Shown: piece after piece, positions 1 through 64,000 of the stretch | Layout: each line of letters starts with the position of its first letter | How positions within the stretch are numbered: the first letter of the stretch is position 1 | Assembly (NCBI RefSeq): GCF_988243305.1 | Contig: NZ_OZ547136.1 | DNA length: 64,000 bases | Strand: one strand, 5' to 3' | Program-made: the position numbers and the translations under genes | Notes under the pieces: generated by a model | Databases searched by the model: none | What the model saw: the letters and a program-made list of their open reading frames with translations, nothing else | What the model was told of the DNA's origin: nothing

Positions 1-243
1 CTGCGGTGATGATTTGTATGTGATACACAGCAACATTTCGAGATATTCATACGGCATCTAATACTGATTTAATTCTGGTTAAAATACAGACAGATAACAA
101 GATGAATATTCTTAATGTTTACGTTAAAAATGTTTAATATTATTTAATAGTTGTTAATTTGAATACTTCGATAATGTTATATTTCCTGATAATCATTTGC
201 AGGCAAAATGTTTTCACTCTTAAATGAGTATTTATTCTCATAA

Positions 244-618
<375 letters not shown>

Positions 619-621
619 TCT

Positions 622-1749
622 ATGTCGTGCCCGGTTATTGAGCTGACACAACAGCTTATTCGCCGCCCTTCCCTGAGTCCTGATGACGCAGGATGCCAGG
701 CTTTGTTGATTGAACGTTTGCAGGCGATCGGTTTTACCGTTGAACGCATGGATTTTGCCGATACGCAGAATTTTTGGGCATGGCGTGGGCAAGGTGAAAC
801 GTTGGCCTTTGCCGGGCATACCGACGTGGTGCCGCCTGGCGACGCCGATCGTTGGATCAATCCGCCGTTTGAACCCACCATTCGTGATGGCATGTTATTC
901 GGGCGCGGTGCGGCAGATATGAAAGGCTCGCTGGCGGCGATGGTGGTAGCGGCAGAACGCTTTGTCGCACAACATCCCAACCATACGGGGCGACTGGCAT
1001 TTCTGATCACTTCTGATGAAGAAGCCAGTGCCCATAACGGTACGGTAAAAGTCGTCGAAGCGTTGATGGCACGTAATGAGCGTCTCGATTACTGCCTGGT
1101 TGGCGAACCGTCGAGTATCGAAGTGGTAGGTGATGTGGTGAAAAATGGTCGTCGCGGATCGTTAACCTGCAACCTTACTATTCATGGCGTGCAGGGGCAT
1201 GTTGCCTACCCACATCTGGCTGACAATCCGGTACATCGCGCAGCACCTTTCCTTAATGAATTAGTGGCTATTGAGTGGGATCAGGGCAATGAATTCTTCC
1301 CGGCGACCAGTATGCAGATTGCCAATATTCAGGCGGGAACGGGCAGTAACAACGTTATTCCGGGTGAACTGTTTGTGCAGTTTAACTTCCGCTTCAGCAC
1401 CGAACTGACTGATGAGATGATCAAAGCGCAGGTACTTGCCCTGCTTGAAAAACATCAACTGCGCTATACGGTGGATTGGTGGCTTTCCGGGCAGCCATTT
1501 TTGACCGCGCGCGGTAAACTGGTGGATGCGGTCGTTAACGCGGTTGAGCACTATAATGAAATTAAACCGCAGCTACTGACCACAGGCGGAACGTCCGACG
1601 GGCGCTTTATTGCCCGCATGGGGGCGCAGGTGGTGGAACTCGGGCCGGTCAATGCCACTATTCATAAAATTAATGAATGTGTGAACGCTGCTGACCTGCA
1701 GCTACTTGCCCGTATGTATCAACGTATCATGGAACAGCTCGTCGCCTGA
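622..1749 (+). CDS. dapE: N-succinyl-L,L-diaminopimelate desuccinylase (M20 peptidase family)
   Basis: 375-aa ORF with M20 metal-binding motifs ([19 protein letters not shown]); conserved position. Confidence 0.9.
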
Positions 1750-1776
1750 TGAGTGGTTCTGCAAGAGGAAATAAGC

Positions 1777-1977
1777 ATGGACTGGCTGGCTAAATATTGG
1801 TGGATTCTGGTGATTGTCTTTTTGGTAGGCGTCCTGCTGAACGTGATTAAAGATCTCAAGCGCGTCGACCATAAGAAATTTCTCGCCAACAAGCCGGAGC
1901 TTCCCCCGCATCGTGATTTCAACGATAAGTGGGACGATGACGACGACTGGCCGAAAAAGGATCAACCGAAGAAGTAA
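1777..1977 (+). CDS. ypfN: small membrane protein YpfN (UPF0370)
   Basis: ORF 1753..1977; probable start at the internal Met giving a 66-aa protein [21 protein letters not shown] with one TM helix and an acidic C-terminus. Confidence 0.7.
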
Positions 1978-1983
1978 GCTGAG

Positions 1984-2065
1984 CGGCCGGATAAGGCGTT
2001 AACGCCGCATCCGGCAATGGTGAACGATGCCTGATACGACGCATCACGCGTCTTATCAGGCCTAC
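1984..2065. repeat. REP/BIME-type repetitive extragenic palindromes (two units)
   Basis: gccggataaggcgttaacgccgcatccggca and gcctgatacgacgcatcacgcgtcttatcaggcctac, both imperfect palindromes of the E. coli REP type, between convergent ypfN and ypfH. Confidence 0.7.
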
Positions 2066-2075
2066 CCGGTTATTA

Positions 2076-2774
2076 TTACATCATTTCAATCACATCATCA
2101 TCGCCAGGCTTACCGCCGCTTAGCGCTTCGTCGAAATAATGTTTCGGAATGGTATAACGCAAGTGATCCAGGGCAAATTGCATACTGCGATTGTCGATCG
2201 CATGGCCTAAATCCTCCACGATATCCAGCGTCACGTCACCACCGGCATTGATTAACGCTTCCTGCGCCGCAACCGCATGCGCCAGATCGATAACCGGATC
2301 TTCACCACCATGAATCAAGTGAATTGTCGTGGCTGTAGACGCGGTTTCCGGCAGGCTCGCGTAGCGTCCGTTGAAGGCAATGACGCGCGAAGCAAGGCCC
2401 GGTTCGGCTTTAATGCTCTCCAGCGCCATAATCGCGCCTTGAGAGAAACCGATTAGTGCCGTGGCGTTAGCCCCTACTCCGCTCTGTTTCTGCCAGTAGC
2501 GCACCGTTTCAATAAACGTCGGCATGATGGCATCCACACGTGCCTGGCGATTATCTTCCGTAATACCCTGCACCGAAAACCACTGACGCCCCGCCGGATT
2601 ACCGCTCGGCTCCGCGCCTCCGACACTCACCACCAGCGCATCAGGAAATAGCGGCGCAAACCAGCTGCCTATTTCCCCCATTGCCACCGGGTTATCCCCG
2701 ACACCGTGGAAAAGCAGTAACAACTGTTGCGCAGGTTTATCCGGGCTTTGAACAACAAAATGGTCATGTTTCAT
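2076..2774 (-). CDS. ypfH: alpha/beta-hydrolase esterase YpfH
   Basis: ORF 2076..2798; likely start at the internal Met (MKHDHFVVQS); phospholipase/carboxylesterase-type GFSQG nucleophile elbow. Confidence 0.8.
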   Translation of the reverse strand: MKHDHFVVQSPDKPAQQLLLLFHGVGDNPVAMGEIGSWFAPLFPDALVVSVGGAEPSGNPAGRQWFSVQGITEDNRQARVDAIMPTFIETVRYWQKQSGVGANATALIGFSQGAIMALESIKAEPGLASRVIAFNGRYASLPETASTATTIHLIHGGEDPVIDLAHAVAAQEALINAGGDVTLDIVEDLGHAIDNRSMQFALDHLRYTIPKHYFDEALSGGKPGDDDVIEMM

Positions 2775-2847
2775 GGCGAACTCCTTAACTGATGTCATTA
2801 ATTTTACGCCGCTGACTCACAATGACCATGGGAGAAAATTGAAGGAG

Positions 2848-4863
2848 TCAGTGAAAAAATTGCCATTGCGTTATGCGATCGCGCAGACGCTCAGTGCGAA
2901 CATCATTAAGTGCGAACAGCGCCTGCGCGGCTTCTTCGCGTTGACGGACCAGTAACAGCTTACGGCCTGAAAGTTTAAGTGTGGTACATAACTGCGCGTC
3001 ACTGGCGTTTTTCTGTAAACGCGCACGCAGCGCCGGTAATGCCAGTTCGCTGGTTTGTAACAGACGCATTAAGCAACCTAACGACGTTAATAGCGGACGA
3101 TGAGCGAAAGCAAAACCGGCCAGTTCAAGCCAGTCGTCGTCAGAAAGGACGGCATCGTTTAGTGGATCAACAGGAAGCATTTCGCCATTCCACTGCGCGA
3201 GAGCTTGCGCATCGCGACGTAAACGGTAATGCTCACGTTCAGCCAGCTGTTTACCCGCATCACTCATCGGTAACAGCGCCATCGCCGTATAGCAACCGCT
3301 GCTGGCTTCACGATGATTACCCATTCGCACCAGCACAAAACCGCAGCGTTGCCAGAAACGCCATAACTCCCCGGTGTAACCAAAACTCACCGAAAGATAG
3401 TCGAGGTCACGCGTATATTGCAAAGCACCAGCAATAAGTTGCCGCCCTGTGCCTTCCCGCTGACGCGCCGGATGAACTGCTATCCGGCTGACCCGCCGTC
3501 CACGCAATGTCGCTGCCAGTGGATTGCTGCCGTGCGCCGCCAGCGACTGGGCCACCAGATTACCCCGAGGGCGACGAAAACCTGCCCATACCGCCTGACT
3601 GAGTTGTTGAGATAATCCACCCTCATCCACCAGCCACAGCGCCCCGGCAATCTCGTTGTCGCCAGCCGCCTGTAAAAAATGTTGCCCTGGTGCATCCATC
3701 ATCCGGCGTAAATCCAGCGGCGAGGTCCGGTAGTGCGCACCAGACAATAGCTGATAAACCTTTAACGGCGTTTCTGGCTCGCTTCGCCATAACGTTTGTT
3801 CAAATGCGGAAATGACGATATTGCCTTGTGGTGTATGGGTGAAGTTTTCATCGTCAAAAACCAGTGCCTCACTAACCATTTTTTCCAGCGGGCATCCCTG
3901 CGCCCAGCGGATCGGCTGTTGTAGTTCAAAACGGTGTAAATGCGGAAAGCGAGCGCAAAATTTCAGCAAAAAACCACGTCCGGTGCCTTCGTAGCCCTGC
4001 ACCGTAGTGGTTAACAACGTTCGAGGAAAACGCGATACCAGTTGATGCAACAACGGCGCAGGTATAGCTGCGGCTTCATCGACCACCAGCCAGTCGGCTT
4101 GCTCATCGCTGGCTAACAAGGCATCCGGTGCAATAAAGCGAAACTTCTCGCCCGCAAATTGTGCCAGTACATCCGTTGCCGCTTTTGCGGGCGCGGTGAC
4201 AATCGCACTGCCCGCAATACGAGAAATGAGTTGCCCTGCCAACGCCGATTTACCGCGCCCACGCGCAGCCGTTACCACCACCACGCCCAATGGCATGGTC
4301 AGTAGCTGCTGTAAGAGTTGCTGTTGTTCTGGTTGTGGTGCGCCGGTCGCGGGGTGCCAGTCAGTACGGGGAGCAAAATGCACCAACGTGAACGGCTGGT
4401 TTTGCCGCCAGAGGATGGCGTCGTTATTCGCCGTAAGTACACGTTTGAGATGCTGGACAAAATGCGGCGTCGCAATAGGGTCAGGGCAATCACTCCAGCG
4501 CAGCGAGTCGGCATCAGGTTGGTTTTCCCACTCTTCCCATACAGGGAGTAACAAAACCAGCCAGCTTCCCGCTTTCAACGTTCCGCTAAGTGCTGCAAAG
4601 GCAGCGGCATCAAAGCCGTGGCGGGCGTCGAATACCGCATGCCGGAATTCGCGCCCAAGTAAAGTTTGTAGCGCCGAGGGAAAACAGTGGTTTTCAGCGA
4701 CTGGCTGCGGCGAAATCCACAGCCAGTCGCCAGGTAAAGCATCACGCAACTTAAGCGCATGATCAAAACACCAACCCTCTTCCCCGCTCAACACCAGCAA
4801 GCGGCGGATCCCTTCACGTTTCATTTGCGCTGTTAATGTGTGAAGCGCAGTCAGTTCAGCCAT
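2848..4863 (-). CDS. tmcA: tRNA(Met) cytidine acetyltransferase TmcA (helicase-like ATPase plus GNAT domain)
   Basis: 671-aa ORF with Walker A GRGKS and a C-terminal acetyltransferase region; conserved synteny. Confidence 0.85.
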   Translation of the reverse strand: MAELTALHTLTAQMKREGIRRLLVLSGEEGWCFDHALKLRDALPGDWLWISPQPVAENHCFPSALQTLLGREFRHAVFDARHGFDAAAFAALSGTLKAGSWLVLLLPVWEEWENQPDADSLRWSDCPDPIATPHFVQHLKRVLTANNDAILWRQNQPFTLVHFAPRTDWHPATGAPQPEQQQLLQQLLTMPLGVVVVTAARGRGKSALAGQLISRIAGSAIVTAPAKAATDVLAQFAGEKFRFIAPDALLASDEQADWLVVDEAAAIPAPLLHQLVSRFPRTLLTTTVQGYEGTGRGFLLKFCARFPHLHRFELQQPIRWAQGCPLEKMVSEALVFDDENFTHTPQGNIVISAFEQTLWRSEPETPLKVYQLLSGAHYRTSPLDLRRMMDAPGQHFLQAAGDNEIAGALWLVDEGGLSQQLSQAVWAGFRRPRGNLVAQSLAAHGSNPLAATLRGRRVSRIAVHPARQREGTGRQLIAGALQYTRDLDYLSVSFGYTGELWRFWQRCGFVLVRMGNHREASSGCYTAMALLPMSDAGKQLAEREHYRLRRDAQALAQWNGEMLPVDPLNDAVLSDDDWLELAGFAFAHRPLLTSLGCLMRLLQTSELALPALRARLQKNASDAQLCTTLKLSGRKLLLVRQREEAAQALFALNDVRTERLRDRITQWQFFH

Positions 4864-4877
4864 CCCTGCCCCGGAAG

Positions 4878-5741
4878 TTAAATGCTTTTACCAAAAGTAT
4901 TGCATTGTGCCGGATCGCCGCTGTCGAAACCACGTTTAAACCAGCTGTAGCGTTGCTGAGAAGTACCATGAGTGAAACTGTCTGGTACTACTCGCCCCTG
5001 ACTTTGCTGTTGTAAACGGTCATCGCCGATGGCCTGCGCCGCATTCAGCGCCTCTTCCAGATCGCCGGTTTCCAGAACGCCTTGCTGCTGCATGCTATGC
5101 CCCCAGACACCGGCAAAACAGTCGGCCTGGAGTTCCATACGCACAGATAAGCGGTTCACTTCCGCCTGCGTCGCGTTTTGTTGCAGTTGACGAACTTTCG
5201 GCTCGATGCCTAACAGTTTCTGCACATGATGACCGACTTCATGGGCGATAACGTACCCCTGGGCAAAATCGCCATCCGCGCCAAGTTTGTCTTTCATGTC
5301 ATCATAGAAGGAGAGATCGATATAAACCGTGCCATCCGCCGGGCAATAGAACGGTCCCATAATGGACTGGCCCGCCCCGCAGCCGGTGCGCGTCATTCCA
5401 CGGTACATGACCAGCTTCGGTTGCTGATAGGTTTTACCCATCTTCTCGAATTGCTGTCCCCAGGTGTCTTCCGTGGTTGCCAGAATCACCGAAGTGAATT
5501 TTGCGGCTTCGTCTTCATTAGGACTAATTGACCGTGTTGATTGCTGTTGGGAAACCGGCTGTCCGGTCATCAACCCGGTTAAATCAACGCCATAGTAGCC
5601 TGCAACCAGCACGATTATCAGTAAAATCAGCCCGCCTTTACCGCTTGGCAGGCGAAAACCTGGACCGCCCATTGACGGACCACCAGAGCTGTTGCGCCTG
5701 TCTTCAACATTGTCACTTTCACGTCGCCCTTGCCAACGCAT
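4878..5741 (-). CDS. ypfJ: putative zinc metallopeptidase YpfJ
   Basis: 287-aa ORF with an N-terminal TM segment and an HEVGHH zinc-binding motif. Confidence 0.8.
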
Positions 5742-5908
5742 AGATACCTCAACAATATATTCATTATAGAAATGATCGTAGGTGGTTCAGAGGAAGATTA
5801 CCACAGGAAAGCGGGATGAAATGGCGGAGGAATGAGCGTTCAATGCACATCTTCCGAGAGCGGTTGTCTTGCCGTGCCAGCTGCACGGCAAGATGATGAA
5901 CAGAAAAA

Positions 5909-6622
5909 TCAGTCCAGCTGTACACCCAGGCGGCGGGCGACGGCTTCATAGGCTTCGATCAGGCCACCGAGGCTCTGGCGGAAACGGTCTTTGTCCATTT
6001 TCTCCAGCGTTTCTTTGTCCCACAGGCGGCTGCCGTCCGGGGAGAACTCATCGCCCAGTACCACTTTACCTTTGTACAGGCCAAACTCCAGTTTAAAGTC
6101 GACCAAAATCAGACCAGCATCATCGAACAGTTTTTTCAGCACGTCGTTCGCTTTGTAGGTCAGCTCTTTCATACGCGCCAGGTTCTCTTTACTTACCCAG
6201 CCAAAGGTTTCGCAGTAAGATTCGTTGACCATCGGATCGTGCATGGCGTCGTTTTTCAGGAACAGATCGAACAGCGGCGGGTTCAGCTCAATACCTTCTT
6301 CGATTCCAAGACGTTTCACCAGAGAGCCAGCAGCACGGTTACGCACGACACACTCAACCGGCACCATATCCAGCTTTTTCACCAGACATTCGGTATCGGA
6401 GAGCAGACGCTCCATTTGAGTCGGGATACCCGCTTCAGCCAGTTTGCTCATAATGAAGTAGTTGAACTTGTTGTTCACCATACCTTTGCGATCAAACTGC
6501 TCAATGCGCGCGCCATCCCCTGCTGACGTATCATTGCGGAATTCGAGCACCAACAGGTCCGGGTTTTCCGTGCTGTATACGGTTTTCGCTTTACCACGAT
6601 ACAACTCAGCTTGCTTTTGCAT
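5909..6622 (-). CDS. purC: phosphoribosylaminoimidazole-succinocarboxamide synthase (SAICAR synthetase)
   Basis: ORF 5909..6631; PurC sequence starts at the internal Met ([22 protein letters not shown]), 237 aa. Confidence 0.9.
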
Positions 6623-6674
6623 CTTTATCACTCCTGGGTGTGAATTAACGTTTTAAAATCTTTTGCTGTCTGGT

Positions 6675-6723
6675 GTGCCGGATGTTTTGTCAGATGCGGC
6701 AAGAACGCCTTATCCGACCTACG
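6675..6723. repeat. REP-like palindromic element
   Basis: tgccggatg...cagatgcggcaagaacgccttatccgacctac, REP-type sequence in the purC upstream intergenic region. Confidence 0.5.
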
Positions 6724-6775
6724 TCCGACAAACAAATTTAGTGCGAATTACCGCTAAAATCGCGTTTTCCTGCCG

Positions 6776-6791
6776 ACGCACACGTTTGCGT
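6776..6791. promoter_or_regulatory. candidate PurR operator (PUR box) for purC
   Basis: acgcacacgtttgcgt, a near-palindrome with one mismatch to the acgcaaacgtttgcgt-type PUR box, about 150 bp upstream of the purC start. Confidence 0.5.
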
Positions 6792-6834
6792 ATCATATCA
6801 GAAAAAAGGGCCGGATGACTCCAGCCCTGTATTT

Positions 6835-7869
6835 TTACTTGCTAAACGCAGCCTGGAAGACAGCTACCAGCGCGTCGTTCTGACTCTGAGTCAGAGTATG
6901 ACCTTTCGGATCGATGAACTGTAGGCTGCTGCGGTTATCTAAATCGCCAACCTGCAGTTTATAGTCACCGGATGCCAGGCCTGGATCGCTCGCGCCCAGT
7001 TCCTGCCAGTCGCTGTCAGACAGCGGCTTGTAAGTTACGGCCATGTTACCCTGCGAACGGGTGCTGTCGGTCACTTTCATGCCCACTTTTTCCAGCGCCG
7101 CTGGCAGACGTTGCCAAACCACATTGAACGGCCCGCGTACGACCAGCATCGGTAAACCGGTGTCATCAGCTGCACTTTGTACGTCCATAGTGGTGGAGGC
7201 ACGATTTTGCGCAGCGTTCGCGGCGTCAGTGGCAGATTTATCCAGACCGGCGGAAATAACGTTCATCATCTCCGTGCTGTAACGCTGCATGGAAGCCGCG
7301 TCTGCAACCGGTTTGCCCGCCTGTTCCAGGTTCAGCAGTTTAACCGTAACCGCCTGCTGATAACCCTGCGGCTTAACAGAGATTTGATAACGACCACGAT
7401 ACTGCTCGTCTTCGTCCAGACGGTTCCATTGTACCCAATCGGTGGTCAGTGTCTGACCAGCATCATCACGTTGGGTGATGGTGTAGTTTTTCGCCTGCAG
7501 CACGCTAACCACCTGCGGCCACAGAGTATTGCCACGACCATTTTCCACCAGCAATGAAGCGGTATCGCCCGTGAACTGGGTACGCGCGCCAGAAACCAGT
7601 GCCAGCGGCTGGGCTGGTGGACGAATGTCCAGCGCCTTACCGACAGCACCACTACCGTTGGTCACCGGGATTGCATAATCACCGGAGGTCACCGGCAAAA
7701 TCATTCCAGCCGGGGCATGAAGCTCCGCAAGCGGTGCCGCTTCCAGGTAGGCTTCATCACCACTGACCTGACGCTTATAGCGTGAGTCAGAACTACAGGC
7801 AGCGAGTAATAAAACAAGCGAAACACCCGCAACCTTTGCCAGGCGCGACTTTTGAACAGAGTAAGCCAT
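6835..7869 (-). CDS. bamC: outer membrane protein assembly lipoprotein BamC (NlpB)
   Basis: ORF 6835..7872; lipoprotein signal with lipobox LLAACSS; 344 aa from the second Met; downstream of dapA. Confidence 0.9.
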
Positions 7870-7885
7870 CAAATCTCCCTAAACT

Positions 7886-8764
7886 TTACAGCAAACCGGC
7901 ATGCTTAAGCGCCGCTCTGACCGTCTCACGACCACTGTCGGTGATTGGTGTCATTGGCAGGCGCAGCGTATCGGTCGCCACAAGACCCAGTTCCTTACAT
8001 GCCCATTTCACCGGGATTGGATTGGGTTCGACAAATAGTTTGTTGTGTAATGGCATCAGACGCTGATTAATAACGCGTGCCTCGGCAAAATGCCCTTCTG
8101 CTGCCAGTTTGCACATCTGGGCCATATCACGCGCTGCGACGTTAGCCGTAACGGAAATAACCCCATGACCGCCTAATTGCATGAAGTCCAGCGCGCTCGC
8201 ATCATCGCCGCTCAGCAGAACAAAATCATCTGAAACCAGCTCTTTGATCTGGTTTACACGCGTTAAGTTCCCTGTTGCCTCTTTGATTCCGATAATATTT
8301 TTTACTTTCGCCAGACGGCCCACCGTTTCCGGGAGCAGATCGCAGCCAGTACGGGACGGCACATTATACAGAATTTGCGGCAGGTCAGTATGTTCAGCGA
8401 TGGCTTTGAAATGCTGATACAAACCTTCTTGCGACGGACGATTGTAGTAAGGGGTTACCGTCAGGCAGCCGACGATACCACTGTCATTGAAGCGCTGCGT
8501 CAGGCTAATGGCTTCCACAGTAGCGTTAGCGCCGGTCCCGGCAATCACCGGAATGCGCCCGTCAGCCAGCTCCAGCGTCATCATCACCACATCAGCATGT
8601 TCGTCATGATTTAAGGTAGCGGACTCGCCAGTGGTGCCAACAGAAACGATCGCCGAAGTACCGCTGGCGACATGATAATCAATCAGTTTTTTCAAGCTAG
8701 CCCGACAGACATTACCTTTTTCATCCATCGGAGTAACAATCGCGACAATACTTCCCGTGAACAT
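7886..8764 (-). CDS. dapA: 4-hydroxy-tetrahydrodipicolinate synthase
   Basis: ORF 7886..8782; DapA sequence begins at the internal Met ([17 protein letters not shown]), 292 aa. Confidence 0.9.
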
Positions 8765-8909
8765 GGGCCATCCTCTGTGCAAACAAGTGTCTCAATGGTA
8801 CGTTTGGTATGGCATTAAAAGCAAGCAGACAGAACCGTTCTGATTGTTGTATGCATGTTTTTTTTATGCTTTCCTTAAGAACAACTCACCCCTTAAAGGA
8901 ATAACCAGT

Positions 8910-9482
8910 TTGACACTGTCATCGCAACATTATCTGGTGATCACTGCGTTGGGTGCCGATCGCCCTGGAATTGTGAACACCATCACCCGTCATGTCAGTA
9001 GTTGCGGCTGTAATATTGAAGACAGTCGCCTGGCGATGCTGGGAGAAGAGTTCACGTTTATCATGCTGCTTTCCGGTTCATGGAATGCCATTACTCTGAT
9101 TGAATCAACGTTACCGTTGAAAGGTGCCGAGCTGGATCTTTTAATCGTGATGAAGCGCACGACGGCGCGTCCGCGTCCGCCAATGCCAGCATCTGTCTGG
9201 GTTCAGGTCGATGTGGCAGACTCCCCGCATTTAATTGAACGCTTCACAGCACTTTTCGACGCGCATCATATGAACATTGCGGAGCTGGTGTCACGCACGC
9301 AACCTGCTGAAAATGAACGGGCTGCGCAGTTGCATATTCAGATAACCGCCCACAGCCCCGCATCTGCGGACGCAGCAAATATTGAGCAAGCGTTCAAAGC
9401 CCTATGTACAGAACTCAATGCACAAGGCAGTATTAACGTCGTCAATTATTCCCAACATGATGAACAGGATGGAGTTAAGTAA
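8910..9482 (+). CDS. gcvR: glycine cleavage system transcriptional repressor GcvR (tandem ACT domains)
   Basis: ORF 8844..9482; the conserved N-terminus (M)TLSSQHYLVITALGADRPGIV begins at a TTG codon at 8910-8912; upstream ORF residues look non-coding. Confidence 0.8.
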   Translation: MTLSSQHYLVITALGADRPGIVNTITRHVSSCGCNIEDSRLAMLGEEFTFIMLLSGSWNAITLIESTLPLKGAELDLLIVMKRTTARPRPPMPASVWVQVDVADSPHLIERFTALFDAHHMNIAELVSRTQPAENERAAQLHIQITAHSPASADAANIEQAFKALCTELNAQGSINVVNYSQHDEQDGVK

Positions 9483-9952
9483 TGAATCCACTGAAAGCCG
9501 GTGATATCGCACCGAAATTTAGCTTGCCGGATCAAGACGGAGAACAAGTTAATTTGACCGACTTCCAGGGACAGCGTGTTCTGGTTTATTTCTACCCGAA
9601 AGCCATGACCCCCGGCTGTACCGTACAGGCCTGCGGCTTACGCGATAACATGGATGAGTTGAAAAAAGCGGGCGTTGATGTGCTGGGTATCAGCACCGAT
9701 AAACCCGAAAAACTCTCCCGTTTTGCGGAAAAAGAGCTGCTTAACTTTACGCTCCTGTCTGATGAGGACCACCAGGTGTGCGAACAATTCGGCGTCTGGG
9801 GTGAAAAGTCCTTCATGGGCAAAACCTACGATGGTATTCATCGCATCAGCTTCCTGATTGACGCTGATGGCAAAATCGAACATGTCTTTGACGATTTCAA
9901 AACCAGCAATCACCACGACGTTGTGCTGAACTGGCTGAAAGAACACGCCTGA
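9482..9952 (+). CDS. bcp: thiol peroxidase Bcp (peroxiredoxin)
   Basis: 156-aa ORF with a peroxiredoxin active site around PGCT; start overlaps the gcvR stop. Confidence 0.9.
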   Translation: MNPLKAGDIAPKFSLPDQDGEQVNLTDFQGQRVLVYFYPKAMTPGCTVQACGLRDNMDELKKAGVDVLGISTDKPEKLSRFAEKELLNFTLLSDEDHQVCEQFGVWGEKSFMGKTYDGIHRISFLIDADGKIEHVFDDFKTSNHHDVVLNWLKEHA

Positions 9953-10146
9953 TTACTTTGCTCCATTCCGTGCTGGCTGCGCTTGCGGTCAGCACACCTC
10001 ACTTCTCGTGATCAAGATCACATTCTCGCTTTCCCCTGCGACACGGGTGTCGAATTCATTTTTTGCTGAACGTTAATGACCATCATTTTTGTACCGTTCA
10101 GAATCCAGTTAATACATAACTTATTGAATATATTAAATTAATCAGA

Positions 10147-10163
10147 CTGGCATCCTTTATGCA
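10147..10163 (+). promoter_or_regulatory. sigma54 (RpoN) -24/-12 promoter of the hyf operon
   Basis: cTGGCATcctttaTGCAa matches the TGGCAC-N5-TTGCA consensus with correct GG-to-GC spacing, about 40 nt upstream of the hyfA start; an adjacent sigma54 activator gene (hyfR) is in the operon. Confidence 0.6.
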
Positions 10164-10204
10164 ATATGAAATGCAATGTTTCATATCATTTTCAAGGAGC
10201 CGAC

Positions 10205-10822
10205 ATGAACCGCTTTGTGGTGGCCGAACCACTGTGGTGTACAGGATGTAATACCTGTCTCGCTGCCTGTTCGGACGTGCATAAAACGCAAGGTTTACAG
10301 CAACACCCGCGCCTGGCCCTGGCGAAGACGTCAACACTCACTGCCCCTGTCGTGTGTCATCACTGTGAGGAAGCCCCTTGCCTGCAGGTCTGCCCGGTCA
10401 ATGCCATCTCCCAGAGGGATGATGCGATCCAACTCAACGAAAGCCTTTGTATTGGCTGCAAGCTTTGCGCCGTGGTCTGCCCATTTGGCGCAATCAGCGC
10501 TACAGGAAGCCGTCCGGTGAATGCCCCTGCGCAATATGTTTTTCAGTCTGAGGGCTCACTCAAAGACGGAGAAGTAAACGCGCCGACCCAACATGCTTTG
10601 CTGCGCTGGGAACCGGGTGTCCAGACCGTCGCGGTGAAATGCGACCTGTGTGATTTCTTGCCAGGAGGTCCGGCCTGCGTTCGCGCTTGCCCGAATCAGG
10701 CGTTACGGCTGATCACCGACGATAGCCTGCAACGTCAGATGAAAGAAAAACAGCGCCTTGCCGCAAGCTGGTTTGCCAATGGCGGGGAGGATCCCCTTTC
10801 CCTCACTCAGGAGCAACGCTAA
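10205..10822 (+). CDS. hyfA: hydrogenase-4 component A, 4Fe-4S ferredoxin-type subunit
   Basis: ORF 10166..10822; multiple CxxCxxCxxxCP ferredoxin motifs; start at the internal Met (MNRFVVAEP). Confidence 0.85.
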   Translation: MNRFVVAEPLWCTGCNTCLAACSDVHKTQGLQQHPRLALAKTSTLTAPVVCHHCEEAPCLQVCPVNAISQRDDAIQLNESLCIGCKLCAVVCPFGAISATGSRPVNAPAQYVFQSEGSLKDGEVNAPTQHALLRWEPGVQTVAVKCDLCDFLPGGPACVRACPNQALRLITDDSLQRQMKEKQRLAASWFANGGEDPLSLTQEQR

Positions 10823-12840
10823 TGGATGCCCTGCAATTATTAACCTGGTCGCTGATCCTCTATCTGTTTGCCAGTCTGGCTTCGCTGTTTTTACTCGGTC
10901 TGGACAGACTGGCTATTAAGCTTTCCGGCATCACATCGCTGGTGGGTGGCGTGATTGGCATCATCAGCGGAATTACGCAATTACATGCAGGCGTAACTTT
11001 AGTCGCCCGTTTTGCCACGCCTTTTGACTTTGCCGATTTAACCCTGCGAATGGATAGCCTCTCGGCATTTATGGTGCTGGTTTTCTCCTTGCTGGTGGTG
11101 GTTTGTTCGCTCTATTCATTGACTTATATGCGCGAATACGAGGGCAAAGGCGCGGCGGCGATGGGCTTCTTTATGAATCTTTTCATCGCATCGATGGTTG
11201 CCCTGCTGGTGATGGACAACGCTTTTTGGTTCATCGTGCTGTTTGAAATGATGTCGCTGTCTTCCTGGTTTCTGGTCATTGCCAGGCAGGATAAAACGTC
11301 AATCAACGCTGGCATGCTCTACTTTTTTATCGCCCACGCCGGATCGGTGCTGATTATGATCGCCTTCTTGCTGATGTGGCGCGAAAGCGGCAGCCTCGAT
11401 TTTGCCAGTTTCCGCACGCTTTCACTTTCTCCGGGGCTGGCGTCGGCGGTGTTCCTGCTGGCCTTCTTCGGTTTTGGCGCGAAAGCCGGGATGATGCCGT
11501 TGCACAGCTGGTTGCCACGCGCTCACCCTGCCGCACCATCGCACGCTTCGGCGTTGATGTCTGGCGTAATGGTCAAAATCGGTATTTTCGGCATCCTGAA
11601 AGTAGCGATGGACCTGCTGGCGCAAACGGGTTTGCCGCTGTGGTGGGGCATTCTGGTGATGGCGATCGGCGCAATCTCCGCGCTCCTGGGCGTGCTGTAT
11701 GCGCTGGCGGAACAGGATATCAAACGGCTGCTGGCCTGGAGTACCGTCGAAAACGTCGGCATTATTTTGCTGGCGGTCGGTGTGGCGATGGTCGGTCTGT
11801 CACTGCACGACCCGCTGCTCACCGTTGTTGGACTGCTCGGCGCGCTGTTTCATCTGCTCAACCATGCGCTGTTCAAAGGGCTGCTGTTTCTCGGCGCGGG
11901 CGCGATTATTTCGCGTTTGCATACCCACGACATGGAAAAAATGGGGGCACTGGCAAAACGGATGCCGTGGACAGCCGCAGCATGCCTGATTGGTTGCCTC
12001 GCGATATCAGCCATTCCTCCGCTGAATGGTTTTATCAGCGAATGGTACACCTGGCAGTCGCTGTTCTCACTAAGTCGTGTGGAAGCCGTAGCGCTACAAC
12101 TTGCGGGTCCTATTGCTATGGTGATGCTGGCAGTCACTGGTGGGCTGGCAGTAATGTGCTTCGTCAAAATGTACGGTATTACTTTCTGTGGAGCGCCGCG
12201 CAGTACACACGCTGAAGAGGCACAGGAAGTGCCAAATACGATGATCGTCGCCATGCTACTGCTCGCGGCACTCTGCGTATTCATTGCGCTTAGTGCCAGT
12301 TGGCTAGCACCGAAGATAATGCACATTGCCCATGCGTTTACCAATACCCCTCCCGTCACTGTCGCCAGCGGAATAGCACTTGTACCCGGCACGTTTCATA
12401 CACGGGTCACTCCCTCATTACTGTTGCTGTTACTACTGGCAATGCCTTTGCTGCCTGGCCTTTACTGGCTATGGTGTCGTTCGCGCCGCGCAGCGTTTCG
12501 TCGCACAGGAGATGCCTGGGCATGCGGCTACGGCTGGGAAAATGCGATGGCCCCGTCAGGCAATGGCGTGATGCAGCCGCTGCGTGTGGTCTTTTGTGCG
12601 CTATTTCGTCTACGACAACAGCTCGACCCTACGCTGAGGCTGAACAAAGGTCTTGCGCACGTCACCGCCAGGGCTCAGAGCACAGAACCCTTCTGGGATG
12701 AGCGGGTGATCCGCCCCATCGTGAGCGCCACCCAACGGCTGGCCAAAGAAGTACAGCATCTGCAAAGCGGCGACTTTCGTCTCTATTGCCTGTATGTGGT
12801 TGCCGCACTGGTTGTGCTGCTAATCGCTATTGCCGTCTAA
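10822..12840 (+). CDS. hyfB: hydrogenase-4 component B, antiporter-like membrane subunit (NuoL/MnhA-like)
   Basis: 672-aa polytopic membrane ORF with the antiporter-subunit motif WLPxAH. Confidence 0.85.
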   Translation: MDALQLLTWSLILYLFASLASLFLLGLDRLAIKLSGITSLVGGVIGIISGITQLHAGVTLVARFATPFDFADLTLRMDSLSAFMVLVFSLLVVVCSLYSLTYMREYEGKGAAAMGFFMNLFIASMVALLVMDNAFWFIVLFEMMSLSSWFLVIARQDKTSINAGMLYFFIAHAGSVLIMIAFLLMWRESGSLDFASFRTLSLSPGLASAVFLLAFFGFGAKAGMMPLHSWLPRAHPAAPSHASALMSGVMVKIGIFGILKVAMDLLAQTGLPLWWGILVMAIGAISALLGVLYALAEQDIKRLLAWSTVENVGIILLAVGVAMVGLSLHDPLLTVVGLLGALFHLLNHALFKGLLFLGAGAIISRLHTHDMEKMGALAKRMPWTAAACLIGCLAISAIPPLNGFISEWYTWQSLFSLSRVEAVALQLAGPIAMVMLAVTGGLAVMCFVKMYGITFCGAPRSTHAEEAQEVPNTMIVAMLLLAALCVFIALSASWLAPKIMHIAHAFTNTPPVTVASGIALVPGTFHTRVTPSLLLLLLLAMPLLPGLYWLWCRSRRAAFRRTGDAWACGYGWENAMAPSGNGVMQPLRVVFCALFRLRQQLDPTLRLNKGLAHVTARAQSTEPFWDERVIRPIVSATQRLAKEVQHLQSGDFRLYCLYVVAALVVLLIAIAV

Positions 12841-12850
12841 GGAAATCACC

Positions 12851-13798
12851 ATGAGACAAACTCTTTGCGACGGATATCTGATCATTTTTGCGTTAGCACA
12901 GGCCGTGATTCTGCTGGTGCTAACCCCGCTTTTTACGGGGATTTCCCGGCAGATACGCGCGCGAATGCACTCCCGTCGCGGACCGGGGATCTGGCAGGAT
13001 TATCGCGATATCCACAAACTGTTTAAACGCCAGGAAGTTGCGCCGACATCTTCAGGTCTGATGTTCCGCCTGATGCCGTGGGTATTAATCAGCAGCATGC
13101 TGGTGCTGGCGATGGCCCTACCACTATTTATTACCGTTTCCCCTTTTGCGGGCGGCGGCGATCTGATCACCCTTATCTATCTTCTTGCCCTGTTTCGTTT
13201 TTTCTTTGCTCTTTCAGGGCTGGATACCGGAAGCCCGTTTGCGGGAGTCGGTGCCAGTCGCGAGTTGACGCTCGGCATTCTGGTCGAACCCATGCTCATT
13301 CTCTCAATGCTGGTATTGGCGCTGATAGCGGATTCCACGCATATCGAGATGATCAGCAAGACGCTGGCGACGGGCTGGAACTCGCCGCTAACCACCGTAC
13401 TGGCGTTACTGGCCTGTGGTTTTGCCTGCTTCATTGAGATGGGAAAAATTCCCTTTGATGTTGCTGAAGCAGAACAGGAATTACAGGAAGGCCCGCTAAC
13501 CGAATATTCCGGTGCCGGGCTGGCGCTAGCGAAATGGGGGCTGGGGCTGAAACAGGTCGTGATGGCAGCACTGTTTGTGGCCCTGTTTCTGCCCTTTGGG
13601 CGCGCGCAAGAACTTTCTCTCGCCTGCCTGCTGACTTCACTTGTCGTTACGCTGCTCAAGGTTTTGCTGATTTTTGTACTGGCCTCAATCGCAGAAAACA
13701 CGCTGGCACGCGGGCGTTTTTTACTCATTCACCATGTGACCTGGCTTGGCTTCAGCCTTGCTGCGCTTGCATGGGTCTTCTGGTTAACCGGTCTGTAA
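12851..13798 (+). CDS. hyfC: hydrogenase-4 component C, NuoH/HycD-like membrane subunit
   Basis: ORF 12830..13798; polytopic membrane protein; start probably at the internal Met (MRQTLCDGY). Confidence 0.8.
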   Translation: MRQTLCDGYLIIFALAQAVILLVLTPLFTGISRQIRARMHSRRGPGIWQDYRDIHKLFKRQEVAPTSSGLMFRLMPWVLISSMLVLAMALPLFITVSPFAGGGDLITLIYLLALFRFFFALSGLDTGSPFAGVGASRELTLGILVEPMLILSMLVLALIADSTHIEMISKTLATGWNSPLTTVLALLACGFACFIEMGKIPFDVAEAEQELQEGPLTEYSGAGLALAKWGLGLKQVVMAALFVALFLPFGRAQELSLACLLTSLVVTLLKVLLIFVLASIAENTLARGRFLLIHHVTWLGFSLAALAWVFWLTGL

Positions 13799-13814
13799 GG
13801 AGCACTGACGGAAT

Positions 13815-15254
13815 ATGGAAAATCTTGCTCTGACGACGTTAATGCTGCCTTTTATCGGCGCACTGGTCGTTTCGTTTTCGCCACAACGTCGGGCCGCCGA
13901 ATGGGGGGTTTTGTTCGCCGCGCTGACCACGCTGTGCATGTTGTCACTGATCTCCGCGTTTTATCAGGCCGATAAAGTTGCCGTCACGTTGACGTTGGTC
14001 AACGTGGGGGATGTGGCGTTGTTTGGCCTGGTCATTGATCGCGTGAGTACGCTGATTCTGTTTGTGGTGGTGTTTCTCGGTTTGCTGGTCACGATCTACT
14101 CCACGGGTTATCTGACGGATAAAAATCGCGAACACCCGCATAACGGCACGAATCGTTATTACGCATTTTTGCTGGTGTTTATCGGCGCGATGGCGGGACT
14201 GGTACTCTCTTCGACGCTGCTCGGTCAGTTGTTGTTTTTTGAAATTACGGGCGGCTGCTCCTGGGCGTTGATCAGTTATTACCAGAGCGATAAAGCGCAG
14301 CGTTCGGCACTAAAAGCGTTGCTTATTACCCATATCGGTTCGCTGGGGTTGTATCTTGCCGCCGCCACGCTGTTTTTGCAGACCGGAACGTTTGCGCTTA
14401 GCGCGATGAGCGAGTTACACGGCGACGCACGTTATCTGGTTTATGGCGGCATCCTGTTTGCCGCGTGGGGGAAATCGGCCCAGCTACCGATGCAAGCGTG
14501 GCTACCGGATGCAATGGAAGCGCCAACACCGATCAGCGCCTATCTCCACGCCGCATCGATGGTGAAAGTGGGCGTTTACATTTTTGCCCGTGCCATTATC
14601 GACGGCGGCAATATCCCGCATGTGATTGGCGGCGTTGGCATGGTTATGGCACTGGTCACCATTCTTTATGGCTTCCTGATGTATTTGCCACAGCAGGATA
14701 TGAAGCGGTTGCTGGCCTGGTCGACCATCACTCAACTTGGCTGGATGTTTTTCGGCTTGTCGCTCTCCATCTTCGGCTCGCGGCTGGCGCTGGAGGGTAG
14801 CATCGCTTACATCGTCAACCACGCGTTCGCTAAAAGCCTGTTTTTCCTTGTAGCAGGTGCGCTGAGTTACAGCTGCGGCACGCGCTTGTTGCCGCGTCTG
14901 CGTGGCGTATTGCACACCCTGCCGTTGCCAGGCGTGGGTTTCTGCGTGGCAGCGCTGGCAATTACCGGCGTGCCGCCGTTCAACGGCTTCTTCAGTAAAT
15001 TCCCGCTGTTTGCTGCCGGTTTTGCGTTGTCAGTGGAGTACTGGATCCTGCTGCCCGCCATGATTCTGCTGATGATTGAATCGGTCGCCAGTTTCGCCTG
15101 GTTTATTCGCTGGTTTGGTCGCGTCGTGCCTGGCAAACCTAGCGAGGCCGTCGCCGATGCCGCTCCGCTGCCAGGATCAATGCGCCTGGTGTTGATTGTA
15201 CTGATTGTGATGTCGCTGATTTCCAGCGTAATCGCCGCGACCTGGTTGCAGTAA
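13815..15254 (+). CDS. hyfD: hydrogenase-4 component D, antiporter-like membrane subunit
   Basis: 479-aa membrane ORF with the WLPDAMEAPTP motif. Confidence 0.85.
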   Translation: MENLALTTLMLPFIGALVVSFSPQRRAAEWGVLFAALTTLCMLSLISAFYQADKVAVTLTLVNVGDVALFGLVIDRVSTLILFVVVFLGLLVTIYSTGYLTDKNREHPHNGTNRYYAFLLVFIGAMAGLVLSSTLLGQLLFFEITGGCSWALISYYQSDKAQRSALKALLITHIGSLGLYLAAATLFLQTGTFALSAMSELHGDARYLVYGGILFAAWGKSAQLPMQAWLPDAMEAPTPISAYLHAASMVKVGVYIFARAIIDGGNIPHVIGGVGMVMALVTILYGFLMYLPQQDMKRLLAWSTITQLGWMFFGLSLSIFGSRLALEGSIAYIVNHAFAKSLFFLVAGALSYSCGTRLLPRLRGVLHTLPLPGVGFCVAALAITGVPPFNGFFSKFPLFAAGFALSVEYWILLPAMILLMIESVASFAWFIRWFGRVVPGKPSEAVADAAPLPGSMRLVLIVLIVMSLISSVIAATWLQ

Positions 15255-15265
15255 GGAGATGATGA

Positions 15266-15916
15266 ATGACCGGTTCTATGATCGTAAATAATCTGGCAGG
15301 ACTGATGATGCTGACATCGCTGTTTGTGATTAGCGTCAAAAGCTATCGCCTGTCATGCGGATTTTACGCCTGCCAGTCACTGGTGCTGGTGTCTATTTTC
15401 GCCACCCTCTCGTGCCTGTTCGCCGCAGAGCAACTGCTGATCTGGTCCGCCAGCGCCTTTATCACCAAAGTGCTGCTGGTGCCGTTAATCATGACTTACG
15501 CTGCACGAAATATTCCCCAGAACATCCCGGAAAAAGCGTTATTCGGTCCGGCAATGATGACACTGCTCGCGGCGTTAATTGTCCTGCTTTGCGCATTTGT
15601 CGTTCAGCCCGTGAAGCTACCGATGGCTACCGGGCTGAAACCGGCGCTGGCGGTGGCGTTAGGTCATTTTCTGCTTGGCCTGCTGTGCATTGTCAGCCAG
15701 CGCAATATCCTGCGGCAAATCTTTGGTTACTGCCTGCTGGAAAACGGCTCCCATCTGGTGCTGTCGCTTCTAGCCTGGCGTGCACCGGAACTGGTGGAAA
15801 TTGGTATCGCTACCGACGCCATCTTCGCCGTCATTGTAATGGTGTTACTGGCAAGAAAAATATGGCGTACCCACGGCACGCTGGACGTGAACAACTTGAC
15901 CGCGCTGAAGGGATAA
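15266..15916 (+). CDS. hyfE: hydrogenase-4 component E, membrane subunit
   Basis: 216-aa hydrophobic ORF at the expected position. Confidence 0.8.
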
Positions 15917-15920
15917 TGAG

Positions 15921-17501
15921 ATGAGTTATTCTGTGATGTTCGCTTTACTCCTGCTCACGCCGCTGCTTTTTTCGCTGCTCTGTTTTGCCTGCCGAAAACG
16001 GGGGCACTCTGCGACTCGCGCGGTGACAGTATTACATAGCTTAGGGATCACACTGCTGCTGATTCTGGCACTCTGGGTGGTCCAAACTGCCGCTGATGCG
16101 GGAGAAATATTCGCTGCGGGACTGTGGCTTCATATTGATGGTCTGGGCGGTTTGTTCCTCGCCATTCTTGGTGTGATTGGCTTTCTCACCGGTGTTTACT
16201 CGATTGGCTACATGCGTCATGAAGTGGAGCACGGCGAGCTTTCACCCGTTACGCTGTGCGATTACTACGGTTTCTTCCATCTGTTTTTGTTCACCATGCT
16301 GCTGGTTGTTACCAGCAATAACCTGATTGTGATGTGGGCGGCGATCGAAGCCACCACCTTAAGCTCGGCGTTTCTGGTAGGCATTTACGGTCAGCGTTCA
16401 TCGCTGGAAGCTGCATGGAAGTACATCATTATTTGTACTGTTGGTGTCGCTTTTGGTCTGTTCGGTACCGTGCTGGTATACGCCAACGCCGCCAGCGTTA
16501 TGCCGCAGGCAGAAATGGCGATATTCTGGAGCGAGGTTCTTAAGCAATCGTCCTTGCTTGACCCAACATTAATGCTGTTGGCCTTTGTGTTTGTGCTAAT
16601 TGGCTTTGGCACTAAAACCGGGCTATTCCCCATGCACGCCTGGCTGCCAGATGCTCACAGTGAAGCGCCGAGTCCGGTCAGCGCCCTGCTCTCCGCCGTA
16701 TTGCTGAACTGCGCGCTGTTGGTGCTTATTCGCTATTACATCATTATTTGCCAGGCCATCGGCAGCGATTTCCCCAACCGGTTGTTGCTCATCTTCGGCA
16801 TGTTGTCGGTTGCCGTGGCGGCATTTTTCATTCTGGTACAGCGGGACATTAAGCGTCTGCTGGCGTACTCCAGCGTGGAGAACATGGGACTGGTCGCGGT
16901 GGCGCTAGGCATTGGCGGGCCGCTGGGAATTTTTGCCGCGCTGCTGCACACCTTAAACCACAGTCTGGCAAAAACGCTGTTGTTCTGCGGTTCCGGCAAT
17001 GTACTGCTCAAGTACGGCACGCGCGATCTCAACGTCGTCTGCGGAATGCTTAAAATCATGCCATTTACCGCCGTGTTGTTTGGCGGCGGTGCGCTGGCGC
17101 TGGCCGGGATGCCGCCCTTCAACATTTTTCTTAGCGAATTTATGACCGTTACCGCCGGACTGGCGCGTAATCATCTGCTGCTTATCGTCCTGCTGTTATT
17201 GCTGTTAACGCTGGTGCTGGCGGGCCTGGTACGGATGGCTGCGCGGGTGTTAATGGCGAAACCGCCGCAGGCCGTTAACCGGGGTGAACTTGGCTGGTTG
17301 ACCACCTCGCCAATGGTGATTCTGCTGGTCATGATGCTGGCGATGGGAACGCATATTCCACAACCTGTCATCAGGATCCTGGCGGGCGCTTCCACTATAG
17401 TCCTCTCAGGGACGCACGACCTGCCTGCACAACGTAGCACCTGGCATGATTTTTTGCCTTCAGGCACCGCATCTGTTTCGGAGAAACACAGTGAACGTTA
17501 A
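15921..17501 (+). CDS. hyfF: hydrogenase-4 component F, antiporter-like membrane subunit
   Basis: 526-aa membrane ORF with the [12 protein letters not shown] motif. Confidence 0.85.
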
Positions 17502-19206
17502 TTCATCGTCAAATCGTGGCGAAGCGATTCTCGCCGCCCTGAAAACGCAGTTCCCCGGCGCGGTGCTGGATGAAGAGCGACAAACGCCTGAACAGGTCAC
17601 CATTACGGTGAAAATCAATCTGCTGCCTGACGTTGTGCATTATCTTTATTATCAACATGATGGCTGGCTTCCAGTCCTGTTTGGCAACGACGAGCGGACA
17701 CTTAACGGTCATTACGCGGTTTATTATGCCCTTTCTATGGAAGGGGCCGAAAAATGCTGGATCGTGGTGAAGGCACTGGTCGATGCCGACAGTCGGGAGT
17801 TTCCGTCAGTCACACCGCGCGTCCCTGCCGCGGTCTGGGGCGAGCGAGAAATTCGCGATATGTACGGGCTGATTCCGGTTGGCCTGCCGGATCAGCGTCG
17901 CCTGGTGTTGCCCGATGACTGGCCGGAAGATATGCATCCGCTGCGCAAAGATGCGATGGATTATCGACTGCGCCCTGAACCGACGACTGATTCCGAAACG
18001 TATCCGTTTATCAATGAGGGCAACAGCGATGCGCGGGTGATCCCTGTCGGCCCGATGCATATCACCTCCGATGAACCGGGTCACTTCCGCTTGTTTGTGG
18101 ATGGCGAGCAAATTGTCGATGCTGATTACCGCCTGTTTTATGTCCATCGCGGCATGGAGAAACTGGCAGAAACGCGGATGGGCTACAACGAAGTGACCTT
18201 CTTATCCGACCGCGTGTGTGGGATTTGCGGTTTTGCCCACAGTGTGGCCTATACCAACTCGGTTGAAAATGCACTGGGGATTGAGGTGCCGCAACGAGCG
18301 CATACTATTCGCTCGATTCTGCTGGAAGTCGAACGGCTGCATAGTCATTTGCTCAACCTTGGCCTCTCCTGCCATTTTGTTGGTTTTGATACCGGCTTTA
18401 TGCAATTTTTCCGCGTGCGGGAAAAGTCGATGACGATGGCGGAATTGCTGACCGGGTCGCGTAAAACCTACGGTCTGAATCTGATTGGTGGTGTTCGCCG
18501 CGATATTCTCAAAGAGCAACGTCTGCAAACGCTGAAACTGGTGCGCGAGATGCGCGCCGACGTGTCGGAGCTGGTAGAGATGCTACTTGCCACGCCGAAT
18601 ATGGAACAACGCACTCAGGGCATTGGCATTCTCGACCGACAAATCGCCCGTGATTATAGCCCCGTAGGGCCGCTGATCCGCGGCAGTGGTTTTGCCCGTG
18701 ATTTGCGCTTTGATCACCCCTACGCCGACTACGGCAATATTCCCAAAACGCTGTTTACCTTTACCGGCGGCGATGTCTTCTCCCGCGTGATGGTCCGTGT
18801 CAAAGAGACGTTTGATTCGCTGGCAATGCTGGAATTTGCCCTCGACAACATGCCAGATACCCCACTGCTGACCGAAGGCTTTAGCTATAAACCTCACGCA
18901 TTCGCGCTGGGCTTTGTTGAAGCGCCACGTGGTGAAGACGTGCACTGGAGCATGCTCGGTGATAACCAAAAATTGTTCCGCTGGCGCTGTCGTGCCGCCA
19001 CCTACGCCAACTGGCCAGTGCTGCGTTACATGCTGCGCGGCAATACCGTTTCTGACGCACCGCTAATTATCGGTAGCCTTGATCCCTGCTACTCCTGTAC
19101 CGACCGTGTGACGCTGGTTGATGTGCGCAAGCGCCAGTCAAAAACCGTGCCGTATAAAGAGATCGAACGCTACGGCATTGATCGTAACCGTTCGCCGCTG
19201 AAGTAA
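17491..19206 (+). CDS. hyfG: hydrogenase-4 large [NiFe] catalytic subunit
   Basis: ORF 17446..19206; N-terminal RVCGICG and C-terminal DPCYSCTDR Ni-Fe ligand motifs; start uncertain, probably the GTG at 17491 overlapping the hyfF end. Confidence 0.8.
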
Positions 19207-19215
19207 GGACAGAAA

Positions 19216-19761
19216 ATGCTGAAGTTACTTAAAACTATTATGCGCGCCGGAACCGCGACGGTGAAATATCCCTTCGCGCCACTGGAGGTCAGCCCAGGCT
19301 TTCGCGGGAAACCGGACCTGATGCCCAGCCAATGTATTGCCTGCGGTGCCTGCGCCTGTGCTTGTCCGGCAAATGCGCTGACTATCCAGACCGACGACCA
19401 GCAAAATACGCGCACCTGGCAGCTCTATCTGGGGCGTTGTATTTACTGCGGACGTTGTGAAGAAGTGTGCCCGACCAGAGCCATCCAGCTTACCAATAAC
19501 TTTGAACTGACCGTCACCAATAAAGCCGATCTCTATACCCGCGCGACGTTCCATCTACAACGTTGCAGCCGTTGCGAACGCCCGTTTGCCCCGCAAAAAA
19601 CCGTCGCACTGGCTGCTGAATTGTTGGCACAGCAACAAAATGCGCCACAAAACCGCGAAATGTTATGGGCGCAAGCGAGCGTCTGCCCGGAATGCAAACA
19701 ACACGCGACGCTGATTAACGACAACACAGATGTACCGCTGGTGGCTAAGGAGCAGCTATGA
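19216..19761 (+). CDS. hyfH: hydrogenase-4 component H, 4Fe-4S ferredoxin-type subunit
   Basis: 181-aa ORF with two CxxCxxCxxxCP motifs. Confidence 0.85.
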
Positions 19762-20516
19762 GTCCAGTGCTTACACAACATGTCAGCCAGCCCATCACGC
19801 TGGACGAGCAAACGCAAAAGATGAAGCGGCATTTGCTACAGGATATCCGTCGCTCAGCCTACGTTTATCGCGTCGATTGCGGCGGCTGCAACGCCTGTGA
19901 AATCGAAATTTTTGCCGCCATCACACCAGTATTCGACGCAGAACGTTTTGGCATTAAGGTTGTTTCATCACCGCGTCACGCCGATATTTTGTTATTTACT
20001 GGCGCAGTCACCCGGGCGATGCGTATGCCTGCACTTCGGGCGTATGAGTCTGCCCCCGATCATAAAATTTGTGTTTCCTACGGCGCGTGCGGTGTCGGCG
20101 GCGGTATTTTCCACGATCTTTACAGCGTCTGGGGCGGCAGCGACACCATTGTCCCCATTGATGTTTGGATCCCCGGCTGCCCGCCAACACCGGCCGCCAC
20201 CATTCACGGTTTCGCCGTGGCGCTCGGTTTGCTGCAACAGAAGATTCACGCGGTGGATTATCGCGATCCCACCGGGGTGACCATGCAACCGCTGTGGCCG
20301 CAGATCCCGCCATCACAGCGTATCGCCGTTGAGCGAGAAGCGCGGCGGCTGGCGGGCTATCGTCAAGGGCGAGAAATTTGCGATCGACTCCTGCGCCATT
20401 TAAGCGACGATCCTACAGGAAATCGGGTTAACACCTGGTTGCGCGAAGCCGACGATCCGCGTCTCAATAGTATCGTTCAGCAACTCTTTCGCGTTCTCCG
20501 GGGGTTACATGGCTGA
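19758..20516 (+). CDS. hyfI: hydrogenase-4 small subunit (NuoB-like)
   Basis: 252-aa ORF with NuoB-type cysteine motifs ([12 protein letters not shown]). Confidence 0.85.
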
Positions 20517-20922
20517 GGAGTGCAGGGAAATTGTTTTCTGGACGCTGCGAAAAAAATTTATCGCCAGTAGCGACGAGATGCCGGAACACAGCTCCCAGGT
20601 AATGTATTACTCGTTGGCTATCGGCCATCACGTTGGCGTGATTGATTGTCTGAATGTCGCCTTCCGCTGCCCACTGACGGAATACGAAGATTGGCTTGCA
20701 CTGGTCGAAGAGGAGCAAGCCCGACGTAAGATGCTGGGGGTGATGACTTTTGGTGAGATTGTTATTGACACCAGCCACACCGCCCTGTTGACCCGGGCAT
20801 TCGCGCCACTGGCAGATGACGCGACGTCGGCGTGGCAGGCGCGTAGCATTCAATTCATTCATCTGTTGGATGAAATTGTGCAGGAACCGGCTATCTATCT
20901 GATGGCCAGAAAAATTGCGTGA
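20509..20922 (+). CDS. hyfJ: hydrogenase-4 component J (HycH-like maturation/assembly factor)
   Basis: 137-aa ORF between hyfI and hyfR. Confidence 0.75.
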
Positions 20923-20951
20923 GAAGGATTTCTCATTAATAAGGACTGTTG

Positions 20952-22964
20952 ATGGCTATGTCAGACGAGGCGATGTTTGCCCCGCCGCAAGGAATAACAA
21001 TTGAAGCGGTAAACGGAATGCTCGCGGAGCGGTTAGCGCAGAAACACGGCAAGGCGTCTTTATTACGCGCCTTCATCCCGCTGCCGCCGCCGTTCAGCCC
21101 GGTACAACTTATTGAACTGCACGTTCTCAAAAGCAACTTCTATTACCGCTACCATGATGATGGCAGCGATGTGACGGCAACAGCAGAGTATCAGGGCGAG
21201 ATGGTCGATTATTCGCGTCACGCCGTCCTTCTCGGCAGTAGTGGAATGGCGGAGCTACGCTTTATTCGCACTCACGGCAGCCGTTTTACTCCCCAGGATT
21301 GCACACTGTTTAACTGGCTGGCGCGGATAATCACCCCGGTTCTGCAATCATGGCTCAATGATGAAGAACAGCAGGTGGCGCTGCGTTTGCTGGAGAAAGA
21401 TCGCGATCATCATCGGGTACTGGTGGATATCACTAATGCAGTATTGTCACATCTTGATCTCGACGATCTGATCGCTGACGTCGCTCGTGAGATCCATCAT
21501 TTTTTCGGTCTGGCTTCAGTCAGTATGGTACTGGGCGATCATCGAAAGAACGAGAAGTTCAGCCTGTGGTGCAGCGATCTTTCTGCCTCACATTGTGCGT
21601 GTCTGCCACGCTGTATGCCTGGCGAAAGTGTATTGCTGACACAAACGCTACAAACCCGACAACCGACCTTGACGCACCGTGCAGACGATCAGTTTCTCTG
21701 GCAACGCGACCCGTTATTACACTTACTTGCATCTAACGGCTGCGAATCTGCGCTCCTTATACCGCTCACCTTTGGCAACCATACACCGGGTGCATTGTTG
21801 CTGGCGCATACCTCTTCCACTCTCTTTAGTGAGGAAAACTGCCAACTACTACAACATATTGCCGATCGCATCGCTATTGCCGTTGGCAATGCCGATGCCT
21901 GGCGCAGCATGACCGATTTGCAGGAAAGCTTGCAGCAAGAAAACCACCAGCTTAGCGAGCAGCTCCTTTCGAATCTGGGCGTCGGTGACATTATCTATCA
22001 AAGCCAGGCAATGGAAGATTTGCTCCAGCAGGTAGATATTGTGGCGAAGAGCGACAGTACGGTGTTGATTTGTGGTGAAACCGGAACCGGCAAAGAGGTG
22101 ATCGCCAGAGCGATCCATCAACTTAGCCCACGACGCGACAAGCCACTGGTCAAAATCAACTGCGCTGCCATCCCCGCCAGTCTTCTGGAAAGTGAGTTAT
22201 TCGGCCATGACAAAGGGGCATTTACTGGTGCGATTAATACCCATCGTGGTCGTTTTGAAATTGCCGATGGCGGCACGTTGTTTCTCGATGAAATTGGCGA
22301 TCTGCCGTTAGAACTTCAGCCTAAACTGCTGCGCGTATTGCAGGAACGGGAAATTGAGCGTCTCGGCGGGAGTAGAACGATCCCGGTAAATGTCAGAGTC
22401 ATTGCCGCCACCAACCGTGATTTGTGGCAAATGGTTGAAGATCGCCAGTTTCGCAGCGATCTCTTTTATCGCCTGAATGTCTTCCCACTGGAACTGCCGC
22501 CACTGCGCGACCGTCCGGAAGATATCCCTCTTTTAGCAAAGCATTTCACGCAAAAAATGGCGCGCCATATGAATCGCGCAATTGACGCCATCCCGACCGA
22601 GGCGCTACGCCAGTTGATGTCGTGGGACTGGCCGGGCAACGTGCGCGAGCTGGAAAACGTGATTGAGCGAGCGGTACTACTGACTCGCGGTAAAAGTCTG
22701 AATTTACATCTTAATGTCCGACAAAGCCGTTTACTGCCGACGCTAAATGAAGATTCAGCGCTTCGCAGTTCAATGGCGCAGTTGCTGCACCCGACGACGC
22801 CAGAGAATGACGAAGAAGAACGTCAGCGCATTGTTCAGGTATTGCGAGAAACCAATGGCATTGTTGCCGGGCCCCGTGGCGCAGCGACGCGATTAGGGAT
22901 GAAGCGCACCACGCTGCTGTCACGAATGCAGCGGCTGGGGATCTCGGTTCGCGAGGTGTTGTAA
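20952..22964 (+). CDS. hyfR: sigma54-dependent transcriptional activator HyfR (FhlA family)
   Basis: ORF 20949..22964; AAA+ sigma54-interaction domain (GETGTGKE Walker A, GAFTGA motif) and a C-terminal HTH. Confidence 0.9.
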
Positions 22965-22985
22965 TCTGCTTTTGCAGGAGTATGC

Positions 22986-23834
22986 ATGAGAAACAAACTC
23001 TCTTTCGACTTGCAGTTGAGTGCCAGAAAAGCGGCAATCGCTGAACGGATTGCCGCCCATAAAATTGCCCGCAGTAAAGTGTCGGTCTTTTTAATGGCGA
23101 TGTCCGCTGGCGTGTTTATGGCGATCGGATTTACTTTTTACCTTACCGTTATCGCCGATGCCCCGTCTTCACAGGCATTAACCCATCTGGTGGGCGGCCT
23201 TTGCTTTACACTTGGCTTTATTTTGCTGGCGGTTTGCGGCACCAACCTGTTCACCTCGTCGGTAATGACGGTAATGGCAAAAAGTCGGGGCGTTATTAGT
23301 TGGCGAACTTGGCTGATTAACGCACTTCTGGTGGCCTGCGGTAATCTGGCAGGTATTGCCTGTTTCAGTTTGTTAATCTGGTTTTCCGGGCTGGTGATGA
23401 GTGAAAACGCGATGTGGGGAGTCGCGGTTTTACACTGCGCCGAGGGCAAAATGCATCATACATTTACTGAATCAGTCAGCCTCGGCATTATGTGCAATCT
23501 GATGGTTTGTCTGGCGCTGTGGATGAGTTATTGCGGACGTTCGTTATGCGACAAAATCGTCGCCATGATTTTGCCCATCATCCTGTTTGTCGCCAGTGGT
23601 TTTGAGCACTGTATCGCCAATTTGTTTGTGATTCCGTTCGCCATTGCCATTCGCCATTTCGCCCCTACCTCCTTCTGGCAACTGGCGCACAGTAGCGCAG
23701 ACAATTTTCCGGTACTGACGGTCAGCCATTTTATTACCGCCAATCTGCTCCCGGTGATGCTGGGTAATATTATCGGCGGTGCAGTGCTGGTGAGTATTTG
23801 TTATCGGGCTATTTATTTACATCAGGAACCCTAA
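22986..23834 (+). CDS. focB: formate channel FocB (FNT family)
   Basis: 282-aa membrane ORF of the formate/nitrite transporter family; last gene of the hyf operon. Confidence 0.85.
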   Translation: MRNKLSFDLQLSARKAAIAERIAAHKIARSKVSVFLMAMSAGVFMAIGFTFYLTVIADAPSSQALTHLVGGLCFTLGFILLAVCGTNLFTSSVMTVMAKSRGVISWRTWLINALLVACGNLAGIACFSLLIWFSGLVMSENAMWGVAVLHCAEGKMHHTFTESVSLGIMCNLMVCLALWMSYCGRSLCDKIVAMILPIILFVASGFEHCIANLFVIPFAIAIRHFAPTSFWQLAHSSADNFPVLTVSHFITANLLPVMLGNIIGGAVLVSICYRAIYLHQEP

Positions 23835-23837
23835 AAA

Positions 23838-23867
23838 TCAGCCCGGCGAAACAGTTCGTCGGGCTGA
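23838..23867. terminator. bidirectional intrinsic terminator hairpin (focB / perM convergent)
   Basis: cagcccggcgaaacagttcgtcgggctg forms a 7-bp GC-rich stem between convergent genes. Confidence 0.55.
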
Positions 23868-23870
23868 AGA

Positions 23871-24932
23871 TTATTCTTGCGCGATTTGCCCATCGGGCCA
23901 GGCGTGAATCACGGCTTTGATCAGCGTCGCCAATGGAATGGCGAAGAATACGCCCCAGAATCCCCACAAACCACCGAAGATCACTACTGATAAAATAATG
24001 ACCAGCGGATGCAGGTTAACCGCTTCGGAGAACAACACAGGTACTAACAGGTTGCCGTCCAGCGCCTGAATGATCAGATACACCGCGAAGCAGCTCCAGA
24101 ATTCCGTGCCAGCACCAAACTGGAATAGCGCCACGCCAACCACCGGAATGGTCACCACAAATGCACCAATGTACGGAATAAGTACCGAGAAGCCGACCAG
24201 CACCGCCAGCAGCAGCGAATAGTTCAGCCCGAAGAGTAAGAATCCCAGCCAGGTGGCGATCCCCACCACGATCATCTCCAGCACTTTGCCGCGGATATAG
24301 TTGGTGATTTGTTGATTCATCTCCTTCCATACCTGTCCTGCCAGTCCACGGTTACGTGGCAGCACCCGGCGAACGGCGTTCAGCATCTGCTCTTTGTCTT
24401 TCAGCAGGAAGAAGACCATCAATGGCACCAGCACCAGATAGACAGCTATGGTCAGCAAACCGACCAGCGAGGCGAGGGAAATTTTCACCACCGAATCGCC
24501 CATGGTCAGCATCCGACTGCGCATATTTTCGGCCATTGCATCAATAATGCCCGCATCCATCAACGCCGGATAGCGGCGCGGCAACGTGGCGGCAAAGTCA
24601 GAAAGCTTATTGAGCATCCCCGGCATATCGCGAATTAAGTAGATGCCCTGCTGCCAGGCGATAGGCAATACCACGAACGCCATCAGTAGCAATATACCGA
24701 CGAAAACCACCAATACAATCGACGTCGCCCAGCGGCGGGAGCAGCCAATAGATTGCAGGCGCACGGTTGGCCATTCCAGCAAATAGGCCAGCACAATAGC
24801 CACCAGCAACGGAGCAAGCAGGCCACTAAAGAAAAAGATAATGCCAAATCCGGCAACTAAAATAACCAGCAAGGCAATCGCTTCCGGGTCGCTAAAACGG
24901 CGGCGATACCATTGCATCAACATTTCGAGCAT
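23871..24932 (-). CDS. perM: AI-2E family putative permease PerM (YfgO)
   Basis: 353-aa polytopic membrane ORF; conserved synteny. Confidence 0.8.
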   Translation of the reverse strand: MLEMLMQWYRRRFSDPEAIALLVILVAGFGIIFFFSGLLAPLLVAIVLAYLLEWPTVRLQSIGCSRRWATSIVLVVFVGILLLMAFVVLPIAWQQGIYLIRDMPGMLNKLSDFAATLPRRYPALMDAGIIDAMAENMRSRMLTMGDSVVKISLASLVGLLTIAVYLVLVPLMVFFLLKDKEQMLNAVRRVLPRNRGLAGQVWKEMNQQITNYIRGKVLEMIVVGIATWLGFLLFGLNYSLLLAVLVGFSVLIPYIGAFVVTIPVVGVALFQFGAGTEFWSCFAVYLIIQALDGNLLVPVLFSEAVNLHPLVIILSVVIFGGLWGFWGVFFAIPLATLIKAVIHAWPDGQIAQE

Positions 24933-25144
24933 AAAGACCTTCCCTGAACCTCAAGAGCGGGATTGCGATCCGCAATTGTATCGAAATGTCACAAAAAAGA
25001 CTTCGCTTTTTATGACGGATTCAGGAAACTGAAAAGTCATTTGAGTGGGCTAATCTTCGCCGTTACACTCAAAGGCGGCGCGGTGGGAACGATATTTCAC
25101 AGTATCGGTCAAATGACTATCTTCAGAAATACAGGATAGAGGTT

Positions 25145-26608
25145 ATGTTCAGGCAGTTGAAAAAAAACCTGGTTGCAACCCTCATTGCTGCTATGACCAT
25201 TGGTCAGGTAGCCCCGGCGTTTGCCGACAGCGCAGACACCTTGCCGGATATGGGAACCTCCGCAGGAAGCACGCTTTCCATTGGTCAGGAAATGCAGATG
25301 GGCGACTATTATGTCCGCCAGTTACGCGGCAGCGCGCCGTTAATTAATGACCCGCTGTTAACGCAATATATTAATTCGCTGGGGATGCGTCTGGTTTCGC
25401 ATGCCAATTCGGTTAAGACACCGTTTCATTTCTTTCTGATCAACAACGACGAAATTAACGCCTTTGCTTTCTTTGGCGGCAACGTGGTGCTGCACTCTGC
25501 CCTGTTCCGTTATTCCGATAACGAAAGTCAACTGGCTTCAGTTATGGCGCACGAAATCTCCCACGTCACCCAACGTCACCTGGCGCGAGCGATGGAAGAT
25601 CAGCAGCGCAGCGCGCCGCTGACCTGGGTCGGCGCGTTAGGTTCTATTTTACTGGCGATGGCCAGTCCGCAGGCGGGGATGGCTGCGCTGACCGGTACAC
25701 TGGCGGGAACGCGCCAGGGGATGATCAGCTTCACCCAGCAAAATGAACAGGAAGCGGATCGCATTGGTATTCAGGTGCTGCAACGCTCAGGATTCGATCC
25801 GCAGGCGATGCCGACCTTCCTCGAAAAATTGCTCGATCAGGCGCGTTACTCCTCGCGTCCGCCGGAAATTTTATTGACTCACCCATTGCCGGAAAGTCGT
25901 CTGGCAGATGCCCGCAACCGTGCTAATCAGATGCGCCCGATGGTGGTGCAGTCGTCGGAAGATTTCTATCTGGCGAAAGCGCGCACACTGGGGATGTATA
26001 ATTCCGGACGTAACCAGCTCACCAGTGATTTGCTGGATGAATGGGCGAAAGGAAACGTTCGTCAGCAACGAGCGGCGCAATATGGTCGTGCTTTACAGGC
26101 GATGGAAGCCAATAAATACGACGAGGCGCGTAAAACGCTGCAACCGTTACTGGCGGCAGAACCTGGCAACGCATGGTATCTCGATCTGGCTACCGATATC
26201 GATCTTGGGCAAAACAAAGCCAATGAGGCGATCAATCGTCTGAAAAATGCCCGCGATTTACGCACCAATCCGGTGTTGCAGCTCAACCTGGCGAACGCTT
26301 ATCTGCAAGGCGGTCAACCACAAGAAGCGGCCAATATTCTGAATCGCTACACCTTTAATAATAAAGATGACAGCAACGGCTGGGATTTACTGGCACAGGC
26401 GGAAGCCGCGCTAAATAACCGCGATCAGGAACTGGCTGCGCGAGCAGAAGGTTATGCGCTCGCCGGACGACTCGATCAGGCCATTTCGCTGTTGAGTAGC
26501 GCCAGTTCGCAGGTGAAATTAGGCAGCCTGCAACAAGCGCGTTACGATGCGCGCATCGACCAGTTGCGCCAGCTGCAGGAACGCTTTAAGCCTTATACCA
26601 AGATGTAA
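25145..26608 (+). CDS. bepA: periplasmic beta-barrel assembly-enhancing protease BepA (M48 peptidase plus TPR)
   Basis: 487-aa ORF with a signal peptide, HEISH zinc motif and C-terminal TPR-like region. Confidence 0.9.
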
Positions 26609-26628
26609 TTCGCATTAAAGGAAGAACA

Positions 26629-26988
26629 ATGACCAAACAGGTAAAAATCTACCATAACCCACGCTGTTCAAAGAGCCGGGAAACGCTGAATCTGCTGAAA
26701 GAAAACGGCGTGGAGCCAGAAGTGGTGCTCTACCTTGAGACACCCGCCGATGCGGCAACGCTGCGTGATTTGCTGAAAATGCTGGGGATGAATAGCGCCC
26801 GTGAATTGATGCGCCAGAAAGAGGATCTTTATAAAGAACTGAACCTGGCTAACAGTTCGCTTAGCGAAGAGGCGCTGATTCAGGCAATGGTGGATAATCC
26901 GAAGCTAATGGAGCGCCCGATTGTGGTCGCGGATGGCAAAGCGCGGATTGGTCGTCCACCGGAGCAGGTACTGGAAATCGTGGGTTAA
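26629..26988 (+). CDS. yfgD: ArsC-family protein YfgD (arsenate reductase-like)
   Basis: 119-aa ORF with the ArsC-type N-terminus MTKQVKIYHNPRCSKSR. Confidence 0.85.
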   Translation: MTKQVKIYHNPRCSKSRETLNLLKENGVEPEVVLYLETPADAATLRDLLKMLGMNSARELMRQKEDLYKELNLANSSLSEEALIQAMVDNPKLMERPIVVADGKARIGRPPEQVLEIVG

Positions 26989-27018
26989 GAAGTGCTCCAT
27001 CGCTAGTTGAAGCACATT

Positions 27019-27055
27019 GCCGGATGCGACGCTTGCCGCGTCTTATCCGGCCTAC
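27019..27055. repeat. REP element
   Basis: gccggatgcgacgcttgccgcgtcttatccggcctac, canonical REP palindrome between convergent yfgD and hda. Confidence 0.7.
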
Positions 27056-27093
27056 GAATACTATGGGTGCATATCCGACAATAAACGTCTTGT

Positions 27094-27795
27094 CTACAGT
27101 TTCAGAATTTCTTTCACAAACGGAATGGTCAGCTTACGTTGCGCGGTAATCGACGCACGATCCAACTGATCCAACGTCATAAATAACGTGCGCATCTCTC
27201 TGTCGAGCCGCTTCAGCAAGAAACGCCCCACATCTTCCGGCAGTTCAAAACCACGCAAACGCGCGCGTAACTGTAGCGCCTGCAACTTATCTTCATCAGA
27301 AAGTGGCTGCAATTTGTAGATCTGCCCCCAGTCGAGACGCGACGCGAGATCCGGTAATCCAAGATTCAACTGCCGCGGTGGACGATCGCCGGTGATTAAC
27401 AACCGTGTTTTGCCCGATTCCAGAATTCGATTGTAGAGATCGAAAATCGCCATCTCCCACAACTCATCGCCTGCAATACACTCAATGTTGTCGATACAGA
27501 CCAGCGACAAATGCTCCATACCGTCGAGCACTTCCGGAACAAACCAGGTGCGTTTATCCAGCGGGACATAGCCCACCGCATCGCCACGCTGCGACAATTC
27601 CGCGCAAGCCGCGTGCAGCAGATGGCTGCGCCCCGCGCCTTCGCGTGCCCAGAGATAGATGTAACCGCTATGTTCCTGACGCAGCACGTTTTGCAGCGCG
27701 GCCAGTAAAGAGGAGTTATCCCCCGGCCAGAAACTTGCAAAGGTTTCGTCGTCAGGAAGATAAAGTGGCAAAGAGAGCTGTGCCGGTGTTTTCAG
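27094..27795 (-). CDS. hda: DnaA-inactivating AAA+ protein Hda (RIDA), CTG start
   Basis: ORF 27094..27840; the conserved Hda N-terminus (L/M)[21 protein letters not shown] begins at a CTG codon (minus strand, plus coordinates 27793-27795); Walker-like box [10 protein letters not shown]. Confidence 0.8.
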
Positions 27796-27889
27796 AGATA
27801 CCTCAACCAGGATTTCACAAAATCGCGAGAAGTTTACCACAGAATCCCATGATGTTTGAACCGGGCAGCAACACTGCCCGGTCGGTACA

Positions 27890-29179
27890 TTATTTGTCTG
27901 TTATATCCGCGTCTTCTGCGTCCAGCACCACTTCTTCAGGGCGCAGCACACTAATCATTTTGAAGATCAAACTTAAGCCGATACCGACGATGGTCGCCAG
28001 CGCCATACCTTTCAGCTCCGCCGCGCCGATGTTTACCTTCGCGCCACTGACACCGATGATCAAAATCACGGAAGTCAGGATCAGGTTCTGTGCTTTGTTG
28101 TAATCCACTTTCGATTCGATCAAAACACGAATACCGGAAGCACCGATGACACCATAAAGCAGCAGCGAAACGCCGCCCATCACCGGCAATGGGATCATCT
28201 GGATAGCAGCAGCCAGTTTACCGACGCAGGAAAGCAGGATAGCGAAAATCGCCGCCCCGCCGATAACCCAGGTACTGTAAACACGGGTGATCGCCATCAC
28301 GCCAATGTTTTCCCCGTAGGTGGTGTTTGGCGTGGAGCCAAAGAAGCCGGAGATCACGGTCGACAAGCCGTTAGCAAACATCGAACGGTGCAGACCTGGA
28401 TCGCGCAGCAGATCTTTTTTGACGATATTAGCCGTTACCACCAGGTGCCCTACGTGTTCGGCAATAACCACTAACGCCGCTGGCAGAATAGTCAGAATGG
28501 CAAACCACTCGAAGCGCGGCGTATAGAGGGTTGGCAGCGCAAACCAGTGAGCATTAATAATCGGCGTGGTATCGACAATTCCCATTGCGAAAGAGAGCGC
28601 GTAACCCACCAGCACGCCAATTAAAATCGGGATAATTGCCAGGAAACCACGAAACAGCACGGAACCTAAAACCGTGACTGCCAGGGTGGTAATTGAGATG
28701 ATGATGGTTTTGGAGTCTGGCGTTTGCCCTTCAGCCGGGAGTAAACCTGCCATACCGGCAGCTACGCCCGCCAGCTCCAGACCGATGACGGCAACGATTG
28801 CGCCCATTGCCGCAGGTGGAAACAGCACGTCCAGCCAGCCGGTCCCCGCTTTCTTCACGATAAAAGAAACCAGGCAGAACAGCACGCCGCACATAATAAA
28901 GCCGCCCAGCGCGACTTCATACCCTAACGGCAACAGTAACAATACCGGTGAAATAAAGGCAAAGCTGGAACCAAGATAAGCCGGGATTTTCCCTTTACAG
29001 ATGAAGAGATACAGCAGCGTTCCTATACCGTTAAATAACAGTACAGTCGCCGGGTTAATATGAAATAAGACGGGCACCAGGACGGTTGCACCAAACATGG
29101 CGAACAAATGTTGCAAACTAAGCGGGATTGTCTGTAAAAGTGGCGGTCTTTCACTCACCCCGATAGCACGGCGCGTCAT
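27890..29179 (-). CDS. uraA: uracil:proton symporter (NCS2 family)
   Basis: ORF 27890..29221; start at the internal Met ([20 protein letters not shown]), 429 aa. Confidence 0.9.
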
Positions 29180-29220
29180 AGTATTATCCTCTGTATTATG
29201 TGTTATAGGCGCTTTACTCA

Positions 29221-29250
29221 AAAAAAAGCCGACTCTTAAAGTCGGCTTTA
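29221..29250 (-). terminator. intrinsic terminator/attenuator hairpin between upp and uraA
   Basis: On the minus strand aaagccgactttaagagtcggcttttttt: a 9-bp stem followed by a U-run. Confidence 0.6.
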
Positions 29251-29264
29251 ATTATTTTTATTCT

Positions 29265-29891
29265 TTATTTCGTACCAAAGATTTTGTCACCGGCATCGCC
29301 GAGGCCCGGAATAATGTATCCGTGCTCGTTCAGTCCCTGGTCAATCGATGCAGTATACAGTTCGACGTCCGGGTGCGCTTTTTCCAGCGCAGCGATACCT
29401 TCTGGCGCAGCGACCAGCACCAGAACTTTGATGCTGCTGCAGCCCGCTTTTTTCAGCAGGTCGATGGTCGCGATAACGGAACCACCGGTTGCCAGCATTG
29501 GGTCAACGATCAGCGCCATACGCTCATCGATGTTAGAAACCAGTTTCTGGAAGTACGGTACCGGCTCCAGCGTTTCTTCATTACGGTACATACCGACGAC
29601 GCTGATACGCGCGCTCGGAACGTTTTCCAGCACACCGTCCATCATCCCAAGACCCGCACGCAGAATTGGCACAACGGTAATTTTCTTACCTTTGATCTGG
29701 TCGATTTCTACCGGGCCGTTCCAGCCTTCGATAGTTACTTTTTCCGTTTCGAGGTCGGCGGTCGCTTCGTAAGTCAGCAGGCTACCCACTTCGGAAGCGA
29801 GTTCGCGAAAGCGCTTGGTGCTGATATCTTGCTCACGCATCAGTCCCAGCTTGTGTTTGACGAGTGGGTGTTTGACTTCCACGATCTTCAT
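29265..29891 (-). CDS. upp: uracil phosphoribosyltransferase
   Basis: ORF 29265..29918; start at the internal Met ([16 protein letters not shown]), 208 aa. Confidence 0.9.
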
Positions 29892-30136
29892 ACTCTTTCT
29901 CCTTTGAGGGGCAGCCACAAAAAAAATCGACGGATTATACCTCCTTTCTTCAAGCCGGCAATATTATTTTCGTTGACTTTAGTCAAAATGATAACGGTTT
30001 GAGATAAAGTTATTTTGTATTCAAATGGTTATGGAAGAAGATTATTCCATCCGAAAACGATCCTTTGCCCTGGTACAAGTATTCTTTCGCCGCGCGCCTG
30101 GGGAAAAGACGTGCAAAAAGGTTGTGTAAAGCAGTC

Positions 30137-30152
30137 TCGCAAACGTTTGCTT
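30137..30152. promoter_or_regulatory. PurR operator (PUR box) of purMN
   Basis: tcgcaaacgtttgctt, close match to the palindromic PUR box, about 65 bp upstream of the purM GTG start. Confidence 0.65.
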
Positions 30153-30196
30153 TCCCTGTTAGAATTGCGCCGAATTTTATTTTCTACCGCAAGTAA

Positions 30197-31251
<1,055 letters not shown>

Positions 31252-31252
<1 letters not shown>

Positions 31253-31890
31253 TGAATATTGTGGTGCTTATTTCCGGCAACGGAAGTAATTTGCAGGCAA
31301 TTATTGACGCCTGCAAAACCAATAAAATTAAAGGCACCGTACGGGCAGTTTTCAGCAATAAGGCCGACGCGTTCGGCCTTGAACGCGCCCGCCAGGCGGG
31401 TATTGCAACGCATACGCTCATCGCCAGCGCGTTTGACAGTCGTGAAGCCTATGACCGGGAGTTGATTCATGAAATCGACATGTACGCACCCGATGTGGTC
31501 GTGCTGGCTGGTTTTATGCGCATTCTCAGCCCGGCGATTGTCTCCCATTATGCCGGGCGTTTGCTGAACATTCACCCTTCTCTGCTGCCGAAATATCCCG
31601 GATTACACACCCATCGTCAGGCGCTGGAAAATGGCGATGAAGAGCACGGTACATCGGTGCATTTCGTCACCGATGAACTGGACGGTGGCCCGGTTATTTT
31701 ACAGGCGAAAGTCCCGGTATTTGCTGGTGATACGGAAGATGACATCACCGCCCGCGTGCAAACCCAGGAACACGCTATTTATCCACTGGTGATTAGCTGG
31801 TTTGCCGATGGTCGTCTGAAAATGCACGAAAACGCCGCGTGGCTGGATGGTCAACGTCTGCCGCCGCAGGGCTACGCTGCCGACGAGTAA
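31252..31890 (+). CDS. purN: phosphoribosylglycinamide formyltransferase 1
   Basis: 212-aa ORF overlapping the purM stop; formyltransferase motifs. Confidence 0.9.
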
Positions 31891-32061
31891 TGCCCCCGTA
31901 GTTAAAGCGCCAGCTCTGCCGCTGGCGTTTTTCAATTCACCTGTAAATCGCAAGCTCCAGCAGTTTTTTTCCCCCTTTTCTGGCATAGTTGGACATCTGC
32001 CAATATTGCTCGCCATAATATCCAGGCAGTGTCCCGTGAATAAAACGGAGTAAAAGTGGTA

Positions 32062-35674
<3,613 letters not shown>

Positions 35675-35680
35675 TGCTTT

Positions 35681-35707
35681 GCGGGCCGACGAGAAATGTC
35701 GGCCCGC
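35681..35707. terminator. bidirectional intrinsic terminator hairpin (ppx / pdeF convergent)
   Basis: gcgggccgacgagaaatgtcggcccgc, a 9-bp GC-rich stem between convergent genes. Confidence 0.6.
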
Positions 35708-35712
35708 ATTAT

Positions 35713-37956
35713 TCAGGCACTTTCGCGAATGGGTTCGATTTCATTCAGCGTATCAATTAACGGTTGCGGCTTACCAATAAGATAACCCTGCATATAATCG
35801 ATCCCCAAAGAGAGCACCGCCTCGCGGATCTCTTCGTTTTCAACGTACTCTGCCACTACCCGCATTTTCTTCATTCGCGCCAGGTGGCAAATCGACGCCA
35901 CTATCTGATAATCCAGACTATTTGACACAATATTGCGGATAAAACTGCCGTCAATTTTAAGCAGATCGGCATTCACATTTTTAAGCCGCGCATAGCTGGC
36001 GTAGCCGGTGCCGAAATCATCAATCGCAATCTGGCAGCCTAATTCCTGAAGATGCTGCAAGGTGATTTGCGCCTGCTTAACATTGGTCAGAGCATTACTT
36101 TCGGTGACTTCAAAAATAAGTTGCCACGCTTCAATCTGATATTTAGCCAGCAGCTGACTGACTTCAACGGGAAAACGAGCCTGACATACCGAGGTTGGCG
36201 ACAGATTAATGGCAAAACGGTGAGCGGGCATCTTCGCTCTGTTTTCAGCCATAAATTGCAGCGTATGTTCAATGACCCACATGTCGATACTCGACGATAA
36301 ACCAAATTCGTGCGCGACCGGCAAGAAGCTGTCGGGGCTGATCAGTTCATCATTCTCACCTTTCATACGCAGAAGAATTTCATGGTAGACATCGCCACGC
36401 ATACCGGTAATCGGCTGGGCCATCAGGAAAAAATGGTTGTGTTCCAGCGCCTGCTGTAGCCGATTCATCATCGCGACTTTATCTTTCAATTCGCGTTGCA
36501 AATACATTGCCCCGCGACGCTGCATATTTTCCGGGGCGTTGGTCACGATGGAAAGCTCGGCGACCGTATTTAGCTCTCCCAGCAGCAGGTAGATATGATT
36601 CACTGGCGAGCGCACATAGCAGTAACTGACGCCAATCTGCGGTTGCATCGGCATTCCATCCCAAAAGAAACGAAATTGCTTGAGATGGCTATCCAGTGCG
36701 GTAATGCGCTCCTGGTGCGATTCTGTATTCAGTCGCAGCGCGAGATCGTTACCCGAAAGCTGATAAACATCTTCACCCGGTTCCAGCAAGGGTGACAGCC
36801 AGTGAGAAAGTTTTTGCTTGTATTGAATCCGTAGCATGATGCCATAGTTCTTAACCAGCATTTCCATGCCAGGGATGCGTAAATAACAAAGCGCAGACCA
36901 GGGGGCATCACGCAACGCGCGATTCAGGGCGCGAACATTTGGCAGATGAACTACCGGGTCCACATACGCAAGCCGCTGAATGCGTCTGACTACCGCTCTC
37001 TGACGGGTTGCCAGTACAGCCATATAATTGACAATAAAAGAGAATACCAGATAACTGGAGGAGGTTATGGTCAGCTGCGTGGTATAGCCAGGATAAATGG
37101 GAATGTAATTTTGATAGCTGTGGATGCTGATCATCAACACGACCGCCCAGAGCAGCGAAATCAGCTTATAACCATAGCGCATCGCTCCCCACATCATCAG
37201 GGGCAGCAATAATGACAAGGTATAGTTGGTGCTAAAAATTGTGCTTTTTTCATTTAACGGCATGCATAACAGCAGCAGTAAAGCACCTAATGCCAGTAGC
37301 CAGAGTGCGAACTCTTTTTTGGTGACTTTGACATCAACCTGCTGTTTTAATTGCGAATAATAACTACGTAAATAAAACGGATTTCGCACTACACGAATGA
37401 TGAAGTAGCACAGCGGGACACCAATCAGATTGCCCACCAGTAAGGCCTGATAATTGATTAAGGTCCCGAGGTTAAAAGGCATGACGCCGACCAGATTTTC
37501 TCTGCTCGCCAGTAATCCTACAAACGCAGCAAACTGGAAAAGTATCAGAAACAGCGTTGCAGGAAACACAATCTGCCAGAATATACGCTGGGAAATTAAA
37601 CGGGTATCACCATGTGAAACGTTGTTACGCCGGGGAGTAAAGACCCTGTAACCGCCCCAACAGAGAATGATAATGATAATAAAATTAGCCGTTAATGAGA
37701 GCGTTTCGTAAAAACCCAGCTCTGCATATTTGCGGACAAAAATCCCTAAGGCGATCCCTGGCAATGCCGCCCAGCTGAAAAACATCATCATGCTGATCAT
37801 CAGAGCCAGAGGCAGATAAAAGAGAAAAACCTCACCGGAAGAAATATGCGCGAAAGTATTAATGTGGGCGAAAATGGGCAAGATTAAAGAAGGCAGGAAC
37901 AGCGGAAGCCCCCACCATTTATCACGTATTTTTATATAAGTTGCATTCAGTTTCAT
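35713..37956 (-). CDS. pdeF: membrane c-di-GMP phosphodiesterase PdeF (YfgF; MASE1, degenerate GGDEF, EAL)
   Basis: 747-aa ORF with a polytopic N-terminal half and a C-terminal EAL domain. Confidence 0.85.
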   Translation of the reverse strand: MKLNATYIKIRDKWWGLPLFLPSLILPIFAHINTFAHISSGEVFLFYLPLALMISMMMFFSWAALPGIALGIFVRKYAELGFYETLSLTANFIIIIILCWGGYRVFTPRRNNVSHGDTRLISQRIFWQIVFPATLFLILFQFAAFVGLLASRENLVGVMPFNLGTLINYQALLVGNLIGVPLCYFIIRVVRNPFYLRSYYSQLKQQVDVKVTKKEFALWLLALGALLLLLCMPLNEKSTIFSTNYTLSLLLPLMMWGAMRYGYKLISLLWAVVLMISIHSYQNYIPIYPGYTTQLTITSSSYLVFSFIVNYMAVLATRQRAVVRRIQRLAYVDPVVHLPNVRALNRALRDAPWSALCYLRIPGMEMLVKNYGIMLRIQYKQKLSHWLSPLLEPGEDVYQLSGNDLALRLNTESHQERITALDSHLKQFRFFWDGMPMQPQIGVSYCYVRSPVNHIYLLLGELNTVAELSIVTNAPENMQRRGAMYLQRELKDKVAMMNRLQQALEHNHFFLMAQPITGMRGDVYHEILLRMKGENDELISPDSFLPVAHEFGLSSSIDMWVIEHTLQFMAENRAKMPAHRFAINLSPTSVCQARFPVEVSQLLAKYQIEAWQLIFEVTESNALTNVKQAQITLQHLQELGCQIAIDDFGTGYASYARLKNVNADLLKIDGSFIRNIVSNSLDYQIVASICHLARMKKMRVVAEYVENEEIREAVLSLGIDYMQGYLIGKPQPLIDTLNEIEPIRESA

Positions 37957-38307
37957 AGATGCTCAGCAGAATCCCCCACATCCTGAAGGAGGTGTATTCA
38001 GACAGGCATCCCACCTGACTTCGAATGATGATTATTCATCACTATAGAGAGCATTGATTCTAAGTGTCATATGAAAGTTCCAATTGATATATATCAAACA
38101 AAATAACCCTGATTAATGAATTATTACGTTTATCATGTTAATTCATCATTATTACATCATCATTGTAAATAATTAAATTAACTTCCATAACATTAAAATA
38201 TGTATCCACTGACGCTTTTTTACATAACGAAGAATTGACCATTTTGTCCTGTTGTGCCTTAATGTAAGTACCGTCCACTGCGTGGGACATACTTCAAGGA
38301 ACCTTTT

Positions 38308-38499
38308 GTGAGTCAGGCAACCAGTATGCGAAAACGACACCGATTTAACAGTCGCATGACCCGTATCGTACTGCTCATCAGCTTTATCTTCTTCTTTGGC
38401 CGTTTTATCTACTCGTCCGTCGGTGCATGGCAGCACCATCAGAGCAAAAAAGAAGCTCAGCAATCCACACTCTCCGTCGAATCACCGGTACAACGTTAG
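38308..38499 (+). CDS. yfgG: small membrane protein YfgG
   Basis: 63-aa ORF with one TM helix in an AT-rich region; matches the K-12 gene order. Confidence 0.6.
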   Translation: MSQATSMRKRHRFNSRMTRIVLLISFIFFFGRFIYSSVGAWQHHQSKKEAQQSTLSVESPVQR

Positions 38500-38809
38500 C
38501 GGTTACCTTCTCCACTTTTACAGAACATAACGGCACCTCGCTGTCGGATGCTTTTGCTCTTTGGGATTATCAAAGCGGCAGATATTCTTTCATCTTAAAT
38601 TTTACGTCTTTGTCCTGACTGATGTTTATCCTGTTTGGCTGCGAAATAAATATAAAATTAACACATATATTTTAATGATGTATTTTTATAAATTATTTCC
38701 CACATGAATTTTAATAAATTTAATCTATTCCTTTATACGCAATACATTTACTTTCCTCTTTTGATGATCTTAAATATCTTATTTTTCGTAATGTGTATAA
38801 CAAGGAATA

Positions 38810-39328
38810 GTGATGAAATTTAAAAAATGTCTTCTGCCTGTGGCAATGTTAGCGTCATTCACTCTGGCAGGATGCCAGTCAAATGCTGATGATCATGCCG
38901 CCGATGTTTATCAAACCGATCAACTGAATACCAAACAAGAAACTAAAACCGTTAATATTATTTCCATTCTTCCCGCAAAAGTTGCCGTAGACAACTCCCA
39001 AAATAAACGAAACGCACAAGCCTTCGGCGCGCTTATTGGTGCAGTCGCTGGCGGTGTTATTGGCCACAACGTCGGGTCTGGCAGCAATTCCGGAACGACG
39101 GCAGGTGCAGTTGGCGGCGGAGCTGTTGGCGCGGCAGCGGGTTCTATGGTGAATGATAAAACCTTAGTGGAAGGTGTTTCTCTAACGTATAAGGAAGGCA
39201 CCAAAGTGTATACCTCCACCCAGGTGGGTAAAGAGTGCCAGTTTACGACAGGTTTAGCCGTTGTTATTACCACGACGTATAACGAAACGCGTATTCAGCC
39301 AAATACCAAATGTCCTGAAAAGAGCTAA
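38810..39328 (+). CDS. yfgH: outer membrane lipoprotein YfgH (glycine-zipper)
   Basis: 172-aa ORF with lipobox LAGCQS and a Gly-rich glycine-zipper region. Confidence 0.8.
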   Translation: MMKFKKCLLPVAMLASFTLAGCQSNADDHAADVYQTDQLNTKQETKTVNIISILPAKVAVDNSQNKRNAQAFGALIGAVAGGVIGHNVGSGSNSGTTAGAVGGGAVGAAAGSMVNDKTLVEGVSLTYKEGTKVYTSTQVGKECQFTTGLAVVITTTYNETRIQPNTKCPEKS

Positions 39329-39343
39329 TAATCAGGAGGAGTC

Positions 39344-39883
39344 ATGAAGAAAGTTTTTCTTTGCGCCATCTTAGCCTCCTTAAGCTATCCGGCTATCGCC
39401 TCATCATTGCAGGATCAACTCTCTGCTGTCGCAGAAGCGGAACAGCAAGGTAAAAATGAAGAGCAAAGGCAGCATGACGAATGGGTCGCGGAGCGCAACA
39501 GGGAAATCCAGCAAGAGAAGCAACGTCGCGCAAACGCCCAGGCCGCGGCTAATAAAAGAGCGGCAACGGCAGCGGCGAATAAGAAAGCTCGTCAGGATAA
39601 ACTGGACGCCGAAGCCTCTGCGGACAAAAAACGCGATCAAAGTTATGAAGATGAGCTACGCAGCTTAGAGATTCAGAAACAAAAACTGGCACTGGCGAAA
39701 GAAGAAGCCCGCGTTAAGCGAGAAAACGAATTTATCGATCAGGAACTGAAGCACAAAGCTGCGCAAACCGATGTGGTGCAATCTGAAGCTGACGCAAACA
39801 GAAATATGACTGAAGGCGGTCGCGATCTGATGAAAAGCGTGGGCAAAGCAGAAGAGAACAAATCGGACAGCTGGTTTAATTAA
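39344..39883 (+). CDS. yfgI: periplasmic protein YfgI
   Basis: 179-aa ORF with a signal peptide and a charged coiled-coil-like body; RBS aggagg upstream. Confidence 0.8.
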   Translation: MKKVFLCAILASLSYPAIASSLQDQLSAVAEAEQQGKNEEQRQHDEWVAERNREIQQEKQRRANAQAAANKRAATAAANKKARQDKLDAEASADKKRDQSYEDELRSLEIQKQKLALAKEEARVKRENEFIDQELKHKAAQTDVVQSEADANRNMTEGGRDLMKSVGKAEENKSDSWFN

Positions 39884-39923
39884 TCGATGTAAGTAACTTC
39901 AAGCCTATAATTCTTGAAGATAA

Positions 39924-39954
39924 AAAACCCTCTGTAGTAACAGAGGGTTTTGTT
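39924..39954 (+). terminator. intrinsic terminator after yfgI
   Basis: aaaccctctgtagtaacagagggttttgtt: 10-bp stem, 6-nt loop, T-run. Confidence 0.7.
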
Positions 39955-40210
39955 CATTCATAGTGCAGGGATCAAAATCATTCCCACTCAGCTATCAATG
40001 AGAAAATAAAATATAAATAAATCAATGCCTTGAAACAAACCACTTAGCAGATACCACGAAAAATACCATGTCTCAATAATAGAGCTGTCTACAGGCTGTT
40101 CAGACGAACAATATGGCCGCTCTACTCCTAATAGAGTCCTTAGCTCGGTCACATCACTAATTTCAACATAGATGTGAACAAAATGAGGCATCAACGCACC
40201 TATTCAGTTA

Positions 40211-41725
40211 GTGTATTTGATATCGTATGTGGCAACAAAAAATGGAGTTACAATCTTGAAAGTAAGCGAGTTATCTAGCCAAATTGGCCGACTTTACGGC
40301 TTAAACAACATCAACATAATTATGGGCCGAAACGGTGCGGGAAAAAGTCGTTTCCTTCGTGATATCGAACAAACAATCAGCCAGAACAAGCAGCAATTTT
40401 ATGTCCGGTATGTAAGTCCAGAGCGAGCAGGATCGTTCAAGCGTGATGGCACCGTCCTCACAAATATGAGCGACAACCCCGAATGGCTGAGGCACACTCG
40501 GGCAGTTAATCAGGCAAGCAACTTCAAAGCTGCATCGGCTATGCTATTTCGCGAGGCCGAGACGCTTTACTTACGTCGACTTGCCAATACTCCGGAAATT
40601 CGAACTGATCTAACGCGAAACTTTCAGACAGACCGATTAAGTAAAATTAATCAGCTTCTCACTAACATTTCGCTCGAGATGGGTAATGTCGATTATGAGT
40701 TTCGATCACTTGTAGATGGTCAGATTATTGATCCGGCCCAAATCAGTAGCGGTGAATCGGAAGCGGTTGCATTAGCCGCGGAAATCATCTATTTCTTCGA
40801 CACAATAGATCCGGAGAAATTCAACGTACTCCTCCTCGATGAGCCTGATGTACATCTGCACCCCGACCTCCAAGCTAGACTGGGCAAGCTGATAATCAGT
40901 ATGCTCGACGAATTTAGAACACACGCGAACAGTATTGCCATATGCTTATCCACCCATAGTTCCCCGCTCGTCTGTTCTCTTGCCGCCTCCCCATATGTAT
41001 CAATCGGCACGAAGAGCTTTGCAGTGAATGAAATCTCATTGATACCGGCCAGCGATGAACTTCGAAAGATTGCACCATTCTTCGGGCACCCCCTATCGCT
41101 TTCTCTTAGCGAAGACGCTGCATTAATTTTGGAAGGAGAGGACGACGAACGAGTCTGGCAACAAGCGGCCAGAACATCACAGGGTCGAATAAAAATCTTT
41201 CCCGTACTAGCAGGTAGCGTAGATCAACAGAGTCAACTTGAGGATTTTTGCGTAGACCTCCTTAGTACACTCTATGACAATCCAATCGCCTTTTCCCTTC
41301 GTGATGGCGATGGTGTAATCAACGAGTCGCTTGAACATCGCCTACCTCTTAAACGCTATCGCTTACGATGCTACGCTATCGAAAATGTTCTTTTGACTGA
41401 TTCATGCCTTGCAGTAATGAATGTTACATGGGTGGAATTTGTAGACGCAGCCAAAAAATGGGTTGAGGATAATCAAACACACTCCGACATAGCGTTGATT
41501 GCAGAACTAATGGAATCGAACGACCGATTGCGTCACAAGAAGATCAAGAAAATCCGCCAACTCGTCTGTGCTATTGTTGAGTGTAAAAAACCTTGGGAGG
41601 TAGTAGTTGGACAAGCAATCGGGGCATTGACCAGAGAAGACCTTGAAAACTCGAATATGTTGATCGATTTTCTTGGAGGAGAGATGGTCAGCGACGTCAT
41701 CTTCAGGGACGCAATAAACCCATGA
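40211..41725 (+). CDS. ABC-type (AAA_21-like) ATPase with C-terminal TOPRIM/DUF4435-like acidic region; candidate OLD/PARIS-like anti-phage nuclease (accessory)
   Basis: Walker A GRNGAGKS, signature-like ISSGESEA, Walker B/D-loop LLLDEPDVHLHPDLQ, H-loop LSTHS; C-terminal about 200 aa carry LEGEDDE and RDGDG acidic motifs; no TM segments; probable true start TTG at 40256 preceded by ggag. Confidence 0.55.
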   Translation: MYLISYVATKNGVTILKVSELSSQIGRLYGLNNINIIMGRNGAGKSRFLRDIEQTISQNKQQFYVRYVSPERAGSFKRDGTVLTNMSDNPEWLRHTRAVNQASNFKAASAMLFREAETLYLRRLANTPEIRTDLTRNFQTDRLSKINQLLTNISLEMGNVDYEFRSLVDGQIIDPAQISSGESEAVALAAEIIYFFDTIDPEKFNVLLLDEPDVHLHPDLQARLGKLIISMLDEFRTHANSIAICLSTHSSPLVCSLAASPYVSIGTKSFAVNEISLIPASDELRKIAPFFGHPLSLSLSEDAALILEGEDDERVWQQAARTSQGRIKIFPVLAGSVDQQSQLEDFCVDLLSTLYDNPIAFSLRDGDGVINESLEHRLPLKRYRLRCYAIENVLLTDSCLAVMNVTWVEFVDAAKKWVEDNQTHSDIALIAELMESNDRLRHKKIKKIRQLVCAIVECKKPWEVVVGQAIGALTREDLENSNMLIDFLGGEMVSDVIFRDAINP

Positions 41726-41740
41726 GAATGACCTGATACT

Positions 41741-42136
41741 ATGACCACGATTGATCCGCCCTCATGGTATCAGTATTTATTTTATAACCCGCCTCTCAAT
41801 ACACCAAGAGATTGCGGTAAAGTGGAGCAGCATGATTACCAGCTTTATCTGGCGATAAATGATATTGAGCATACGAAAACGAAAGCAATGTCATCTAAGA
41901 CCAATAGTATCTGCGAGCAGTTCCATAAAACGATACTGAACGAGTTTTATCAGGTGACGTTCCGCAAAAAGTTATATGATGATCTTGAAGCATTACAATC
42001 GGTTCTTGATGAATGGCGGGTTCACTATAATAATGAGCGAACCCATCAGGGAAAAATGTGCAGTGGCCGAACGCCGATGGAAACGTTACTTGATGGAAAG
42101 CACATCTGGGATGAGAAAAACTTAAGCCAGATGTAA
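41741..42136 (+). pseudogene. remnant of a DDE (rve integrase-core) transposase, C-terminal fragment
   Basis: 131-aa ORF containing ...TNSICEQFHKTILNEF...WRVHYNNERTHQGKMCSGRTPMETL, the characteristic C-terminal segment of rve-type transposases; no N-terminal HTH or full DDE triad. Confidence 0.6.
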
Positions 42137-42229
42137 TCTGACAGATACCTTTATAAATAGCCGGTAATTGTCAGATCAGGTCTGATCTTATACAACTTAA
42201 CTGTGTTATGAGCAATACTGAGGATAGAT

Positions 42230-43000
42230 ATGGAACCAGAGAAATTTGCTGAAACTGCAATAGGATTTACCAAAAGCCCTCTTGGTATCATTGCACTCTT
42301 TATTGTTCTCGTTTATGGATTTGCCTCTTTCGTCGTTGGCTTTGGTAATGGCTTATCAGAGCATATAGCTCCCCTTATTTATTTCATGGTTTTCTTTCCT
42401 GTCATTGTGTTTCTTGGCTTTCTCTGGCTTGTTGCGAAACATCATAATAAGCTTTACGGGCCGTCAGATTTCAAAGATGAAAATAATTTTTTAAGAGCGC
42501 AAATAGCTACAGCAGCATCATTGACCGCCGCCACAGCAAAACAGCCTGAAAATAGTGCAGGGGTCACTGAAAGCCAACTGCGAAAAATCGTCAACGTTGT
42601 ATCCAATGCAAAACGGCAGAGTAAGCATGAAAAATGGCGAAATCGTATTTTATGGGTGGATGATCGACCAGAAAATAATGTTTACGAAAGACAGGCATTT
42701 GAGGCACAGGGAATAGAGTTCGCTTTAGCTCTTTCAACTGACGAAGCCTTAGAATTGTTAAAAACAAATAAGTTTGCAGCTATTATTTCGGATATGGATC
42801 GCAAAGAAGGGGCGCAAGAAGGTTATGTCTTACTAGAAAGATTACGCGCAATGGGAGACAAAACTCCTTTTATGATCTATGCGTCCTCAGATCTACCAGA
42901 GCACAAGAAAATGGCGAGAGAAAGAGGTGCAATTGGCTCCACTAATCGAGCAGAAGAACTCTTTCAAATTGTCATGGGTGCGATTACCAATGGCTCATAA
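42230..43000 (+). CDS. membrane-anchored stand-alone receiver (REC/CheY-like) domain protein (accessory)
   Basis: ATG preceded by gagga; two predicted TM helices near the N-terminus; C-terminal about 120 aa align by eye to CheY (ILWVDDRPEN / ISDMDR / TPFMIYASS); AT-rich codon usage. Confidence 0.55.
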   Translation: MEPEKFAETAIGFTKSPLGIIALFIVLVYGFASFVVGFGNGLSEHIAPLIYFMVFFPVIVFLGFLWLVAKHHNKLYGPSDFKDENNFLRAQIATAASLTAATAKQPENSAGVTESQLRKIVNVVSNAKRQSKHEKWRNRILWVDDRPENNVYERQAFEAQGIEFALALSTDEALELLKTNKFAAIISDMDRKEGAQEGYVLLERLRAMGDKTPFMIYASSDLPEHKKMARERGAIGSTNRAEELFQIVMGAITNGS

Positions 43001-43220
43001 CAAAGCCATTAAATTCGCCCCCTACGGCTACGGTTGCCGGGCGCTCACAACGGCCAGTATCTCATTTGTCGATTTGATCGATCTCATTGTAAGCACTTCC
43101 GGCTAGACTATTTTGGAATACCGCCATTTTGTTGGTAATGGCTTTTATCTTTAGGCCATAGCCGATGTTATAGAGTTACGGCCTTAAAAATAGAAGTCAT
43201 ACACTCAATGAAAAACCAAT

Positions 43221-43250
43221 AAAAAATGCCAGTCAGCAAACTGACTGGCA
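43221..43250 (-). terminator. intrinsic terminator of guaA
   Basis: On the minus strand tgccagtcagtttgctgactggcatttttt: 10-bp stem plus a U-run immediately after the guaA stop. Confidence 0.7.
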
Positions 43251-43294
43251 TTAAAGTTAGTTGGAAAGGCTTAATTTACTATTTATAGCCAGTC

Positions 43295-44872
43295 CTACTC
43301 CCACTCAATGGTAGCTGGCGGCTTGCCGCTGATGTCATACACCACGCGGGAAATACCGTTCACTTCATTGATAATGCGGTTGGAAACGCGACCGAGGAAG
43401 TCATACGGCAGGTGCGCCCAGTGTGCGGTCATAAAGTCGATGGTTTCGACAGCACGCAGAGAAACAACCCAGTCATACTTACGACCATCGCCCATTACGC
43501 CAACAGAACGTACTGGCAGGAAGACGGTGAACGCCTGGCTGACTTTGTCGTACAGGTCCGCTTTACGCAGTTCTTCAATGAAGATGGCGTCAGCACGGCG
43601 CAGCAGGTCACAGTACTCTTTCTTCACTTCACCCAGAACACGAACGCCAAGGCCTGGTCCCGGGAACGGGTGACGGTACAGCATGTCGTACGGCAGGCCC
43701 AGCTCCAGACCAATCTTACGCACTTCGTCTTTGAACAGCTCTTTCAGCGGTTCAACCAGGCCCATCTTCATCTCTTTCGGCAGGCCGCCCACGTTGTGGT
43801 GAGATTTGATGACGTGTGCTTTACCGGTTGCAGAAGCAGCAGATTCGATAACGTCAGGGTAGATAGTGCCCTGCGCCAGCCACTTCACGTCTTCCAGTTT
43901 CAGCGCTTCTTCATCGAATACTTCAACGAAAACGCGCCCGATGATTTTACGTTTTGCTTCCGGATCATTTTCGCCAGCCAGCGCTGACAAGAAGCGATCT
44001 TCTGCCGGTACATGAACAATGTTCAGACCAAAGTGATCGCCAAACATATCCAGAACCTGCTCTGCTTCGTTGAGACGCAGCAGGCCGTTGTCGACGAATA
44101 CGCAAGTCAGGTTTTTACCGATAGCGCGGTGCAGCAGCATTGCAGTCACGGAGGAATCCACGCCACCAGAGAGGCCGAGGATCACTTTATCGTCGCCTAC
44201 CTGCTCGCGGATGCGAGCTACGGCGTCGTCGATAATTTTCGCTGGCGTCCACAGGGCTTCACACTGGCAGATATCACGCACAAAACGCTCCAGCATGCGC
44301 ATACCCTGGCGGGTGTGAGTCACTTCCGGATGGAACTGTACACCATAGAAGCGTTTTTCTTCGTTAGCCATAATGGCAAACGGGCAGCTTTCGGTGCTGG
44401 CTACGGTGACGAAGTCGGACGGGATAGCGGTAACTTTATCGCCGTGGCTCATCCAGACATCGAGCAGCGGTTTACCGTCTGCAGTCAGCGCATCTTCGAT
44501 ACCGCGAACCAGTGCGCTGTCGTTTACGACTTCAACCTGCGCGTAGCCAAATTCACGTTCGTTAGAGGCTTCAACGTGACCGCCCAACTGCATTGCCATG
44601 GTCTGCATGCCATAGCAAACGCCGAATACCGGTACGCCTGCTTCAAAGACATACTGCGGCGCACGCGGGCTGTTTTCTTCGGTGGTGCTTTCCGGGCCGC
44701 CGGAAAGAATAATGCCGCTTGGGTTGAAGTCACGAATTTGTGCTTCTGTCACATCCCACGCCCACAGTTCGCAGTAAACACCCAGTTCACGCACGCGGCG
44801 CGCAACCAGTTGAGTGTACTGAGAACCGAAGTCCAGAATGAGGATGCGATGCTTATGAATGTTTTCCGTCAT
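43295..44872 (-). CDS. guaA: GMP synthase (glutamine-hydrolysing)
   Basis: 525-aa ORF with an N-terminal class-I glutamine amidotransferase and a C-terminal ATP-pyrophosphatase (SGGVDSS). Confidence 0.95.
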
Positions 44873-44940
44873 TGACGCTTATTCCGAGGCAAGTGAAACA
44901 GATAATATAAATCGCCCGACATGAAGTCGGGCGAAGAGAA

Positions 44941-46407
44941 TCAGGAGCCCAGACGGTAGTTCGGGGACTCTTTAGTAATGGTCACGTCGTGAACGTGGCT
45001 TTCCTGAATGCCCGCACCGCTGATACGTACAAACTCCGCTTTAGTACGCAGTTCGTCGATAGTACCACAGCCGGTCAGGCCCATACAGGAGCGCAGGCCG
45101 CCCATCTGCTGGTGAATGATCTCTTTCAGGCGACCTTTATAGGCCACGCGACCTTCGATACCTTCCGGCACCAGTTTGTCGGCAGCGTTGTCGCTCTGGA
45201 AGTAACGGTCAGAAGAACCTTTGGACATCGCACCCAGAGAGCCCATCCCACGGTAAGATTTGTAAGAACGGCCCTGGTAGAGTTCGATTTCACCCGGAGA
45301 TTCTTCAGTACCCGCCAGCATGGAACCCACCATTACCGCGCTTGCACCTGCGGCGATAGCTTTGGCGATATCGCCTGAGAAACGGATACCACCGTCAGCG
45401 ATAACCGGAATACCGGTGCCTTCCAGGGCTTCTACGGCGTCAGCAACGGCGGTGATCTGCGGAACACCTACGCCAGTCACGATACGAGTCGTACAGATAG
45501 AGCCAGGGCCAATGCCGACTTTAACCGCGCTGCAACCAGCTTCTGCCAGAGCGCGTGCCCCCGCAGCTGTTGCCACGTTGCCGCCGATGATTTGCAGATC
45601 CGGATATTTAGTACGAGTTTCACGGATACGCTGCAGAACGCCTTCAGAGTGACCGTGAGAGGAGTCGATCAGCAGAACGTCAACGCCTGCGGCAACCAGC
45701 GCGTCAACACGCTCTTCGTTACCCGCACCCGCGCCAACCGCTGCACCAACACGCAGACGGCCTTGCTCGTCTTTACAGGCGTTCGGTTTACGTTCTGCTT
45801 TCTGGAAATCTTTCACGGTGATCATGCCGATCAGGTGGAATTCGTCATCAACCACCAGCGCTTTTTCAACGCGTTTTTCGTGCATTTTTGCCAGCACAAC
45901 TTCACGGGCTTCACCTTCACGCACGGTGACCAGACGTTCTTTCGGCGTCATGTAAACGCTAACCGGCTGGCTCAGGTCGGTAACAAAACGTACGTCACGA
46001 CCGGTGATAATACCCACCAGTTCGTTTTCTTCGGTAACGACCGGGTAGCCCGCAAAGCCGTTACGCTCGGTCAGTTCTTTCACTTCGCGCAGCGTCGTGG
46101 TTGGCAGAACAGTCTGCGGGTCAGTCACCACGCCAGATTCGTGTTTTTTCACACGGCGAACTTCTTCCGCCTGGCGTTCAATGGACATATTTTTGTGGAT
46201 AAAGCCGATACCGCCTTCCTGAGCCAGAGCAATAGCCAGGCGCGCTTCCGTTACGGTATCCATTGCTGCGGAAAGCATAGGGATATTCAGACGAATAGTT
46301 TTCGTCAGCTGGGTGCTGAGGTCAGCAGTATTCGGCAGAACGGTAGAATGAGCAGGAACGAGGAGAACGTCGTCAAACGTCAGAGCTTCTTTAGCGATAC
46401 GTAGCAT
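44941..46407 (-). CDS. guaB: IMP dehydrogenase
   Basis: ORF 44941..46476; start at the internal Met ([21 protein letters not shown]), 488 aa; CBS pair and catalytic [11 protein letters not shown] loop. Confidence 0.95.
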
Positions 46408-46538
46408 GGGCAATATCTCGACCAGAGTGGTTAATAAATATTGCCGCGGCATTATACAGAGCGTAACCGATTGCATCTACCCCTTTTTGCAAAAAATGCT
46501 TGCTATCCCCGGAGGGCGGGTTACTATCGACTGAATAA

Positions 46539-47945
<1,407 letters not shown>

Positions 47946-48004
47946 GATGCGCCAGCATCGCATCCGGCACTGGCTCCCAGGCCACGCCAGATGCGCCATG
48001 CTGG

Positions 48005-51000
48005 TTACTGGAAGCAGGTCACCAGACCCGGTTTATTCATTAGCGTGATACTACAATCCTGTGCTCCAGTGCCTTCGTCCATTCCACACTGTTGAGAGGA
48101 CAAATAAGGAAAACTTGGTGAAGACGGCCATCCCAGTGAATTAAAAACAGTGTGCAACAACTCTAATTCATTGTATGTCGGTGCATTTTCTATGCTGCCA
48201 CACTGCCTTGCAATATCCCATTTACTGGCATCAATGATATGTGCAGAAGCCCAGTTTTCGTAGTTAATAATCGGTGAGGATACGGGATTAGCCCCGGACG
48301 GCAATTCTGTCGTTAACAACGGTCGATGTAGCGATTTACCATTCACCACTACAGTGTCTGCCATATGTCCCCAAAAGTGCGCCGAGGAAACATTCGGGCT
48401 GGTTGGTACCGTAAAAATAGCGTCCAGCGTGTCTGTCGCGGAAGCGTAATTAGCCAGAGTAACCGTCAGTGGCGTTTTATAACCAGGGGTATTATCCTGG
48501 CGGAGCGTAAAACTTGCCGTCCCATCCGCGCCTGTCATGCCACTAATGGTATTACCGCTTTCACTCAGCGTAACAGCCGAACCAGATAACGGCTGAACGA
48601 TGAGATCGTCCATCGCCACCACATCACCATACAACGTCGCCCCAGCGTTACGCGGCGATGCATCGCCACGTTTCAAAGTAAATTCCACATTCGGTACCGT
48701 ATTCCCGGCGCTGTCTTTCACCGTCACGGTAACGGGCATGGCTTCGCCTTTTTTCACTTTCGCCGCCTGAATAGCTGCGTCAAACGCTGTTGAGGTCAGT
48801 GTGACGCTGGAAACCGTTGCGCGCGCAGACACCAGACACGCCTGATAAGCGGCATTACCATTCAATGTCGTTGTGCCATCTTTCATATTGAGCGACTGAT
48901 TTTTACCATCTGTAGTCTTATCCTGCGCCCACCAGTAATAATAAACTGACCAGCCAGTTTCCGTCGTAAGGGTGTTATTGGGATAACGTTGATACAGTGA
49001 CTTCATATCGCTGAGCAACGGTTGCCGGGCTTCCTCACAAGGGCTGAGGCTGGCATTTGCTTTAGTGGTTGACGAAAAATAGGGCCAGTCCTCATTATTG
49101 TTATTGGTTTTATTTACCCCGGAGGTCGATGGCAGCTCCTTCCACAATTTCGGTCGTTCAAAGACGGTTCCATTTGCCGCTGTCACCGTTTCTGGCATAT
49201 GACCCCAGTAGTCGGCATCCTGGGCGTCAGGGCTGGTGACCACGGTAAATATCAGGTCCAGGTTTGACGTGATCTGCGGATCTTGTGCAAGCGAGACCGT
49301 AAACGGCGTTGCCAGGCCGGTGGTGGCGTTTTGCGTAACATTGAACGTCACTGTGCCATCACTGCCGGTAAAACCAAGCCATTTTGCCGTATCCTGAGCA
49401 AAGGAAATACGGGTTGCTGTCGGTGTGACGACATCTACAATAAGATCATCTGCCAACGATGAGGGCCTAATTCCTGAACGACTTTTCGCCTGCGCCCGCT
49501 GAAGCGTCACGCCCTCACCACTCACCAGGTTGCCATTTTGGTCTTTTACTGTCACGACTAACGGGATTGTCTCGCCCTTTTTCGCCGATGCCGAAGGTGT
49601 GCCGCCGTTACTGGCGGTTTTCGTCTCATCAAATGCTACTGAAGTCAGGGTAACGCTTGACGGCTTAGAGTGAGGCTGTGCCAGGCAGAGCATTAGAGCA
49701 ACCGGAGAGAGTGCGGATGATGCTCGTCCCGTGCTTAGGTTAAAGACCTGATAATACCAGGAGCTACCATTGGAGTTAAGTAATTCATAAATCCACCAGT
49801 TTCCTGACGCTATCGGCAACCCCAGATCTTTCGTTAACGCTCCGTTTGGGTGATCGTCATATAACCCCTGCAATTCGCTGAGGCGCGGTTGATATTCCAG
49901 CGAACAATCTGCCGTCGCTTTTTGAGTACTATATATATATGACCATGTCTCATTATTACCGTTTACCGAGCTCCCCGTAGTCGCTTCCGCTGCCAGTAAT
50001 GGGCGCTTGAAGGTCACGCCTGCCGAACTGGTAAACGTTTCCGGCATATGGCCCCAGTATTTCGCTTTTGGCGAATCCGGGCTGGTTATCACCGTGAAAA
50101 TGACATCCAGCGTGACGCTTTTCGAGGTATCGCGCATGAGTTCTGCGCTGAGCGGCGTTGACAGCCCATAACTGCTATTCTGGCTGACCTCAAACGTAGC
50201 TTTACCATCGCTCCCTGTCTTCAGAAGAGCCTGCGTCCCATCCCCATACAAGATTGACGTTACCCCAGTAGGTTCCACAGGTATGATGGTAAGATCATCT
50301 GCAGAGGCATCGTACGCAGCTTTAGCGCGGTTCAGCGCAGTCCCTCGTTTAAGGTTAAAGCTGGCACCTGGCAGTGGATTGCCTGCGCTATCTCGCACCG
50401 TAACCGTCATCGGGATAACCTCTCCCTTCTTCGCTGTTGCGCTGGGCCTGCCATCATTGCTGGCCGTTTTCGTTGCATCCTCCGCCGTTGAGGTCATTTC
50501 AATAGAAGCCGCCTCTGGATGAGGGTTTACCAGGCACAGCATTAATGCCGAGGTGGTTGAAGACGCTCTTCCACTTGATCCATTTAACAGATAAATATAT
50601 TGATCGTACCAGTTACCCGCATATGCCACCATGTCGTAAGCCCACCAGTAGCTATTTACCGGAATACCCAGATCGGTCTTTATCGCACGACTTGGGTGTT
50701 CGTCGTACAATGCCTGTAGTTCGCTTAACAGTGGTTGATAATGTACATCGCACCCGCTTTTATCGATATCCCCCTTTGTTGCCGATCTCAACACGGCCCA
50801 CTCTTCATTGTCTTCTATAAACGACTGGCCCGACGATCTTTCAGCAGAGAGTAAGGGGCGTTTGAAGGCAGTACCAGAACGCGTAGTGAACGTTTCCGCC
50901 ATATGCCCCCAGTAACTTGCCAGGGGGGTATCCGGGCTGGTTATCACGGTAAACATCACGGGTAATTTGTTGGATTCCAGGCTCGACTGATAGGCCTGAG

Positions 51001-54000
51001 CGTACACATTGGTTACCAGGCCTATAGAATCATCCTGCTTTACCGTAAACGTGGCTGTCCCGTCTGCACCTGTCACCGCATAAAGGGAGATTGATGGAGT
51101 ATCCACTCTTGCCGACGTTCCCGCAGCGTTGATTACAGAGATAGTTCTGTTCGACAACTGTACATTCTGGCGATTTGTCGATCCTTCACGTTTGAGAATA
51201 AACGGAACATTTGGTACGACATTTCCCTGCGCATCTTTTGTCACCACGCGAATCACCGCGTCGTCACCTTTTTTCCGTTTTAGTGCGCTGAGGGTTTCGT
51301 CAACTTTGACAAATTGTGTCGCATCGTTCGCTTCAACAATAATGTGGCTGGTCACCGCCACTGGGGTAGCCCGACAACTTAGCAGTCCTATACTGCTTGA
51401 CATGACCTCCGTTCCATCACCCGTTTTTAACGAAACCGCTTTAAAATTAAATGTTTGAGTGTAATAGGCAACAACCGTACTGGAGATATAGGCGCGTGAT
51501 ACAGGCCATCCCGTAACGTCATGTATTGGCACGTAACCTTCATCGGCATACAGTGACTCCAGCTCACTTTCAATCGGGACATATCCTGCACCGCAACCAT
51601 TTACAGATGTGTTGTTCGACTGGTCCGGCGAGAACAGTGACCAGCTCTCTCCATCTTCCTGAAAAGAGCTTCGACTGGTTGTAACGGAAAGCTCATCTTG
51701 CAATAACGGTCTTTTATAAATAAGCCCGCCTGCACCGGTCATCGTTTCGGCCATATGCCCCCAGAATTTTGCTTTAGGGGTATCGGGGCTGGTTATCACC
51801 GTAAAGACTACCGGAAGCATTGATTTTACGTTATTATCTGTATCCAGCATGGCGGTCAGTTCGGTTTTTAAACCCGTGGTATTGTCCTGTTTCAGTGCAA
51901 GTGTTGTCGTACCATCTGCGCCGGTAACGCCATAAATCAGTGCTGTTGTTGAGGAAAAATTACTCTGCGTGTTACCCCAGGCATCCGTCACGATGAGCGC
52001 GCCTGCTGTCACCGTTGTAGACGCATTTGCCCGATTGACGCTAAGGTTACGTTTAAGCGTAAACGCGGTATTTCCCACCGGGTTACCCTGCGAATCTTTA
52101 GTGGTCACGCGAACCACGACTTCTTCCCCTTTTTTCGCTTTGACAACATTATTCGTACTGTCAAATTTTGTGGGGTCCGCAGCCTCAAGAACGATTTGGC
52201 TAGCCTTGACGATCGGCGTCGTCTGGCAGGTAAGCAGTTCTTTTGTGGCCGATGGAATTATCGAACTGGTGCCTGAACTGAGATTGACGGCCTTGAAGTC
52301 ACGCTGTTCCAGACTACTGCTGGCTGTCGTGCTGGTAAGGTAACTTGAGGCGACGGGCCAGCCCTGAACCGTTTTCATCGCATTGCCACGGTTGGCTTCA
52401 TACAATGACTCCAGCCCGGCCTGAGAGGGAACATATTCACTACCACAACCATTAGAGGATGTGCTTGTCGCCTGAGTTTGGGTAAATTGCGCCCAGTCCT
52501 CATTATCTTCTGCAATCGCTGTTCGACCCGACGTACTGGATAACTCTTTCAACAATAATGGGCGTTTAAAGACCGTTCCATCCGCAGCCGTCACCGTTTC
52601 CGGCATATGCCCCCACATTTTCGCTTTATTGCTGTCCGGGCTGGTGACAACGGTAAAAATGGTATCGAGGGTCGCTTTTTTCGTTGTGTCTGAATAGAGC
52701 GCAGCGGTCAGCGACGTTTTTGTGCCATGGGTATCCGGGCGGGTAATAGTGAGAATTTTAGTGCCATCGCTGCCGGTCATCGCGCTGTATGCTGCGGCGG
52801 TATCATTGAGCGAAGTTTCATCCGCCAGGCCACTATTGATCACAACCGGCGCAACCAGCGCATCACCGCTACCGGCAATGTGTTTTTCGTTTGATCGTGT
52901 ATAACCATCGCCACGCTTCAGGGTAAAAGGCATATCACCCAATGGATTGCCCTGAGCATCTTTTACCGTCACCTTCACCTGTAGCGTTTCGCCTTTTTTC
53001 AGCTTCGCCGCATTTGCTGCCGCGTTCCACTGCGCCGGGTCCACCACTTCCAGCGTAATGCTGCTGGCAGGATTGTTAGCCGTCGTCAGGCAACTGACAT
53101 AAACCGCCGTGCTACCGCCAACGGTCCGCGCGCCATCGTTGAGGGCTATGGTGTAGTAATGCGGCACCTGATCCGCGGGCGAACTGCTCCAGTAGGGCTG
53201 ACGCTGCGTTGGCCAACCGTGTACCGTTTGAACGGCGTTACCGCTGTTAGCATCATAGAGCGCGTTAAGCTGGGAACGGCGTGGGAGCATATTGGCACCA
53301 CAGCCACCTTTACTGGTGCTGGAAGTGTTGGCCTGGCTAACGCGCGACCACACTTCGTTATTTTCCGTTAATGTGCCGTCCGGGCTGGACACTTCCGCAG
53401 CCAGCCGGGGTCGGGCAAAGGTTAATGCATCGACGGTAATCGTCTCATCCATATGCCCCCACATCTGCGCGCCAACCGCATCCGGACTGGTGAGCGTAGT
53501 GAAAATCACATTGTAATTAACAGTATTGGGAATATAGGAGTTTACAGGCGCAATATTCAGCGGCGTCGCTAAGCCCACACCTTGCGGTTGCTTAATTTCA
53601 ACAGTAGCAAAACCCTGCGCATCCGTAGTACCTGCATAGACTAAAGACGGTTGCGATGTTCCGTAGAGCGTGCCATTCATCTCGATTGCGCCGCGGGTTG
53701 GATCATCGAAACCCGTGGTCTGCCCCTGACGATTTTTCCCCATATCTTTCGTGATGGTGAACGCGGTATACGGCACGGGCGCATTATTCAAGGCATTAAA
53801 GGTGCGTACCGTCATGGTAATCGTTTCACCCACTTTAGCCTGCGCTCTGCTGCTTGTGGAAACATCATGATCGGTGTTCGCAGCAATCTGGGCGACCATC
53901 TCATTGCCCGAACAAGAAAGGTAGTTTTGCTTAAAGCCGGAATAGGTGTCGATGTTGCCCGTGGCCAGGTTCACCGACGCGTGCGACGTCTCTTCCACCG

Positions 54001-56047
54001 CACTAAGATACGCTTTTTGCAACGTTGGCCAGCCATATTCGGTGCCGATGACATTGGCTGGATGTGCGGCAAACAAACTGTGCAATGAGCTTTGGCTCGG
54101 AATATGACCTAAACCACACTCAGCCTGCATACTGCTATTCTGATCAAACAGCGCCCAGTCTTCGTTATTTTCCCGCACTGCTCCCAGTTCGTTGTCGGTT
54201 TCATCCGCCAGCCGTGGGCGTTTAAAGATATTATTCGCTTCAATAATGCCTAACATATGTCCCCACATCCGCGCTTTGTCGGAATCAGGGCTGGTGATCA
54301 CCGTAAAAATAACGTCTTTCTCATCCGAGGCGGTAAAATCACTGCGCATTTTCGCGGTGATGTGTGTTTTCACCCCCACGCCGCCTGGCTGGGTCAGCGT
54401 CAGAGAGGCCTCTCCGTTAGCATCAGTGATCCCTTCATAGGTATGGGCGTCAACTTTGCGAACGTTACTGCCACCATCAATTTGTACCGGGTGCGTCTCC
54501 CACGCAGCGTCAGTTTGATTCTTACGGTTAACACCGTCATCCAGATGCAGCGAAAAGTAGTAGTAAGCCAGCGGCTGATCGTTGTTCTTGCTATCGGTAA
54601 TCGTCAGGCGTAAAGAAGCCTCTTCCCCCACCTTTACTTTCATCGCTTTTATCGTCGAATCATAACTGCCCGGCGTCAGTACCAGCTTCGGTTCAACATC
54701 GGGCGCTTCTTTATCGACACAGCTCACAATAAACGTCGTATCGTCCGGTTTTTGCGCTTCGCTGCGGTTCGAAACATCCGCCGCATGGTGCTGGCCACTC
54801 ATCCCCGCCAGTGATGACCAGTAGAAATTACCCTGCATCGGCCAACCAGCCACATCCTGCACTGACGTTGGCACCACCGTCGCCAGCGCACCGAACTGAC
54901 GCATTCCGGGCAAAATGTCGCAATGTTTATCCGCGCCGCTCCAGGTAAAGGTGGACCAGGTTTCATTGTGATCGTTAACCGTACCGTTTTCATTATCGAC
55001 TTCCGCCGCCAGTTTTGGTCGACTAAAAGTGTAATCACGGGCCTTCAGCGTATCGGGCATATGACCCCACATTGTAGCCTGCGGGACATCCGGGCTGGTG
55101 AGGACGGTAAAGATCACTGCCGTTTCACTGGCCTGAGCAATACCCGCGAGGCTCGCGACCAACGGCGTTTTTACACCAAGGCCGTTGGCCTGGGTGACCG
55201 TAACCGTGGCAACACCATTCGCATCGGTAGTACCACGATATTCCGTCGCGGTGGTGGTTAATTCGGTCGTGCCCAGTTTTACCGGCGCAGTATTGTTCAC
55301 TACACCCTGGCGGTTTTCAGCATCTTTGCGTTTGATAACAAAAGGAATATTCCCCACAACATTACCGACGCAATCTTTGGTGGTGACCGTTAACGTGATA
55401 CTGCCGCCAACCGTCGTTTTCGCCGCACCGGAGGATTCGTCATAGCCCGCGGCGCTGACGGAAATAAGGTCACCCTGCGCGGGCGCAATCTTCAGCGTCA
55501 CTTTCTGATCGGCGAGCGTCAGAACACTTTCATAGGGATAGCCCGTCGAGGTGAGTAAATATAACAGCGGCATGGTCTGTTGGGGATCAGGCTGCGCCCA
55601 GGCGACCAGCGAACGCCCGGCAAGTCCCTGAGCGCAAAACGAGCGATCTGCGACTGGCTGTGGGTCCAGTAAGGTGTCCGGCGTCGCGGCATCCGCCCAA
55701 ACTAAAGATACTGTCGGTGGCGTTTGGTTTTCCCAACGTGGGGTGGAAATGATATCGCCTTCTCTGTCTTGCGGATTGGTGACGAGCAATTTAGAGACGC
55801 TAATATCCGCGCTGAATTCACTCGGTTTAGCGGTAAACGCTACCTCATGCGTCTTTGCAGGATCCAGAAAGACACTGCCCTGGTAGACGGGTATGCTGGC
55901 ACTGTCGGCGGTGGGCACGGTACCGTTAAATTCGCCGACCGTATCTGAAGAGTCTTGCCATGCAGATTCTGCCCATGACCGCCCAGGCAGCATTGCGCTT
56001 ATCAGCAATGCGCATAACACAAGGATTTTATTCAGGGTCAGGGACAT
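48005..56047 (-). CDS. giant repetitive surface protein, RatA/RatB-like (Ig-like plus lectin-like repeat modules); CS54-like island
   Basis: 2680-aa uninterrupted ORF with a signal peptide and nine repeats each containing (I/V)FTV(I/L)TSPD...(M/Y/F)WGHM...RP.L...NE.W...CG...L..LY...GWP....YW; no frameshifts seen. Confidence 0.8.
48100..55700 (-). repeat. intragenic tandem repeat array, about 9 units of roughly 0.80-0.86 kb
   Basis: Plus-strand string catatgNcccca (reverse complement of the WGHM codons) recurs at about 48362, 49196, 50045, 50900, 51752, 52604, 53450, 54254 and 55057, giving spacings of 803-855 bp, all multiples of 3. Confidence 0.8.
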
Positions 56048-56167
56048 GACAGAAACTCCACCGGTTGTTAAACGGACGCTTGTCGCATCAACATATTTTG
56101 CTTAATCCGGGATTAAGCAAAATATGCGGAAACAGCATTCCCTTGCGGGAATGCTGCTGAGTACGCG

Positions 56168-57145
56168 TTATTTGTGTTTGTAAATAATGTGAAGTTTGTA
56201 CCCCTGTACCCCGTCGCCGTTGGTCGGGATGGTAAGAGCTTCTTTACCATCGCGCGCAGGGCCGTTAAGGTTGGTTCTGGCGTCTTCGTTGGTCGCAGGG
56301 ATGACCAGATTGTTATTATCGAAGCTTGAGTTAACGATACCACCCGAGGTGCCGAGCTGTTGGCTACTCCCAGAAAGTACCCAACGGAAATCATAATTGG
56401 CGGTAACGTCAGCATCGGTACCCGCATCAAACTTGCCGTTTTTGTTCTCATCCGAGTACAGTTTGGCCACGTAGGTTTTGCCAAGTTCGATTGGCGTGCT
56501 GCCGTTGATAAGGTTGATACTGGTACCATCAACAAAGATGGCGACTTTCAGGTTCTGGTTAACCACCGGCCCTGGCGCAACGTTGTCGCTGTCGCTTCCG
56601 CCGCCGCTGGCAGTGGAAATGTCATAAAGATGCAGCGCAGTCCCGACGTTTGGCGTACCGGTCTGCGTGGTTGGCGTAATTTCAATACCGATATAACGAC
56701 CACGGTCGTCATCGGTAAGAGTGTAACTGGTCACCTTCGTTGCCAGCTCTTTTGGATCGTTACCCTGAGCGTCCTTGTAGCTCATCCAGCGGATAGTATC
56801 GATAGTTTTCGCGTTATCGCCCAATACCCCAAGATCCACGTCGCCTTCGGTATCACCAATTTCCCAACTTACGGTTAATTTATCACCCGAGTAAAGACGC
56901 TTGTCCGTTTCACTGCCTGTCGGGCGAGCGCCTTTTAGATCAGAAGTCAACGTTACATGGTCGGCATCTGTCGTAGCGCTTCCCCCTTCCGAATAGAGCC
57001 ACGGAATGGTTCCCTGGAAAATATTGGTTTCGCCGCTGTCGACCCAGGCGCTTTCTTCCGCCAGCGCCACAGGTGCCACACAATAACCTGCCAGTGCCAG
57101 CGCCAATGCGATCCGGGTCAGACCGCGTCTTTTATCCTGCTTCAT
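56168..57145 (-). CDS. SinI-like secreted protein (paralogous to the SinH passenger C-terminus)
   Basis: 325-aa ORF with a signal peptide; C-terminus LVIPATNEDARTNLNGPARDGKEALTIPTNGDGVQGYKLHIIYKHK parallels the SinH-like C-terminus; N-terminal motif EESAWVDSGETNIFQGTIP resembles the start of the giant protein. Confidence 0.65.
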   Translation of the reverse strand: MKQDKRRGLTRIALALALAGYCVAPVALAEESAWVDSGETNIFQGTIPWLYSEGGSATTDADHVTLTSDLKGARPTGSETDKRLYSGDKLTVSWEIGDTEGDVDLGVLGDNAKTIDTIRWMSYKDAQGNDPKELATKVTSYTLTDDDRGRYIGIEITPTTQTGTPNVGTALHLYDISTASGGGSDSDNVAPGPVVNQNLKVAIFVDGTSINLINGSTPIELGKTYVAKLYSDENKNGKFDAGTDADVTANYDFRWVLSGSSQQLGTSGGIVNSSFDNNNLVIPATNEDARTNLNGPARDGKEALTIPTNGDGVQGYKLHIIYKHK

Positions 57146-57199
57146 TGATGCTCTCCTTAATGAACCTTCAGCGACTGGCCGACTGGCCTTACGCCAATC

Positions 57200-59407
57200 T
57201 TATTTTTTGGTATACAGCACGCGTAAACCGTATCCCTGCAAGCCATCTCCCGCTTGTGCGCCATAGGTTTGCGCTGCTTCGCGGTTAGTGGCCGGAATCA
57301 CAATGTCCTCATTGGAAGTGTTCGCCTGTGCACCCACTTCACCATTGATGCTCTTGCCGGTAAATTCCCACTTGTAGTCGTACTGCGCCATCTCTTCGTC
57401 AGTCAGTTTTTCGACCTGCTGGAAGACACCGTCTTTATTGCTGTCACGCCACAAAACAAATCGATAAGTGTTGTTGAGCGGCAGCGGTTCTTTATCTTTA
57501 CCTATCAGGTTGCTGGGTTTAGCTGCCCCCACACGATAGATAAATGCATTTAGCCCACCAATTTCTGCCCCGAGGAAAGTGACATCCACATAGTTACTGT
57601 CGTCGTAGGGCGCAGCTTTTGCTTTCCAGCGATAGGTGCCGGGTAAGGTACTGGAGAGGGTGACAGTGCCCTTTTCTTTATCTTGTTTAGCGATAAAAAC
57701 GCAGGGGTTGTCGGTCGAGCAAGGCTTGTTGGTTAACGTCACTCGTTTGTCCTGCGCGTCGTAAAGCTGCGGCGTGAGGTTATCTTCCGGCAGCGCATCG
57801 CCATTGCGGTCGGTGTTATCGCCAAAGCTGTCGGTTACATCGAGATCCATCACCACACCATCAACGCCATCTGCCTGAGCGCTGGCTTCGTGGCTGTGGT
57901 TGTTCTCTTCCGGCACGTTCGCGATGTTATTAACAATCAACTCTATTTTACGGTCCTGCTGAACGGTGATTTCCACCACGCCAGAGTTCTGTCGGTTGCC
58001 CTTTTCATCTTCCAGTGCCAGACGTACTCGCCAGGTATTGAGTTTTTCTTGTTCGGCTTTGTCAGAGCTGTACTGCCAGGCGGGCAGCACCAGGTTCCAG
58101 TGGTTATTGTTACCCTCTGTCAGGGTATTCTCTTTGATAACCGGCATAACCAACGTGCGGGCAGCATTGTTTTTCGCCTGCCATGACGCAGCGACAATTT
58201 TGTAGTGGTGGTTGATAAGCGCGTTAATGGTCCACTTACATTTTTCCAGCCCGACGGCCGCTTCGGGAGTGTCCTTAATGACGCACTCAGGGTGCTCGTT
58301 GGTGGCATCCGCTTTTAACCACAGGGTGACATCAAGCGGATCTTTTTCTTTGTATTCCAGAACAATAAAGTTATTACGCTCAACAAAATCATGACGACTG
58401 CCCATCAACGAGTGAGCCGCTTTCACTTTATCGCTATCCAATTGATCTTTTAGCGGAACGCCGAACTGATAATTAAGAGTGGCATTAATGCTGACATCGC
58501 TGTTATCTCCGGTCCCCGCTTTATAGTCCGCCCCAACGGTTAGTAATGGCACCGGTTGATAATTCAGTCCAAGTGTTACCGCGTAGGGATCTTTCTCCAA
58601 ATTATCCGTACCAAAAAGGGCGACTTCATCGCCGTAATATTGCTCGAAGACAACTTTGCCCCCCAGTTGCGGATAAGAAGGTAACCAGGCTTCGGCACGA
58701 ATATCCCAGCCGCGCGCAGGGCGTTCTTCATAAAAGCCGAAATCTTCAGAGTCTTTCCAGTCAGAAAGCGGATGATAATAGTTGCCAGAGAATTTTAAAT
58801 AATCAGTCCACGCTTCGCCGCCTAAACCTAAACGGCGATGTCCTCGGGTAAAATCATAATCATAAAATACATTTCCACCCAATAACCATTCATTAAAATT
58901 ATGTCTTACCCCAAGACCAATATTCCCGATTGTACGATCTTCTTTTCGTTGCGCAGAAAATTGACTGAAATAAACAGTGGTTTGATTATCGTACCAGGGA
59001 ACAAAATAATCGATGGAACTGCCATCCAGATCGCCGCCCTGGCCAATGGAGAGGTTCGAACGGACCTTACCGTAGGGAGAGAGAGTGTCTTCAATATAAG
59101 ATTGTGCGGTTGAGATGATTTGACTTTGCAGATAGCTTCTGGCCTGAGATTCCAGCGCCTCAGGGGTCAAGTTTTCAAACCCTTGCGTGGCGGAGTTGAT
59201 GACGTAATCGGCTCCGCGCTCTTTCAGCGATTTACCCTTGTTGGTTTGTTCATCCCGCTGTGCTGCCTGGCTACCTAAATCAGGTAACGATTCGTTTTGC
59301 TTAACATTTATCTCTGGTGCCGCGAAAGCAGCACCAGAGATAAATGTTAGAATAATACAGCGTTTCCATCGCAGCATGCACTTTCCCTGTGACAATGATA
59401 CAGTCAA
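57200..59407 (-). CDS. intimin/invasin-family inverse autotransporter, SinH-like
   Basis: 735-aa ORF; probable start at the internal Met (MLRWKRCIILTFISGAAFA signal peptide); N-terminal half has alternating beta-strand patterns typical of the intimin/invasin barrel (GLGVRHNF, LNYQPVPLLTVGADYK), followed by a passenger domain. Confidence 0.75.
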   Translation of the reverse strand: MTVSLSQGKCMLRWKRCIILTFISGAAFAAPEINVKQNESLPDLGSQAAQRDEQTNKGKSLKERGADYVINSATQGFENLTPEALESQARSYLQSQIISTAQSYIEDTLSPYGKVRSNLSIGQGGDLDGSSIDYFVPWYDNQTTVYFSQFSAQRKEDRTIGNIGLGVRHNFNEWLLGGNVFYDYDFTRGHRRLGLGGEAWTDYLKFSGNYYHPLSDWKDSEDFGFYEERPARGWDIRAEAWLPSYPQLGGKVVFEQYYGDEVALFGTDNLEKDPYAVTLGLNYQPVPLLTVGADYKAGTGDNSDVSINATLNYQFGVPLKDQLDSDKVKAAHSLMGSRHDFVERNNFIVLEYKEKDPLDVTLWLKADATNEHPECVIKDTPEAAVGLEKCKWTINALINHHYKIVAASWQAKNNAARTLVMPVIKENTLTEGNNNHWNLVLPAWQYSSDKAEQEKLNTWRVRLALEDEKGNRQNSGVVEITVQQDRKIELIVNNIANVPEENNHSHEASAQADGVDGVVMDLDVTDSFGDNTDRNGDALPEDNLTPQLYDAQDKRVTLTNKPCSTDNPCVFIAKQDKEKGTVTLSSTLPGTYRWKAKAAPYDDSNYVDVTFLGAEIGGLNAFIYRVGAAKPSNLIGKDKEPLPLNNTYRFVLWRDSNKDGVFQQVEKLTDEEMAQYDYKWEFTGKSINGEVGAQANTSNEDIVIPATNREAAQTYGAQAGDGLQGYGLRVLYTKK

Positions 59408-59586
59408 AAATAAGCTTTAATATTGTATCCCTGATTATTCAGAAAGGCATGTCATAAAGAATAAATATATTCTTAATTATTTAAATTAGTGATTTCACTC
59501 AATTACATTAGTTATTCCACTAATAACAGATTGTTTTACCATTCACATATTAAATATAAATGATAAAACAATATATTCACATGATA

Positions 59587-59802
59587 TTAAGCAATAACAA
59601 ATTCAACGCGTTTTTTAGATATTAAACCGTGCCCATGTTGGCAAAAATAGTCCACAGCACCACAAGCTTTTAACACTTGTAACGGCTGATGACACTCAGG
59701 GCAAAGTGCCTGGACGGTAAAGTCTTTGTCGCAAGTTGCACAGTGGGCAGTCTCGCCATTGCGTTCGAGAGGGGTTTTGCAGATTGGACAGTTGAGTGCC
59801 AT
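59587..59802 (-). CDS. yfgJ: zinc-ribbon protein YfgJ
   Basis: 71-aa ORF with two CxxC pairs (CPIC...CATC and CPEC...CQHGH). Confidence 0.8.
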   Translation of the reverse strand: MALNCPICKTPLERNGETAHCATCDKDFTVQALCPECHQPLQVLKACGAVDYFCQHGHGLISKKRVEFVIA

Positions 59803-59864
59803 AAATACTCCTCGCGTGTTATTCGGTTTCCCTCTCCGTGTGGAAAGGGAAACCAGATAAGTGA

Positions 59865-61337
59865 TTACTTACTTTTCTTGATATGCTTCATCAGGCGCTT
59901 ACGCTTGCGCATCTGGGTTGGCGTCAGGGTATTACGCTTGTTCGCATACGGGTTTTCCCCTTCTTTGAACTGAATACGAATCGGCGATCCCATTACGTCC
60001 AGCGATTTGCGGAAGTAGTTCATCAGGTAACGCTTGTAGGAATCAGGCAGGTCTTTCACCTGGTTACCATGAATCACCACAATCGGCGGGTTATAACCAC
60101 CGGCGTGGGCATATTTCAGCTTCACACGACGACCGCGTACCAGCGGCGGTTGGTGATCTTCAACAGCCATCGTCATGATGCGCGTCAGCATAGAGGTCCC
60201 CACACGACGGGTGGAGCTGTCATACGCTTCACGCACTGATTCAAACAAGTTACCAACACCACTGCCGTGCAAGGCAGAGATAAAGTGCACACGAGCAAAA
60301 TCGATAAAGCCCAGACGGAAGTCCAGCGTTTCTTTCACCTGCTCTTTCACTTCCTGGCTCAGGCCATCCCACTTATTCACCACAATGACAAGTGAGCGCC
60401 CACTATTGAGAATAAAGCCCAGCAGGGAGAGATCCTGATCGGAAATACCTTCGCGGGCGTCAATCACCAACATCACCACGTTGGCATCTTCAATGGCCTG
60501 CAACGTTTTGATTACCGAGAATTTCTCTACAGCATCGGTGATTTTGCCACGTTTACGTACGCCAGCGGTGTCAATGAGCACATACTCACGTCCATCGCGT
60601 TCCATTGGAATGTAGATACTGTCACGCGTCGTACCAGGCATGTCATAAACAACAACGCGCTCTTCACCAAGAATACGGTTAGTGAGTGTAGACTTACCTA
60701 CGTTCGGACGACCCACAATCGCCAGTTTGATCGGCAGACTTTGCGGGTCGAAGTCGTCTTCCTCTTCTTCTTCGCCGTTTTCTTCTGCTTCAAATTGCGC
60801 CCAGTATTCGGCGTCTTCGTCGACTTCTTCTTGCGGTGCGAGATCTTCCATCCACGGCAGCAGCACGTGCTCCAGCAGACTTAATACGCCACGACCGTGA
60901 GACGCGGCGATCGGGTAGATTTCCCCTAAACCAAGCGAGTAGAAATCAACCACTGCCTGATCGGGATCCAGACCGTCAGTTTTGTTTGCCACCAGGAAGG
61001 TCGGTTTTTCACGGGAGCGCAGATGTTTAGCAATCGCTTCATCCGCCGGCATCAGGCCCGCGCGCGCATCCACCATAAACAGTACGACGTCCGCTTCTTC
61101 AATCGCCAGCAGCGACTGTTCCGCCATGCGGGTTTCTACACCGTCTTCTGTGCCATCAATCCCGCCGGTATCAATGCAGATAAACTCACGGCCTTCAATT
61201 TCTGCACGACCGTACTTACGGTCACGAGTCAGACCCGGGAAATCCGCAACCAGCGCATCTCGGGTGCGAGTTAGACGGTTAAATAACGTGGATTTTCCTA
61301 CGTTAGGGCGCCCGACAAGCGCGACCACAGGTACCAT
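59865..61337 (-). CDS. der: ribosome-associated GTPase Der (EngA), tandem GTPase domains
   Basis: ORF 59865..61376; start at the internal Met ([17 protein letters not shown]); two G1 motifs GRPNVGKS plus a KH-like C-terminus; 490 aa. Confidence 0.9.
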
Positions 61338-61454
61338 GTTTAAAGCCTCATTTTTATAAATCATCAGACAACGCACGCTATATTCGTGTCGTTGTTAAAA
61401 ACAGGAAAACGGCCCCTGTCCAGGAGCCGTTTTCAAAGTGAACGACAGAGACGA

Positions 61455-62633
61455 TTAACGTGTAATAGAGTACACGGTTCCGTCTTTTGCCTGGATCAGC
61501 AGTTTGCCGTCAGCGGCAACCGGTTCAGTCTGGAAACCGGAACTATCAACTTTTTGCTGGGCAACGAAACGACCATCTTCGACGTTAATCCAGTGCAGAT
61601 AACCTTCGCTGTCACCTACCACCAGGTTGCCATTATACAGCACCGGAGAAGTCAGCAGGCGATGCAGCAGATCGCTTTGTGTCCACAGCGTAACGCCGCC
61701 ATCAATGGTCAACGCCATTACCCGGTCATTTTGATCGACCAGATAGATGCGATTGCCGTCGACGATGAAATCATTCACCGAACCCAGTTCGCGTTTCCAC
61801 ATAATCTGACCACTGCGCAGATCAAGCGCCGTCAGGTTACCATTATAGGCCAGCGCGAAAACAACGCCGTTAACAACGACGGGAGTCGTGTCAACATCGC
61901 TCAGACGGTCAATTTCGGTAGAACCGGTCGCCTGGGAAATACGCTGCTGCCAAATCATCTGGCCCTGTTCCATCAGCACTGCGCTGACGCGACCATTATC
62001 GCCACCCACGACAGCCGCACCAAAAGCCGTTGCCGGCGCAGACTCGCCACGCAAAGAGAGCGAAGGCATATCGAGGTTAACTGTCCATTTGACAGCGCCG
62101 TCAGCTTCGTTCAGCGCTTGTAACTGACCATTACTGGTGTGGATTAACACCAGACCGTCGCTGACCACCGGGCGAGAAAGAGCTTCACCCGCGACTTTAG
62201 TTTGCCATGCCACAGTACCATCGCTGGTATTCAGCGCGTAAACCTGCGCCTTTTCGCTGCCAATGTAGACATGCCCACCAGACACGGTCACACCGCCAGA
62301 AAGTAATGCAGGCTCTTTAGAGAACCAGCCATCTTTCTCGGCCAGGCTGACAGACCAGATTTCTTTGCCATCATCCGCATTCAGCGCTTTTACTAAACCA
62401 GCGCGGTCCGCTGCATAGACAACGTTGTCCGCCAGTGCCGGATGAAGATTGGAATAGAAGTTGCCAATGCCGCTACCAACGGAAGTGCTCCACGCTGTGG
62501 TCGGCGTAAACTGGTTTTCAACGGTTGGCAATGGGGACATCTTTACCACATCTTCTTCGCTGTTAAACAGCGAACAGCCGCTTAAAAGGGTAACGGAAAG
62601 CAGTCCTGGCAGCAGTAATTTACGCAATTGCAT
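61455..62633 (-). CDS. bamB: outer membrane protein assembly lipoprotein BamB (PQQ beta-propeller)
   Basis: 392-aa ORF with lipobox LLSGCSL and repeated propeller blades. Confidence 0.9.
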   Translation of the reverse strand: MQLRKLLLPGLLSVTLLSGCSLFNSEEDVVKMSPLPTVENQFTPTTAWSTSVGSGIGNFYSNLHPALADNVVYAADRAGLVKALNADDGKEIWSVSLAEKDGWFSKEPALLSGGVTVSGGHVYIGSEKAQVYALNTSDGTVAWQTKVAGEALSRPVVSDGLVLIHTSNGQLQALNEADGAVKWTVNLDMPSLSLRGESAPATAFGAAVVGGDNGRVSAVLMEQGQMIWQQRISQATGSTEIDRLSDVDTTPVVVNGVVFALAYNGNLTALDLRSGQIMWKRELGSVNDFIVDGNRIYLVDQNDRVMALTIDGGVTLWTQSDLLHRLLTSPVLYNGNLVVGDSEGYLHWINVEDGRFVAQQKVDSSGFQTEPVAADGKLLIQAKDGTVYSITR

Positions 62634-62643
62634 CGGGTCCCTC

Positions 62644-63264
62644 TCAGATGGACAAATTATTAATTTTCATCTGCATCATTTCGCTCAGTGCCGGGGTAAC
62701 ATCGCTTTTCACGCCTGCTTCCCATGCACTACGCGCACCTTGCTTATCACCTTTGCTCAGCAATGCTTCACCACGCAGGTCGGCAACAATGGCAGCCCAC
62801 CCTTCACCTTTGATGGTATCAAGGGTTTTCAGCGCGGCATCAGCCTGCTTGAGCTGAACCTGAACGCGAGCAAGACGCAGATTTATCACGGCTTTGAGAT
62901 TTTCATCGCTCGTGTCTGCCAGCCCCTGTTGTAACTGGGCGGCAGCTTTCTCTAGTTCATTTTTGTCAACAAATTGCTGCGCAAGTTCCAAAGAAGCCAG
63001 CGCACCATAAGTATTTTTATTTTCAGCAGCAAATTTTTCCGCCGCCGGAATGCTATCCGGTTTGCCTTCGCTCACTGCGGTAACCGCATTTTGATAGGCA
63101 AGAGAAGCGGAGCGTGCAGAATCAACCTGATGGCTGTTCCAGTAGCGCCAGCCAATCAGTGCACCAACGCCCAAAATCACCCCAACAGCCAGTGCTTTGC
63201 CATTTTCAGCAAAAAAGCGTTTAACCGCTTCAACCTGGTCGTTTTCGTTCTCGTAAATTTCCAC
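62644..63264 (-). CDS. yfgM: membrane-anchored TPR-like periplasmic protein YfgM
   Basis: 206-aa ORF with an N-terminal TM anchor; lies between hisS and bamB. Confidence 0.85.
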   Translation of the reverse strand: MEIYENENDQVEAVKRFFAENGKALAVGVILGVGALIGWRYWNSHQVDSARSASLAYQNAVTAVSEGKPDSIPAAEKFAAENKNTYGALASLELAQQFVDKNELEKAAAQLQQGLADTSDENLKAVINLRLARVQVQLKQADAALKTLDTIKGEGWAAIVADLRGEALLSKGDKQGARSAWEAGVKSDVTPALSEMMQMKINNLSI

Positions 63265-63281
63265 GCTGTCCTTCTCCTTCC

Positions 63282-64000
63282 TTAACCCAGTAACGTGCGC
63301 AAATGCGCGGCTACGCTATCCTGCGCAACTGCCGTTTGCTCACCAGAGCGCAAATCCTTCACTACTGCTGTGCCGTTAGCCACTTCAGACTCACCCAGCA
63401 CCACAGCAACGCGGGCACCCCATTTATCAGCACGGGCAAACTGTTTCTTAAAGTTGCCGCCGCCGTGGTTGGTCATCAATTTCACGCCCGGTAATTCATC
63501 ACGCAGACGCTCAGCTAATGCCATAGCCGCAGATTGTGTATCAGCACCTGAAGCCACCAGGTATATATCGACAACAGGATCGGCTTTAAATTCCGGATTA
63601 ACGGCCTGTACTAACAATACAAGACGTTCGAGGCCCATCGCAAAACCGACAGCCGGTGTTGCACGACCGCCCAGTTGTTCCACCAGACCGTCATAACGAC
63701 CGCCTGCACACACGGTGCCCTGAGAGCCGAGGCTGTTAGTCACCCACTCGAAAACGGTACGGTTATAGTAATCCAGACCACGCACCAGACGCTGGTTTAC
63801 GGTGTAAGCGATCCCCGCGCTCTCAAGCAGTTTGCACAGACCGGCAAAATGCTCACGAGATTCCTCGTCCAGATAATCGCCTAATGCCGGAGCATCGTTG
63901 AGAAGCGCCTGCACTTCCGGATTTTTTGAATCCAGCACGCGCAGCGGGTTAGTGTACATGCGGCGTTTGCAGTCTTCGTCCAGCTTTTCTTTATGCTGCT
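63282..64000 (-). CDS. hisS: histidine--tRNA ligase, C-terminal part (gene continues beyond the window end)
   Basis: Open frame on the minus strand to the window edge; class-II aaRS and anticodon-binding domain sequence; the listed 225-aa ORF is only the part after an internal Met. Confidence 0.85.

Follow-up and report, generated by a model that had tools for sequence, protein, structure and literature searches.

What is a piece of a transposase gene doing in a rare accessory island of Escherichia coli, and did it bring the island there? The question is raised by a 64,000-nucleotide stretch of an E. coli chromosome (contig NZ_OZ547136.1 of RefSeq assembly GCF_988243305.1), called the window hereafter, in which all coordinates are given unless another contig is named. 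Here, pdeF, yfgG, yfgH, and yfgI are located on one flank, and guaA, guaB, and xseA on the other, of a 3.3-kb island (39991-43298) inserted between yfgI and the 3′ end of guaA. The cargo of the island is an ATPase gene, an open reading frame (ORF) of 131 codons, and a gene whose product has a receiver domain. The island is carried by 27 of 5,426 complete E. coli genomes, with 99.6–100% identity, and nearly all the remaining ones possess an "empty" yfgI-guaA spacer. UPEC132 (CP040456) and FDAARGOS_1259 are examples of strains with the island. Made from the letters of the DNA alone, the original prediction took the 131-codon ORF as the remnant of an insertion sequence (IS) that identifies the insertion as IS-associated, accounts for its acquisition, and could affect expression of the receiver gene.

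The ORF and Its Transposase Identity

The ORF is present at 41741-42136 on the plus strand, as predicted, with an ATG start and a product of 131 aa. The ATPase gene ends at 41725 and the ATG of the ORF is at the 16th base after that stop, in agreement with the 16 bp that had been given. In BLASTP, 97 of 107 residues (91%, E = 3e-72) are identical to an intact IS481-family transposase of 346 aa encoded on the Salmonella plasmid CP054717. Since residues 25-131 of the ORF match residues 240-346 of the intact protein, only the C-terminal part of a transposase is kept, just as had been proposed. NF033577, the IS481-family transposase model of NCBIfam, gives E = 9e-23 over profile positions 206-283 of 284, and the IS3 model gives E = 4e-9. 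The score against NF033577, 81 bits, is below the full-length cutoff of 224 bits because only one third of the protein is left. In Pfam, the ORF matches rve_3 only (E = 8e-10). The domains of the intact CP054717 transposase are HTH_29 at residues 11-74, rve at 162-267, and rve_3 at 256-319; thus, the fragment is devoid of the DNA-binding domain and of the part of the core that holds two aspartates. The full DDE triad is absent from the window, as the HTH and the 162-239 region of rve are missing and only the glutamate is kept, in a mutated motif. On this motif, the original prediction was fair, with one correction. It spoke of a corrupted catalytic region, and the motif is indeed mutated: four of the ten amino-acid replacements fall within it and convert SPQTNGICERFH into SSKTNSICEQFH (PQTNGICERFH in the intact protein, SKTNSICEQFH here). 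However, the glutamate itself is retained (CEQFH vs. CERFH). We take this residue to be the catalytic one from the PQxxGxxE motif of the family (cf. E152 of HIV-1 integrase).

At the DNA level, the homology covers 41811-42194 on the plus strand. Over these 384 nt, the alignment is free of gaps and has 93.75% identity; its partner is positions 818-1201 of the closest intact relative found, the IS on CP054717 (complement of 51849-53049; L004, 1682-2882). The intact IS is 1,201 bp long, with 26-bp inverted repeats of the TGT type (TGTATTAGTCGCGACTTGATCTGACA / TGTCAGATCAGGTCTGAGCTAATACA) and a 7-bp target duplication. Its right inverted repeat is preserved as TGTCAGATCAGGTCTGATCTTATACA at 42169-42194 and is the sole terminal repeat remaining in the window, in which no left inverted repeat was found at up to three mismatches. 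Searches of the full 64 kb with the intact transposase and IS by tblastn and blastn returned nothing besides residues 240-346 and IS positions 818-1201, and no intact transposase reads through the region in any frame of the window. Description of the fragment as a decayed remnant rather than an active element is therefore borne out, and its family can be named: it is a 5′-truncated IS481-family element with one inverted repeat. It resembles this family in the 91% protein identity over the last 107 residues, in the TGT...ACA right repeat, and in having NF033577 as its best NCBIfam model. It differs in that it keeps only the 3′ third, without left repeat, HTH, and the D-D of the DDE triad, that four substitutions have accumulated in its PQTNGxxER motif, and that no target duplication is readable. 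Relatives annotated as "IS481 family transposase" are found on many plasmids of E. coli, Salmonella, and E. albertii, and 605 of the 5,426 E. coli genomes have matches to related ISs, mostly on plasmids. The ORF is an ordinary transposase relic, and this much is already known: PGAP/RefSeq flags it as a pseudogene, [quoted passage not shown]

The first 24 residues of the ORF have no transposase homology. Instead, the DNA from 41726 to approximately 41808 has homologues in Pseudomonas aeruginosa, Enterobacter bugandensis, and Vreelandella glaciei, which lie past the end of the ATPase gene and are non-coding. Codons 1-24 derive from this non-coding arm of the ATPase module, so that the ATG of the ORF and its in-frame fusion are accidental. 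By sequence comparison, the 131-codon ORF is a chance chimera, to which the ATPase-module arm contributed codons 1-24 and the C-terminus of a transposase codons 25-131. The frame of the first 24 codons (41741-41810) is open also in P. aeruginosa (L025, 7489-7557), where it comprises 22 codons, MTALGSPSWYQYLFYAPPLNMP followed by a stop, and 15 of these 22 residues are identical to those of E. coli. This shared short frame could be a small conserved peptide or a mere effect of conserved att-arm DNA.

Five Versions of a Decaying Fragment

Besides that of E. coli, versions of the fragment lie next to guaA in Klebsiella pneumoniae, K. aerogenes, Kluyvera sichuanensis, and an enterobacterial contig (L015). 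All five chromosomal versions have the same right junction of the IS, ATACA/ACTTAAC, 35 bp before the ATG of the receiver gene. One right junction common to all of them shows a single IS insertion event, 35 bp upstream of the receiver gene, in an ancestor from which the copies of E. coli, Klebsiella, Kluyvera, and L015 descend. The 5′ ends differ. In E. coli and the two Klebsiella species, the fragment begins at IS position 818; in Kluyvera, it begins at approximately 799 and is joined directly to the chromosomal guaA terminator hairpin, and in L015, it begins at approximately 720.

Comparison of these versions also bears on the possibility that the 131-aa ORF encodes a working protein, for example a truncated integrase-core regulator. 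The 27 E. coli genomes and K. pneumoniae do have an open frame here, as such a function would have it. However, these copies are 98–100% identical to one another, so that the open frame is uninformative, and in all three more distant versions the corresponding frame is broken: by a 12-nt deletion and a TAG in Kluyvera, by a TAG and a 1-nt deletion in K. aerogenes, which has also lost 5 nt at the tip of the repeat, and by a TGA and frameshifts in L015. In addition, dN/dS is 0.24 between the fragment and the closest intact copy, eightfold above the 0.03 between two intact copies over the same codons, and the replacements cluster in the catalytic motif. The N-terminus that such a protein would have comes from non-coding DNA, and the ORF has no PADLOC match. 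We regard a domesticated function as extremely improbable. Between E. coli and Kluyvera, the fragment retains 84% identity, in line with the dS of 0.16 for the receiver gene (dS of guaA, 0.71), and by this measure the fragment diverges at the neutral rate. Among its segments, the inverted repeat is the least conserved, with 46% invariant columns across the five chromosomal copies. The best-conserved non-coding stretch is the 35-bp spacer between the IS end and the receiver ATG (42195-42229, plus strand), which contains a GAGGA ribosome-binding site and has 83% invariant columns in the same five copies.

The Island Edges and the guaA Attachment Site

If the fragment is inert, how did the island arrive? 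The locus of an E. coli strain with an empty site (L006) aligns to 39400-39990 and 43299-43699 of the window, with an overlap of 9 bp. A 9-bp direct repeat, TCCCACTCA, occupies 39982-39990 and 43299-43307. The left copy is an attL-type core, with the original guaA 3′ end left on the yfgI side, and the right copy is an attR-type core within the guaA 3′ end. The reverse complement of the repeat, TGAGTGGGA, contains GAGTGGGA, the core of GIsul2 and PIME elements. GIsul2 integrates into the 3′ end of guaA at this core (PMC9376610). Approximately 1,000 PIME elements have been described, whose subfamilies can use an attB adjoining guaA, and they have defence cargo (bioRxiv 10.64898/2026.01.12.698999). 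In the island-bearing window, the last guaA codons are re-supplied by the element: the gene ends with GAG TAG (43295-43300, minus strand), vs. GAA TGA at the empty site (L006, 581-589). The right arm of the island (43001-43298), which includes this new stop and a terminator-like hairpin for guaA at 43225-43252 (minus strand), is 85–95% conserved along with the receiver gene in Klebsiella, Kluyvera, and L015. A search of Rfam with 38000-45000 at E ≤ 0.1 gave no matches.

The same site has received other DNA. In E. coli KOr019, a prophage (L007, 9292-18291) lies in the same yfgI-guaA site and is joined to the chromosome exactly at 39990. Its content includes lysis genes, a tailspike-like glycosyl hydrolase, and a YafO toxin. 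An origin of the island from this prophage was considered and rejected, as there is no DNA similarity between them beyond the core and a short arm motif. On another contig (L009), the receiver module is followed by a relaxase-bearing element that also uses this core as its junction and whose first 95 nt are similar to the left arm of the island, including the motif ACCAYGAAAAAYRCCAT. This motif and an inverted half, CATGGTAT, recur in the arms of the island, a P. aeruginosa module, the relaxase-bearing element, and the prophage, all of which are at the guaA core (window, 40053-40069 and 41763-41773; L025, 7550-7570; L007, approximately 9385-9405). Such arm motifs may be binding sites of an integrase or excisionase.

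Between E. coli and K. pneumoniae, the island is 95–99.6% identical and guaA 87%, with the break at the guaA boundary (43295). The core repeats, the shared site, and this break of identity are characteristic of horizontal spread and of site-specific insertion of the integrase type, and they are not what transposition leaves. On this point, the original prediction does not stand. It is conceivable that an IS brought the island, as a composite transposon, by one-ended transposition, or through IS-mediated recombination, and that the fragment is what remains of the vehicle; indeed, the remnant sits in a rare accessory island, and related intact ISs are common on plasmids of E. coli and Salmonella. 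However, the fragment is internal, between the two genes, and what bounds the island is a direct repeat from the 3′ end of guaA whose sequence is that of a known integrase core. The window has no second IS copy, and without left repeat, HTH, and the two catalytic aspartates, the fragment is unable to transpose or to be the vehicle of the island. In P. aeruginosa, Enterobacter, and Vreelandella, thus in three other genera, this guaA site holds the ATPase module with neither an IS nor the receiver gene. Moreover, of all the island DNA, only the IS fragment has relatives in the plasmid and phage collections. The notion of an IS as the vehicle is thus already largely refuted, and we consider it very unlikely. 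As judged from its junctions, the island most likely came in through an attachment site at the 3′ end of guaA that integrases are known to use. Since the island itself has no integrase, we infer this site-specific acquisition from the junctions together with the published behavior of related elements. Spread between E. coli and Klebsiella would have occurred by integrase-mediated site-specific recombination, with the integrase possibly supplied in trans, and not by transposition. Homologous recombination via the flanking guaA and upstream genes could be another route of the island between close relatives.

With GIsul2 and the PIMEs, the island shares the chromosomal site, the core, the re-supplied guaA 3′ end, and cargo that resembles defence genes. 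It differs from them in the lack of int, alpA, repA, and trbJ/trbL (the PIME core comprises integrase, alpA, replicase, trbJ, and trbL) and in its size, 3.3 kb vs. 15–22 kb for PIMEs. Thus, the island does not qualify as a PIME and could at most be a remnant, or a passenger dependent on such integrases.

The ATPase Module and the Receiver Gene

The ATPase gene (40256-41725, plus strand) encodes an ABC/OLD-type ATPase of 489 aa, annotated by RefSeq as "AAA family ATPase." Mechanical ORF calling places the start at a GTG at 40211 (504 aa), whereas RefSeq and the homologues (484–491 aa) point to the ATG at 40256. The protein matches AAA_15, AAA_21, and ABC_tran in Pfam, and an EGEDD motif is found in a region with a weak match to DUF4435. 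In PADLOC, there are weak matches to PDC-M01A (1e-17), AriA, and AriAB, and the score against the NCBIfam model of PtuA is 31 bits vs. a cutoff of 500 bits. A PDB sequence search returned only generic receiver and retron-ATPase similarities. As an ABC-type ATPase with weak PADLOC matches, the protein appears akin to those of PARIS (AriA/AriB) and to OLD/ABC-ATPase defence proteins; however, its scores are far under family level, and a partner gene is absent. In K. pneumoniae, a copy of the island ATPase gene (L018, 2766-5496) is split by an IS3-family insertion into halves of 214 and 274 aa, which suggests that the ATPase is dispensable there.

The gene is the center of a module of approximately 1.9 kb (39977-41810) that consists of the core, a conserved left arm, the gene itself, and approximately 75–85 nt past its stop, without an integrase. 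The left arm (39991-40255, plus strand) carries the arm motif ACCACGAAAAATACCAT at 40053-40069, and its homology starts directly at the core: 74% identity in P. aeruginosa (L025), 84% in Enterobacter (L022), and 72% at the left end of the relaxase-bearing element of L009. What remains of the right, non-coding arm in the window is a stub (41726-41810, plus strand), recognized by blastn, with the inverted arm-like motif CATGGTATCAG at 41763-41773. Its blastn homology reaches 41799 in P. aeruginosa (L024/L025) and 41785 in Enterobacter. In P. aeruginosa and Vreelandella, the right arm runs approximately 90 nt further, to the core and guaA. Indeed, in P. aeruginosa (L025) and V. glaciei (L032), the ATPase module alone lies against guaA, and in E. 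bugandensis (L022), it is followed by other downstream content. Among Alphaproteobacteria, the ATPase coding sequence alone is shared (70–79% conserved), and guaA is not nearby.

The receiver gene (42230-43000, plus strand) encodes a membrane protein of 256 aa. Two membrane helices are predicted at its N-terminus, and NCBIfam and PDB matches place a receiver (REC) domain in its C-terminal part, at residues 137-235; homologues carry a precomputed PF00072 assignment. PADLOC gave no match to this protein. The gene is 65–99% conserved across very different bacteria, and it is always solitary and in many contexts (L013, 5400-6900; L016; L026). In Vibrio cyclitrophicus (L013), VCR-like repeats of approximately 121 nt lie on both sides of the homologue, which appears to be an integron cassette, and in Acidithiobacillus, it belongs to a cassette-like array with toxin-antitoxin genes. 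It is found beside TniQ/TnsD (Tn7-like) genes on another contig and as a chromosomal singleton elsewhere. Downstream of the receiver gene in the window, no attC was recognized, and homology to distant copies covers only -25 (42205, within the spacer) to the stop. In Kluyvera, the module of IS fragment and receiver gene lies against guaA without the ATPase gene. The ATPase and the receiver protein were also considered as a conserved pair, and this was rejected, as each is found alone in many contexts.

How the Two Modules Were Joined

In the E. coli island, the ATPase module ends early: its shortened right arm runs straight into IS position 818, and there is no core at the join. The IS fragment would then mark a deletion junction between the ATPase and receiver modules, and the different 5′ ends of the fragment would reflect separate deletions. 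In the version of E. coli and Klebsiella, such a deletion would have removed the end of the ATPase module, an internal core, and the first 817 bp of the IS together with any DNA on its left side, joining the rest of the IS to the cut-off right arm. A genome with an intact IS upstream of the receiver gene, an IS-free ancestor, or an undeleted tandem was searched for, and none was found; the junction of IS and receiver gene, as the exact pattern ATACAACTTAACTGTG-N6-GCAATACTGAGGAT, had 0 matches in a scan of 100,044 species-representative genomes. Because an undeleted intermediate was not found, it is from the present-day junctions that we infer the order of events, be it a deletion after tandem integration or another rearrangement.

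Alternatively, the ATPase module may have recombined directly into an IS that was already truncated, either by an integrase at a secondary site or by illegitimate recombination. The GIsul2 integrase does accept degenerate secondary sites (TGGG or GGGA) at low frequency (PMC9376610), and the ATPase arm is cut within or beside its arm-type motif. However, neither a GGGA nor a TGGG-type core exists at the junction (41808-41811), and among the three versions, E. coli has the least of the IS, as would be expected from further loss rather than from insertion. We therefore hold direct joining to be quite unlikely. In our preferred reading, which we consider probable as a whole, the fragment is the inert 3′ third of an IS481-family element, the ORF over it is accidental, the two modules would have been joined by deletion, and the island, which sits in the guaA att site, would have been spread by an integrase.

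A close parallel for these modules is in GIsul2. Its integrase also moves an integrase-less, att-flanked sub-unit, CR2-sul2, by both excision and integration; like the island, this unit is short integrase-less DNA between att-core copies, stacked at attB (PMC9376610). The ATPase modules of P. aeruginosa and Vreelandella, approximately 1.9 kb each and placed directly between the core and guaA, would resemble CR2-sul2. The E. coli island differs from it in that no internal core separates its two modules. As integrase-less att-flanked DNA, the island may also be likened to "CIMEs," the cis-mobilizable elements beside ICESt1 of Streptococcus thermophilus. From these parallels, one might go further and regard the island as a fusion of two integrase-less, att-armed micro-modules that ride on GIsul2/PIME integrases in trans to the guaA attB. 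We offer this extension tentatively and consider it possible, though doubtful.

A Possible Effect on the Receiver Gene

The remaining part of the original prediction is an influence of the fragment on its downstream neighbor. IS481 elements are able to activate neighboring genes (PMC6161684). The fragment might accordingly have been retained since it drives or modulates the receiver gene, through an internal promoter, a hybrid promoter, or the 5′-UTR. Indeed, no enterobacterial copy of the receiver gene beside guaA has kept less than 384 nt of the IS 3′ end, even though the 5′ cut falls at three different points. A sigma-70-like site (TTGATG-17-AATAAT, 42006-42034) is directed toward the receiver gene and is largely conserved. 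That the receiver gene appears as an integron cassette in Vibrio is also in favor of such a role, given that integron cassettes are usually without their own promoter. However, simple linkage to a selected gene explains the retention of the fragment, which diverges neutrally, as seen from its 84% identity vs. the receiver-gene dS of 0.16. Promoter-like sites in the region are fewer than in shuffled sequence (4 vs. 7.6). The terminal repeat, which would be the seat of any hybrid -35, is the least conserved segment, the one that has lost 5 nt in K. aerogenes. In Bordetella pertussis, the Pin and Pout promoters of IS481 are both at the left end (PMC6161684), and here the left end with their counterpart is deleted, so that only a hybrid promoter via a -35 in the inverted repeat would remain. 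On balance, a promoter role of the fragment looks unlikely from its sequence, and we give the same grade to its retention for the sake of receiver-gene expression. Between the ATPase and receiver genes (41725-42230), no plus-strand terminator is predicted; thus, read-through from the ATPase gene is a possible alternative source of transcription. RNA folding of 42110-42240 yields a hairpin over the transposase stop and the inverted repeat, with z = -1.6, which is not significant.

Implications

As a gene, the fragment is a routine transposase pseudogene, and its surroundings, a guaA attachment site with stacked integrase-less modules, are more interesting than the pseudogene itself. Its value is that of a marker: with a right junction common to all versions and 5′ cut points that differ by lineage, the rearrangements of the island can be dated and put in order. 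In the same way, the ATPase and receiver genes are to be seen as two independently travelling genes united secondarily, not as an ancestral operon, and "ATPase + response regulator" should not be mistaken here for a system of two genes, such as one for defence. The context of the fragment is one more case in which the 3′ end of guaA serves as a landing site common to IMEs, prophages, and apparently integrase-less remnants. If the modules do ride on integrases in trans, they would be minimal "hitch-hiker" cassettes, comparable to CR2-sul2 and possibly for defence, that are distributed across Gammaproteobacteria (Pseudomonas, Vreelandella, Enterobacter, Klebsiella, and E. coli), and the IS fragment would record the deletion that welded the ATPase and receiver modules together.

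Follow-up and report, generated by a model that had tools for sequence, protein, structure and literature searches.

The window analysed here is a 64,000-nucleotide stretch of Escherichia coli DNA (contig NZ_OZ547136.1 of RefSeq assembly GCF_988243305.1). Its plus strand carries an open reading frame of 256 amino acids, with an ATG start, a TAA stop and a GAGGA Shine-Dalgarno sequence 6 nt upstream of the ATG, which is identical in extent to the PGAP coding sequence WP_085458948.1, annotated as "response regulator". The same start and length are found in 2177 homologues, and in DNA comparison the resemblance to distant orthologues begins 25 nt before the ATG. The open reading frame is a genuine gene, which encodes a two-helix membrane anchor followed by a CheY-like receiver (REC) and which lacks a kinase partner; we refer to it as TM-REC. 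No match to a leader or RNA upstream of the gene was returned by Rfam, and a literature search by accession found no paper that mentions WP_085458948 or WP_085458947. The features at the level of the locus are as follows.

42230..43000, plus strand: complete TM-REC gene, WP_085458948.1 (open reading frame list, PGAP CDS, homologues, dN/dS)
43123..43142, plus strand: terminator-like hairpin and T-run, 3' of the TM-REC gene (consensus scan only)
41811..43309, plus strand: DNA segment travelling jointly in Enterobacterales, comprising the 3' part of an IS481 remnant, the TM-REC gene and the spacer to the guaA 3' end (blastn)

The protein is built from two transmembrane helices, a helical linker and a (βα)5 receiver, in that order, and a Pfam search detected no output domain besides the transmembrane module, in agreement with the earlier note, which had seen neither a DNA-binding nor an enzymatic output. 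That note had also placed two hydrophobic helices at residues 18-38 and 47-68; Kyte-Doolittle hydropathy peaks centred at residues ~27 and ~58 and AF2 helices at 17-41 and 43-70 bear this out, and a positive-inside count predicts an N-in/C-in topology for the hairpin, with the receiver in the cytoplasm. The parts of the protein map to the DNA as follows.

42278..42439, plus strand: conserved 2TM hairpin, with TM1 at residues 17-41, a short loop and TM2 at 43-70 (hydropathy, AF2, alignment)
42437..42490, plus strand: juxtamembrane motif KHHNKLYGPSDFKDENNF, residues 70-87, belonging to the transmembrane module (family alignment)
42482..42634, plus strand: helical linker, residues 85-135 (AF2 helices 85-103 and 114-125, low confidence)
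42644..42991, plus strand: CheY-like receiver, residues 139-254 (Pfam, AF2, Foldseek, profile matches)
42659..42664, plus strand: acidic pocket D144-D145 (hhalign; D144 in 192/193, D145 in 193/193)
42791..42802, plus strand: acceptor Asp D188 and clade-specific loop D188-M-D190-R191 (hhalign, family counts)
42881..42889, plus strand: β4-α4 loop A218-S219-S220 (alignments to 6ont, RcsC and CheY)
42941..42949, plus strand: β5-α5 loop T238-N239-R240 (hhalign to S237=Y106, extended ungapped; register uncertain)

The likeness of the C-terminal segment to CheY, originally drawn by eye, is borne out at the level of profile and fold. Pfam PF00072 (Response_reg) matches residues 140-235 over model positions 1-94 of 111 (i-Evalue 2.1e-7, 31.5 bits), AF2 arranges residues 139-254 in the order β1α1...β5α5 with pLDDT 80-91, and the best 50 Foldseek matches in the PDB are all response-regulator or receiver structures, the isolated receiver domains aligning with TM 0.74-0.86 and rmsd 1.9-3.2 Å. 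A profile of the TM-REC family matches solved receivers at 1.8e-7 to 1e-2, and NCBIfam gives sub-threshold generic receiver matches alone. The cyclic-phosphate processing receiver cREC (PF20274) described by Iyer et al. 2021 (PMC7824862) has likewise never been seen alongside histidine kinases; it is a divergent receiver, proposed to act on phosphoester ligands. Membership of TM-REC in that family was rejected, as the match is marginal (cREC_REC E=0.0073 vs 2.1e-7 for Response_reg) and the TM-REC neighbourhoods contain no linked NAD+/ADP-ribose, RNA-end or RNA-repair genes.

Active-site residues were mapped by hhalign to CheY, and their conservation was counted over 193 TM-REC family members, or 247 sequences for R191. 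D144/D145 correspond to CheY D12/D13 and D188 to CheY D57, which agrees with the initial assignment of ILWVDDRPEN to the acidic pocket and of ISDMDR to the acceptor region. D188 is kept in 193/193 and R191 in 247/247, and position 190 is Gly in 153/193 (79%); the window protein carries an unusual D190, and this allele may be atypical. For the segment TPFMIYASS, which had been read as the T/S switch region, one correction applies: the residue at the canonical position is Ala218 and not Ser. Position 218 is A in 139 (72%), T in 30 (16%) and S in 20 (10%) of the 193 proteins; S219 and S220 follow it, with the Ser at +2 (S220) present in 160/193. The Thr/Ser at the end of β4 that is conserved across the receiver superfamily (CheY T87) is therefore not conserved here. 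Nor is the Lys at the end of β5 (CheY K109): by ungapped extension its position is taken by Arg240, with R in 124 (64%), D in 20, N in 15 and K in 9 of 193, and also S, and it is unconserved in other architectures of the same REC clade. T238 and N239, in the same loop, are conserved in the TM-REC family. Without the canonical Thr and Lys, the chemistry of phosphotransfer may be impaired. The strongly conserved residues of the receiver all lie within the β1-α1, β3-α3, β4-α4 and β5-α5 active-site loops, which argues for selection on the pocket and against its degeneration, and the clade has an invariant set of its own on these loops (R191, E193/G194, S220, T238 and N239). With the PF00072 proteins CheY and Spo0F, TM-REC thus shares the (βα)5 fold, the acidic pocket and the acceptor Asp; it differs from them in being membrane-anchored and without a kinase partner, in the Thr87 to Ala replacement and the variable Lys109 position, in an invariant Arg at acceptor+3, and in a β3-α3 loop that is two residues longer.

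The TM-REC family is found in Pseudomonadota, Bacteroidota, Chlorobi and Kiritimatiellae at 53-90% identity. Against the Kluyvera orthologue dN/dS is 0.30, and against other phyla dN is 0.07-0.10 with dS saturated; the family is under strong purifying selection. TM-REC is a self-contained single gene, highly conserved and horizontally scattered. Within Enterobacterales it moves as part of the segment 41811..43309, which matches Kluyvera (loci L034, L036 and L037) and a further locus, L035, over exactly this span at 89% blastn identity, and Klebsiella at 98.5%. A search for att-type direct repeats at the borders of the 3.3 kb island found only short chance repeats, and none of the phage records searched carries the gene. 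Plasmid carriage was considered and rejected, the sole full-length "plasmid" match being a PLSDB entry that is in fact a chromosome of 4.9 Mb. Viral cargo was rejected too, as the IMG/VR matches are host flank beside elements that had inserted into the 3' end of guaA; the same host flank by guaA-integrated elements ruled out L035 as a plasmid copy.

The gene 5' of TM-REC (40211-41725), on the same strand and 0.5 kb away, encodes an AAA_15/AAA_21 ATPase with a TOPRIM/DUF4435-like tail, and the earlier note had proposed that TM-REC could be its sensor or membrane effector partner, which would make a two-gene defence system. Besides their proximity, the ATPase resembles defence ATPases (PADLOC PDC-M01A at 1e-17, AriA at 3e-15; also AriAB, PtuA and GajA), the two genes share the same 27 carriers among 5,426 E. 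coli genomes, and one Vibrio locus has an AAA_15/AAA_21 and DUF4435 pair ~6 kb from its TM-REC gene. The comparative loci contradict the proposal. A remnant of an IS481-family transposase (41741-42136) separates the two genes, and the DNA shared with Kluyvera begins at 41811, inside this remnant, so that the ATPase is excluded from it; in Kluyvera, which has the closest orthologue, TM-REC lies beside guaA and the ATPase is absent. In Klebsiella the ATPase is split by IS3, whereas TM-REC is intact at 99% identity. By tblastn the ATPase adjoins 0/29 homologues of other species, and it is absent from the further Pfam-annotated contexts, too. Joint presence is confined to one near-clonal E. coli/Klebsiella island. 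Within E. coli the two genes are at least 99.6% identical among the carriers, and because they form a single inherited near-clonal block, the E. coli co-occurrence counts as one event; the adjacency across independent lineages that a two-gene ATPase-nuclease system of the PARIS (AriA/AriB), Gabija, Septu or PDC-M01 type would show is not seen. In the Vibrio locus, IS copies and unrelated genes intervene in what is a general defence/cassette region, and the pair is missing from sister strains. The contexts of the family are essentially unrelated to the ATPase, which the note itself had named as evidence against the pairing, except that the conserved kinase partner it had envisaged for that case was not seen. 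On the tblastn results for the fetched loci, the DNA-level island borders and the E. coli-wide counts, we rejected the partnership, which we consider highly improbable: the neighbouring ATPase is an unrelated occupant of the same insertion hotspot. With this false lead removed, the ATPase merits a separate analysis.

Other neighbours of TM-REC were compared in 30 loci, whose 435 ORFs were clustered all-vs-all, and in a Pfam census of 105 flanking proteins from 21 loci. No recurrent neighbour emerged among 29 species-level loci, each Pfam family of the census turns up at most twice, and the families listed include none of histidine kinases. The annotation of the surrounding ±20 kb in E. coli lists no histidine kinase, as the earlier note had found for the immediate surroundings, and ~40 other TM-REC loci showed no ATPase, histidine kinase or recurrent neighbour. 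The cas genes are absent from the E. coli ±20 kb annotation and from every Pfam-annotated context, and the MoxR, vWA and VMAP/iSTAND core is absent both within ±20 kb of the window gene and near other TM-REC genes. Many contexts are ordinary housekeeping surroundings and not defence islands; in Buttiauxella and in a metagenomic proteobacterium TM-REC is a lone insertion between housekeeping genes. Contexts rich in defence genes or mobile elements are those in Vibrio (a cassette-like array with TA, HEPN and PARIS-like genes), Dickeya and Pseudoalteromonas. No PADLOC model matched the protein at E<=1.

Receivers that stand alone as single domains are familiar, as are phosphate sinks, and TM-REC could be an orphan response regulator that is phosphorylated by distant chromosomal membrane kinases and acts as a membrane-bound regulator or as a phosphoryl buffer like DtcB or the CheY-type sinks, the "signalling decoy" of the earlier note. 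The intact acidic triad and acceptor Asp are compatible with such a role, and a membrane tether would put TM-REC beside membrane kinases. Kinase-regulator pairs co-evolve, however, whereas TM-REC moves alone between phyla and is still 53-90% identical. There is no kinase near the gene in any of the ~40 loci, so that the local neighbourhoods covered offer neither an adjacent nor a consistently co-occurring kinase of the classical two-component kind; the canonical Thr and Lys of a normal phospho-switch are not conserved; and the other members of the clade occur in TIR, caspase and VMAP proteins, not in two-component operons. We consider this role quite unlikely. The precedent for a buffer comes from Detocs, in which Rousset et al. 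describe a kinase, DtcA, a receiver proposed to be a buffer, DtcB, and a receiver-effector, DtcC (bioRxiv 10.1101/2023.01.24.525353). TM-REC resembles Detocs in so far as the latter uses receivers for anti-phage defence and some DtcC variants carry transmembrane effectors. Detocs, however, is an operon that requires DtcA and in which the REC is N-terminal to the effector, whereas the receiver of TM-REC is C-terminal, the protein has no PADLOC match, and no kinase or second receiver lies nearby.

The receiver subtype of TM-REC recurs, at 44-65% identity, in proteins with TIR_2 (5/20), Peptidase_C14, ParA/CbiA, nSTAND1, FGE-sulfatase and tubulin/FtsZ domains, and it follows TIR, caspase, ParA, STAND or MoxR-vWA/VMAP modules. 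Identity to the REC modules of STAND, caspase and TIR proteins is 50-65%, and these share the signature WVDDRPxNN / SDMGRxEG..EGY / GSTN; it is 44% to the REC of a Rhizobium SAV_2336/VMAP protein that adjoins MoxR and a trypsin-like peptidase, and one ParA-TIR-REC gene is flanked by patatin and ThsB-TIR genes. The linker helix "AASLxAAxAK" accompanies the REC module in other architectures, and in the TIR, STAND and other carriers the matched stretches begin at residues 81-102 of the query. Kaur et al. report kinase-independent receivers in the MoxR-vWA/VMAP, iSTAND2 and TERNS3 conflict systems (PMC7159879, PMC8195603). The TM-REC receiver belongs to the same sequence clade, and none of these receivers has a histidine kinase; the receivers of Kaur et al. 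sit in multi-gene, NTPase-centred systems, however, whereas the TM-REC gene stands alone, its REC is mounted on two transmembrane helices, and no MoxR, vWA or VMAP gene lies nearby.

That the REC-plus-linker module occurs in small effector-like and giant NTPase proteins alike would fit a homotypic adaptor, the REC docking on the like REC of a distant STAND, VMAP, TIR or caspase protein and so recruiting the 2TM hairpin as a membrane effector, much as the effector-associated domains of Kaur et al. do. No such partner adjoins any of the loci, though, no second, diverged REC copy was found in E. coli at blastn sensitivity, and an adaptor would have no need of an invariant catalytic-type pocket; this arrangement seems very unlikely to us.

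The membrane half of the protein is modular as well. The 2TM hairpin is the densest stretch of invariant columns in the TM-REC family alignment, and the invariant residues of the juxtamembrane motif (H71, K74, Y76, G77, P78, S79, D80, F81, E84 and N86) adjoin it. The same 2TM module occurs with other C-terminal domains, among them a PD-(D/E)xK-like nuclease domain in a sister family that also keeps the juxtamembrane motif. This nuclease domain, which has invariant E139, D167 and E180 and a near-invariant K182, is apparently active. Since the REC is appended to conflict proteins and the 2TM module to a nuclease-like domain, both halves are exchangeable parts of the repertoire of bacterial conflict, be it defence or abortive infection.

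Tentatively, we favour the reading that TM-REC is an autonomous inner-membrane family of ~256 amino acids within the conflict/defence repertoire, in which a kinase-independent REC switch is coupled to the 2TM membrane module. For this family we infer a ligand or phosphorylation input, a membrane output and a role in defence. With no dedicated kinase, the Asp188 pocket would be loaded by a small phosphodonor or would bind a phosphate-bearing or nucleotide ligand, Mg2+/phosphoryl binding being presumably retained in this divergent receiver by the acidic triad D144, D145 and D188. The helical linker would relay the resulting change in the REC surface to the 2TM hairpin, whose oligomeric state, and with it membrane integrity, would be altered, as predicted for Cam2 and shown for Cam1 and Csx23. 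A weak point is that a sensor-effector with no adjoining signal generator needs some input. A more speculative and rather doubtful extension is that 2TM-REC and the sister 2TM-nuclease are self-contained immune or abortive-infection modules of a new, single-gene class, in which the REC would sense an infection-linked phosphodonor or nucleotide (possibly in-trans CBASS-like or phage signals) and gate a two-helix effector; if so, the receiver domain would be a general small-molecule sensor of bacterial immunity, with a role that reaches beyond two-component systems. Textbooks present receiver domains as the output of histidine-kinase signalling, and a kinase-less, membrane-tethered, phylum-crossing REC clade would extend the receiver fold to the logic of small-molecule and nucleotide sensing.

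The pairing of the 2TM module with a nuclease in the sister family suggests that activity could reside in the C-terminal domain, with the transmembrane part serving as anchor or sensor, which is the reverse of the polarity proposed above. Applied to TM-REC, the 2TM hairpin would anchor or sense, and the receiver would be the effector, for example a high-turnover phosphatase or phosphotransferase acting on acyl-phosphates, nucleotides or phosphoproteins at the membrane. Receivers are mechanistically related to phosphatases, conservation within the REC is highest in the active-site loops, which include the new invariant Arg191, and the PD-(D/E)xK-like domain carried by the same module has its E139, D167, E180 and K182 in place, all of which speak for this polarity. 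The phosphatase kinship has also been argued for cREC (PMC7824862), and Kaur et al. place kinase-independent receivers among the "effectors" of VMAP/iSTAND systems (PMC7159879, PMC8195603). In TIR-REC and caspase-REC fusions, however, the obvious effector is the other domain, and the conservation of the transmembrane helices exceeds what a simple anchor would require. Stand-alone toxic enzyme activity is, to our knowledge, without precedent in a receiver domain, and on these grounds we regard the reversed polarity as unlikely.

In architecture and in the mechanism proposed for it above, the closest analogue of TM-REC is Cam2 (CRISPR-associated membrane protein 2), which Hoikkala, Graham & White 2024 predicted to be a cA3-sensing REC protein that perturbs the membrane (PMC11229360). 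Both have an N-terminal transmembrane helical domain, a C-terminal REC and no associated histidine kinase. Cam2 is defined by its location in type III CRISPR loci (26) and its transmembrane part is variable in length, whereas in the TM-REC family the 2TM module is fixed and highly conserved, and the contexts examined lack cas genes. With TM-REC, the Cam2-type "TM-REC effector" idea would become accessible to experiment in E. coli. Cam1, Csx23 and Cap1 are likewise small proteins with a transmembrane helical hairpin and a cytoplasmic α/β sensor domain, in which ligand-driven oligomerisation depolarises or permeabilises the membrane; PycTM and Cap15 are also ligand-gated transmembrane effectors of cyclic-nucleotide defence. 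The sensors of the Cam1/Csx23/Cap1 type are CARF, SAVED, cNMP-binding or β-barrel domains with a cyclase encoded adjacently, whereas TM-REC has a REC and no cyclase was found by its gene.

In PHROGs, the best match is that of the 2TM module to phrog_26238, a family of unknown function, and the REC region gives weaker matches to other families of unknown function. On one viral contig, the transmembrane module sits 3' of a CI/LexA-like repressor.

The window holds an E. coli chromosome segment with the gene order ppk-ppx-pdeF-yfgG-yfgH-yfgI ... guaA-guaB-xseA. The yfgI-guaA gap is 92 bp in K-12, and the window therefore has a ~3.3-kb insertion at this position, with the following features:

40211-41725, + strand: ATPase, AAA_15/AAA_21 with a weak DUF4435/TOPRIM-like tail (PGAP start 40256, WP_085458947.1)
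41741-42136, + strand: IS481-family transposase C-terminal remnant, 131 aa (NCBIfam, 9e-23)
42230-43000, + strand: TM-REC gene, an ORF of 256 aa identical to PGAP gene WP_085458948.1

The TM-REC start is preceded, 6 nt upstream, by the ribosome-binding site GAGGA. Hydropathy analysis gave two strong transmembrane (TM) segments, and the AlphaFold2 model placed TM helices at residues 17-41 and 43-70, bearing out the two hydrophobic helices first read by eye. TM2 is followed by four basic residues and the loop between the helices spans only ~5-9 residues, from which the positive-inside rule predicts an N-in/C-in hairpin with the remainder of the protein cytoplasmic. The C-terminal part matches Pfam Response_reg (E=2.1e-7, residues 140-235) and is modelled as a confident (βα)5 domain at residues 139-254 (pLDDT 80-91). 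All 50 listed Foldseek matches of the model in the PDB were response-regulator or receiver-domain (REC) structures, with isolated receiver domains giving TM ≈ 0.74-0.86 and rmsd 1.9-3.2 Å over ~120 residues. Receiver folds were thus found in the PDB; the earlier note had named the lack of a REC-fold match as refuting its reading, and its recognition of a CheY-like segment was correct.

Using the E. coli CheY sequence, hhalign paired D144/D145 with CheY D12/D13, D188 with D57 and A218 with T87; R240 was paired with K109 by ungapped extension of that alignment. The double-aspartate and acceptor motifs had therefore been correctly read in the earlier note; its T/S switch region, TPFMIYASS, does align at the expected place, but the switch position itself is alanine. 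Residues were counted in 193 full-length relatives and in 54 proteins with the same REC subtype in other architectures. D144, D145 and D188 are kept in 192-193 of the 193 relatives, and R191 (acceptor+3) is invariant in 247/247 sequences. The T87 position in the TM-REC family is Ala (72%), Thr (16%) or Ser (10%), and the K109 position, Arg in 64% of the family, varies (D/N/R/S) in the other carriers of the subtype. W142, P147, N150, T170, S187, G198, P213 and T238 are nearly invariant, and all these clade-specific residues sit on β-α loops of the active-site face. Fold, profile match and acidic triad thus place the protein in the receiver superfamily, although it departs from the canon at two of five residue positions; its receiver has a remodelled but strongly selected pocket and is no decayed pseudo-receiver. 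The window allele, found in E. coli and Klebsiella, has D190 (codon 42797-42799) two residues past the acceptor, where Gly is found in 153/193 relatives (79%), that of Kluyvera among them. The substitution is specific to this lineage and falls within the most conserved loop.

A word-indexed search returned 2177 relatives. The best 120 of these are 212-287 aa long (nearly all 252-287), are 66-99% identical, and come from Klebsiella, Kluyvera, Acidithiobacillus, Pseudomonas, Dickeya, Pectobacterium, Vibrio, Nitrosomonas and others. Scanning one genome per species gave 29 loci at 53-88% identity, with Chlorobi, Bacteroidota and Kiritimatiellae also included, and HMMER, run exhaustively over 1.84 billion cluster representatives, gave 4224 clusters at E<=1e-3. 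Conservation within the protein is highest in both TM helices and the juxtamembrane motif KHHxKLYGPSDFxxExNF. Compared with the Kluyvera gene, dN/dS is 0.30. In comparisons with the copies from Chlorobium, Sulfuritalea and Acidithiobacillus, synonymous changes have reached saturation while dN is only 0.07-0.10, so strong constraint, and not recent transfer alone, underlies the cross-phylum similarity. Decay occasionally removes the gene: in Rosenbergiella nectarea (L022 8001-8629), where it again sits next to guaA, the copy has lost its N-terminus and carries a frameshift, as does a copy from a Nitrosomonas MAG (L024 8001-8608), which is frameshifted only.

The earlier note had proposed the protein as a sensor or membrane effector working with the neighbouring ATPase. 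The ~3.3-kb insertion occurs in 27/5,426 complete E. coli genomes, and the ATPase and TM-REC genes are found in these same 27 genomes, both at >=99.6% identity, and therefore represent one block and one evolutionary event. The IS481-family remnant sits between the two genes. In Kluyvera (90% protein identity) a transposase remnant and the TM-REC gene lie beside guaA without the ATPase, which falls outside the DNA common to the window and Kluyvera (41811-43309). The Kluyvera remnant, 69% identical, is likewise 5' of the TM-REC gene, so remnant and gene travelled together in Enterobacterales. A tblastn search detected the ATPase neither at the 29 loci from other species nor in further contexts, and the later Pfam-annotated contexts lacked it too. 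In the same island of Klebsiella, the ATPase is split by an IS3 element and the TM-REC gene is intact. We therefore rejected the partnership. The ATPase, whose best PADLOC matches are PDC-M01A (1e-17), AriA and AriAB, looks like an independent, single-gene OLD/PARIS-like defence candidate.

The similarity of five independent contigs (L035, L044-L047) to the window ends exactly at 43309, which is a few codons into the 3' end of guaA; past this point lie a relaxase/KAP-NTPase element in L035 and prophage-like DNA in the IMG/VR contigs L044-L047. Since all five diverge at the same nucleotide, the guaA 3' end (43295-43311) looks like a recurrent site-specific integration site in Enterobacterales. 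Elsewhere in the window, a gene for a 2680-aa adhesion-domain protein (48005-56047, - strand, and beyond) is inserted after xseA; in the source genome it is followed by SinI and then by the intimin-like inverse autotransporter SinH.

Other contexts yielded no alternative partner. All-vs-all clustering of 435 neighbouring ORFs gave no family common to more than four loci, and when 105 flanking proteins of 21 loci were assigned to Pfam families, none of these families appeared more than twice and histidine kinase families were absent among those listed. In E. coli, no histidine kinase is annotated within ±20 kb of the gene, in agreement with the original observation that none is nearby. An orphan regulator or phosphate sink, a rival explanation, would be served by distant kinases. 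The gene is a self-sufficient unit whose Pfam-annotated contexts differ greatly. It is a lone insertion between housekeeping genes in Buttiauxella (rnt and grxD) and in a metagenomic proteobacterium (Amj and a GntR regulator). Other copies are in regions rich in mobile or defence genes. Around the Vibrio cyclitrophicus orthologue (L040-L043), numerous small unknown ORFs form what resembles a cassette array, with interspersed IS3 copies, TacA/acetyltransferase (TacAT), ParE/Phd and HEPN genes and, in one strain, a PARIS-like AAA_15/AAA_21 and DUF4435 pair. Dickeya copies lie close to ParE/RelB and HNH genes or within a DUF927-primase element, and in Pseudoalteromonas the gene is flanked by two group II intron reverse transcriptases and by a KAP NTPase.

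The REC module, with part of the helical linker, recurs in other architectures at 44-65% identity. Pfam annotation of 20 such carriers detected TIR_2 (five), Peptidase_C14 (two), ParA/CbiA (two) and, once each, nSTAND1, FGE-sulfatase, tubulin/FtsZ and TPR arrays; one ParA-TIR-REC gene lies among patatin, ThsB-TIR and TIR_2 genes. On Rhizobium phaseoli plasmid pRphaN671d (L063), the REC is inside a 1509-aa 'SAV_2336 N-terminal domain' (VMAP) protein encoded directly after a MoxR ATPase and near a trypsin-like peptidase. The ternary locus, of MoxR-vWA/VMAP type, is complete (trypsin-like peptidase, hypothetical protein, MoxR ATPase, SAV_2336-domain protein), with a DNA/RNA non-specific endonuclease and a WYL protein nearby. 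These architectures belong to the NTPase-centred conflict systems described by Kaur et al. (PMC7159879, PMC8195603), who report receivers independent of kinases in them. A homotypic REC-REC adaptor is a further rival reading of a receiver shared in this way.

The 2TM module, with its KLYGPSDF motif, is also joined to other C-terminal domains and matches phrog_26238 (function unannotated). A search yielding 1573 proteins, TM-REC members among them, revealed a sister family of ~265 aa (L025-L028, P0271-P0390, alignment A4), with representatives in Aeromonas, Vibrio cholerae, Scalindua, Bryobacteraceae and Pullulanibacillus. The family gives no match in Pfam and is annotated throughout as 'hypothetical'. 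Its C-terminal domain, modelled at pLDDT >90, has invariant E139, D167 and E180 and nearly invariant K182, and its best, weak fold matches (E ≈ 2e-3) are PD-(D/E)xK nucleases (R2 endonuclease domain, XisH, SfsA, BstEII, Avs4 nuclease, Cdn1/Can2). In IMG/VR viral contig L048 (3451-4882), a 213-aa TM-module protein with yet another C-terminal domain is encoded directly downstream of a CI/LexA-like repressor (HTH and S24 peptidase), a place typical of prophage exclusion genes. Both halves of the TM-REC protein are exchangeable modules.

The analysis shows the protein's fold and topology, the constraint on its residues, its modular make-up, its autonomy and the purifying selection on it. We are highly confident that it is an autonomous TM-REC protein whose receiver belongs to a kinase-independent clade, and that it has no relation to the ATPase. 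Whether it acts in conflict or defence is evenly balanced, and a specific REC-gated membrane mechanism is distinctly more doubtful. In such a mechanism the Asp188 pocket would still bind Mg2+ and a phosphoryl group or phosphate-bearing ligand; the input, given no dedicated kinase, would be a signal of nucleotide type or a small phosphodonor. The helical linker would pass the change in the REC on to the 2TM hairpin, and oligomerisation and membrane integrity would be altered. The main rival reverses this polarity, because the sister family has an apparently active, predicted nuclease: the TM module would be anchor or sensor and the REC the active domain. The closest published idea to a REC-gated mechanism, itself only predicted, is Cam2, a type III CRISPR-associated TM-REC protein without a kinase for which cA3 binding and membrane disruption like that of Cam1/Csx23 are predicted (PMC11229360).

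Going by its published description, the TM-REC protein has the same architecture as Cam2 but no CRISPR context. It is not a two-component pair and not a member of cREC; unlike Detocs, it lacks DtcA, has the reversed domain order and gives no PADLOC match. It shares a sequence clade with the VMAP/iSTAND receivers but not their gene context. Already known is the annotation 'response regulator', the PGAP name for WP_085458948.1, an accession with no mention in the literature searched; a stand-alone 2TM-REC family with a conserved TM module, a sister nuclease family and a clade-specific active site appears to be undescribed. In AFDB50, many uncharacterised 'response regulator' proteins of 210-270 aa, from Actinobacteria, Cyanobacteria, Alphaproteobacteria and one haloarchaeon, match nearly the whole TM+REC model at 21-46% identity, and lone receivers with a TM anchor may form a far wider, unstudied class of architecture.

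Follow-up and report, generated by a model that had tools for sequence, protein, structure and literature searches.

Between xseA and yfgJ, the window (the whole 64,000-nt stretch analysed, from contig NZ_OZ547136.1) carries three co-directional minus-strand genes (Table 1), and the open reading frame listing agrees exactly with the 2680, 325 and 735 aa assigned to them in the preliminary description. All three proteins exceed their NCBIfam thresholds, the curated family cut-offs by which NCBI names proteins: 5385 bits against 3870 for the RatA-like protein (NF011844), 337 against 165 for the SinI family (NF040711) and 1483 against 999 for SinH (NF033423). In a 99.7%-identical locus, the corresponding RefSeq labels are sinH, SinI family and adhesion domain-containing protein.

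Table 1. Features of the xseA–der interval, with positions in the window
Feature	Position	Strand	Basis
xseA	46569-47945	+	ORF
3′ end of xseA, divergent allele linked to the locus	47792..47945	+	blastn, XseA length
REP-like inverted pair, long hairpin between the convergent xseA and ratA-like genes	47946..48004	.	motif pair and RNA fold
ratA-like gene, 2680 aa, ATG	48005..56047	-	ORF, NF011844, Pfam
RatA-like nine tandem BIg21 + InvE_AD modules	residues 214-2680 (48008-55408)	-	Pfam pairs
RatA-like N-terminal domain (~190 aa), including the SinI-shared module (~residues 27-104)	residues 27-213 (55409-55969)	-	
RatA-like signal peptide	residues 1-26 (55970-56047)	-	
Hairpin 2 of the sinI-ratA intercistronic element	56091..56127	-	RNA fold, comparison across loci
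Hairpin 1 of the sinI-ratA intercistronic element	56131..56158	-	RNA fold, comparison across loci
sinI, 325 aa, ATG	56168..57145	-	NF040711
sinH, 725 aa, type Ve inverse autotransporter	57200..59377	-	NF033423, Pfam, PDB matches, RefSeq start
AT-rich region upstream of sinH, presumed promoter/regulatory region	59378..59586	-	sequence, GC, TRF
yfgJ, zinc-ribbon protein, 71 aa, divergent allele linked to the locus	59587..59802	-	ORF
der	starts 59865, after yfgJ		

The CS54-like identity proposed at the outset is borne out by these thresholds, by synteny with Salmonella and by a published E. coli cluster, and the segment is very probably the sinH-sinI-ratA adhesin cluster of E. coli, which corresponds to the three-gene core of the Salmonella CS54 island and occupies the conserved xseA/yfgJ-der position. 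The Salmonella enterica locus reads der-yfgJ-sinH(730)-sinI(319)-ratA(1865)-ratB(2435), the CS54 order at the same junction. With CS54 (shdA-ratB-ratA-sinI/sivI-sinH/sivH) the window shares the der-yfgJ-sinH-sinI-rat order and the junction, but it has one rat gene instead of two and no shdA between rat and xseA, so that the core of the island is present and the whole island is not; S. bongori also has a single rat gene (2135 aa). Comparison with the Salmonella proteins gave identities of 72.5% for SinH, 45% for SinI, and 41% to RatA and 49% to RatB for Rat. The cluster is intact and already described, and public annotation pipelines name sinH-sinI-ratA correctly. It has been published from ExPEC, UPEC and APEC strains under the names ‘ila’ locus and IatB (SinH is IatB), as derived from CS54 and linked to urinary tract infection (UTI) and ExPEC virulence (PMC12928451, PMC12525524, PMC9937491, PMC6714894), the latter having been noted in the preliminary description for E. 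coli counterparts of CS54; it is also treated in PMC4943183. The published cluster has the same genes, order, xseA/yfgJ position and protein families, while the window represents a different allele.

SinH is a type Ve inverse autotransporter, with an N-terminal 12-stranded intimin/invasin-type β-barrel and a C-terminal passenger of ~380 aa. The length of 735 aa holds for the maximal ORF (57200-59407, TTG start) but not for the real protein, which almost certainly starts at the ATG at 59377 and has 725 aa, since RefSeq uses this start in a 99.7%-identical genome and residue 11 of the 735-aa ORF is where the match to the NCBIfam SinH profile sets in. A Sec signal peptide (residues 1-19) is followed by the barrel at residues 63-336 (73-346 of the 735-aa ORF; Pfam IAT_beta, E = 9.7e-108). 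This barrel is homologous to those of invasin and intimin, as matches to their PDB structures show (4e1t, E = 1e-73; 4e1s, E = 7e-65), though SinH reaches only 253 bits against the intimin cut-off of 1400. No LysM domain, Big_1 or lectin tip was found in SinH by Pfam. Published work places SinH at the cell surface and credits it with promoting biofilm formation, adhesion and invasion, bladder colonisation and bloodstream fitness; it also describes SinH as an ExPEC vaccine antigen and sinH and sinI as co-transcribed. The region upstream of sinH has a GC content of ~0.43 and a 22-nt tandem repeat at 59481-59528 (TRF); promoter calls in it did not rise above chance expectation.

SinI comprises a signal peptide (~1-29), the N-terminal module shared with Rat (~30-113) and two β-sandwich domains at ~64-175 and ~195-325, the latter two as seen in an AF2 model. 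Pfam gave no domain in SinI, which has no barrel or anchor of its own, and Foldseek returned generic Ig/FN3 matches only. Judging by BLASTP (SinI 218-325 against SinH 631-725, 36% identity, E = 4e-13), the last SinI domain is homologous to the C-terminus, or tip, of SinH. Membership of ZirU_fam was considered and rejected, the weak match (1.3e-7) scoring 32 bits against a cut-off of 100.

The giant protein aligns to NF011844 (‘RatA-like protein’) over its full length, residues 1-2680 to positions 1-2683. The label ‘RatA/B-like’ therefore stands in the sense of this separate RatA-like equivalog; as RatA or RatB proper the protein misses both equivalog cut-offs. Nine TSP[DN]...WGHM motifs recur at a spacing of 268-285 aa, and no membrane anchor or barrel was found by Pfam. 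The PDB entry 5n40, a ‘putative invasin’ which we take to be InvD, matches residues 208-422 (E = 5.7e-30), that is, one module. By their sequence, the modules, each an Ig domain (BIg21) plus an adhesion domain (InvE_AD), are homologous to the C-terminal receptor-binding end of the Yersinia invasin-type proteins InvD/InvE, the source of Pfam InvE_AD. In these proteins the module is single and sits at the tip of a barrel-anchored inverse autotransporter, whereas the RatA-like protein has nine copies and no barrel. InvD binds antibody Fab (PMC6555100). Nine tandem units of ~280 aa, whose number varies among alleles from 6 to about 10, could raise the suspicion of collapsed or expanded repeats in the assembly, or of a decaying pseudogene. 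Such an origin of the 2680-aa ORF can be dismissed with near certainty: the DNA repeats are just 60-77% identical even in the best-conserved 74 nt, TRF finds no long tandem array, the frame is uninterrupted, the protein fits its profile end to end, and many genomes finished independently share the same length and colinearity; at least 20 complete genomes, 99.4-99.7% identical, are 100% colinear over the 15-kb region.

SinI and the Rat proteins were found to have a ~85-aa N-terminal module in common, an observation that may be new. The two N-termini align with an hhalign probability of 88.6% (E = 2.7e-6), and the motif W-x4-9-T-x2-3-[IVFL]-[NQE]-G-[TS]-x-P is present in all 21 Rat and SinI proteins and in none of 8 SinH proteins; in the module alignment, W, G, T, P and D..GD do not vary. 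Searched with a profile of the module, a set of 1.84 billion proteins yielded only 66 representatives. Single-stretch matches with the first motif start at ~residues 12-70, mostly 23-40, and the complete matches are SinI-sized or Rat-type, many others being short fragments. In multi-stretch profile matches, the D-x-EGD part resembles cadherin/VCBS-type Ca-binding repeats. AF2 confidence over the motif is low in the SinI model and thus uninformative.

The sinI-ratA spacer contains a conserved, covarying two-hairpin RNA, which may also be new and for which Rfam gave no matching family. Hairpin 1, a GC-rich stem of 10-12 bp followed by UUUCC, is terminator-like with a weak U-tract; it is present in 10/10 loci with compensatory changes in 5/10 pairs, and a strict terminator scan did not flag it. 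Hairpin 2 has a 17-bp stem with a conserved core, UUGCUUAR...YUAAGCAA, and covarying outer pairs, followed by an invariant GUUGA. Its core pattern occurs once per sinI-rat spacer, except in Leminorella, which is one base off the exact core, with no further occurrence in the window, where 0.01 would be expected, or in the fetched loci. The two hairpins would act on read-through into the 8-kb ratA message, either lowering or processing it. At the other end of the ratA-like gene, GCCGGATGCG and GCCAGATGCG are inverted relative to each other and the RNA folds into a hairpin of -36.9 kcal/mol (z = -3.5), which is likely a transcript end or stabiliser for both xseA and the ratA-like gene.

In K-12 MG1655, xseA (b2509) and yfgJ (b2510) lie directly side by side with a 4-nt overlap, as stated for K-12 in the preliminary description and as is also seen in an empty-site strain; relative to K-12, the window has ~11.6 kb extra (47946-59586). 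Divergence from empty-site genomes extends past the three genes, into the xseA 3′ end and yfgJ. In blastn against the empty-site strain KOr021, identity is 97% as far as 47791, a point inside the xseA 3′ end; similarity then stops and returns at 59864. XseA measures 458 aa in the window, compared with 456 aa in strains with an empty site. The linked yfgJ is 79% identical in DNA and 66% in protein to the K-12-type yfgJ of KOr021, while its product shares 76% identity with the Salmonella protein and 96% with that of another E. coli carrying the island.

These comparisons bear on the origin of the locus, which the preliminary description took to be an insertion and which may be read as a recently inserted, horizontally acquired pathogenicity island. 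In favour of this reading, about two thirds of complete E. coli genomes lack the locus, among them K-12, B strains and O157, the stretch upstream of sinH is rich in AT, the literature uses the term horizontally acquired island (PMC12525524), and the E. coli alleles are as divergent as those between genera (SinI 45%), which suggests import of foreign alleles. We nevertheless consider a recent insertion rather unlikely, and ‘inserted’ probably has the polarity wrong, the locus being syntenic across five genera. Salmonella bongori, Citrobacter, Kluyvera and Pseudocitrobacter all have the layout yfgJ-sinH-sinI-rat-xseA, which suggests an ancestral enterobacterial locus that was lost in K-12-type strains; in S. 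enterica, the der-yfgJ-sinH-sinI-ratA-ratB side agrees with it. Neither an integrase nor a tRNA nor a flanking direct repeat was found at the locus, GC is 0.50-0.55 across most of it, like the surroundings, the linked yfgJ is nearer to that of Salmonella than to the empty-site gene, and a frequency of 98-100% has been reported for it in phylogroups B2, F and G (PMC9937491). Taken together, synteny, absent scars, GC, yfgJ and phylogroups fit a locus that was present ancestrally, had its alleles exchanged through homologous recombination in the flanks, and was deleted in A/B1/E-type lineages. About 589 of 5426 complete genomes carry the window-type allele, defined as at least 95% identical in the DNA of the barrel, whereas most sinH-positive genomes (1104, including ST131) have an allele just 80-90% identical to it; across E. 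coli alleles, Rat has 7 or 9 modules.

How the three products might work together can be approached from their architecture. After Sec export, SinH would be inserted by BAM and thread its passenger outward via its own barrel. SinI and RatA, without an export or anchoring device of their own, may reach or stay at the surface in a SinH-dependent manner, on the model of ZirS and ZirU with ZirT. Their common N-terminal module could be a shared recognition or tethering element; it may also simply be a homologous small β-domain, with no targeting role required. A translocator:substrate hypothesis has already been put forward, with the analogy to Salmonella ZirT-ZirS-ZirU, likewise an IAT barrel protein followed by barrel-less signal-peptide proteins resembling its passenger (PMC4943183, PMC6714894); the weak ZirU_fam match of SinI speaks for this analogy. 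ZirT-dependent secretion of ZirS has been demonstrated (PMC2270342), while SinH-dependent secretion is putative here, and zirTSU has no giant Rat-type partner.

With the same gene identities, SinI and RatA could instead be independent of SinH, either periplasmic or released via T2SS, vesicles or lysis, and their clustering would reflect co-regulation or common descent. Counting against a SinH-partner mechanism, IatB mediates biofilm formation without the downstream protein (PMC6714894), and the presumed plugging of an occupied inverse-autotransporter barrel poses a mechanistic difficulty for trans-secretion, as discussed in PMC4943183; single-gene deletions, moreover, differ in UTI phenotype (summarised in PMC12928451). 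SinH is also far more conserved within E. coli (85-87%) than SinI (45-68%) or Rat (53-67%), and therefore shows no obvious co-variation with its proposed partners, the C-terminal domain excepted. Independence is a possible reading but, to us, a doubtful one. The sinH-sinI-rat genes are adjacent and in the same order in 10/10 loci from 6 genera, the Leminorella trio lying at a different chromosomal site, and this kept adjacency and order supports a functional linkage. SinI has one domain in common with SinH and another with Rat, neither SinI nor Rat carries its own anchor or barrel, and ZirTSU offers a precedent. Under SinH-dependent display of SinI and RatA, the outcome would be a multi-protein, multivalent adhesin.

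The preliminary description had placed about 11.6 kb with three co-directional minus-strand genes between xseA and yfgJ, and the ORF listing and the comparison with K-12 agree on this content. In K-12 MG1655, as in the empty-site E. coli strain KOr021, xseA and yfgJ adjoin with a 4-nt overlap, and the DNA additional to K-12 spans 47946-59586, which confirms the boundaries. A 15-kb region is colinear with many finished E. coli genomes at 99.4-99.7% identity, and there RefSeq lists xseA, an adhesion domain-containing protein (8043 nt), a SinI family autotransporter-associated protein, sinH, a zinc-ribbon protein and der. The locus is real, its interpretation as CS54-type is right, and it is already known and correctly named by standard pipelines. 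The length of 735 aa first given for SinH is correct for the maximal ORF from TTG but almost certainly not for the protein: RefSeq places the start at an ATG equivalent to window position 59377, for a product of 725 aa, and residue 11 of the longer ORF is where the match to the SinH profile NF033423 begins. Coordinates are collected in the table below.

Features of the sinH-sinI-ratA-like locus and of other segments of the window
Feature	Coordinates	Strand	Remarks
Segment between yfgI and guaA	39884-43294		~3.4 kb
ATPase ORF	40211-41725		504 aa
Integrase-core fragment	41741-42136
Receiver-like protein	42230-43000		256 aa
xseA	46569-47945	+	flank of the trio
xseA 3′ end in island haplotype	47792-47945
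REP-like units	47946-48004		inverted pair
ratA-like ORF	48005-56047	-	2680 aa, ORF listing
Shared module, RatA-like	55735-55969	-	residues 27-104
sinI-rat spacer RNA	56048-56167	-	120 nt; two strong hairpins, -49.7 kcal/mol, z = -6.3
sinI ORF	56168-57145	-	325 aa, ORF listing; 54 nt downstream of sinH
Shared module, SinI	56807-57058	-	residues 30-113
SinI signal peptide	57059-57145		residues 1-29
sinH ORF	57200-59407	-	735 aa from TTG, ORF listing
sinH upstream region	59378-59586		very AT-rich
Tandem repeat	59481-59528		22-nt unit, 2.2 copies
yfgJ	59587-59802	-	other flank; der next
yfgJ and yfgJ-der spacer in island haplotype	59587-59863

Family assignment was made against the curated NCBIfam thresholds, which are equivalog cut-offs for SinH, RatA-like, RatA and RatB, and all three proteins lie above the cut-off of a family. 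SinH scores 1483.2 bits against NF033423 (cut-off 999), with residues 11-735 of the ORF covering profile positions 1-730 of 730; SinI scores 337.2 bits against NF040711, the SinI family autotransporter-associated protein (cut-off 165), with residues 7-322 covering 2-299 of 299; and the giant protein scores 5384.6 bits against NF011844/PRK15316, RatA-like protein (cut-off 3870), with residues 1-2680 covering 1-2683 of 2683. The giant protein falls below the equivalogs for RatA (NF011843, 2127.7 versus 3700 bits) and RatB (NF011842, 2247.1 versus 4079 bits). By these scores it is a Rat-family, paralogue-level relative and neither RatA nor RatB itself. An assembly artefact had been considered for so long and repetitive an ORF. 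The nine repeat units of the gene are spaced 804-855 nt apart and even their most conserved 74 nt are just 60-77% identical, TRF finds no long tandem array in the gene, and the reading frame is uninterrupted along its whole length; repeat collapse or expansion is therefore ruled out for practical purposes, and the ORF is genuine.

Salmonella has the same gene order, sinH-sinI-rat, at the same der-yfgJ/xseA junction. In the S. enterica locus, fetched via its SinI, the order is rodZ-ispG-hisS-yfgM-bamB-der-yfgJ-sinH(730)-sinI(319)-ratA(1865)-ratB(2435), and in S. bongori sinH-sinI-rat is followed by xseA at the far side. The similarity to CS54 proteins that the preliminary description had called for is detected, with identities to Salmonella of 72.5% for SinH, 45% for SinI, and 41% (RatA) and 49% (RatB) for the giant protein. 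The complete CS54 set includes shdA and two rat genes, whereas the window has no shdA and a single rat gene and thus represents the CS54 core. Unlike in the ZirTSU system, SinI is no member of the ZirU family (32 bits, where 100 would be required). SinH likewise stands apart from intimin and invasin, with 253 bits against the 1400 required by intimin_all, and it lacks their LysM, Big_1 and lectin-tip traits, Pfam giving IAT_beta only. In the literature, the E. coli sinH-sinI-ratA genes form the 'ila' cluster, derived from CS54 (PMC12928451), and the part of that paper that cites Shea et al. 2022 describes deletion of the cluster as attenuating in murine UTI. IatB, a SinH orthologue with a SinI-like gene downstream, promotes biofilm (PMC6714894), sinH and sinI are co-transcribed (PMC12525524), and SinH, an ExPEC-associated vaccine antigen, has a reported prevalence of 98-100% within phylogroups B2, F and G (PMC9937491). 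Published work describes SinH as surface-localised and as promoting adhesion, invasion, biofilm formation and colonisation.

SinH carries the signal peptide MLRWKRCIILTFISGAAFA/APE, followed by an N-terminal inverse-autotransporter beta-barrel (Pfam IAT_beta at residues 73-346 of the long ORF, E = 9.7e-108) homologous to the solved invasin/intimin barrels 4e1t and 4e1s, and by a C-terminal passenger of ~380 aa in which Pfam finds no domain. For E. coli, this passenger is reported to be surface-exposed (PMC9937491). SinI has a signal peptide and, in the Pfam search, neither a domain nor a barrel. Its C-terminal domain is 36% identical to the SinH C-terminus (BLASTP, E = 4e-13), a homology long noted for Salmonella (PMC4943183). 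The AF2 model of SinI has two beta-sandwich domains (~64-175 and 195-325, pLDDT ~90 for the latter) and low confidence in the first 62 residues; Foldseek against the PDB retrieves nothing beyond generic tandem Ig/FN3 structures, of which none reaches E <= 0.001, and a sequence search of the PDB gives no match. Within the SinI signal peptide, A19-G20-Y21-C22, P25 and A29 are invariant in 23 homologues whose identity is otherwise 44-84%, which is unusual for a signal-peptide core. The invariant AGYC was considered as a lipobox and rejected, because Tyr occupies position -1.

The RatA-like protein shows the Rat-type arrangement: a signal peptide (residues 1-26), an N-terminal domain (27-213) well conserved across genera at 67% mean column identity, and then nine tandem pairs of BIg21 (formerly DUF824) and InvE_AD (formerly DUF823) modules. 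An AF2 model of the N-terminal 230 aa from a seven-sequence alignment was uninformative (pLDDT 45). Among Rat alleles, it is the central modules that vary, while 1-4 and the last one are conserved. One module matches PDB 5n40, a 'putative invasin' that we take to be InvD, at E = 5.7e-30, in an alignment that extends across the Ig domain as well as the adhesion domain. Judged by this match, each module is the end with which a Yersinia invasin-type protein binds its receptor, presented ninefold and with neither barrel nor anchor.

The preliminary description regarded the trio as inserted between xseA and yfgJ, and this reading is not favoured by its distribution. Of 5426 complete E. coli genomes, every one has the flanks and 1751 (32%) have sinH barrel DNA at a coverage of at least 80%; by identity, 222 of the positive genomes stand at no less than 99%, 367 at 95-99%, 56 at 90-95% and 1104 at 80-90%. 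The site is empty in K-12, B strains and O157. Other E. coli alleles that we fetched share 85-87% of SinH with the window, divergence being concentrated in the last ~125 residues, 45-68% of SinI and 53-67% of Rat, which has 7 or 9 modules. The yfgJ-sinH-sinI-rat-xseA layout recurs in S. bongori, Citrobacter, Kluyvera and Pseudocitrobacter, Leminorella has the trio at another chromosomal location, and linkage of the three genes is invariant in the loci examined. As for the classical marks of a mobile island, annotation gives neither integrase nor tRNA, and we found no direct repeats at the boundaries and no Rfam hits. Outside the sinH 5′ region, GC content is an ordinary 0.50-0.55. The linked YfgJ resembles that of Salmonella (76%) more than that of the empty-site strain KOr021 (66%), and similarity to KOr021, elsewhere 97-98% identical, stops at 47791 inside xseA and resumes at 59864. 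Together, the synteny, the lack of mobility marks, the GC content, the kinship of yfgJ and the divergence of the flanks argue that the locus is probably ancestral to this group of Enterobacteriaceae, with alleles exchanged by flanking recombination and deletion in K-12-type lineages, rather than recently inserted. Sequence comparison suggests that 'island' is a misnomer: the locus looks like an old one among enterobacteria, with deeply diverged alleles and loss in particular lineages.

Several further observations concern the locus and its surroundings. The island haplotype takes in the 3′ end of xseA, the whole of yfgJ and the yfgJ-der spacer. Citrobacter has an MFS/PTR2 transporter gene between der and yfgJ (L011, 5618-7159) and Kluyvera has DUF2543, a Cys/Met-metabolism enzyme and an oxidoreductase there (L012, 4654-7277), so the der-yfgJ junction itself varies between genera. 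In two loci sinH is split into two ORFs, namely E. coli allele L006 (7690-9945, 654 + 64 aa) and a Pseudocitrobacter metagenome contig (L013, 7755-9944, 234 + 459 aa). Only 59 nt separate the ratA-like stop from the xseA stop, and the REP-like units between these convergent genes fold back on each other as a long hairpin, at -36.9 kcal/mol (z = -3.5). The AT-rich region upstream of sinH, which contains a tandem repeat, may be a regulator-binding or H-NS-silenced region. A consensus scan of 47700-60000 for promoters and terminators gave sites no more numerous than in shuffled sequence, and we claim no promoter. Elsewhere in the window, a segment between yfgI and guaA is also not in K-12; it encodes an ABC/AAA-type ATPase with generic weak matches to defence ATPases such as AriA, PtuA, GajA and PDC-M01A, an integrase-core fragment, and a protein that combines a receiver-like domain with two TM segments, for which PADLOC gives no match.

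Straight after the signal peptide, SinI has an N-terminal module of ~85 aa that is also present in all Rat-type proteins. The motif W-x4-9-T-x2-3-[IVFL]-[NQE]-G-[TS]-x-P, its W lying a few residues past the cleavage site, is present in 21/21 SinI and Rat proteins from ten loci (that of the window and nine others) and in 0/8 SinH. In the joint alignment W, G, T and P are invariant, as is D..GD ~50 residues on, and profile-profile comparison (hhalign) of SinI 32-113 with Rat 24-104 gives 88.6% probability and E = 2.7e-6. Searching 1.84 billion proteins with the module profile returned only 66 representatives. Where a match forms a single stretch and contains the first motif, it starts at about residues 12-70, in most cases at 23-40. 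Complete matches are either of SinI size or Rat-type proteins 740-2700 aa long; short fragments make up many of the others. The residues before the W change in parallel in SinI and Rat of a given locus, 'LK.G.WQ' being present in six loci and absent from four, although these loci make up about two clades and so count as only one or two events.

The sinI-rat spacer carries a second conserved element. Both of its hairpins are kept in 10/10 loci (six genera), in which SinI is only 44-68% identical. On the spacer alignment pairing holds in 97.1% of cells, as compared with 89.4% in column shuffles (the observed value being reached in 0/500) and ~40% with slid partners, and compensatory double changes occur at 9 of 28 pairs (again reached in 0/500 shuffles); the sample is limited, consisting of ten related sequences that also served to derive the structure. 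Many pairs are G-U, and the structure is therefore specific to the mRNA strand. Hairpin 1, directly 3′ of the sinI stop, precedes UUU(U)CC and resembles a terminator with a weak U-tract. The core of hairpin 2, UUGCUUAR..YUAAGCAA, is conserved in sequence and, within the window and the fetched loci, found at this position only. Rfam has nothing for the spacer at the gathering threshold, and relaxed settings return only chance matches to miRNA precursors. One E. coli allele (L005, 10967-11256) has a REP-like insert of ~170 nt in the spacer that duplicates hairpin 1. From sequence and predicted structure, the hairpins likely act in partial termination or processing, by which the amount of 8-kb rat message would be uncoupled from that of sinH-sinI. 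Hairpin 2 could also be read as a palindromic DNA operator, which is less likely because its outer pairs covary and many pairs form as G-U, which holds for the mRNA strand only. The invariant GTTGA past hairpin 2 was considered as the -35 box of a ratA promoter and rejected, since a consistent -10 box is missing in the ten loci.

SinI and Rat have no export or anchoring device of their own, from which we infer that they would depend on SinH in the manner of ZirT, ZirS and ZirU. A partnership with SinH has already been published as a hypothesis (PMC4943183, PMC6714894), barrel-dependent secretion of the partners being only hypothesised there; secretion of ZirS has been demonstrated to depend on ZirT (PMC2270342). 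We count the shared module in favour of this dependence, and in our extension SinH would recognise it and thereby export or tether SinI and Rat. The module may instead be merely a small Ca-binding beta-domain of common descent, as its D-x-EGD part gives weak repeated matches to cadherin/VCBS-type repeats. We put forward only as a speculative model, rather unlikely to hold in full, that the trio forms one multi-protein surface adhesin, with an N-terminal module recognised by SinH and a two-hairpin RNA that sets the ratio of SinH/SinI to Rat.

The clinical relevance of the locus lies in SinH, an ExPEC-associated adhesin/invasin and vaccine candidate whose Salmonella counterparts act in intestinal colonisation. 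That role is already established, and the window adds one more intact allele. The allelic diversity and lineage-specific loss of the locus bear on estimates of vaccine coverage. We found no mention of the module or the intercistronic hairpins in the published accounts that we read; they leave the overall picture unchanged and offer concrete handles on what Rat binds and how Rat and SinI exit the periplasm.

Follow-up and report, generated by a model that had tools for sequence, protein, structure and literature searches.

RatA and RatB of Salmonella enterica are encoded in the CS54 island (shdA-ratB-ratA-sinI-sinH), and their NCBIfam names describe a 'DUF823/DUF824 repeat adhesin'. They carry the same two Pfam repeat families as the E. 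coli protein described here and have the same neighbours, sinH and sinI. The literature derives the E. coli sinH-sinI-ratA cluster from CS54, but E. coli carries only one rat gene and, unlike Salmonella, lacks shdA and ratB. An Ig-like domain followed by an adhesion domain also forms the C-terminus of InvE from Yersinia pseudotuberculosis (PDB 5N40), the namesake of Pfam InvE_AD. InvE itself is a beta-barrel inverse autotransporter, and its solved fragment (352 aa) contains the module once, at the C-terminus, whereas the RatA-like protein contains it nine times and has no barrel. The intimin D2-D3 and invasin D4-D5 superdomains likewise consist of an Ig-like and a C-type-lectin-like receptor-binding domain, but they have only 13-16% sequence identity to the RatA-like unit, belong to different Pfam families and occur as a single terminal copy instead of nine in tandem. 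The intimin D2-D3 superdomain is the Tir-binding region (PMC7718877). ZirS and ZirU, the secreted partners of the Salmonella inverse-autotransporter-like protein ZirT, resemble the RatA-like protein in having a signal peptide, no barrel and Ig-superfamily domains, and they too are encoded downstream of the inverse autotransporter. Streptococcal proteins of the alpha C/Rib family are also large surface proteins with in-frame repeats varying in number; their DNA repeats are near-identical and are lost at high frequency, while changes in the RatA-like protein are rare and based on microhomology.

The RatA-like gene and its neighbourhood

The window, that is, the whole 64,000-nt stretch of DNA that we analysed, contains a ratA-like CDS for a giant Ig/lectin-like repeat adhesin of 2,680 aa (48005..56047, minus strand). 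The protein scored 5384.6 bits against the NCBIfam equivalog NF011844 'RatA-like protein' (cut-off 3870), and the alignment ran end to end, from protein 1-2680 to profile 1-2683 (profile length 2683). The gene was also 99.7% identical to E. coli RefSeq genes annotated 'adhesion domain-containing protein'. The profiles of Salmonella RatA (NF011843, 2127.7 bits, cut-off 3700) and RatB (NF011842, 2247.1 bits, cut-off 4079) stayed below their cut-offs, with a best-scoring stretch of only about the first 1,450 residues; the E. coli protein aligns strongly to both (2,128-2,247 bits) over the N-terminal region and the first units. These profiles are shorter (RatA 1,860 aa and RatB 2,435 aa, compared with 2,683 aa), which suggests that the Salmonella proteins have fewer units. 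By these sequence matches, the gene is that of the E. coli RatA-like protein and the last gene of the sinH-sinI-ratA island. The family and its architecture are already known and captured by Pfam and NCBIfam, and our understanding of the family is unchanged.

Directly upstream lies sinI (56168..57145, minus strand), which encodes a SinI family autotransporter-associated protein of 325 aa (NCBIfam NF040711, 337 bits, cut-off 165; strain A10 annotation), far smaller than the RatA-like protein. The first gene of the island is sinH (57200..59377, minus strand), encoding an intimin-like inverse autotransporter (NCBIfam NF033423, 1483 bits, cut-off 999), and it is annotated with 2,178 nt in strain A10. 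The mechanical sinH ORF reaches 59407, starting from TTG. The island was found in 1,736 of 5,426 complete E. coli genomes (about a third).

Two stem-loops were read from the sequence of the sinI-ratA spacer (56092..56156, minus strand). One has a 10-bp stem (56133-56156) followed by TTT, and the other, a 35-nt palindrome (56092-56126) also picked up by self-BLAST, is paired throughout except for one base at its centre. A review describes sinH as co-transcribed with sinI and leaves ratA out of that account; because of this and the two stem-loops, ratA may be expressed separately from sinH-sinI. A simple scan for promoters and terminators across 47.8-60.2 kb gave no more sites than shuffled sequence. 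RatA goes unmentioned in PMC9937491.

Layout and fold of the nine units

All parts of the protein are encoded on the minus strand. The translation begins with a predicted Sec signal peptide (aa 1-26, cleavage before ES; 55970..56047), and then a non-repeat region follows that is conserved among alleles (aa 27-180; 55508..55969) and opens with the motif W-Q-x6-G-E-F-N-G-T-V-P, also carried by SinI. No Pfam domain was found in aa 1-213 at independent E<=10. The rest consists of nine units: unit 1 (aa 181-449, BIg21 + InvE_AD; 54701..55507), unit 2 (aa 450-714; 53906..54700), unit 3 (aa 715-994; 53066..53905), unit 4 (aa 995-1282; 52202..53065), unit 5, which was the one modelled (aa 1283-1569; 51341..52201), unit 6 (aa 1570-1849; 50501..51340), unit 7 (aa 1850-2132; 49652..50500), unit 8 (aa 2133-2409; 48821..49651) and the C-terminal unit 9 (aa 2410-2680; 48008..48820). 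An HMM built from the units found nine full-length copies in the protein, each with E from 1e-89 to 1e-115. The IAT_beta barrel had no match in aa 1-1200, so the protein does not class as an inverse autotransporter (type Ve); the beta-barrel belongs to SinH, a separate protein encoded upstream.

Each unit is about 280 aa long and consists of Pfam BIg21 (PF05688) and then InvE_AD (PF05689). The first 1,200 aa gave four BIg21 and four InvE_AD matches (E 1e-18 to 7e-34), the Ig part of a unit matched BIg21 with E 1e-24 to 1e-26, InvE_AD matched 33 of 33 units from four alleles, and precomputed Pfam strings of homologues agreed with this alternation. This bore out the original prediction of paired Ig-like and lectin-like segments, which we can now name as BIg21 and an InvE_AD domain of C-type-lectin-like fold. 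The Ig family suggested there, Big_1 (PF02369), reached a best independent E of only 0.11 and was rejected in favour of BIg21; it is a borderline relative in the same superfamily, because precomputed lists of some homologues do show PF02369.

The AlphaFold2 model of unit 5 had a pLDDT of 91.6, and that of the adhesion domain alone 85.4. Unit 5 matched PDB 5N40 by sequence (E=3e-18) and the match of its model to the same structure extended across the full unit (Foldseek E=2.8e-19, query-normalised TM-score 0.77); the adhesion-domain profile of the RatA-like units aligned to InvE with E=2e-34, and both have the motif TSPD...WG(H/N)M...KRP.L..E...NNE.W. As modelled, the second domain is a C-type-lectin-like fold that superposes on solved C-type-lectin-like domains. 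It has two cysteines, as one would expect of a lectin-like domain stabilised by a disulfide; the second is present in every unit, and at the column of the first, cysteine is the majority residue. Intimin and invasin use this fold for binding proteins, so sugar binding of the unit should not be assumed. After InvE, the next-best structural match of the second domain was the C-terminal domain of Legionella pneumophila Lcl (PDB 8Q4E), at 15% identity. The resemblance to DUF1566 seen earlier thus holds at the level of fold but not of family: Lcl_C (PF07603), which we take to be the former DUF1566, reached E<=1e-3 in one of the 33 copies and E<=0.1 in five, which leaves 28 of 33 units without a match even at E<=0.1, and the Lcl domain is of a related fold but a different family. 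In the unit 5 model, one long strand (126-139) extends from where the Ig-like sandwich ends into the conserved stretch FTV(I/V)TSPD...WGHM...RP.L..E...NE.W, and according to the model this stretch is the join of the Ig-like and adhesion domains.

Unit divergence and copy number

The pattern search found exactly nine matches to CATATGNCCCCA across the window, at 48362, 49196, 50045, 50900, 51752, 52604, 53450, 54254 and 55058 (0.03 expected by chance; 0 of 100 shuffles reached nine). All are inside the single 2,680-aa ORF, where the motifs WGHM and TSP[DN] each occur exactly nine times at intervals of 268-285 aa, and this confirmed the claim of nine near-periodic in-frame repeats. The spacings were 834, 849, 855, 852, 852, 846, 804 and 804 bp, all eight multiples of 3; the first seven had been given correctly, but the last had been put at 803. 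At the DNA level, periodicity was confined to one conserved patch in each unit, about 74-115 nt long and with 60-84% identity. The direct-repeat family of this patch (74 nt) had nine copies with 61-76% identity to a reference copy (52587..52660, minus strand), which encodes IFTVVTSPD...WGHMPETVT where the Ig-like domain joins the adhesion domain; the remaining eight copies begin at 48345, 49179, 50028, 50883, 51735, 53433, 54237 and 55041. Tandem Repeats Finder, run on 40-64 kb, reported nothing inside the ratA-like gene, because the units are too diverged and the period is over 500 nt. The restriction of DNA periodicity to the patch, together with this silence, therefore indicates a protein-level repeat and not a DNA tandem array.

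Units were 26-42% identical to one another as protein and 39-51% as DNA, the longest exact DNA word common to two units was 18 nt, and dS of adjacent units was at least 1.7 or saturated. In each allele compared, the best match of every unit was the same-position unit of the window allele (47-99% identity), and the second-best match never exceeded 49%. Same-position units were always closer than paralogues, so concerted evolution or gene conversion between units was rejected, and no homogenisation was seen across the alleles compared. From these comparisons, the nine units are old, strongly diverged copies without concerted evolution.

We consider it highly probable that the gene as a whole reflects nine ancient duplications of a BIg21 + InvE_AD module in a RatA-like fibre that undergoes rare microhomology deletions. 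Nine tandem duplications of this two-domain module of about 280 aa, all ancient, would have left the codon string as their footprint, with the join motif presumably kept by structural constraint and the remainder of the unit diverged to saturation. Unit number would shift by rare in-frame deletions and, over long time spans, by segmental duplication.

The original prediction had been that recombination could add or remove units in frame between strains. In part this was right, since E. coli proteins with 6, 7, 8, 9 and 11 units were seen, with lengths of about 1,864, 2,111-2,117, 2,396-2,413, 2,680-2,697 and 3,264 aa, which differ by whole units, and proteins near-identical to the window allele but without whole units exist. 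Read from DNA, the U5/U6 junction has a 14-nt identity, GTGATAACCAGCCC, and the U6/U7 junction a 7-nt identity, TAATGCT; further junctions, inferred from window DNA, have about 8-17 nt of microhomology. The junctions are often in register and many fall within the conserved TSPD/WGHM patch, several of them inside its 74 nt. Both the differing unit numbers and the in-register junctions would suit a contingency-type array, in which homologous recombination often adds or removes units, length varies freely and assemblies are unreliable. However, efficient RecA-dependent exchange in E. coli usually needs roughly 23-27 bp of identity, and neither the 18-nt longest word between units of 39-51% DNA identity nor the 7-17 nt at the junctions reaches this; such long identity between copies, expected of a contingency gene, was not found. 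Frequent copy-number differences among closely related strains were not found either: among 378 complete genomes with the window allele, 373 retained at least 7 of 8 unit-specific probes for U4-U7, and likewise 373 for U6-U9. The U4-U9 probes were retained in about 98-99% of these genomes, both flanks of the U6/U7 junction in 377 of 378, and the U6/U7 deletion junction was present in 1 of 378. The larger nine-unit clusters each number between about 200 and about 4,000 member sequences, whereas most variant clusters hold one. The units also lack homogenisation, and full-length genes were recovered from sequencing-run assembly collections: the full-length clusters P0001, P0011 and P0078, found only in Logan (which collects assemblies made from public sequencing runs), together have about 5,700 member sequences. 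The array reading is thus very improbable and largely refuted, and the variants are too rare and the units too diverged for the recombination-prone part of the original prediction. Because no two units have more than 18 nt of exact identity in common, copy number holds steady at nine; it is nearly always nine and, as far as the junction sequences tell, it changes via rare in-frame deletions at 7-17 nt microhomologies. Judged from junction lengths, these deletions would arise by RecA-independent slippage or by inefficient RecA-dependent exchange.

It is even less probable that the true count is always nine and that longer or shorter versions are assembly artefacts. Many variants are indeed single sequences from draft or Logan assemblies, and some variant proteins derive from short-read assemblies, but the complete genome of strain KE55 has an 8-unit gene with the U6/U7 deletion as an intact 7,194-nt CDS, and PapRG-06-5, also a complete genome, has a 7-unit gene. 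The 2,399-aa variant P0049 was found on 23 contigs, one of them 5.1 Mb long. For repeats to collapse in a de Bruijn graph, they must be identical over about k-1 nt (30 or more), compared with 7-17 nt at the junctions, and nearly all deletions examined keep the reading frame, the exception being P0110, which ends early in an unrelated tail. In the 11-unit protein the extra units share only 45-56% identity with the paralogues closest to them. The concern that short-read assemblies of this gene are error-prone found no support, since no repeat reaches the typical assembly k-mer size. This means that the ratA-like giant gene can be trusted in ordinary assemblies, that nine modules are the norm and that the rare 6-8-module forms are real and come from short-homology deletion.

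The least probable reading, a DNA-level signal (a recombination, restriction or regulatory site), draws on the His codon CAT in nine of nine units, which gives nine NdeI-type CATATG sites, but a DNA-level meaning of CATATG was rejected: there is only one codon each for Trp and Met, and Gly varies in its third base (T, A, G and C are all used), so that the amino acids dictate CATATGNCCCCA, CAC occurs at the His position in other alleles (2/9 in MB53, 2/7 in PapRG), the whole gene prefers CAT over CAC for His (24 to 14), the motif sits in a run of amino-acid columns invariant across 34 units (T134, T137, S138, P139, A144, W147, G148, H149 and M150 within the patch), and it is conserved as WGNM in Yersinia InvE.

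Export, function and alleles

With a Sec-type signal peptide and no barrel, the RatA-like protein most likely serves, to judge from its sequence, as a long fibre, either on the surface or secreted, with nine different lectin-like heads for binding. Drawing a parallel with ZirT and ZirS/ZirU, Heinz et al. (2016; PMC4943183) propose that Rat-like proteins are substrates of the inverse autotransporter encoded next to them. Export of the RatA-like protein may be aided by the inverse autotransporter SinH. The RatA-like N-terminus had a weak short match to SinI (BLASTP; hhalign E=2.3e-4, probability 44%), and SinI itself had a weak ZirU-family match. A passage of PMC12928451, citing Shea et al. (2022), reports that gene deletions in the sinH-sinI-ratA ('ila') cluster attenuate strains in the mouse urinary-tract model, which links the island to urinary-tract virulence. 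According to a review, SinH is under study as a vaccine antigen.

Between-strain diversity appears to come mainly from very old, mosaic alleles, especially in U5-U8, rather than from copy number. Compared with strain 317, dS was 0.03-0.2 in U1-U4 and U9 and 1.1-1.6 in U5-U8, with dN/dS of 0.1-0.2 throughout. A bolder and rather doubtful proposal is that the island encodes a secretion set of the two-partner type, made up of SinH, SinI and the RatA-like protein, with the short motif W-x6-8-G/T-x-F/I-x-G-T-V/I-P, common to SinI and the RatA-like protein directly after their signal peptides, as the SinH recognition element, nine heads with different ligands and U5-U8 exchanged as a cassette. If so, the cassette exchange would account for dS >1 inside an otherwise near-identical allele, and the RatA-like protein would be a modular, antigenically shifting multi-ligand adhesin. 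In a query with U1-U4 tags, the 85%-identity allele class matched only some of the tags.

Repeat units of the RatA-like protein

The string CATATGNCCCCA had nine matches in the window (48362-55058), against a chance expectation of 0.03. The spacings between successive matches were 834, 849, 855, 852, 852, 846, 804, and 804 bp, all eight divisible by 3; the original prediction had seven of these values and the multiples of three right, and its last value, 803, is actually 804. A single ORF on the minus strand (48005-56047, 2,680 aa) holds all nine matches, and its protein has nine WGHM and nine TSP[D/N] motifs with 268-285 residues between neighbours. The protein was cut into nine units (U1, N-terminal, to U9, C-terminal), and a unit HMM built from these found nine full-length copies in the same protein, each with an E-value of 1e-89 to 1e-115. 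In DNA the repetition was recognizable only in a patch of approximately 74-115 nt per unit, with 60-84% identity, and Tandem Repeats Finder reported no tandem repeat within the gene. Therefore, the nine near-periodic repeats seen earlier in this giant gene are a real feature, but a protein-level one; the observation was correct, and the domains had been guessed well.

The window comes from the E. coli chromosome, and the gene lies between xseA on one side and the sinI/sinH pair on the other. RefSeq genes carrying the annotation “adhesion domain-containing protein” matched it at 99.7% identity, and a relative was present in 1,736 of 5,426 complete genomes. The curated NCBIfam equivalog NF011844 “RatA-like protein” aligned end to end with 5,385 bits (cut-off 3,870), and the scores under the NCBIfam models of Salmonella RatA and RatB were below both cut-offs. 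In Pfam each unit is a BIg21 domain (PF05688) followed by an InvE_AD “Adhesion domain” (PF05689), which correspond to the DUF823/DUF824 repeats in the names of those two Salmonella models. The gene, family and repeat architecture were already catalogued.

Unit 5 aligned in sequence with the Yersinia pseudotuberculosis adhesin InvE (PDB 5N40) at E=3e-18, and a profile of 33 adhesion domains at E=2e-34. The AlphaFold2 model of the whole of unit 5, for which 34 units from four alleles were the input, had a mean pLDDT of 91.6 and superposed on 5N40 with a Foldseek E-value of 2.8e-19 and a TM-score of 0.77 (normalized to the query). The values in the structural-match table were 16.6 for InvE (5N40), 8.6 for the Legionella Lcl C-terminal domain (8Q4E), 8.5 for the Bdellovibrio Bd2740 C-terminal domain, 7.6 for invasin (1CWV) and intimin (1F02), and 5-6.5 for many C-type lectins. 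Pfam Lcl_C (PF07603, the former DUF1566) matched one of the 33 adhesion-domain copies at E<=1e-3 and five of them at E<=0.1, so the earlier assignment of this segment as DUF1566/lectin-like was right on the fold and on a distant relationship but not on the family, which is InvE_AD. The Ig-like part was likewise recognized properly, but it belongs to the family BIg21, and its relationship to Big_1 is no more than marginal (E=0.11).

The conserved string is where the two domains join. Residues 126-139 of the model form a long strand that spans the end of the Ig-like domain and the beginning of the adhesion domain as matched by Pfam, and WGHM is the next short strand. The columns invariant in all 34 units (R57, G97, G110, T134, T137, S138, P139, A144, W147, G148, H149, M150, R164, L167, E170, E185, W187, P209, G231, and C276) cluster at this inter-domain join. 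A unit is thus similar to the “superdomain” of Ig and lectin-like parts at the tip of intimin, where the receptor is bound (PMC7718877), but intimin has it once, at the end of a stalk, whereas the RatA-like protein has nine copies.

Age of the units and of the alleles

The repeats are ancient and diverged. Unit-to-unit identity was 26-42% in protein and 39-51% in codon-aligned DNA, exact DNA words common to two units reached 18 nt at most, and dS of adjacent units was at or near saturation. In ten other alleles or variants every unit best matched the same-position unit of the window protein (47-99% identity), and the second-best match had at most 49% identity. The duplications are therefore older than the divergence of all compared alleles, and no homogenization of the units is taking place.

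The alleles themselves are mosaics of extraordinary age. Across the whole gene, dS to the ST131 allele was 1.2 to >2; against the allele of strain 317, dS was 0.03-0.2 in U1-U4 and U9 and 1.1-1.6 in U5-U8, where DNA identity to the window was about 70% (48821-52201), compared with 94-99% in units 1-4 and 9. The central block of approximately 3.4 kb was probably exchanged between very old allele classes. The dN/dS ratio was 0.1-0.2 throughout the compared alleles. The pattern points to blocks of alleles that were imported or maintained for a long time, with purifying selection acting on them, and gives no evidence of positive selection.

Gain and loss of whole units

A search of 5.8 billion protein clusters gave several length classes. 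Nine-unit proteins (2,680-2,697 aa) formed several clusters of approximately 200 to 4,000 member sequences each, the classes with eight units (about 2,396-2,413 aa) and seven units (about 2,111-2,139 aa) were mostly single sequences, the six-unit class (1,864 aa) was one cluster of one sequence, and the eleven-unit class (3,264 aa) was one cluster of three. The idea that in-frame gain or loss of units alters protein length therefore holds for 6, 7, 8, 9, and 11 units, but such variants are rare.

Several short forms lack whole units in frame and are otherwise near-identical to the window protein. Units U5 and U6 were joined at FTVITSPD in one cluster (P0004) and at WGHMAET in another (P0031), U6 and U7 at ALMLCL (P0006 and P0007), U4 and U6 just after WGHMP (P0040), U6 and U8 as well as U5 and U7 at TSPD (P0043 and P0045), and U3 and U6, out of register, at SPD (P0058). 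Two junctions could be read from real DNA, with the crossover within a 14-nt identity (GTGATAACCAGCCC) and within the 7-nt identity TAATGCT, and those of the remaining junctions, deduced from window DNA, were about 8-17 nt. Efficient RecA-dependent exchange in E. coli requires about 23-27 bp of identity, which is more than these 7-17 nt, and replication slippage at short direct repeats does not require RecA; we therefore favour deletion by slippage or illegitimate recombination. The eleven-unit protein (P0051, Logan assemblies only), with 62% identity to the window protein, reflects an old segmental duplication: units 8-10 were copied long ago from approximately units 5-7 and are only 45-56% identical to their nearest paralogues.

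Two complete genomes show that the variants are not all artefacts: in the urinary isolate KE55 the chromosome carries the U6/U7 deletion as an undisrupted CDS of 7,194 nt, and PapRG-06-5 has a divergent seven-unit gene. The concern that short-read assemblies of this gene are error-prone found no support. The gene has no repeats as long as a sequencing read or a usual assembly k-mer, and three full-length clusters (P0001, P0011, and P0078) found only in Logan, which gathers assemblies made from publicly available sequencing data, together have about 5,700 member sequences.

A probe spanning the KE55 junction matched 378 complete genomes, the same number as genes at least 95% identical to the window gene. 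In 377 of them it gave two separate half-matches, which meant that both parental sites were present, and one had the fused junction. Synthetic queries of unit-specific 100-nt tags, two per unit, each matched 927 genomes, but no more than one or two tags matched in alleles of the 85%-identity class; the denominator was thus taken as the 378 window-type genomes, a figure deduced from the at-least-95%-identity, junction-probe and tag-query counts. At least seven of eight tags were retained in 373/378 genomes for U4-U7 and likewise in 373/378 for U6-U9, and loss of one unit's worth of sequence in U4-U9 affected at most about 1.3-2.4% of window-type genomes. One genome with a single missing tag had an unchanged span, which indicated mosaic divergence and not deletion. 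The number of units is practically constant at nine, with rare exceptions that stem from microhomology-mediated deletion.

In the complete genome of strain MB53 (5957-14008 of its locus L002), the annotation lists the nine-unit gene as a pseudogene that contains an internal stop, so the gene is sometimes inactivated instead of shortened.

Possible export, expression and a nearby variable site

The N-terminus, judged from the translation, reads as a putative Sec signal peptide, and Pfam found no barrel domain in aa 1-1200. From the signal-peptide-like N-terminus, the nine modules homologous to the InvE adhesion tip and the location downstream of sinH and sinI, we infer a long adhesin, located at the surface or secreted, that is multivalent and has heads of different specificities. 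Rat-like proteins were proposed by Heinz et al. as substrates of the adjoining inverse autotransporter, by analogy with ZirT and ZirS/ZirU (PMC4943183). Uropathogenic strains with gene deletions in the sinH-sinI-ratA (“ila”) cluster are reported to be attenuated in mice (PMC12928451, with reference to Shea et al. 2022).

The RatA-like protein (aa 27-46; 55910-55969, minus strand) and SinI (aa 30-49; 56998-57057, minus strand) have in common, just behind the signal peptide, a motif of the form W-x6-8-(G/T)-x-(F/I)-x-G-T-(V/I)-P, which is kept in divergent alleles of both proteins; in SinI it is ESAWVDSGETNIFQGTIP, and in the SinI of PapRG it is GQWQSETETTGTIQGTVPW. Statistically the match is weak (BLASTP E=0.004; hhalign E=2.3e-4, probability 44%). 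The sharing fits the export idea as a small lead, and the motif may be an element that the SinH translocator recognizes.

The 120-nt sinI-ratA spacer has two stem-loops (56092-56156) between the stop codon of sinI and the start codon of ratA: a GC-rich stem of 10 bp with TTT after it (56133-56156), and a 35-nt palindrome with one unpaired central base (56092-56126, CATATTTTGCTTAATCCCGGATTAAGCAAAATATG). A review mentions co-transcription for sinH with sinI only, which together with the two stem-loops counts against simple co-expression of ratA; the stem-loops may attenuate read-through into it.

Elsewhere in the window, a low-GC insert (40211-43000, plus strand; 41-44% versus about 51% for the window) lies between guaA (43295-44872, minus strand) and yfgI/yfgH. 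It has an ATPase of the AAA/ABC type (504 aa) that is similar to defence ATPases (PADLOC PDC-M01A, 1e-17; AriA, PtuA, GajA-like), part of an IS481-family transposase (41741-42136), and an ORF of 256 aa that weakly matches receiver domains. KE55 and MB53 have no insert at this site and strain A10 has two DUF262 genes there, and the site looks like a variable defence hotspot.

Follow-up and report, generated by a model that had tools for sequence, protein, structure and literature searches.

SinI and the giant RatA-like protein, the two Sec-exported, barrel-less proteins encoded after the type Ve inverse autotransporter SinH in the sinH-sinI-ratA adhesin locus of E. coli, share a motif of about 20 residues that directly follows the signal peptide in a single ungapped register, LKxGxWQx5[ST]xx[IF]xGTxP, and that is kept throughout the SinI family and in the Rat family. 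Both the locus and the paralogy between SinH and SinI have been described before; what is apparently new is the shared N-terminal motif. In published accounts the N-terminal region of Rat is termed "highly divergent", and no motif in common with SinI is mentioned (PMC4943183). From its position and its pattern of variation we suggest, tentatively, that the motif acts as a shared recognition or docking element of the SinH-partner proteins.

The window, a stretch of 64,000 nucleotides, carries this locus between der and xseA, with all of the features described here on the minus strand. The sinH gene (57200 to 59407) was taken as a 735-aa open reading frame starting from TTG at 59407 and encodes an intimin-like inverse autotransporter; RefSeq also annotates it as sinH and places the start at 59377, 10 codons later, giving 725 aa. 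The protein scores 1483 bits against the NCBIfam equivalog model NF033423 (cutoff 999, residues 11-735). Its beta-barrel (residues 73-346 of the 735-aa frame, 58370 to 59191) belongs to Pfam IAT_beta (PF11924, E 9.7e-108) and matches the invasin/intimin barrels 4e1t and 4e1s in a PDB sequence search (E 1e-73 and 7.5e-65), and the passenger, residues 355-735, lies C-terminal to it. After a gap of 54 bp follows, on the same strand, sinI (56168 to 57145; 325 aa, in agreement with the RefSeq annotation), encoding a SinI-family autotransporter-associated protein (337 bits against NF040711, partner_SinI; cutoff 165, residues 7-322) in which a Pfam scan found no barrel domain. The ratA-like gene (48005 to 56047) encodes a giant DUF823/DUF824-repeat adhesin of 2680 aa that matches NF011844 over its full length (5385 bits, cutoff 3870) and whose homologues carry Pfam PF05688/PF05689. 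No terminator-like site was found in either intergenic gap (sinH-sinI or sinI-ratA), and sinH and sinI have been reported to be co-transcribed (PMC12525524). The CS54-island sinH-sinI-ratA/ratB locus of Salmonella and the iatB/sinH ("ila") locus of E. coli have the same genes, gene order, and der/xseA neighbors, and all three window proteins pass the NCBIfam equivalog/subfamily models; the window is thus a member of the sinH-sinI-ratA locus type, with no difference in kind. In 18 genome loci sinI lies directly downstream of an intact sinH, and in L021 sinH is disrupted.

The relationship between SinI and SinH lies at their C termini. A preliminary description had aligned the last 45 residues of the two proteins, and this alignment is borne out by BLASTP (SinH 641-735 versus SinI 218-325, 36% identity, composition-adjusted E 4e-13), the matched stretches including YDYKWEFTG/YDFRWVLSG and VIPATN...DG(L/V)QGY. 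The profile-profile comparison reaches further, pairing SinI 197-325 with SinH 617-735 (hhalign E 1.2e-24, probability 99.6%, 35% identity over 113 columns), so that the homology extends over an entire domain of some 120 residues rather than the last 45 alone; NF040711 itself also matches SinH 629-732 (E 4.4e-21). The domains concerned are the terminal passenger domain of SinH (residues 617-735, 57203 to 57559) and the C-terminal domain of SinI (residues 197-325, 56171 to 56557), the latter modeled by AlphaFold with a block-mean pLDDT of 88-98 and therefore not of low complexity. By sequence comparison, they are homologous beta-sandwiches that stem from an old duplication. The idea that SinI is a paralogue of the SinH passenger C terminus holds for the last SinH domain, but the rest of SinI bears no resemblance to SinH in the profile-profile comparison, its first domain having no SinH counterpart. 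Concerted evolution of the two C-terminal domains was considered and rejected, the identity being 38.1% within a locus and 38.3% between loci (permutation p 0.63). The SinH-SinI similarity was described by Kingsley in 2003, as cited by Heinz in 2016 (PMC4943183), and the barrel-less nature of SinI, together with the similarity, is also on record (Heinz 2016, PMC4943183; Goh 2019, PMC6714894).

The motif occupies residues 30-51 of SinI (56993 to 57058; EESAWVDSGETNIFQGTIPWLY) and residues 27-45 of the RatA-like protein (55913 to 55969) and reads ESAW.DS..T..F.GT.P in the window allele. The SinI signal peptide that precedes it (residues 1-29, 57059 to 57145; cleavage predicted between ...VALA and EES) was recognized by eye from its basic N-region, hydrophobic core, and A-x-A site, and pLDDT is below 50 for residues 1-30; that of the RatA-like protein (residues 1-26, 55970 to 56047; between ...SWA and ES) was read from the sequence and from an alignment of Rat N termini. 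The two window proteins alone give a BLASTP E of 0.016 in an alignment that takes in the signal peptides, and 11 of the 19 aligned residues past the predicted cleavage sites are identical. At the level of the families, the resemblance between the SinI-like N terminus and that of the giant protein, also raised in the preliminary description, becomes firm: hhalign gives P 9.4e-11 for the motif only and P 6e-5 to 2e-4 for the N-terminal regions without signal peptides. In reciprocal searches of 2218 six-frame open reading frames, the motif HMM of each family ranks the N terminus of the other above all unrelated frames, with 9 Rat proteins at E 1e-4 to 0.013 and 14 SinI proteins at E 1e-5 to 0.024, the first unrelated frame appearing at E 0.74-0.88. 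Both shared modules thus turned out to be structured or conserved and not compositional. G45 and P48 of the SinI motif, which correspond to G42 and P45 of the RatA-like protein, are invariant in 42 SinI-like proteins, down to 23% identity, and a family-specific residue stands at position -4 (Q in SinI, N in Rat). Where giant repeat proteins match the profile, the match begins at about position 85-120 and in no case takes in the motif, which is therefore not part of a generic repeat domain; a regular expression for the core motif hits the first 80 residues in 6 of 106 such proteins, against about 7 expected from a background rate of 0.81 per 1000 residues. A search of a large protein database with the 42-column motif alignment yielded 76 candidates, of which only 8 came through, all short fragments, and was uninformative about other families that might carry the motif.

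The same arrangement extends to the six more distant loci examined (L023, L024, L025, L028, L029, and L030), in which each SinI-like or co-oriented downstream partner has a signal peptide followed by [ST]xx[IL]xGxxP, placed ahead of domains as varied as SinI-like, Big_2 plus lectin-like, and Big_1 plus Invasin_D3. Upstream of the partner gene, L023, L028, and L030 have an inverse-autotransporter gene, in each case directly followed by the sinI-like gene, and L025 and L029 encode the C-terminal portion of a SinH-like protein; in the distant loci, too, the inverse autotransporter and the first partner end in the same domain. We have seen the motif only in proteins of this family and, where the flanking sequence suffices, adjoining this inverse-autotransporter subfamily; it marks the proteins encoded beside that subfamily.

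Within a locus, the SinI and Rat motifs are more alike than between loci, the mean identity being 10.2 of 21 positions for pairs from one locus and 8.7 of 21 for pairs drawn from different loci (p ~1e-5 by permutation with kinship ignored). The C-terminal domains of SinH and SinI, taken as an internal control, have no such same-locus excess. Two motif types can be distinguished, type A (no LKxG, with EF) and type B (LKxGxWQ, with I), and these are always matched between the SinI and Rat proteins of one locus. The type A/type B split is essentially one evolutionary event, and sinI and the ratA 5' end are physically linked. Comparison of L003 with L017 shows a divergent cassette that begins where mature SinI begins, ends within the Rat motif at about codon 41, and is flanked by sequence of 80-86% nucleotide identity. 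In E. coli, SinI occurs as two alleles that diverge deeply, next to a SinH that is almost constant; the window allele of the SinI/Rat-leader cassette is of type A. Co-variation of SinH with the motif type was rejected over most of SinH, as the identities to the window SinH overlap (83-88% with type A partners, 85-88% with Escherichia type B partners), and a strict lock-and-key fit between SinH and the motif is consequently unlikely. The idea, put forward in the preliminary description, of modules for docking around the inverse autotransporter is in this respect supported in part: the modules are real and the motif types are matched by locus, but SinH does not track them. Separately, SinH residues ~625-647 form a variable patch that differs between loci with different SinI types, for which co-evolution and diversifying selection could not be separated.

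A docking element of this kind would fit what is known of related systems. The analogy with ZirTSU has already led others to propose that SinI and the Rat proteins are substrates of SinH (PMC4943183, PMC6714894). In ZirTSU, a Salmonella system, the inverse autotransporter ZirT is accompanied by the Sec-exported, barrel-less Ig-type proteins ZirS and ZirU. The window locus has the same layout, with co-encoded Ig-type proteins bearing signal peptides and a domain shared with the passenger, and SinI 69-210 weakly matches the ZirU_fam model NF040485 (E 1.3e-7, 32 bits, under the cutoff of 100). ZirS and ZirU need ZirT for secretion, a strict dependence being documented for ZirS (PMC2270342), and the Zir papers examined report no recognition signal. 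A conceptual likeness also exists to two-partner secretion (type Vb, TpsA/TpsB), in which a Sec-exported passenger carries a conserved signal-peptide-proximal element and is encoded adjacent to the dedicated outer-membrane barrel protein that recognizes this element. However, Pfam scans found no TPS/haemagglutination-activity or POTRA/Omp85 domain in SinI or SinH, the SinH barrel is of the IAT_beta type and not Omp85/POTRA, and the shared motif spans about 20 residues compared with about 250 for the TPS element; ZirS, for its part, is without the NPNL/NPNGI motifs (Gal-Mor et al., PMC2270342). By analogy only, the subunits of chaperone-usher pili can be added, Ig-fold proteins encoded in a row beside an outer-membrane assembly protein and bearing a short conserved segment at the mature N terminus that is flexible in the monomer, although no usher or chaperone of the kind that serves donor-strand exchange is encoded at the sinH locus.

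On the docking reading, the likeliest of those considered, Sec export and signal-peptide cleavage would leave the motif exposed at the mature N terminus, where it could be the common element by which the SinH system engages SinI and RatA, leading to their transfer across the outer membrane or their retention on it, much as the TPS domain or the N-terminal extension of pilus subunits does; the SinH-like C-terminal domain of SinI could offer a further Ig-type surface for contacts, like the one that SinH displays. This reading is supported by the placement of the motif right after the signal peptide in all partners of the subfamily that were examined, by the matching of SinI and Rat motif types at each locus, and by the end of the cassette inside the Rat motif. 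On the other hand, Goh et al. found that biofilm formation by IatB (SinH of E. coli) does not require the downstream protein (PMC6714894), and the matched motif types go back to essentially a single split in physically linked genes; both points count against this reading.

Several other explanations of the motif were weighed against docking. It might be purely structural, the N-terminal cap or first strand of an inherited homologous domain that is conserved for folding and has no shared partner, and we give this some, though limited, probability. The AlphaFold model of SinI (mean pLDDT 85.7) consists of two beta-sandwich domains, and the block-mean pLDDT of the motif rises from 74 for residues 31-40 to 92 for residues 41-50, so that the motif core seems packed on the protein's own first domain (~residues 52-180, 56606 to 56992, containing GDTEGD) and could be a structural cap. 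Likewise, in the model of the RatA N-terminal domain (~residues 46-200, 55448 to 55912, ahead of the first Big/DUF repeat; mean pLDDT 84.9), GTVP opens a confidently folded domain, pLDDT exceeding 90 from the residue after P45, but the W-containing half of the motif is modeled with low confidence (below 50 for the first 12 modeled residues and about 60 for the next 8), as would be expected for a free N-terminal extension. A weak collinear similarity between SinI domain 1 and the RatA N-terminal domain (hhalign P 6e-5, 147 columns), with islands past the motif (D.EGD, W, and T.TG.P), is suggestive of homology between them; once the motif is removed, however, what similarity is left falls short of significance (P 0.018 over 15 columns), and Foldseek with the RatA N-terminal domain, whose relatives are Rat proteins and smaller "invasin domain"/lectin proteins of Budvicia, Yersinia, and Gilliamella, places no SinI-family protein in the top 50. 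SinI domain 1 is weakly related in sequence to ZirU_fam and to a repeat unit of giant proteins. It matches Pfam IG_AIR9 at E 0.008, and in a representative search large proteins contain up to 27 copies of the stretch at SinI profile positions ~90-175; SinI has no match among PDB sequences at E<=1 and finds only generic tandem Ig/FnIII structures in the PDB by Foldseek, at E of at least 0.004. Moreover, conservation is far higher in the motif than in the domains that follow it, the type of domain that follows differs among the distant operons, and the same-locus co-variation of the motif would be unexpected for a purely intramolecular element.

It is improbable, in our judgment, that the motif is instead read by a common factor other than SinH, such as a periplasmic chaperone, BAM/TAM, a processing protease, or a host ligand, in a shared handling step. 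Such a factor would account for the similarity of SinH across loci in which the partners' motifs differ strongly and for an invariant G..P core shared by all operons irrespective of the inverse-autotransporter sequence. Yet the motif was seen only in proteins of this family, encoded beside one inverse-autotransporter subfamily wherever the flanks are long enough to tell, and its lineage-specific part co-varies between SinI and Rat, which fits a partner encoded in the cassette (e.g., SinI itself) better than a housekeeping factor. As for the resemblance being functionally meaningless, a product of chance, of composition, or of recent recombination or gene conversion between the adjacent genes, the marginal E value of the window pair and the travel of sinI and the ratA 5' end as one cassette might be cited in its favor, but we consider this very improbable. 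The family-level statistics and the reciprocal HMM ranking stand against it, the residues at position -4 stay distinct between the families, and the motif is kept not only in Escherichia but also in inverse-autotransporter operons that are far more distant. The motif-coding DNA of sinI and ratA is only 49% identical, and 7 of the 11 identical residues use different codons (e.g., AGC versus TCT for Ser), by which recent gene conversion is ruled out as the source of the similarity.

A bolder extension of the docking reading, which we regard as speculative and rather unlikely, is a head-to-tail relay in which the SinH-type terminal domain is the acceptor and the signal-peptide-proximal motif the donor, SinH holding the motif of SinI and the acceptor copy in SinI holding that of RatA. 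If this were true, SinI would act as the adaptor through which a small inverse autotransporter comes to serve as anchor or export platform for the 2680-residue RatA, a giant adhesin that lacks its own secretion system. The recognition signal that has long been missing for partner secretion by inverse autotransporters would then be the motif, and swapping of the SinI/Rat-leader cassette would let the exposed surface vary without breaking the match between donor and acceptor.

The route to the surface of the proteins encoded next to inverse autotransporters has been called a "Gordian knot" (Heinz et al., PMC4943183), and a motif of about 20 residues with two invariant positions offers a concrete handle on the surface delivery of these partners. 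SinH is a vaccine candidate against extraintestinal pathogenic E. coli (PMC12525524), and the presence of two divergent SinI alleles beside a near-constant SinH matters for the choice of antigen.

The window belongs to the E. coli chromosome and carries, between xseA and der-bamB-yfgM-hisS, three minus-strand genes, each passing the cutoff of its NCBIfam family (RatA-like, SinI and SinH, respectively): a RatA-like gene for a giant repeat adhesin of 2680 aa (48005-56047), sinI of 325 aa (56168-57145), and sinH, encoding an inverse autotransporter, whose ORF from a TTG spans 57200-59407. This longest sinH ORF begins 10 codons upstream of the RefSeq ATG at 59377 (MLRWKRC...; window 59377-59407); because orthologues begin at the MLRW/MVQW position, the shorter form is probably right. 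An IAT_beta barrel occupies SinH residues 73-346, its PDB matches being the invasin and intimin barrels. The intergenic gaps measure 54 and 120 bp, neither holding a terminator-like site on the coding strand, and co-transcription of sinH and sinI has been reported by a review (PMC12525524). Of 5426 complete E. coli genomes, 1749 (roughly one in three) have the locus. Elsewhere in the window, upstream of guaA, a stretch at 38000-44000 is low in G+C (42-46%, versus about 52% elsewhere); near guaA (at ~42-43 kb), the matching RefSeq genome has a truncated integrase and an orphan response regulator annotated in it, suggesting an islet remnant.

The C-terminal domain of SinI is paralogous to that of SinH. 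BLASTP aligns SinH 641-735 with SinI 218-325 (36% identity; E, 4e-13), the SinI family model matches SinH 629-732 (E, 4e-21), the SinH model matches SinI 208-325, and profile-profile comparison extends the likeness to SinI 197-325 and SinH 617-735 (E, 1.2e-24 over 113 columns), with no SinH similarity elsewhere in SinI. The alignment of the two C-termini in the preliminary description was correct but too short. AlphaFold predicts SinI (mean pLDDT, 85.7) as a pair of beta-sandwich domains with the linker GGGSDSD between them, block-mean pLDDT being 88-98 in the C-terminal one; Foldseek with SinI returned only generic tandem Ig/FnIII folds from the PDB, whereas its AFDB matches were SinI-like proteins and SinH from a range of Enterobacterales and Orbales. 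Among the AFDB matches, UniProt gives the name "Ornithine carbamoyltransferase" to SinI-like proteins from Hafnia, Yersinia, Zophobihabitans and Fukatsuia, which looks like a propagated misannotation. Over 18 loci, the paralogous domains are ~38% identical, with no excess within a locus (38.1%, versus 38.3% between loci; permutation p, 0.63); the duplication is accordingly an old one, each copy having since diverged on its own. The paralogy is stated in Heinz et al. 2016 (PMC4943183), citing Kingsley et al. 2003, and was restated for the E. coli orthologue IatB by Goh et al. 2019 (PMC6714894).

The other shared module is a segment of about 20 residues, LKxGxWQx5[ST]xx[IF]xGTxP, following the signal peptide in both SinI and Rat proteins. 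The preliminary description had noted this likeness in the window pair, where the evidence taken alone is thin (BLASTP E, 0.016, signal peptides included; 11/19 residues identical past the predicted cleavage sites), but at the family level it is decisive: motif-only profiles of SinI and Rat match with P of 9.4e-11, and the motif HMM of each family ranks the N-terminus of the other above all unrelated ORFs (2218 six-frame ORFs), always just past the signal peptide. Anchored on the proline, the alignment is gapless (L-20, K-19, G-17, W-15, Q-14, [ST]-8, [IF]-5, G-3, T-2, P0). Two types are found: type B, with LKxGxWQ and I at -5 (e.g., SinI NLKSGQWQIVSEQTGTIQGTVPWI and Rat LKGGTWQELNSVTGAVNGTAP), and type A, that of the window's clade, without LKxG and with F at -5 (e.g., SinI EESAWVDSGETNIFQGTIPWL and a Rat segment of 19 residues, letters not given). 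When 42 SinI-like proteins reaching down to 23% identity are aligned, no more than eight columns are invariant, and the motif supplies two of these, G45 and P48. Recent gene conversion as the source of the N-terminal likeness was excluded, the nucleotide identity being 49% and 7 of the 11 identical residues using different codons.

The two motifs of a locus also match in type. Across 19 loci, SinI and Rat motifs of the same locus share a mean of 10.2 of 21 positions, compared with 8.7 between loci (permutation p, ~1e-5, kinship ignored), and whenever one protein of a locus lacks LKxG and has F at -5, so does the other. Such an excess is unexpected for old paralogous segments diverging independently, the C-terminal domains serving as the control; since type A forms one clade, however, the co-variation amounts essentially to a single event affecting several positions. 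Comparison loci L003 and L017 diverge over a cassette that starts with the first codon of mature SinI and stops within the Rat motif, near Rat codon 41, between flanks of 80-86% nucleotide identity. Over complete E. coli genomes, the identity of sinI is strongly bimodal: 927 genomes lie at ≥95% nucleotide identity, 753 lie at 60-80% and just 11 fall between, beside SinH proteins that are 85-90% identical; the bimodality and the cassette concern window 55920-57060 and loci L003, L017 and L027. The ST131 allele is 67% identical in SinI and 90% in SinH. SinH is 83-88% identical to that of the window beside type A partners and 85-88% beside Escherichia type B partners, where SinI falls to about 45%; by these identities, SinH does not follow motif type. 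A short patch at SinH ~625-647 (window 57467-57535), where the terminal domain begins, varies between loci of different SinI types, with flanks that are nearly the same on both sides (e.g., L003 versus L017); co-evolution with the partner could explain it, as could diversifying selection on a loop that is exposed.

Of 18 candidates among the small full-length relatives, 14 carry [ST]xx[IL]xGxxP directly past the signal peptide (4 exceptions). Distant operons (L023, L025, L028 and L030) each combine an inverse autotransporter with one or two partners; the autotransporter and first partner share a terminal domain (e.g., ...GADGVQGYELKVDY versus ...GADGVQGYSLKVDY), and the motif begins every partner examined, including "mini-Rat" proteins that continue with Big_2 and a lectin-like domain or with Big_1 and Invasin_D3. 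The motif is a hallmark of these partner proteins. In L023 (6001-7092) and L025 (2155-3243), the third gene encodes a mini-Rat of ~360 aa, in which signal peptide and motif lead into a DxEGD beta-sandwich, followed by a region matching Big_2 weakly and, at the C-terminus, a lectin-like domain resembling the intimin D3 region.

A SinI profile search of 1.8 billion representatives found the middle of SinI alone (profile positions ~90-175) recurring as a repeat in giant proteins, in matches that never included the motif region. This unit, SinI domain 1 (window 56606-56900, with GDTEGD), occurs in up to 27 copies per protein in very large proteins (616 representatives at E<1e-3; in Pfam, only a weak IG_AIR9 match). 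Four giant repeat proteins (P0210, P0221, P0282 and P0305) carry [ST]xx[VI][RK]G[RH]AP right past the signal peptide, resembling the partner motif; as the regular expression occurs in giant repeat proteins at the background rate, this may be chance. In a Salmonella protein of 532 aa (P0152), SinI 1-185 (signal peptide, motif and domain 1) is naturally fused to a Rat protein, the junction falling exactly on the GTxP of that protein's motif (...TGGG/DGTAPLADG...); lost in the fusion are the C-terminal domain on the SinI side and, on the Rat side, the signal peptide together with the motif's first half. A 3.1-kb contig placed in a bin named "Collinsella sp.," an actinobacterium (JAIJJM010000381.1), matches E. 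coli sinI and the beginning of ratA at 99% identity and is most likely binning contamination.

The preliminary description had read these likenesses as a shared recognition or docking module, and part of that reading stands: the two modules are real, fixed in position, conserved, associated with inverse-autotransporter operons and matched in motif type. The docking role is proposed as follows: signal-peptide cleavage would expose the motif, which may then act as a common recognition or docking element for partners of the SinH system, with the SinH-like domain of SinI as a putative second contact surface. The main competing explanation is purely structural: the motif would do no more than cap an N-terminal domain common to the partners. 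Along the SinI model, block-mean pLDDT rises from 74 (residues 31-40) to 92 (residues 41-50); in the model of RatA 25-205 (mean, 84.9), the first 12 residues lie below 50, the next 8 at about 60, and confident folding begins at the residue after P45. In these models, the GTxP end lies against the first domain, and the Trp-containing half has the look of a free extension. As to a common domain, hhalign of SinI domain 1 with the RatA N-domain gives collinear islands (D.EGD, W and T.TG.P; P, 6e-5), the similarity behind the motif is not significant in profile comparison once the motif is removed, and Foldseek with the RatA domain returned no protein of the SinI family, its matches being Rat proteins and smaller ones of the lectin or "invasin-domain" kind. 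A second rival, recognition of the motif by a factor other than SinH, is favored by the constancy of SinH across motif types. The docking reading fits both an earlier proposal in the literature, which makes SinI and the Rat proteins substrates of SinH (PMC4943183), and the precedent of ZirTSU, in which secretion of ZirS requires ZirT, with no recognition signal reported (PMC2270342). A more daring version is a putative relay, in which SinH would hold SinI and SinI would hold RatA via acceptor domain and donor motif.

To conclude, earlier publications already cover the locus and its annotation, the paralogy between SinH and SinI, and the hypothesis of "substrates of SinH," while the shared SinI/Rat motif was not described in the open literature searched: Heinz et al. 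(PMC4943183) termed the Rat N-terminal region "highly divergent," a 2010 Int/Inv survey makes no mention of these proteins, and Salmonella SinH is still called uncharacterized in a 2026 paper. To this known system, the shared N-terminal motif adds one new, testable detail.

Follow-up and report, generated by a model that had tools for sequence, protein, structure and literature searches.

Is the AT-rich DNA ahead of the adhesin gene sinH a promoter held silent by H-NS, and if so, how is that promoter built? As SinH is both a vaccine candidate and a fitness factor of ExPEC, the timing and manner of its expression bear on its use as an antigen. We examined this locus in a 64,000-nucleotide stretch of contig NZ_OZ547136.1 (RefSeq assembly GCF_988243305.1), referred to here as the window, for which an earlier note had proposed that the tract between yfgJ and sinH is a silenced or regulated promoter. 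That reading proved right in substance, mostly on published data from orthologous loci. With a probability of about 0.8, we consider the tract to be the regulatory spacer and promoter of sinH, coated by H-NS and StpA and silenced in ordinary culture.

The sinH locus and its AT-rich spacer

The window is part of an E. coli chromosome. The minus-strand order is hisS, yfgM, bamB, der, yfgJ, the AT-rich spacer, sinH, a SinI-family gene, and an 8-kb adhesion-domain gene, which is followed by xseA on the plus strand (Table 1). The tract lies downstream of yfgJ and upstream of sinH, both of which are carried on the minus strand. The 401 bases around it are 100% identical to those of Escherichia coli Res13-Lact-PER13-34 (O169:H41) and 99.8% identical to those of EAEC 042, and this 401-nt stretch was found in 1,680 of 5,426 complete E. 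coli genomes. K-12 has no yfgJ-sinH spacer; xseA and yfgJ overlap there by 4 nt. When aligned, the sinH-linked yfgJ allele is strongly diverged from K-12 yfgJ, with a 5′ half that is barely alignable and a 3′ half at roughly 85 to 90% identity, and the 3′ end of xseA also differs from K-12 (59587-59870 versus the K-12 counterpart). The sinH haplotype therefore reaches past a simple insertion point. In E. coli FY10, an IS5-like ISKpn26 element stands in place of the spacer and the sinH 5′ end, and sinH is a pseudogene.

The extreme AT-richness that had drawn attention to the tract was borne out. Positions 59408-59586 have 21.2% GC (whole window, 51.2%), a value as low as this occurs in only 48 of 63,822 windows of 179 bp, and the two AT runs singled out by the earlier note are present, at 59462 and 59548. 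The borders needed partial correction: the tract does lie between the yfgJ stop (59587) and sinH, but its sinH-side border, 59407, is the TTG of the longest open reading frame. RefSeq places the sinH start at ATG 59377 in an identical record, and we adopt this start because of its conserved Shine-Dalgarno sequence and the conserved N terminus MLRWKR/MVQWMR. The corrected yfgJ-sinH spacer comprises 59378-59586 (209 bp, 24.4% GC). At 75.6% AT, the tract ranks in the top 0.3% of equal-sized windows, and its density of TpA steps (0.134; mean, 0.044) ranks in the top 0.17%. Ten intergenic spacers of the neighborhood have 38 to 70% GC, versus 24% for this one.

Three other patches in the window fall below 30% GC (37992-38291, 38538-38873, and 1-320); the two near 38 kb are the pdeF/c3022 and yfgG-yfgH spacers. 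Elsewhere, a 3.3-kb insertion between yfgI and guaA (39990-43299), absent from CFT073, is possibly a small defense islet. Its products include an AAA_15/AAA_21 ATPase that weakly matches the defense ATPases PDC-M01A, AriA, PtuA, and GajA and a receiver-domain membrane protein, and it also carries the remnant of a transposase. Within the yfgJ-sinH spacer, the only small open reading frames encode 21 to 24 amino acids and lie in a stretch that is not alignable between lineages. A scan of 58500-60500 against Rfam 15 gave no match above the gathering score, the only matches being chance ones to microRNA models (19 to 26 bits, against thresholds of 67 to 95).

TABLE 1 Genes and sequence elements at the yfgJ-sinH junction, with positions in the window
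Feature	Position	Strand	Description
der	59865-61376	minus	5′ of yfgJ
yfgJ	59587-59802	minus	Zinc-ribbon protein, 71 aa; RefSeq zinc ribbon domain protein; Pfam Zn_ribbon_6, E 7e-30
AU-rich 19-bp stem-loop	59530-59572	minus	Starts 15 nt past yfgJ stop, then CUGUUAUUAG; inverted repeat I2
Two 19-nt direct repeats	59481-59521	minus	AGTGGAATAACTAATGTAA / AGTGAAATCACTAATTTAA (sense); 22 bp apart; family D1, 84% identity
Block A, 18 bp	59461-59478	minus	AATTAAGAATATATTTAT; cross-genus consensus TTTTTAgGAATnTATTTAG
-35-like hexamer ATGCCT	59445-59450	minus	3/6 matches; 17 bp upstream of -10; weighted promoter scan
Predicted -10 TACAAT	59422-59427	minus	Cross-genus consensus ATAnAAT; local identity maximum
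Shine-Dalgarno AGGGA	59384-59388	minus	6 nt before ATG 59377; conserved as a-GGa in 22-sequence alignment
sinH (iatB)	57200-59377	minus	Intimin-like inverse autotransporter, 725 aa; Pfam IAT_beta, E 7e-108; homologues named SinH
22-bp stem, 4-nt loop, sense RNA	59302-59349	minus	sinH codons 10-26, ORF nt +29 to +76; inverted repeat I1
SinI-family gene	56168-57145	minus	After sinH

Conserved and allele-specific elements of the spacer

We compared the sinH loci of other Escherichia species, Salmonella, Citrobacter, Pseudocitrobacter, and Superficieibacter and of further E. coli lineages, including CFT073. In all of these loci except one, yfgJ lies directly upstream of sinH. Across five genera the spacer measures 192 to 236 bp at 21 to 30% GC, except that in two of the three Salmonella loci it carries a GC-rich REP-like insert and reaches 333 to 345 bp. 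In the main Salmonella lineage this insert is palindromic and comes right after yfgJ. The sinH locus is old and syntenic in several enterobacterial genera and is not a recent acquisition. Mean pairwise identity within Escherichia is 53 to 77% in the spacer versus 80 to 90% in the flanking genes, and between genera only block A, the -10-like element, and the Shine-Dalgarno sequence can be aligned in it. These features of composition, anatomy, and conservation were established directly from the sequences compared.

The position of TACAAT is the only one at which a -10-like hexamer is conserved across all genera compared; the -35-like hexamer is not conserved across them. Block A is conserved in all five genera (Escherichia, Salmonella, Citrobacter, Superficieibacter, and Pseudocitrobacter) within otherwise unalignable spacer sequence, and it forms a local identity maximum within Escherichia. 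Taking the -10 as a reference, we predict that sinH transcription starts at 59415-59416, which would give a 5′ untranslated region of ∼38 nt. Block A would then span approximately -62 to -45, a range where activators or UP elements act, and its position and conservation make it a candidate activator or UP-like site. A strict consensus scan of 59100-59900 returned no sigma-70 promoter and no terminator; the former is explained by the poor -35 hexamer.

Candidate regulators of block A were considered by eye. The RcsAB box has the consensus TaAGaatatTCctA, whose right half-site carries a conserved T10 and C11; the left half of block A fits it (TAAGAAT or TAGGAAT), but positions 10 and 11 are A and T. 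Nor did block A or the direct repeats resemble SlyA, IHF, or CRP sites well when compared by eye. The direct repeats lie just upstream of block A, at approximately -65 to -105 from the predicted start, and each has internal dyad symmetry. In the Escherichia alignment they are absent outside window-type E. coli alleles, and they are possible regulator sites.

On the yfgJ side of the spacer, the AU-rich stem-loop gives a predicted fold of -25.6 kcal/mol for minus-strand 59500-59600 (z = -4.7), and other alleles and genera have a different hairpin at the same place after yfgJ. This stem-loop is a candidate weak terminator of the der-yfgJ transcript. Its stem is almost all A-U and only 5 of the 10 nt in its tail, CUGUUAUUAG, are U, so that it falls short of an intrinsic terminator, and the near-absence of G-C pairs explains why the consensus terminator scan missed it. 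These observations raise the question of whether the tract is mainly a 3′ termination zone for the housekeeping der-yfgJ operon, its AT-richness aiding termination by a weak hairpin together with Rho, with sinH transcribed mostly by regulated read-through. The shared orientation of yfgJ and sinH, the hairpins found after yfgJ in several genera, and scans that detected neither a canonical terminator nor a canonical promoter are all compatible with such an arrangement. We nevertheless regard it as unlikely. The -10, the upstream block, and the Shine-Dalgarno sequence are conserved in five genera and occupy the sinH-proximal half, a sigma-70 ChIP-exo peak has been assigned to sinH in Salmonella (PMC11770342), and a fusion to the iatB promoter on the chromosome is responsive to LeuO (PMC6714894). 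Termination could account for at most the distal ∼60 bp of the spacer.

Because adhesin genes are often phase variable and an 11-nt imperfect inverted repeat (I3) flanks the region, we also considered a phase-variable switch operating through Dam/OxyR methylation, a slipped-strand repeat, or an invertible element. The spacer lacks GATC sites and has no homopolymer longer than 5 nucleotides, and one arm of I3 lies inside the sinH coding sequence. Moreover, in 1,676 of the 1,680 E. coli genomes the 401-nt query gave a single collinear alignment over at least 80% of its length, so that no inverted copies were seen. A switch of this kind is hardly credible.

Occupancy and expression at orthologous loci

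A search of 59378-59586 for the high-affinity H-NS motif TCGATAAATT, allowing up to 2 mismatches, gave no match; this nucleation motif is not obligatory for H-NS binding. The earlier note's claim of H-NS binding can be checked against published ChIP data, in which the orthologous loci of CFT073 and Salmonella 14028S are bound. Hustmyer et al. (2022; PMC9765446) mapped H-NS and StpA by ChIP-seq in UPEC CFT073, whose spacer matches that of the window at 203 of 209 positions; the H-NS values given here are from the part of their Data set S1E, a list of H-NS-bound genes, covered by our analysis, with a cut-off of 0.07. H-NS occupancy of CFT073 sinH (2178 nt) is 0.116 in the wild type, 0.111 in delta-rfaH, and 0.112 in delta-stpA, falling to 0.063 in delta-hns and 0.033 in delta-hns delta-stpA. 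The corresponding values for c3032 (216 nt) are 0.407, 0.331, 0.422, 0.207, and 0.090, and it is called bound in all five strains. We take c3032 as yfgJ on account of its length and its position in the bound-gene list, which in the part covered runs yfgH, sinH, c3032, yphF. StpA occupancy is 0.100 on sinH and 0.367 on c3032, both called bound. H-NS is thus ∼3.5 times higher on c3032, which abuts the spacer, than on average over sinH, which fits a peak centered on the AT-rich tract.

The earlier note had considered the adhesin island probably cryptic. H-NS binding is called locally, for sinH and yfgJ; the downstream island genes are absent from the part of the bound-gene list covered here. The two low-GC patches near 38 kb serve as an internal control: they fall on c3022, yfgG, and yfgH, which in the same part of the data are also H-NS bound in CFT073. 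In Salmonella Typhimurium 14028S, ChIP-mini (PMC11770342) assigned to sinH both a 1.1-kb H-NS region (H-NS_Region_365, 2701924-2703062), whose intensity was 1.15 in extracellular bacteria and 0.92 inside macrophages, and, outside macrophages only, a weak sigma-70 peak (RpoD_Peak_1213, 2702490-2702541); gene-length arithmetic places these peaks only roughly relative to the sinH ATG.

The prediction that sinH would be cryptic under laboratory conditions is likewise borne out in orthologues. IatB, the SMS-3-5 orthologue of SinH, was undetectable in LB or M9 at 28, 37, or 42°C (Goh et al. 2019; PMC6714894), and sinH RNA of Salmonella 14028S is low outside macrophages (∼1.6) compared with inside (∼15; log2 2.15) (PMC11770342). 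There is a mismatch in the Salmonella data, in that the sigma-70 peak is seen outside macrophages only but sinH RNA is higher inside. In SMS-3-5, a screen of ∼30,000 Tn5 mutants of an iatB::lacZ strain yielded 12 up-mutants, all with insertions upstream of and reading into leuO, and overproduction of LeuO raised both iatB promoter activity and transcript, yet the protein was still not seen (PMC6714894). LeuO is an H-NS antagonist according to literature cited by Goh et al. (PMC6714894). No hns insertions were recovered among the up-mutants (PMC6714894); back-up silencing could explain this, since StpA is still on the locus in delta-hns CFT073. Our search of the literature yielded no measurement of sinH expression in an hns mutant.

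Could the AT-richness instead be the product of neutral drift, with H-NS binding incidental to a weak promoter that simply needs a specific activator? The poor -35, the resemblance of block A to an activator site, the absence of hns mutants from the screen, and the lack of a high-affinity H-NS motif in the spacer would all suit this explanation. Drift is less easily reconciled with a GC content far below that of the neighboring spacers, or with the maintenance of 21 to 30% GC in lineages whose spacers no longer align. H-NS and StpA occupancy has, in addition, been measured and is strong beside the spacer in the part of the CFT073 data covered (PMC9765446), and LeuO, the sole activator found, is itself the H-NS antagonist noted above (PMC6714894). 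We consider drift improbable, slightly more so than a termination zone, and favor a spacer that serves as an H-NS/StpA-coated promoter.

The architecture that we propose for this coated promoter is as follows. In its distal part the spacer would take in the 3′ end of the transcript from der-yfgJ and the weak AU-rich hairpin. Next would come DNA that is little conserved and extremely rich in AT and TpA, and then the conserved 18-bp upstream block. The sigma-70 promoter proximal to sinH would combine a good -10 (TACAAT) with a poor -35. H-NS and StpA would coat the spacer and spread a few hundred base pairs to either side, over yfgJ and over the 5′ end of sinH, where AT content is higher, and this coating would keep the weak sinH promoter shut in ordinary culture. 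Expression would need a counter-silencer or activator, such as overproduced LeuO, or host conditions. We infer that H-NS is the cause of sinH silence from occupancy, the LeuO effect, and the lack of expression, all three taken from the literature on orthologues.

The coding hairpin and known systems

A second structure lies beyond the start codon, in the signal-peptide codons of sinH. The minus-strand sequence 59280-59420 has a predicted fold of -50.6 kcal/mol (z = -6.4), which includes a long hairpin in the sense RNA (Table 1). All Escherichia alleles keep this hairpin, and other genera keep a shorter inner stem. In Escherichia albertii, two neighboring pairs are each changed on both sides (A-U to G-C and U-A to C-G), so that the amino acids differ but the pairing is kept, and U-G or G-U pairs, workable only in the sense RNA, occur in several E. 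coli alleles. The sense fold is more stable than the antisense fold in 23 of 25 loci, which is partly an effect of composition. In a 23-sequence alignment, 73.7% of cells are paired versus 34 to 51% with slid partners, and the covariation score is 0.291 versus at most 0.14 in controls, with none of 500 shuffles reaching the observed value; these figures apply to related sequences and to a structure drawn from one of the sequences tested. RNAalifold returned no structure over all 23 sequences. As the long hairpin is confined to Escherichia, we used a 14-sequence subset from four genera, which gave a consensus stem of 13 bp in which 5 pairs are compensated.

We tentatively suggest, at less than even odds, that selection has kept the hairpin as an element of post-transcriptional control, such as a site for RNase III or a barrier to translation. 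Such a brake could account for the rise in iatB transcript without visible protein under LeuO overproduction. If the suggestion is correct, the hairpin would be a second lock on top of the H-NS-silenced promoter, and it may limit SinH output even when transcription is on.

Overall, the tract is probably an ordinary H-NS/StpA-coated, LeuO-responsive adhesin promoter of a kind already visible in public data sets, and its analysis leaves knowledge of H-NS silencing unchanged. What is new is the promoter map, the pattern of conservation across genera, and the coding-region hairpin; the analysis links the AT-rich feature with published ChIP and genetic results and gives a promoter map that can be tested.

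Two of the closest comparisons are with sinH itself in other backgrounds. iatB of SMS-3-5 is sinH under another name (725 aa), silent in the laboratory and raised by LeuO, and the evidence there consists of expression and LeuO genetics (PMC6714894). Salmonella enterica sinH (sivH), in the CS54 island, has the same order of der, yfgJ, spacer, sinH, sinI, and a large Ig-repeat adhesin. Its promoter shares block A and the -10 (TATAAT), is H-NS bound, is barely expressed in culture, and is induced in macrophages. The main Salmonella lineage differs in its 345-bp spacer, which has the GC-rich REP-like insert and 34% GC, and in the coding hairpin, of which it has a 6-bp remnant only.

Among other genes, E. 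coli fdeC (eaeH) is reportedly "regulated by H-NS and temperature," in the wording of a 2014 title by Easton et al. (PMC4249167). Like sinH, it encodes an inverse autotransporter, but it has a different locus and promoter, and the likeness in regulation is drawn from that title alone. The E. coli loci bgl, yjjQ-bglJ, and casABCDE are AT-rich, coated by H-NS and StpA, silent in culture, and turned on by LeuO overproduction, and both derepression by hns mutation and footprints of LeuO have been demonstrated for them. The sinH promoter resembles these systems in its AT-richness, its coating, and its response to LeuO, a resemblance known for sinH from occupancy and the LeuO effect only.
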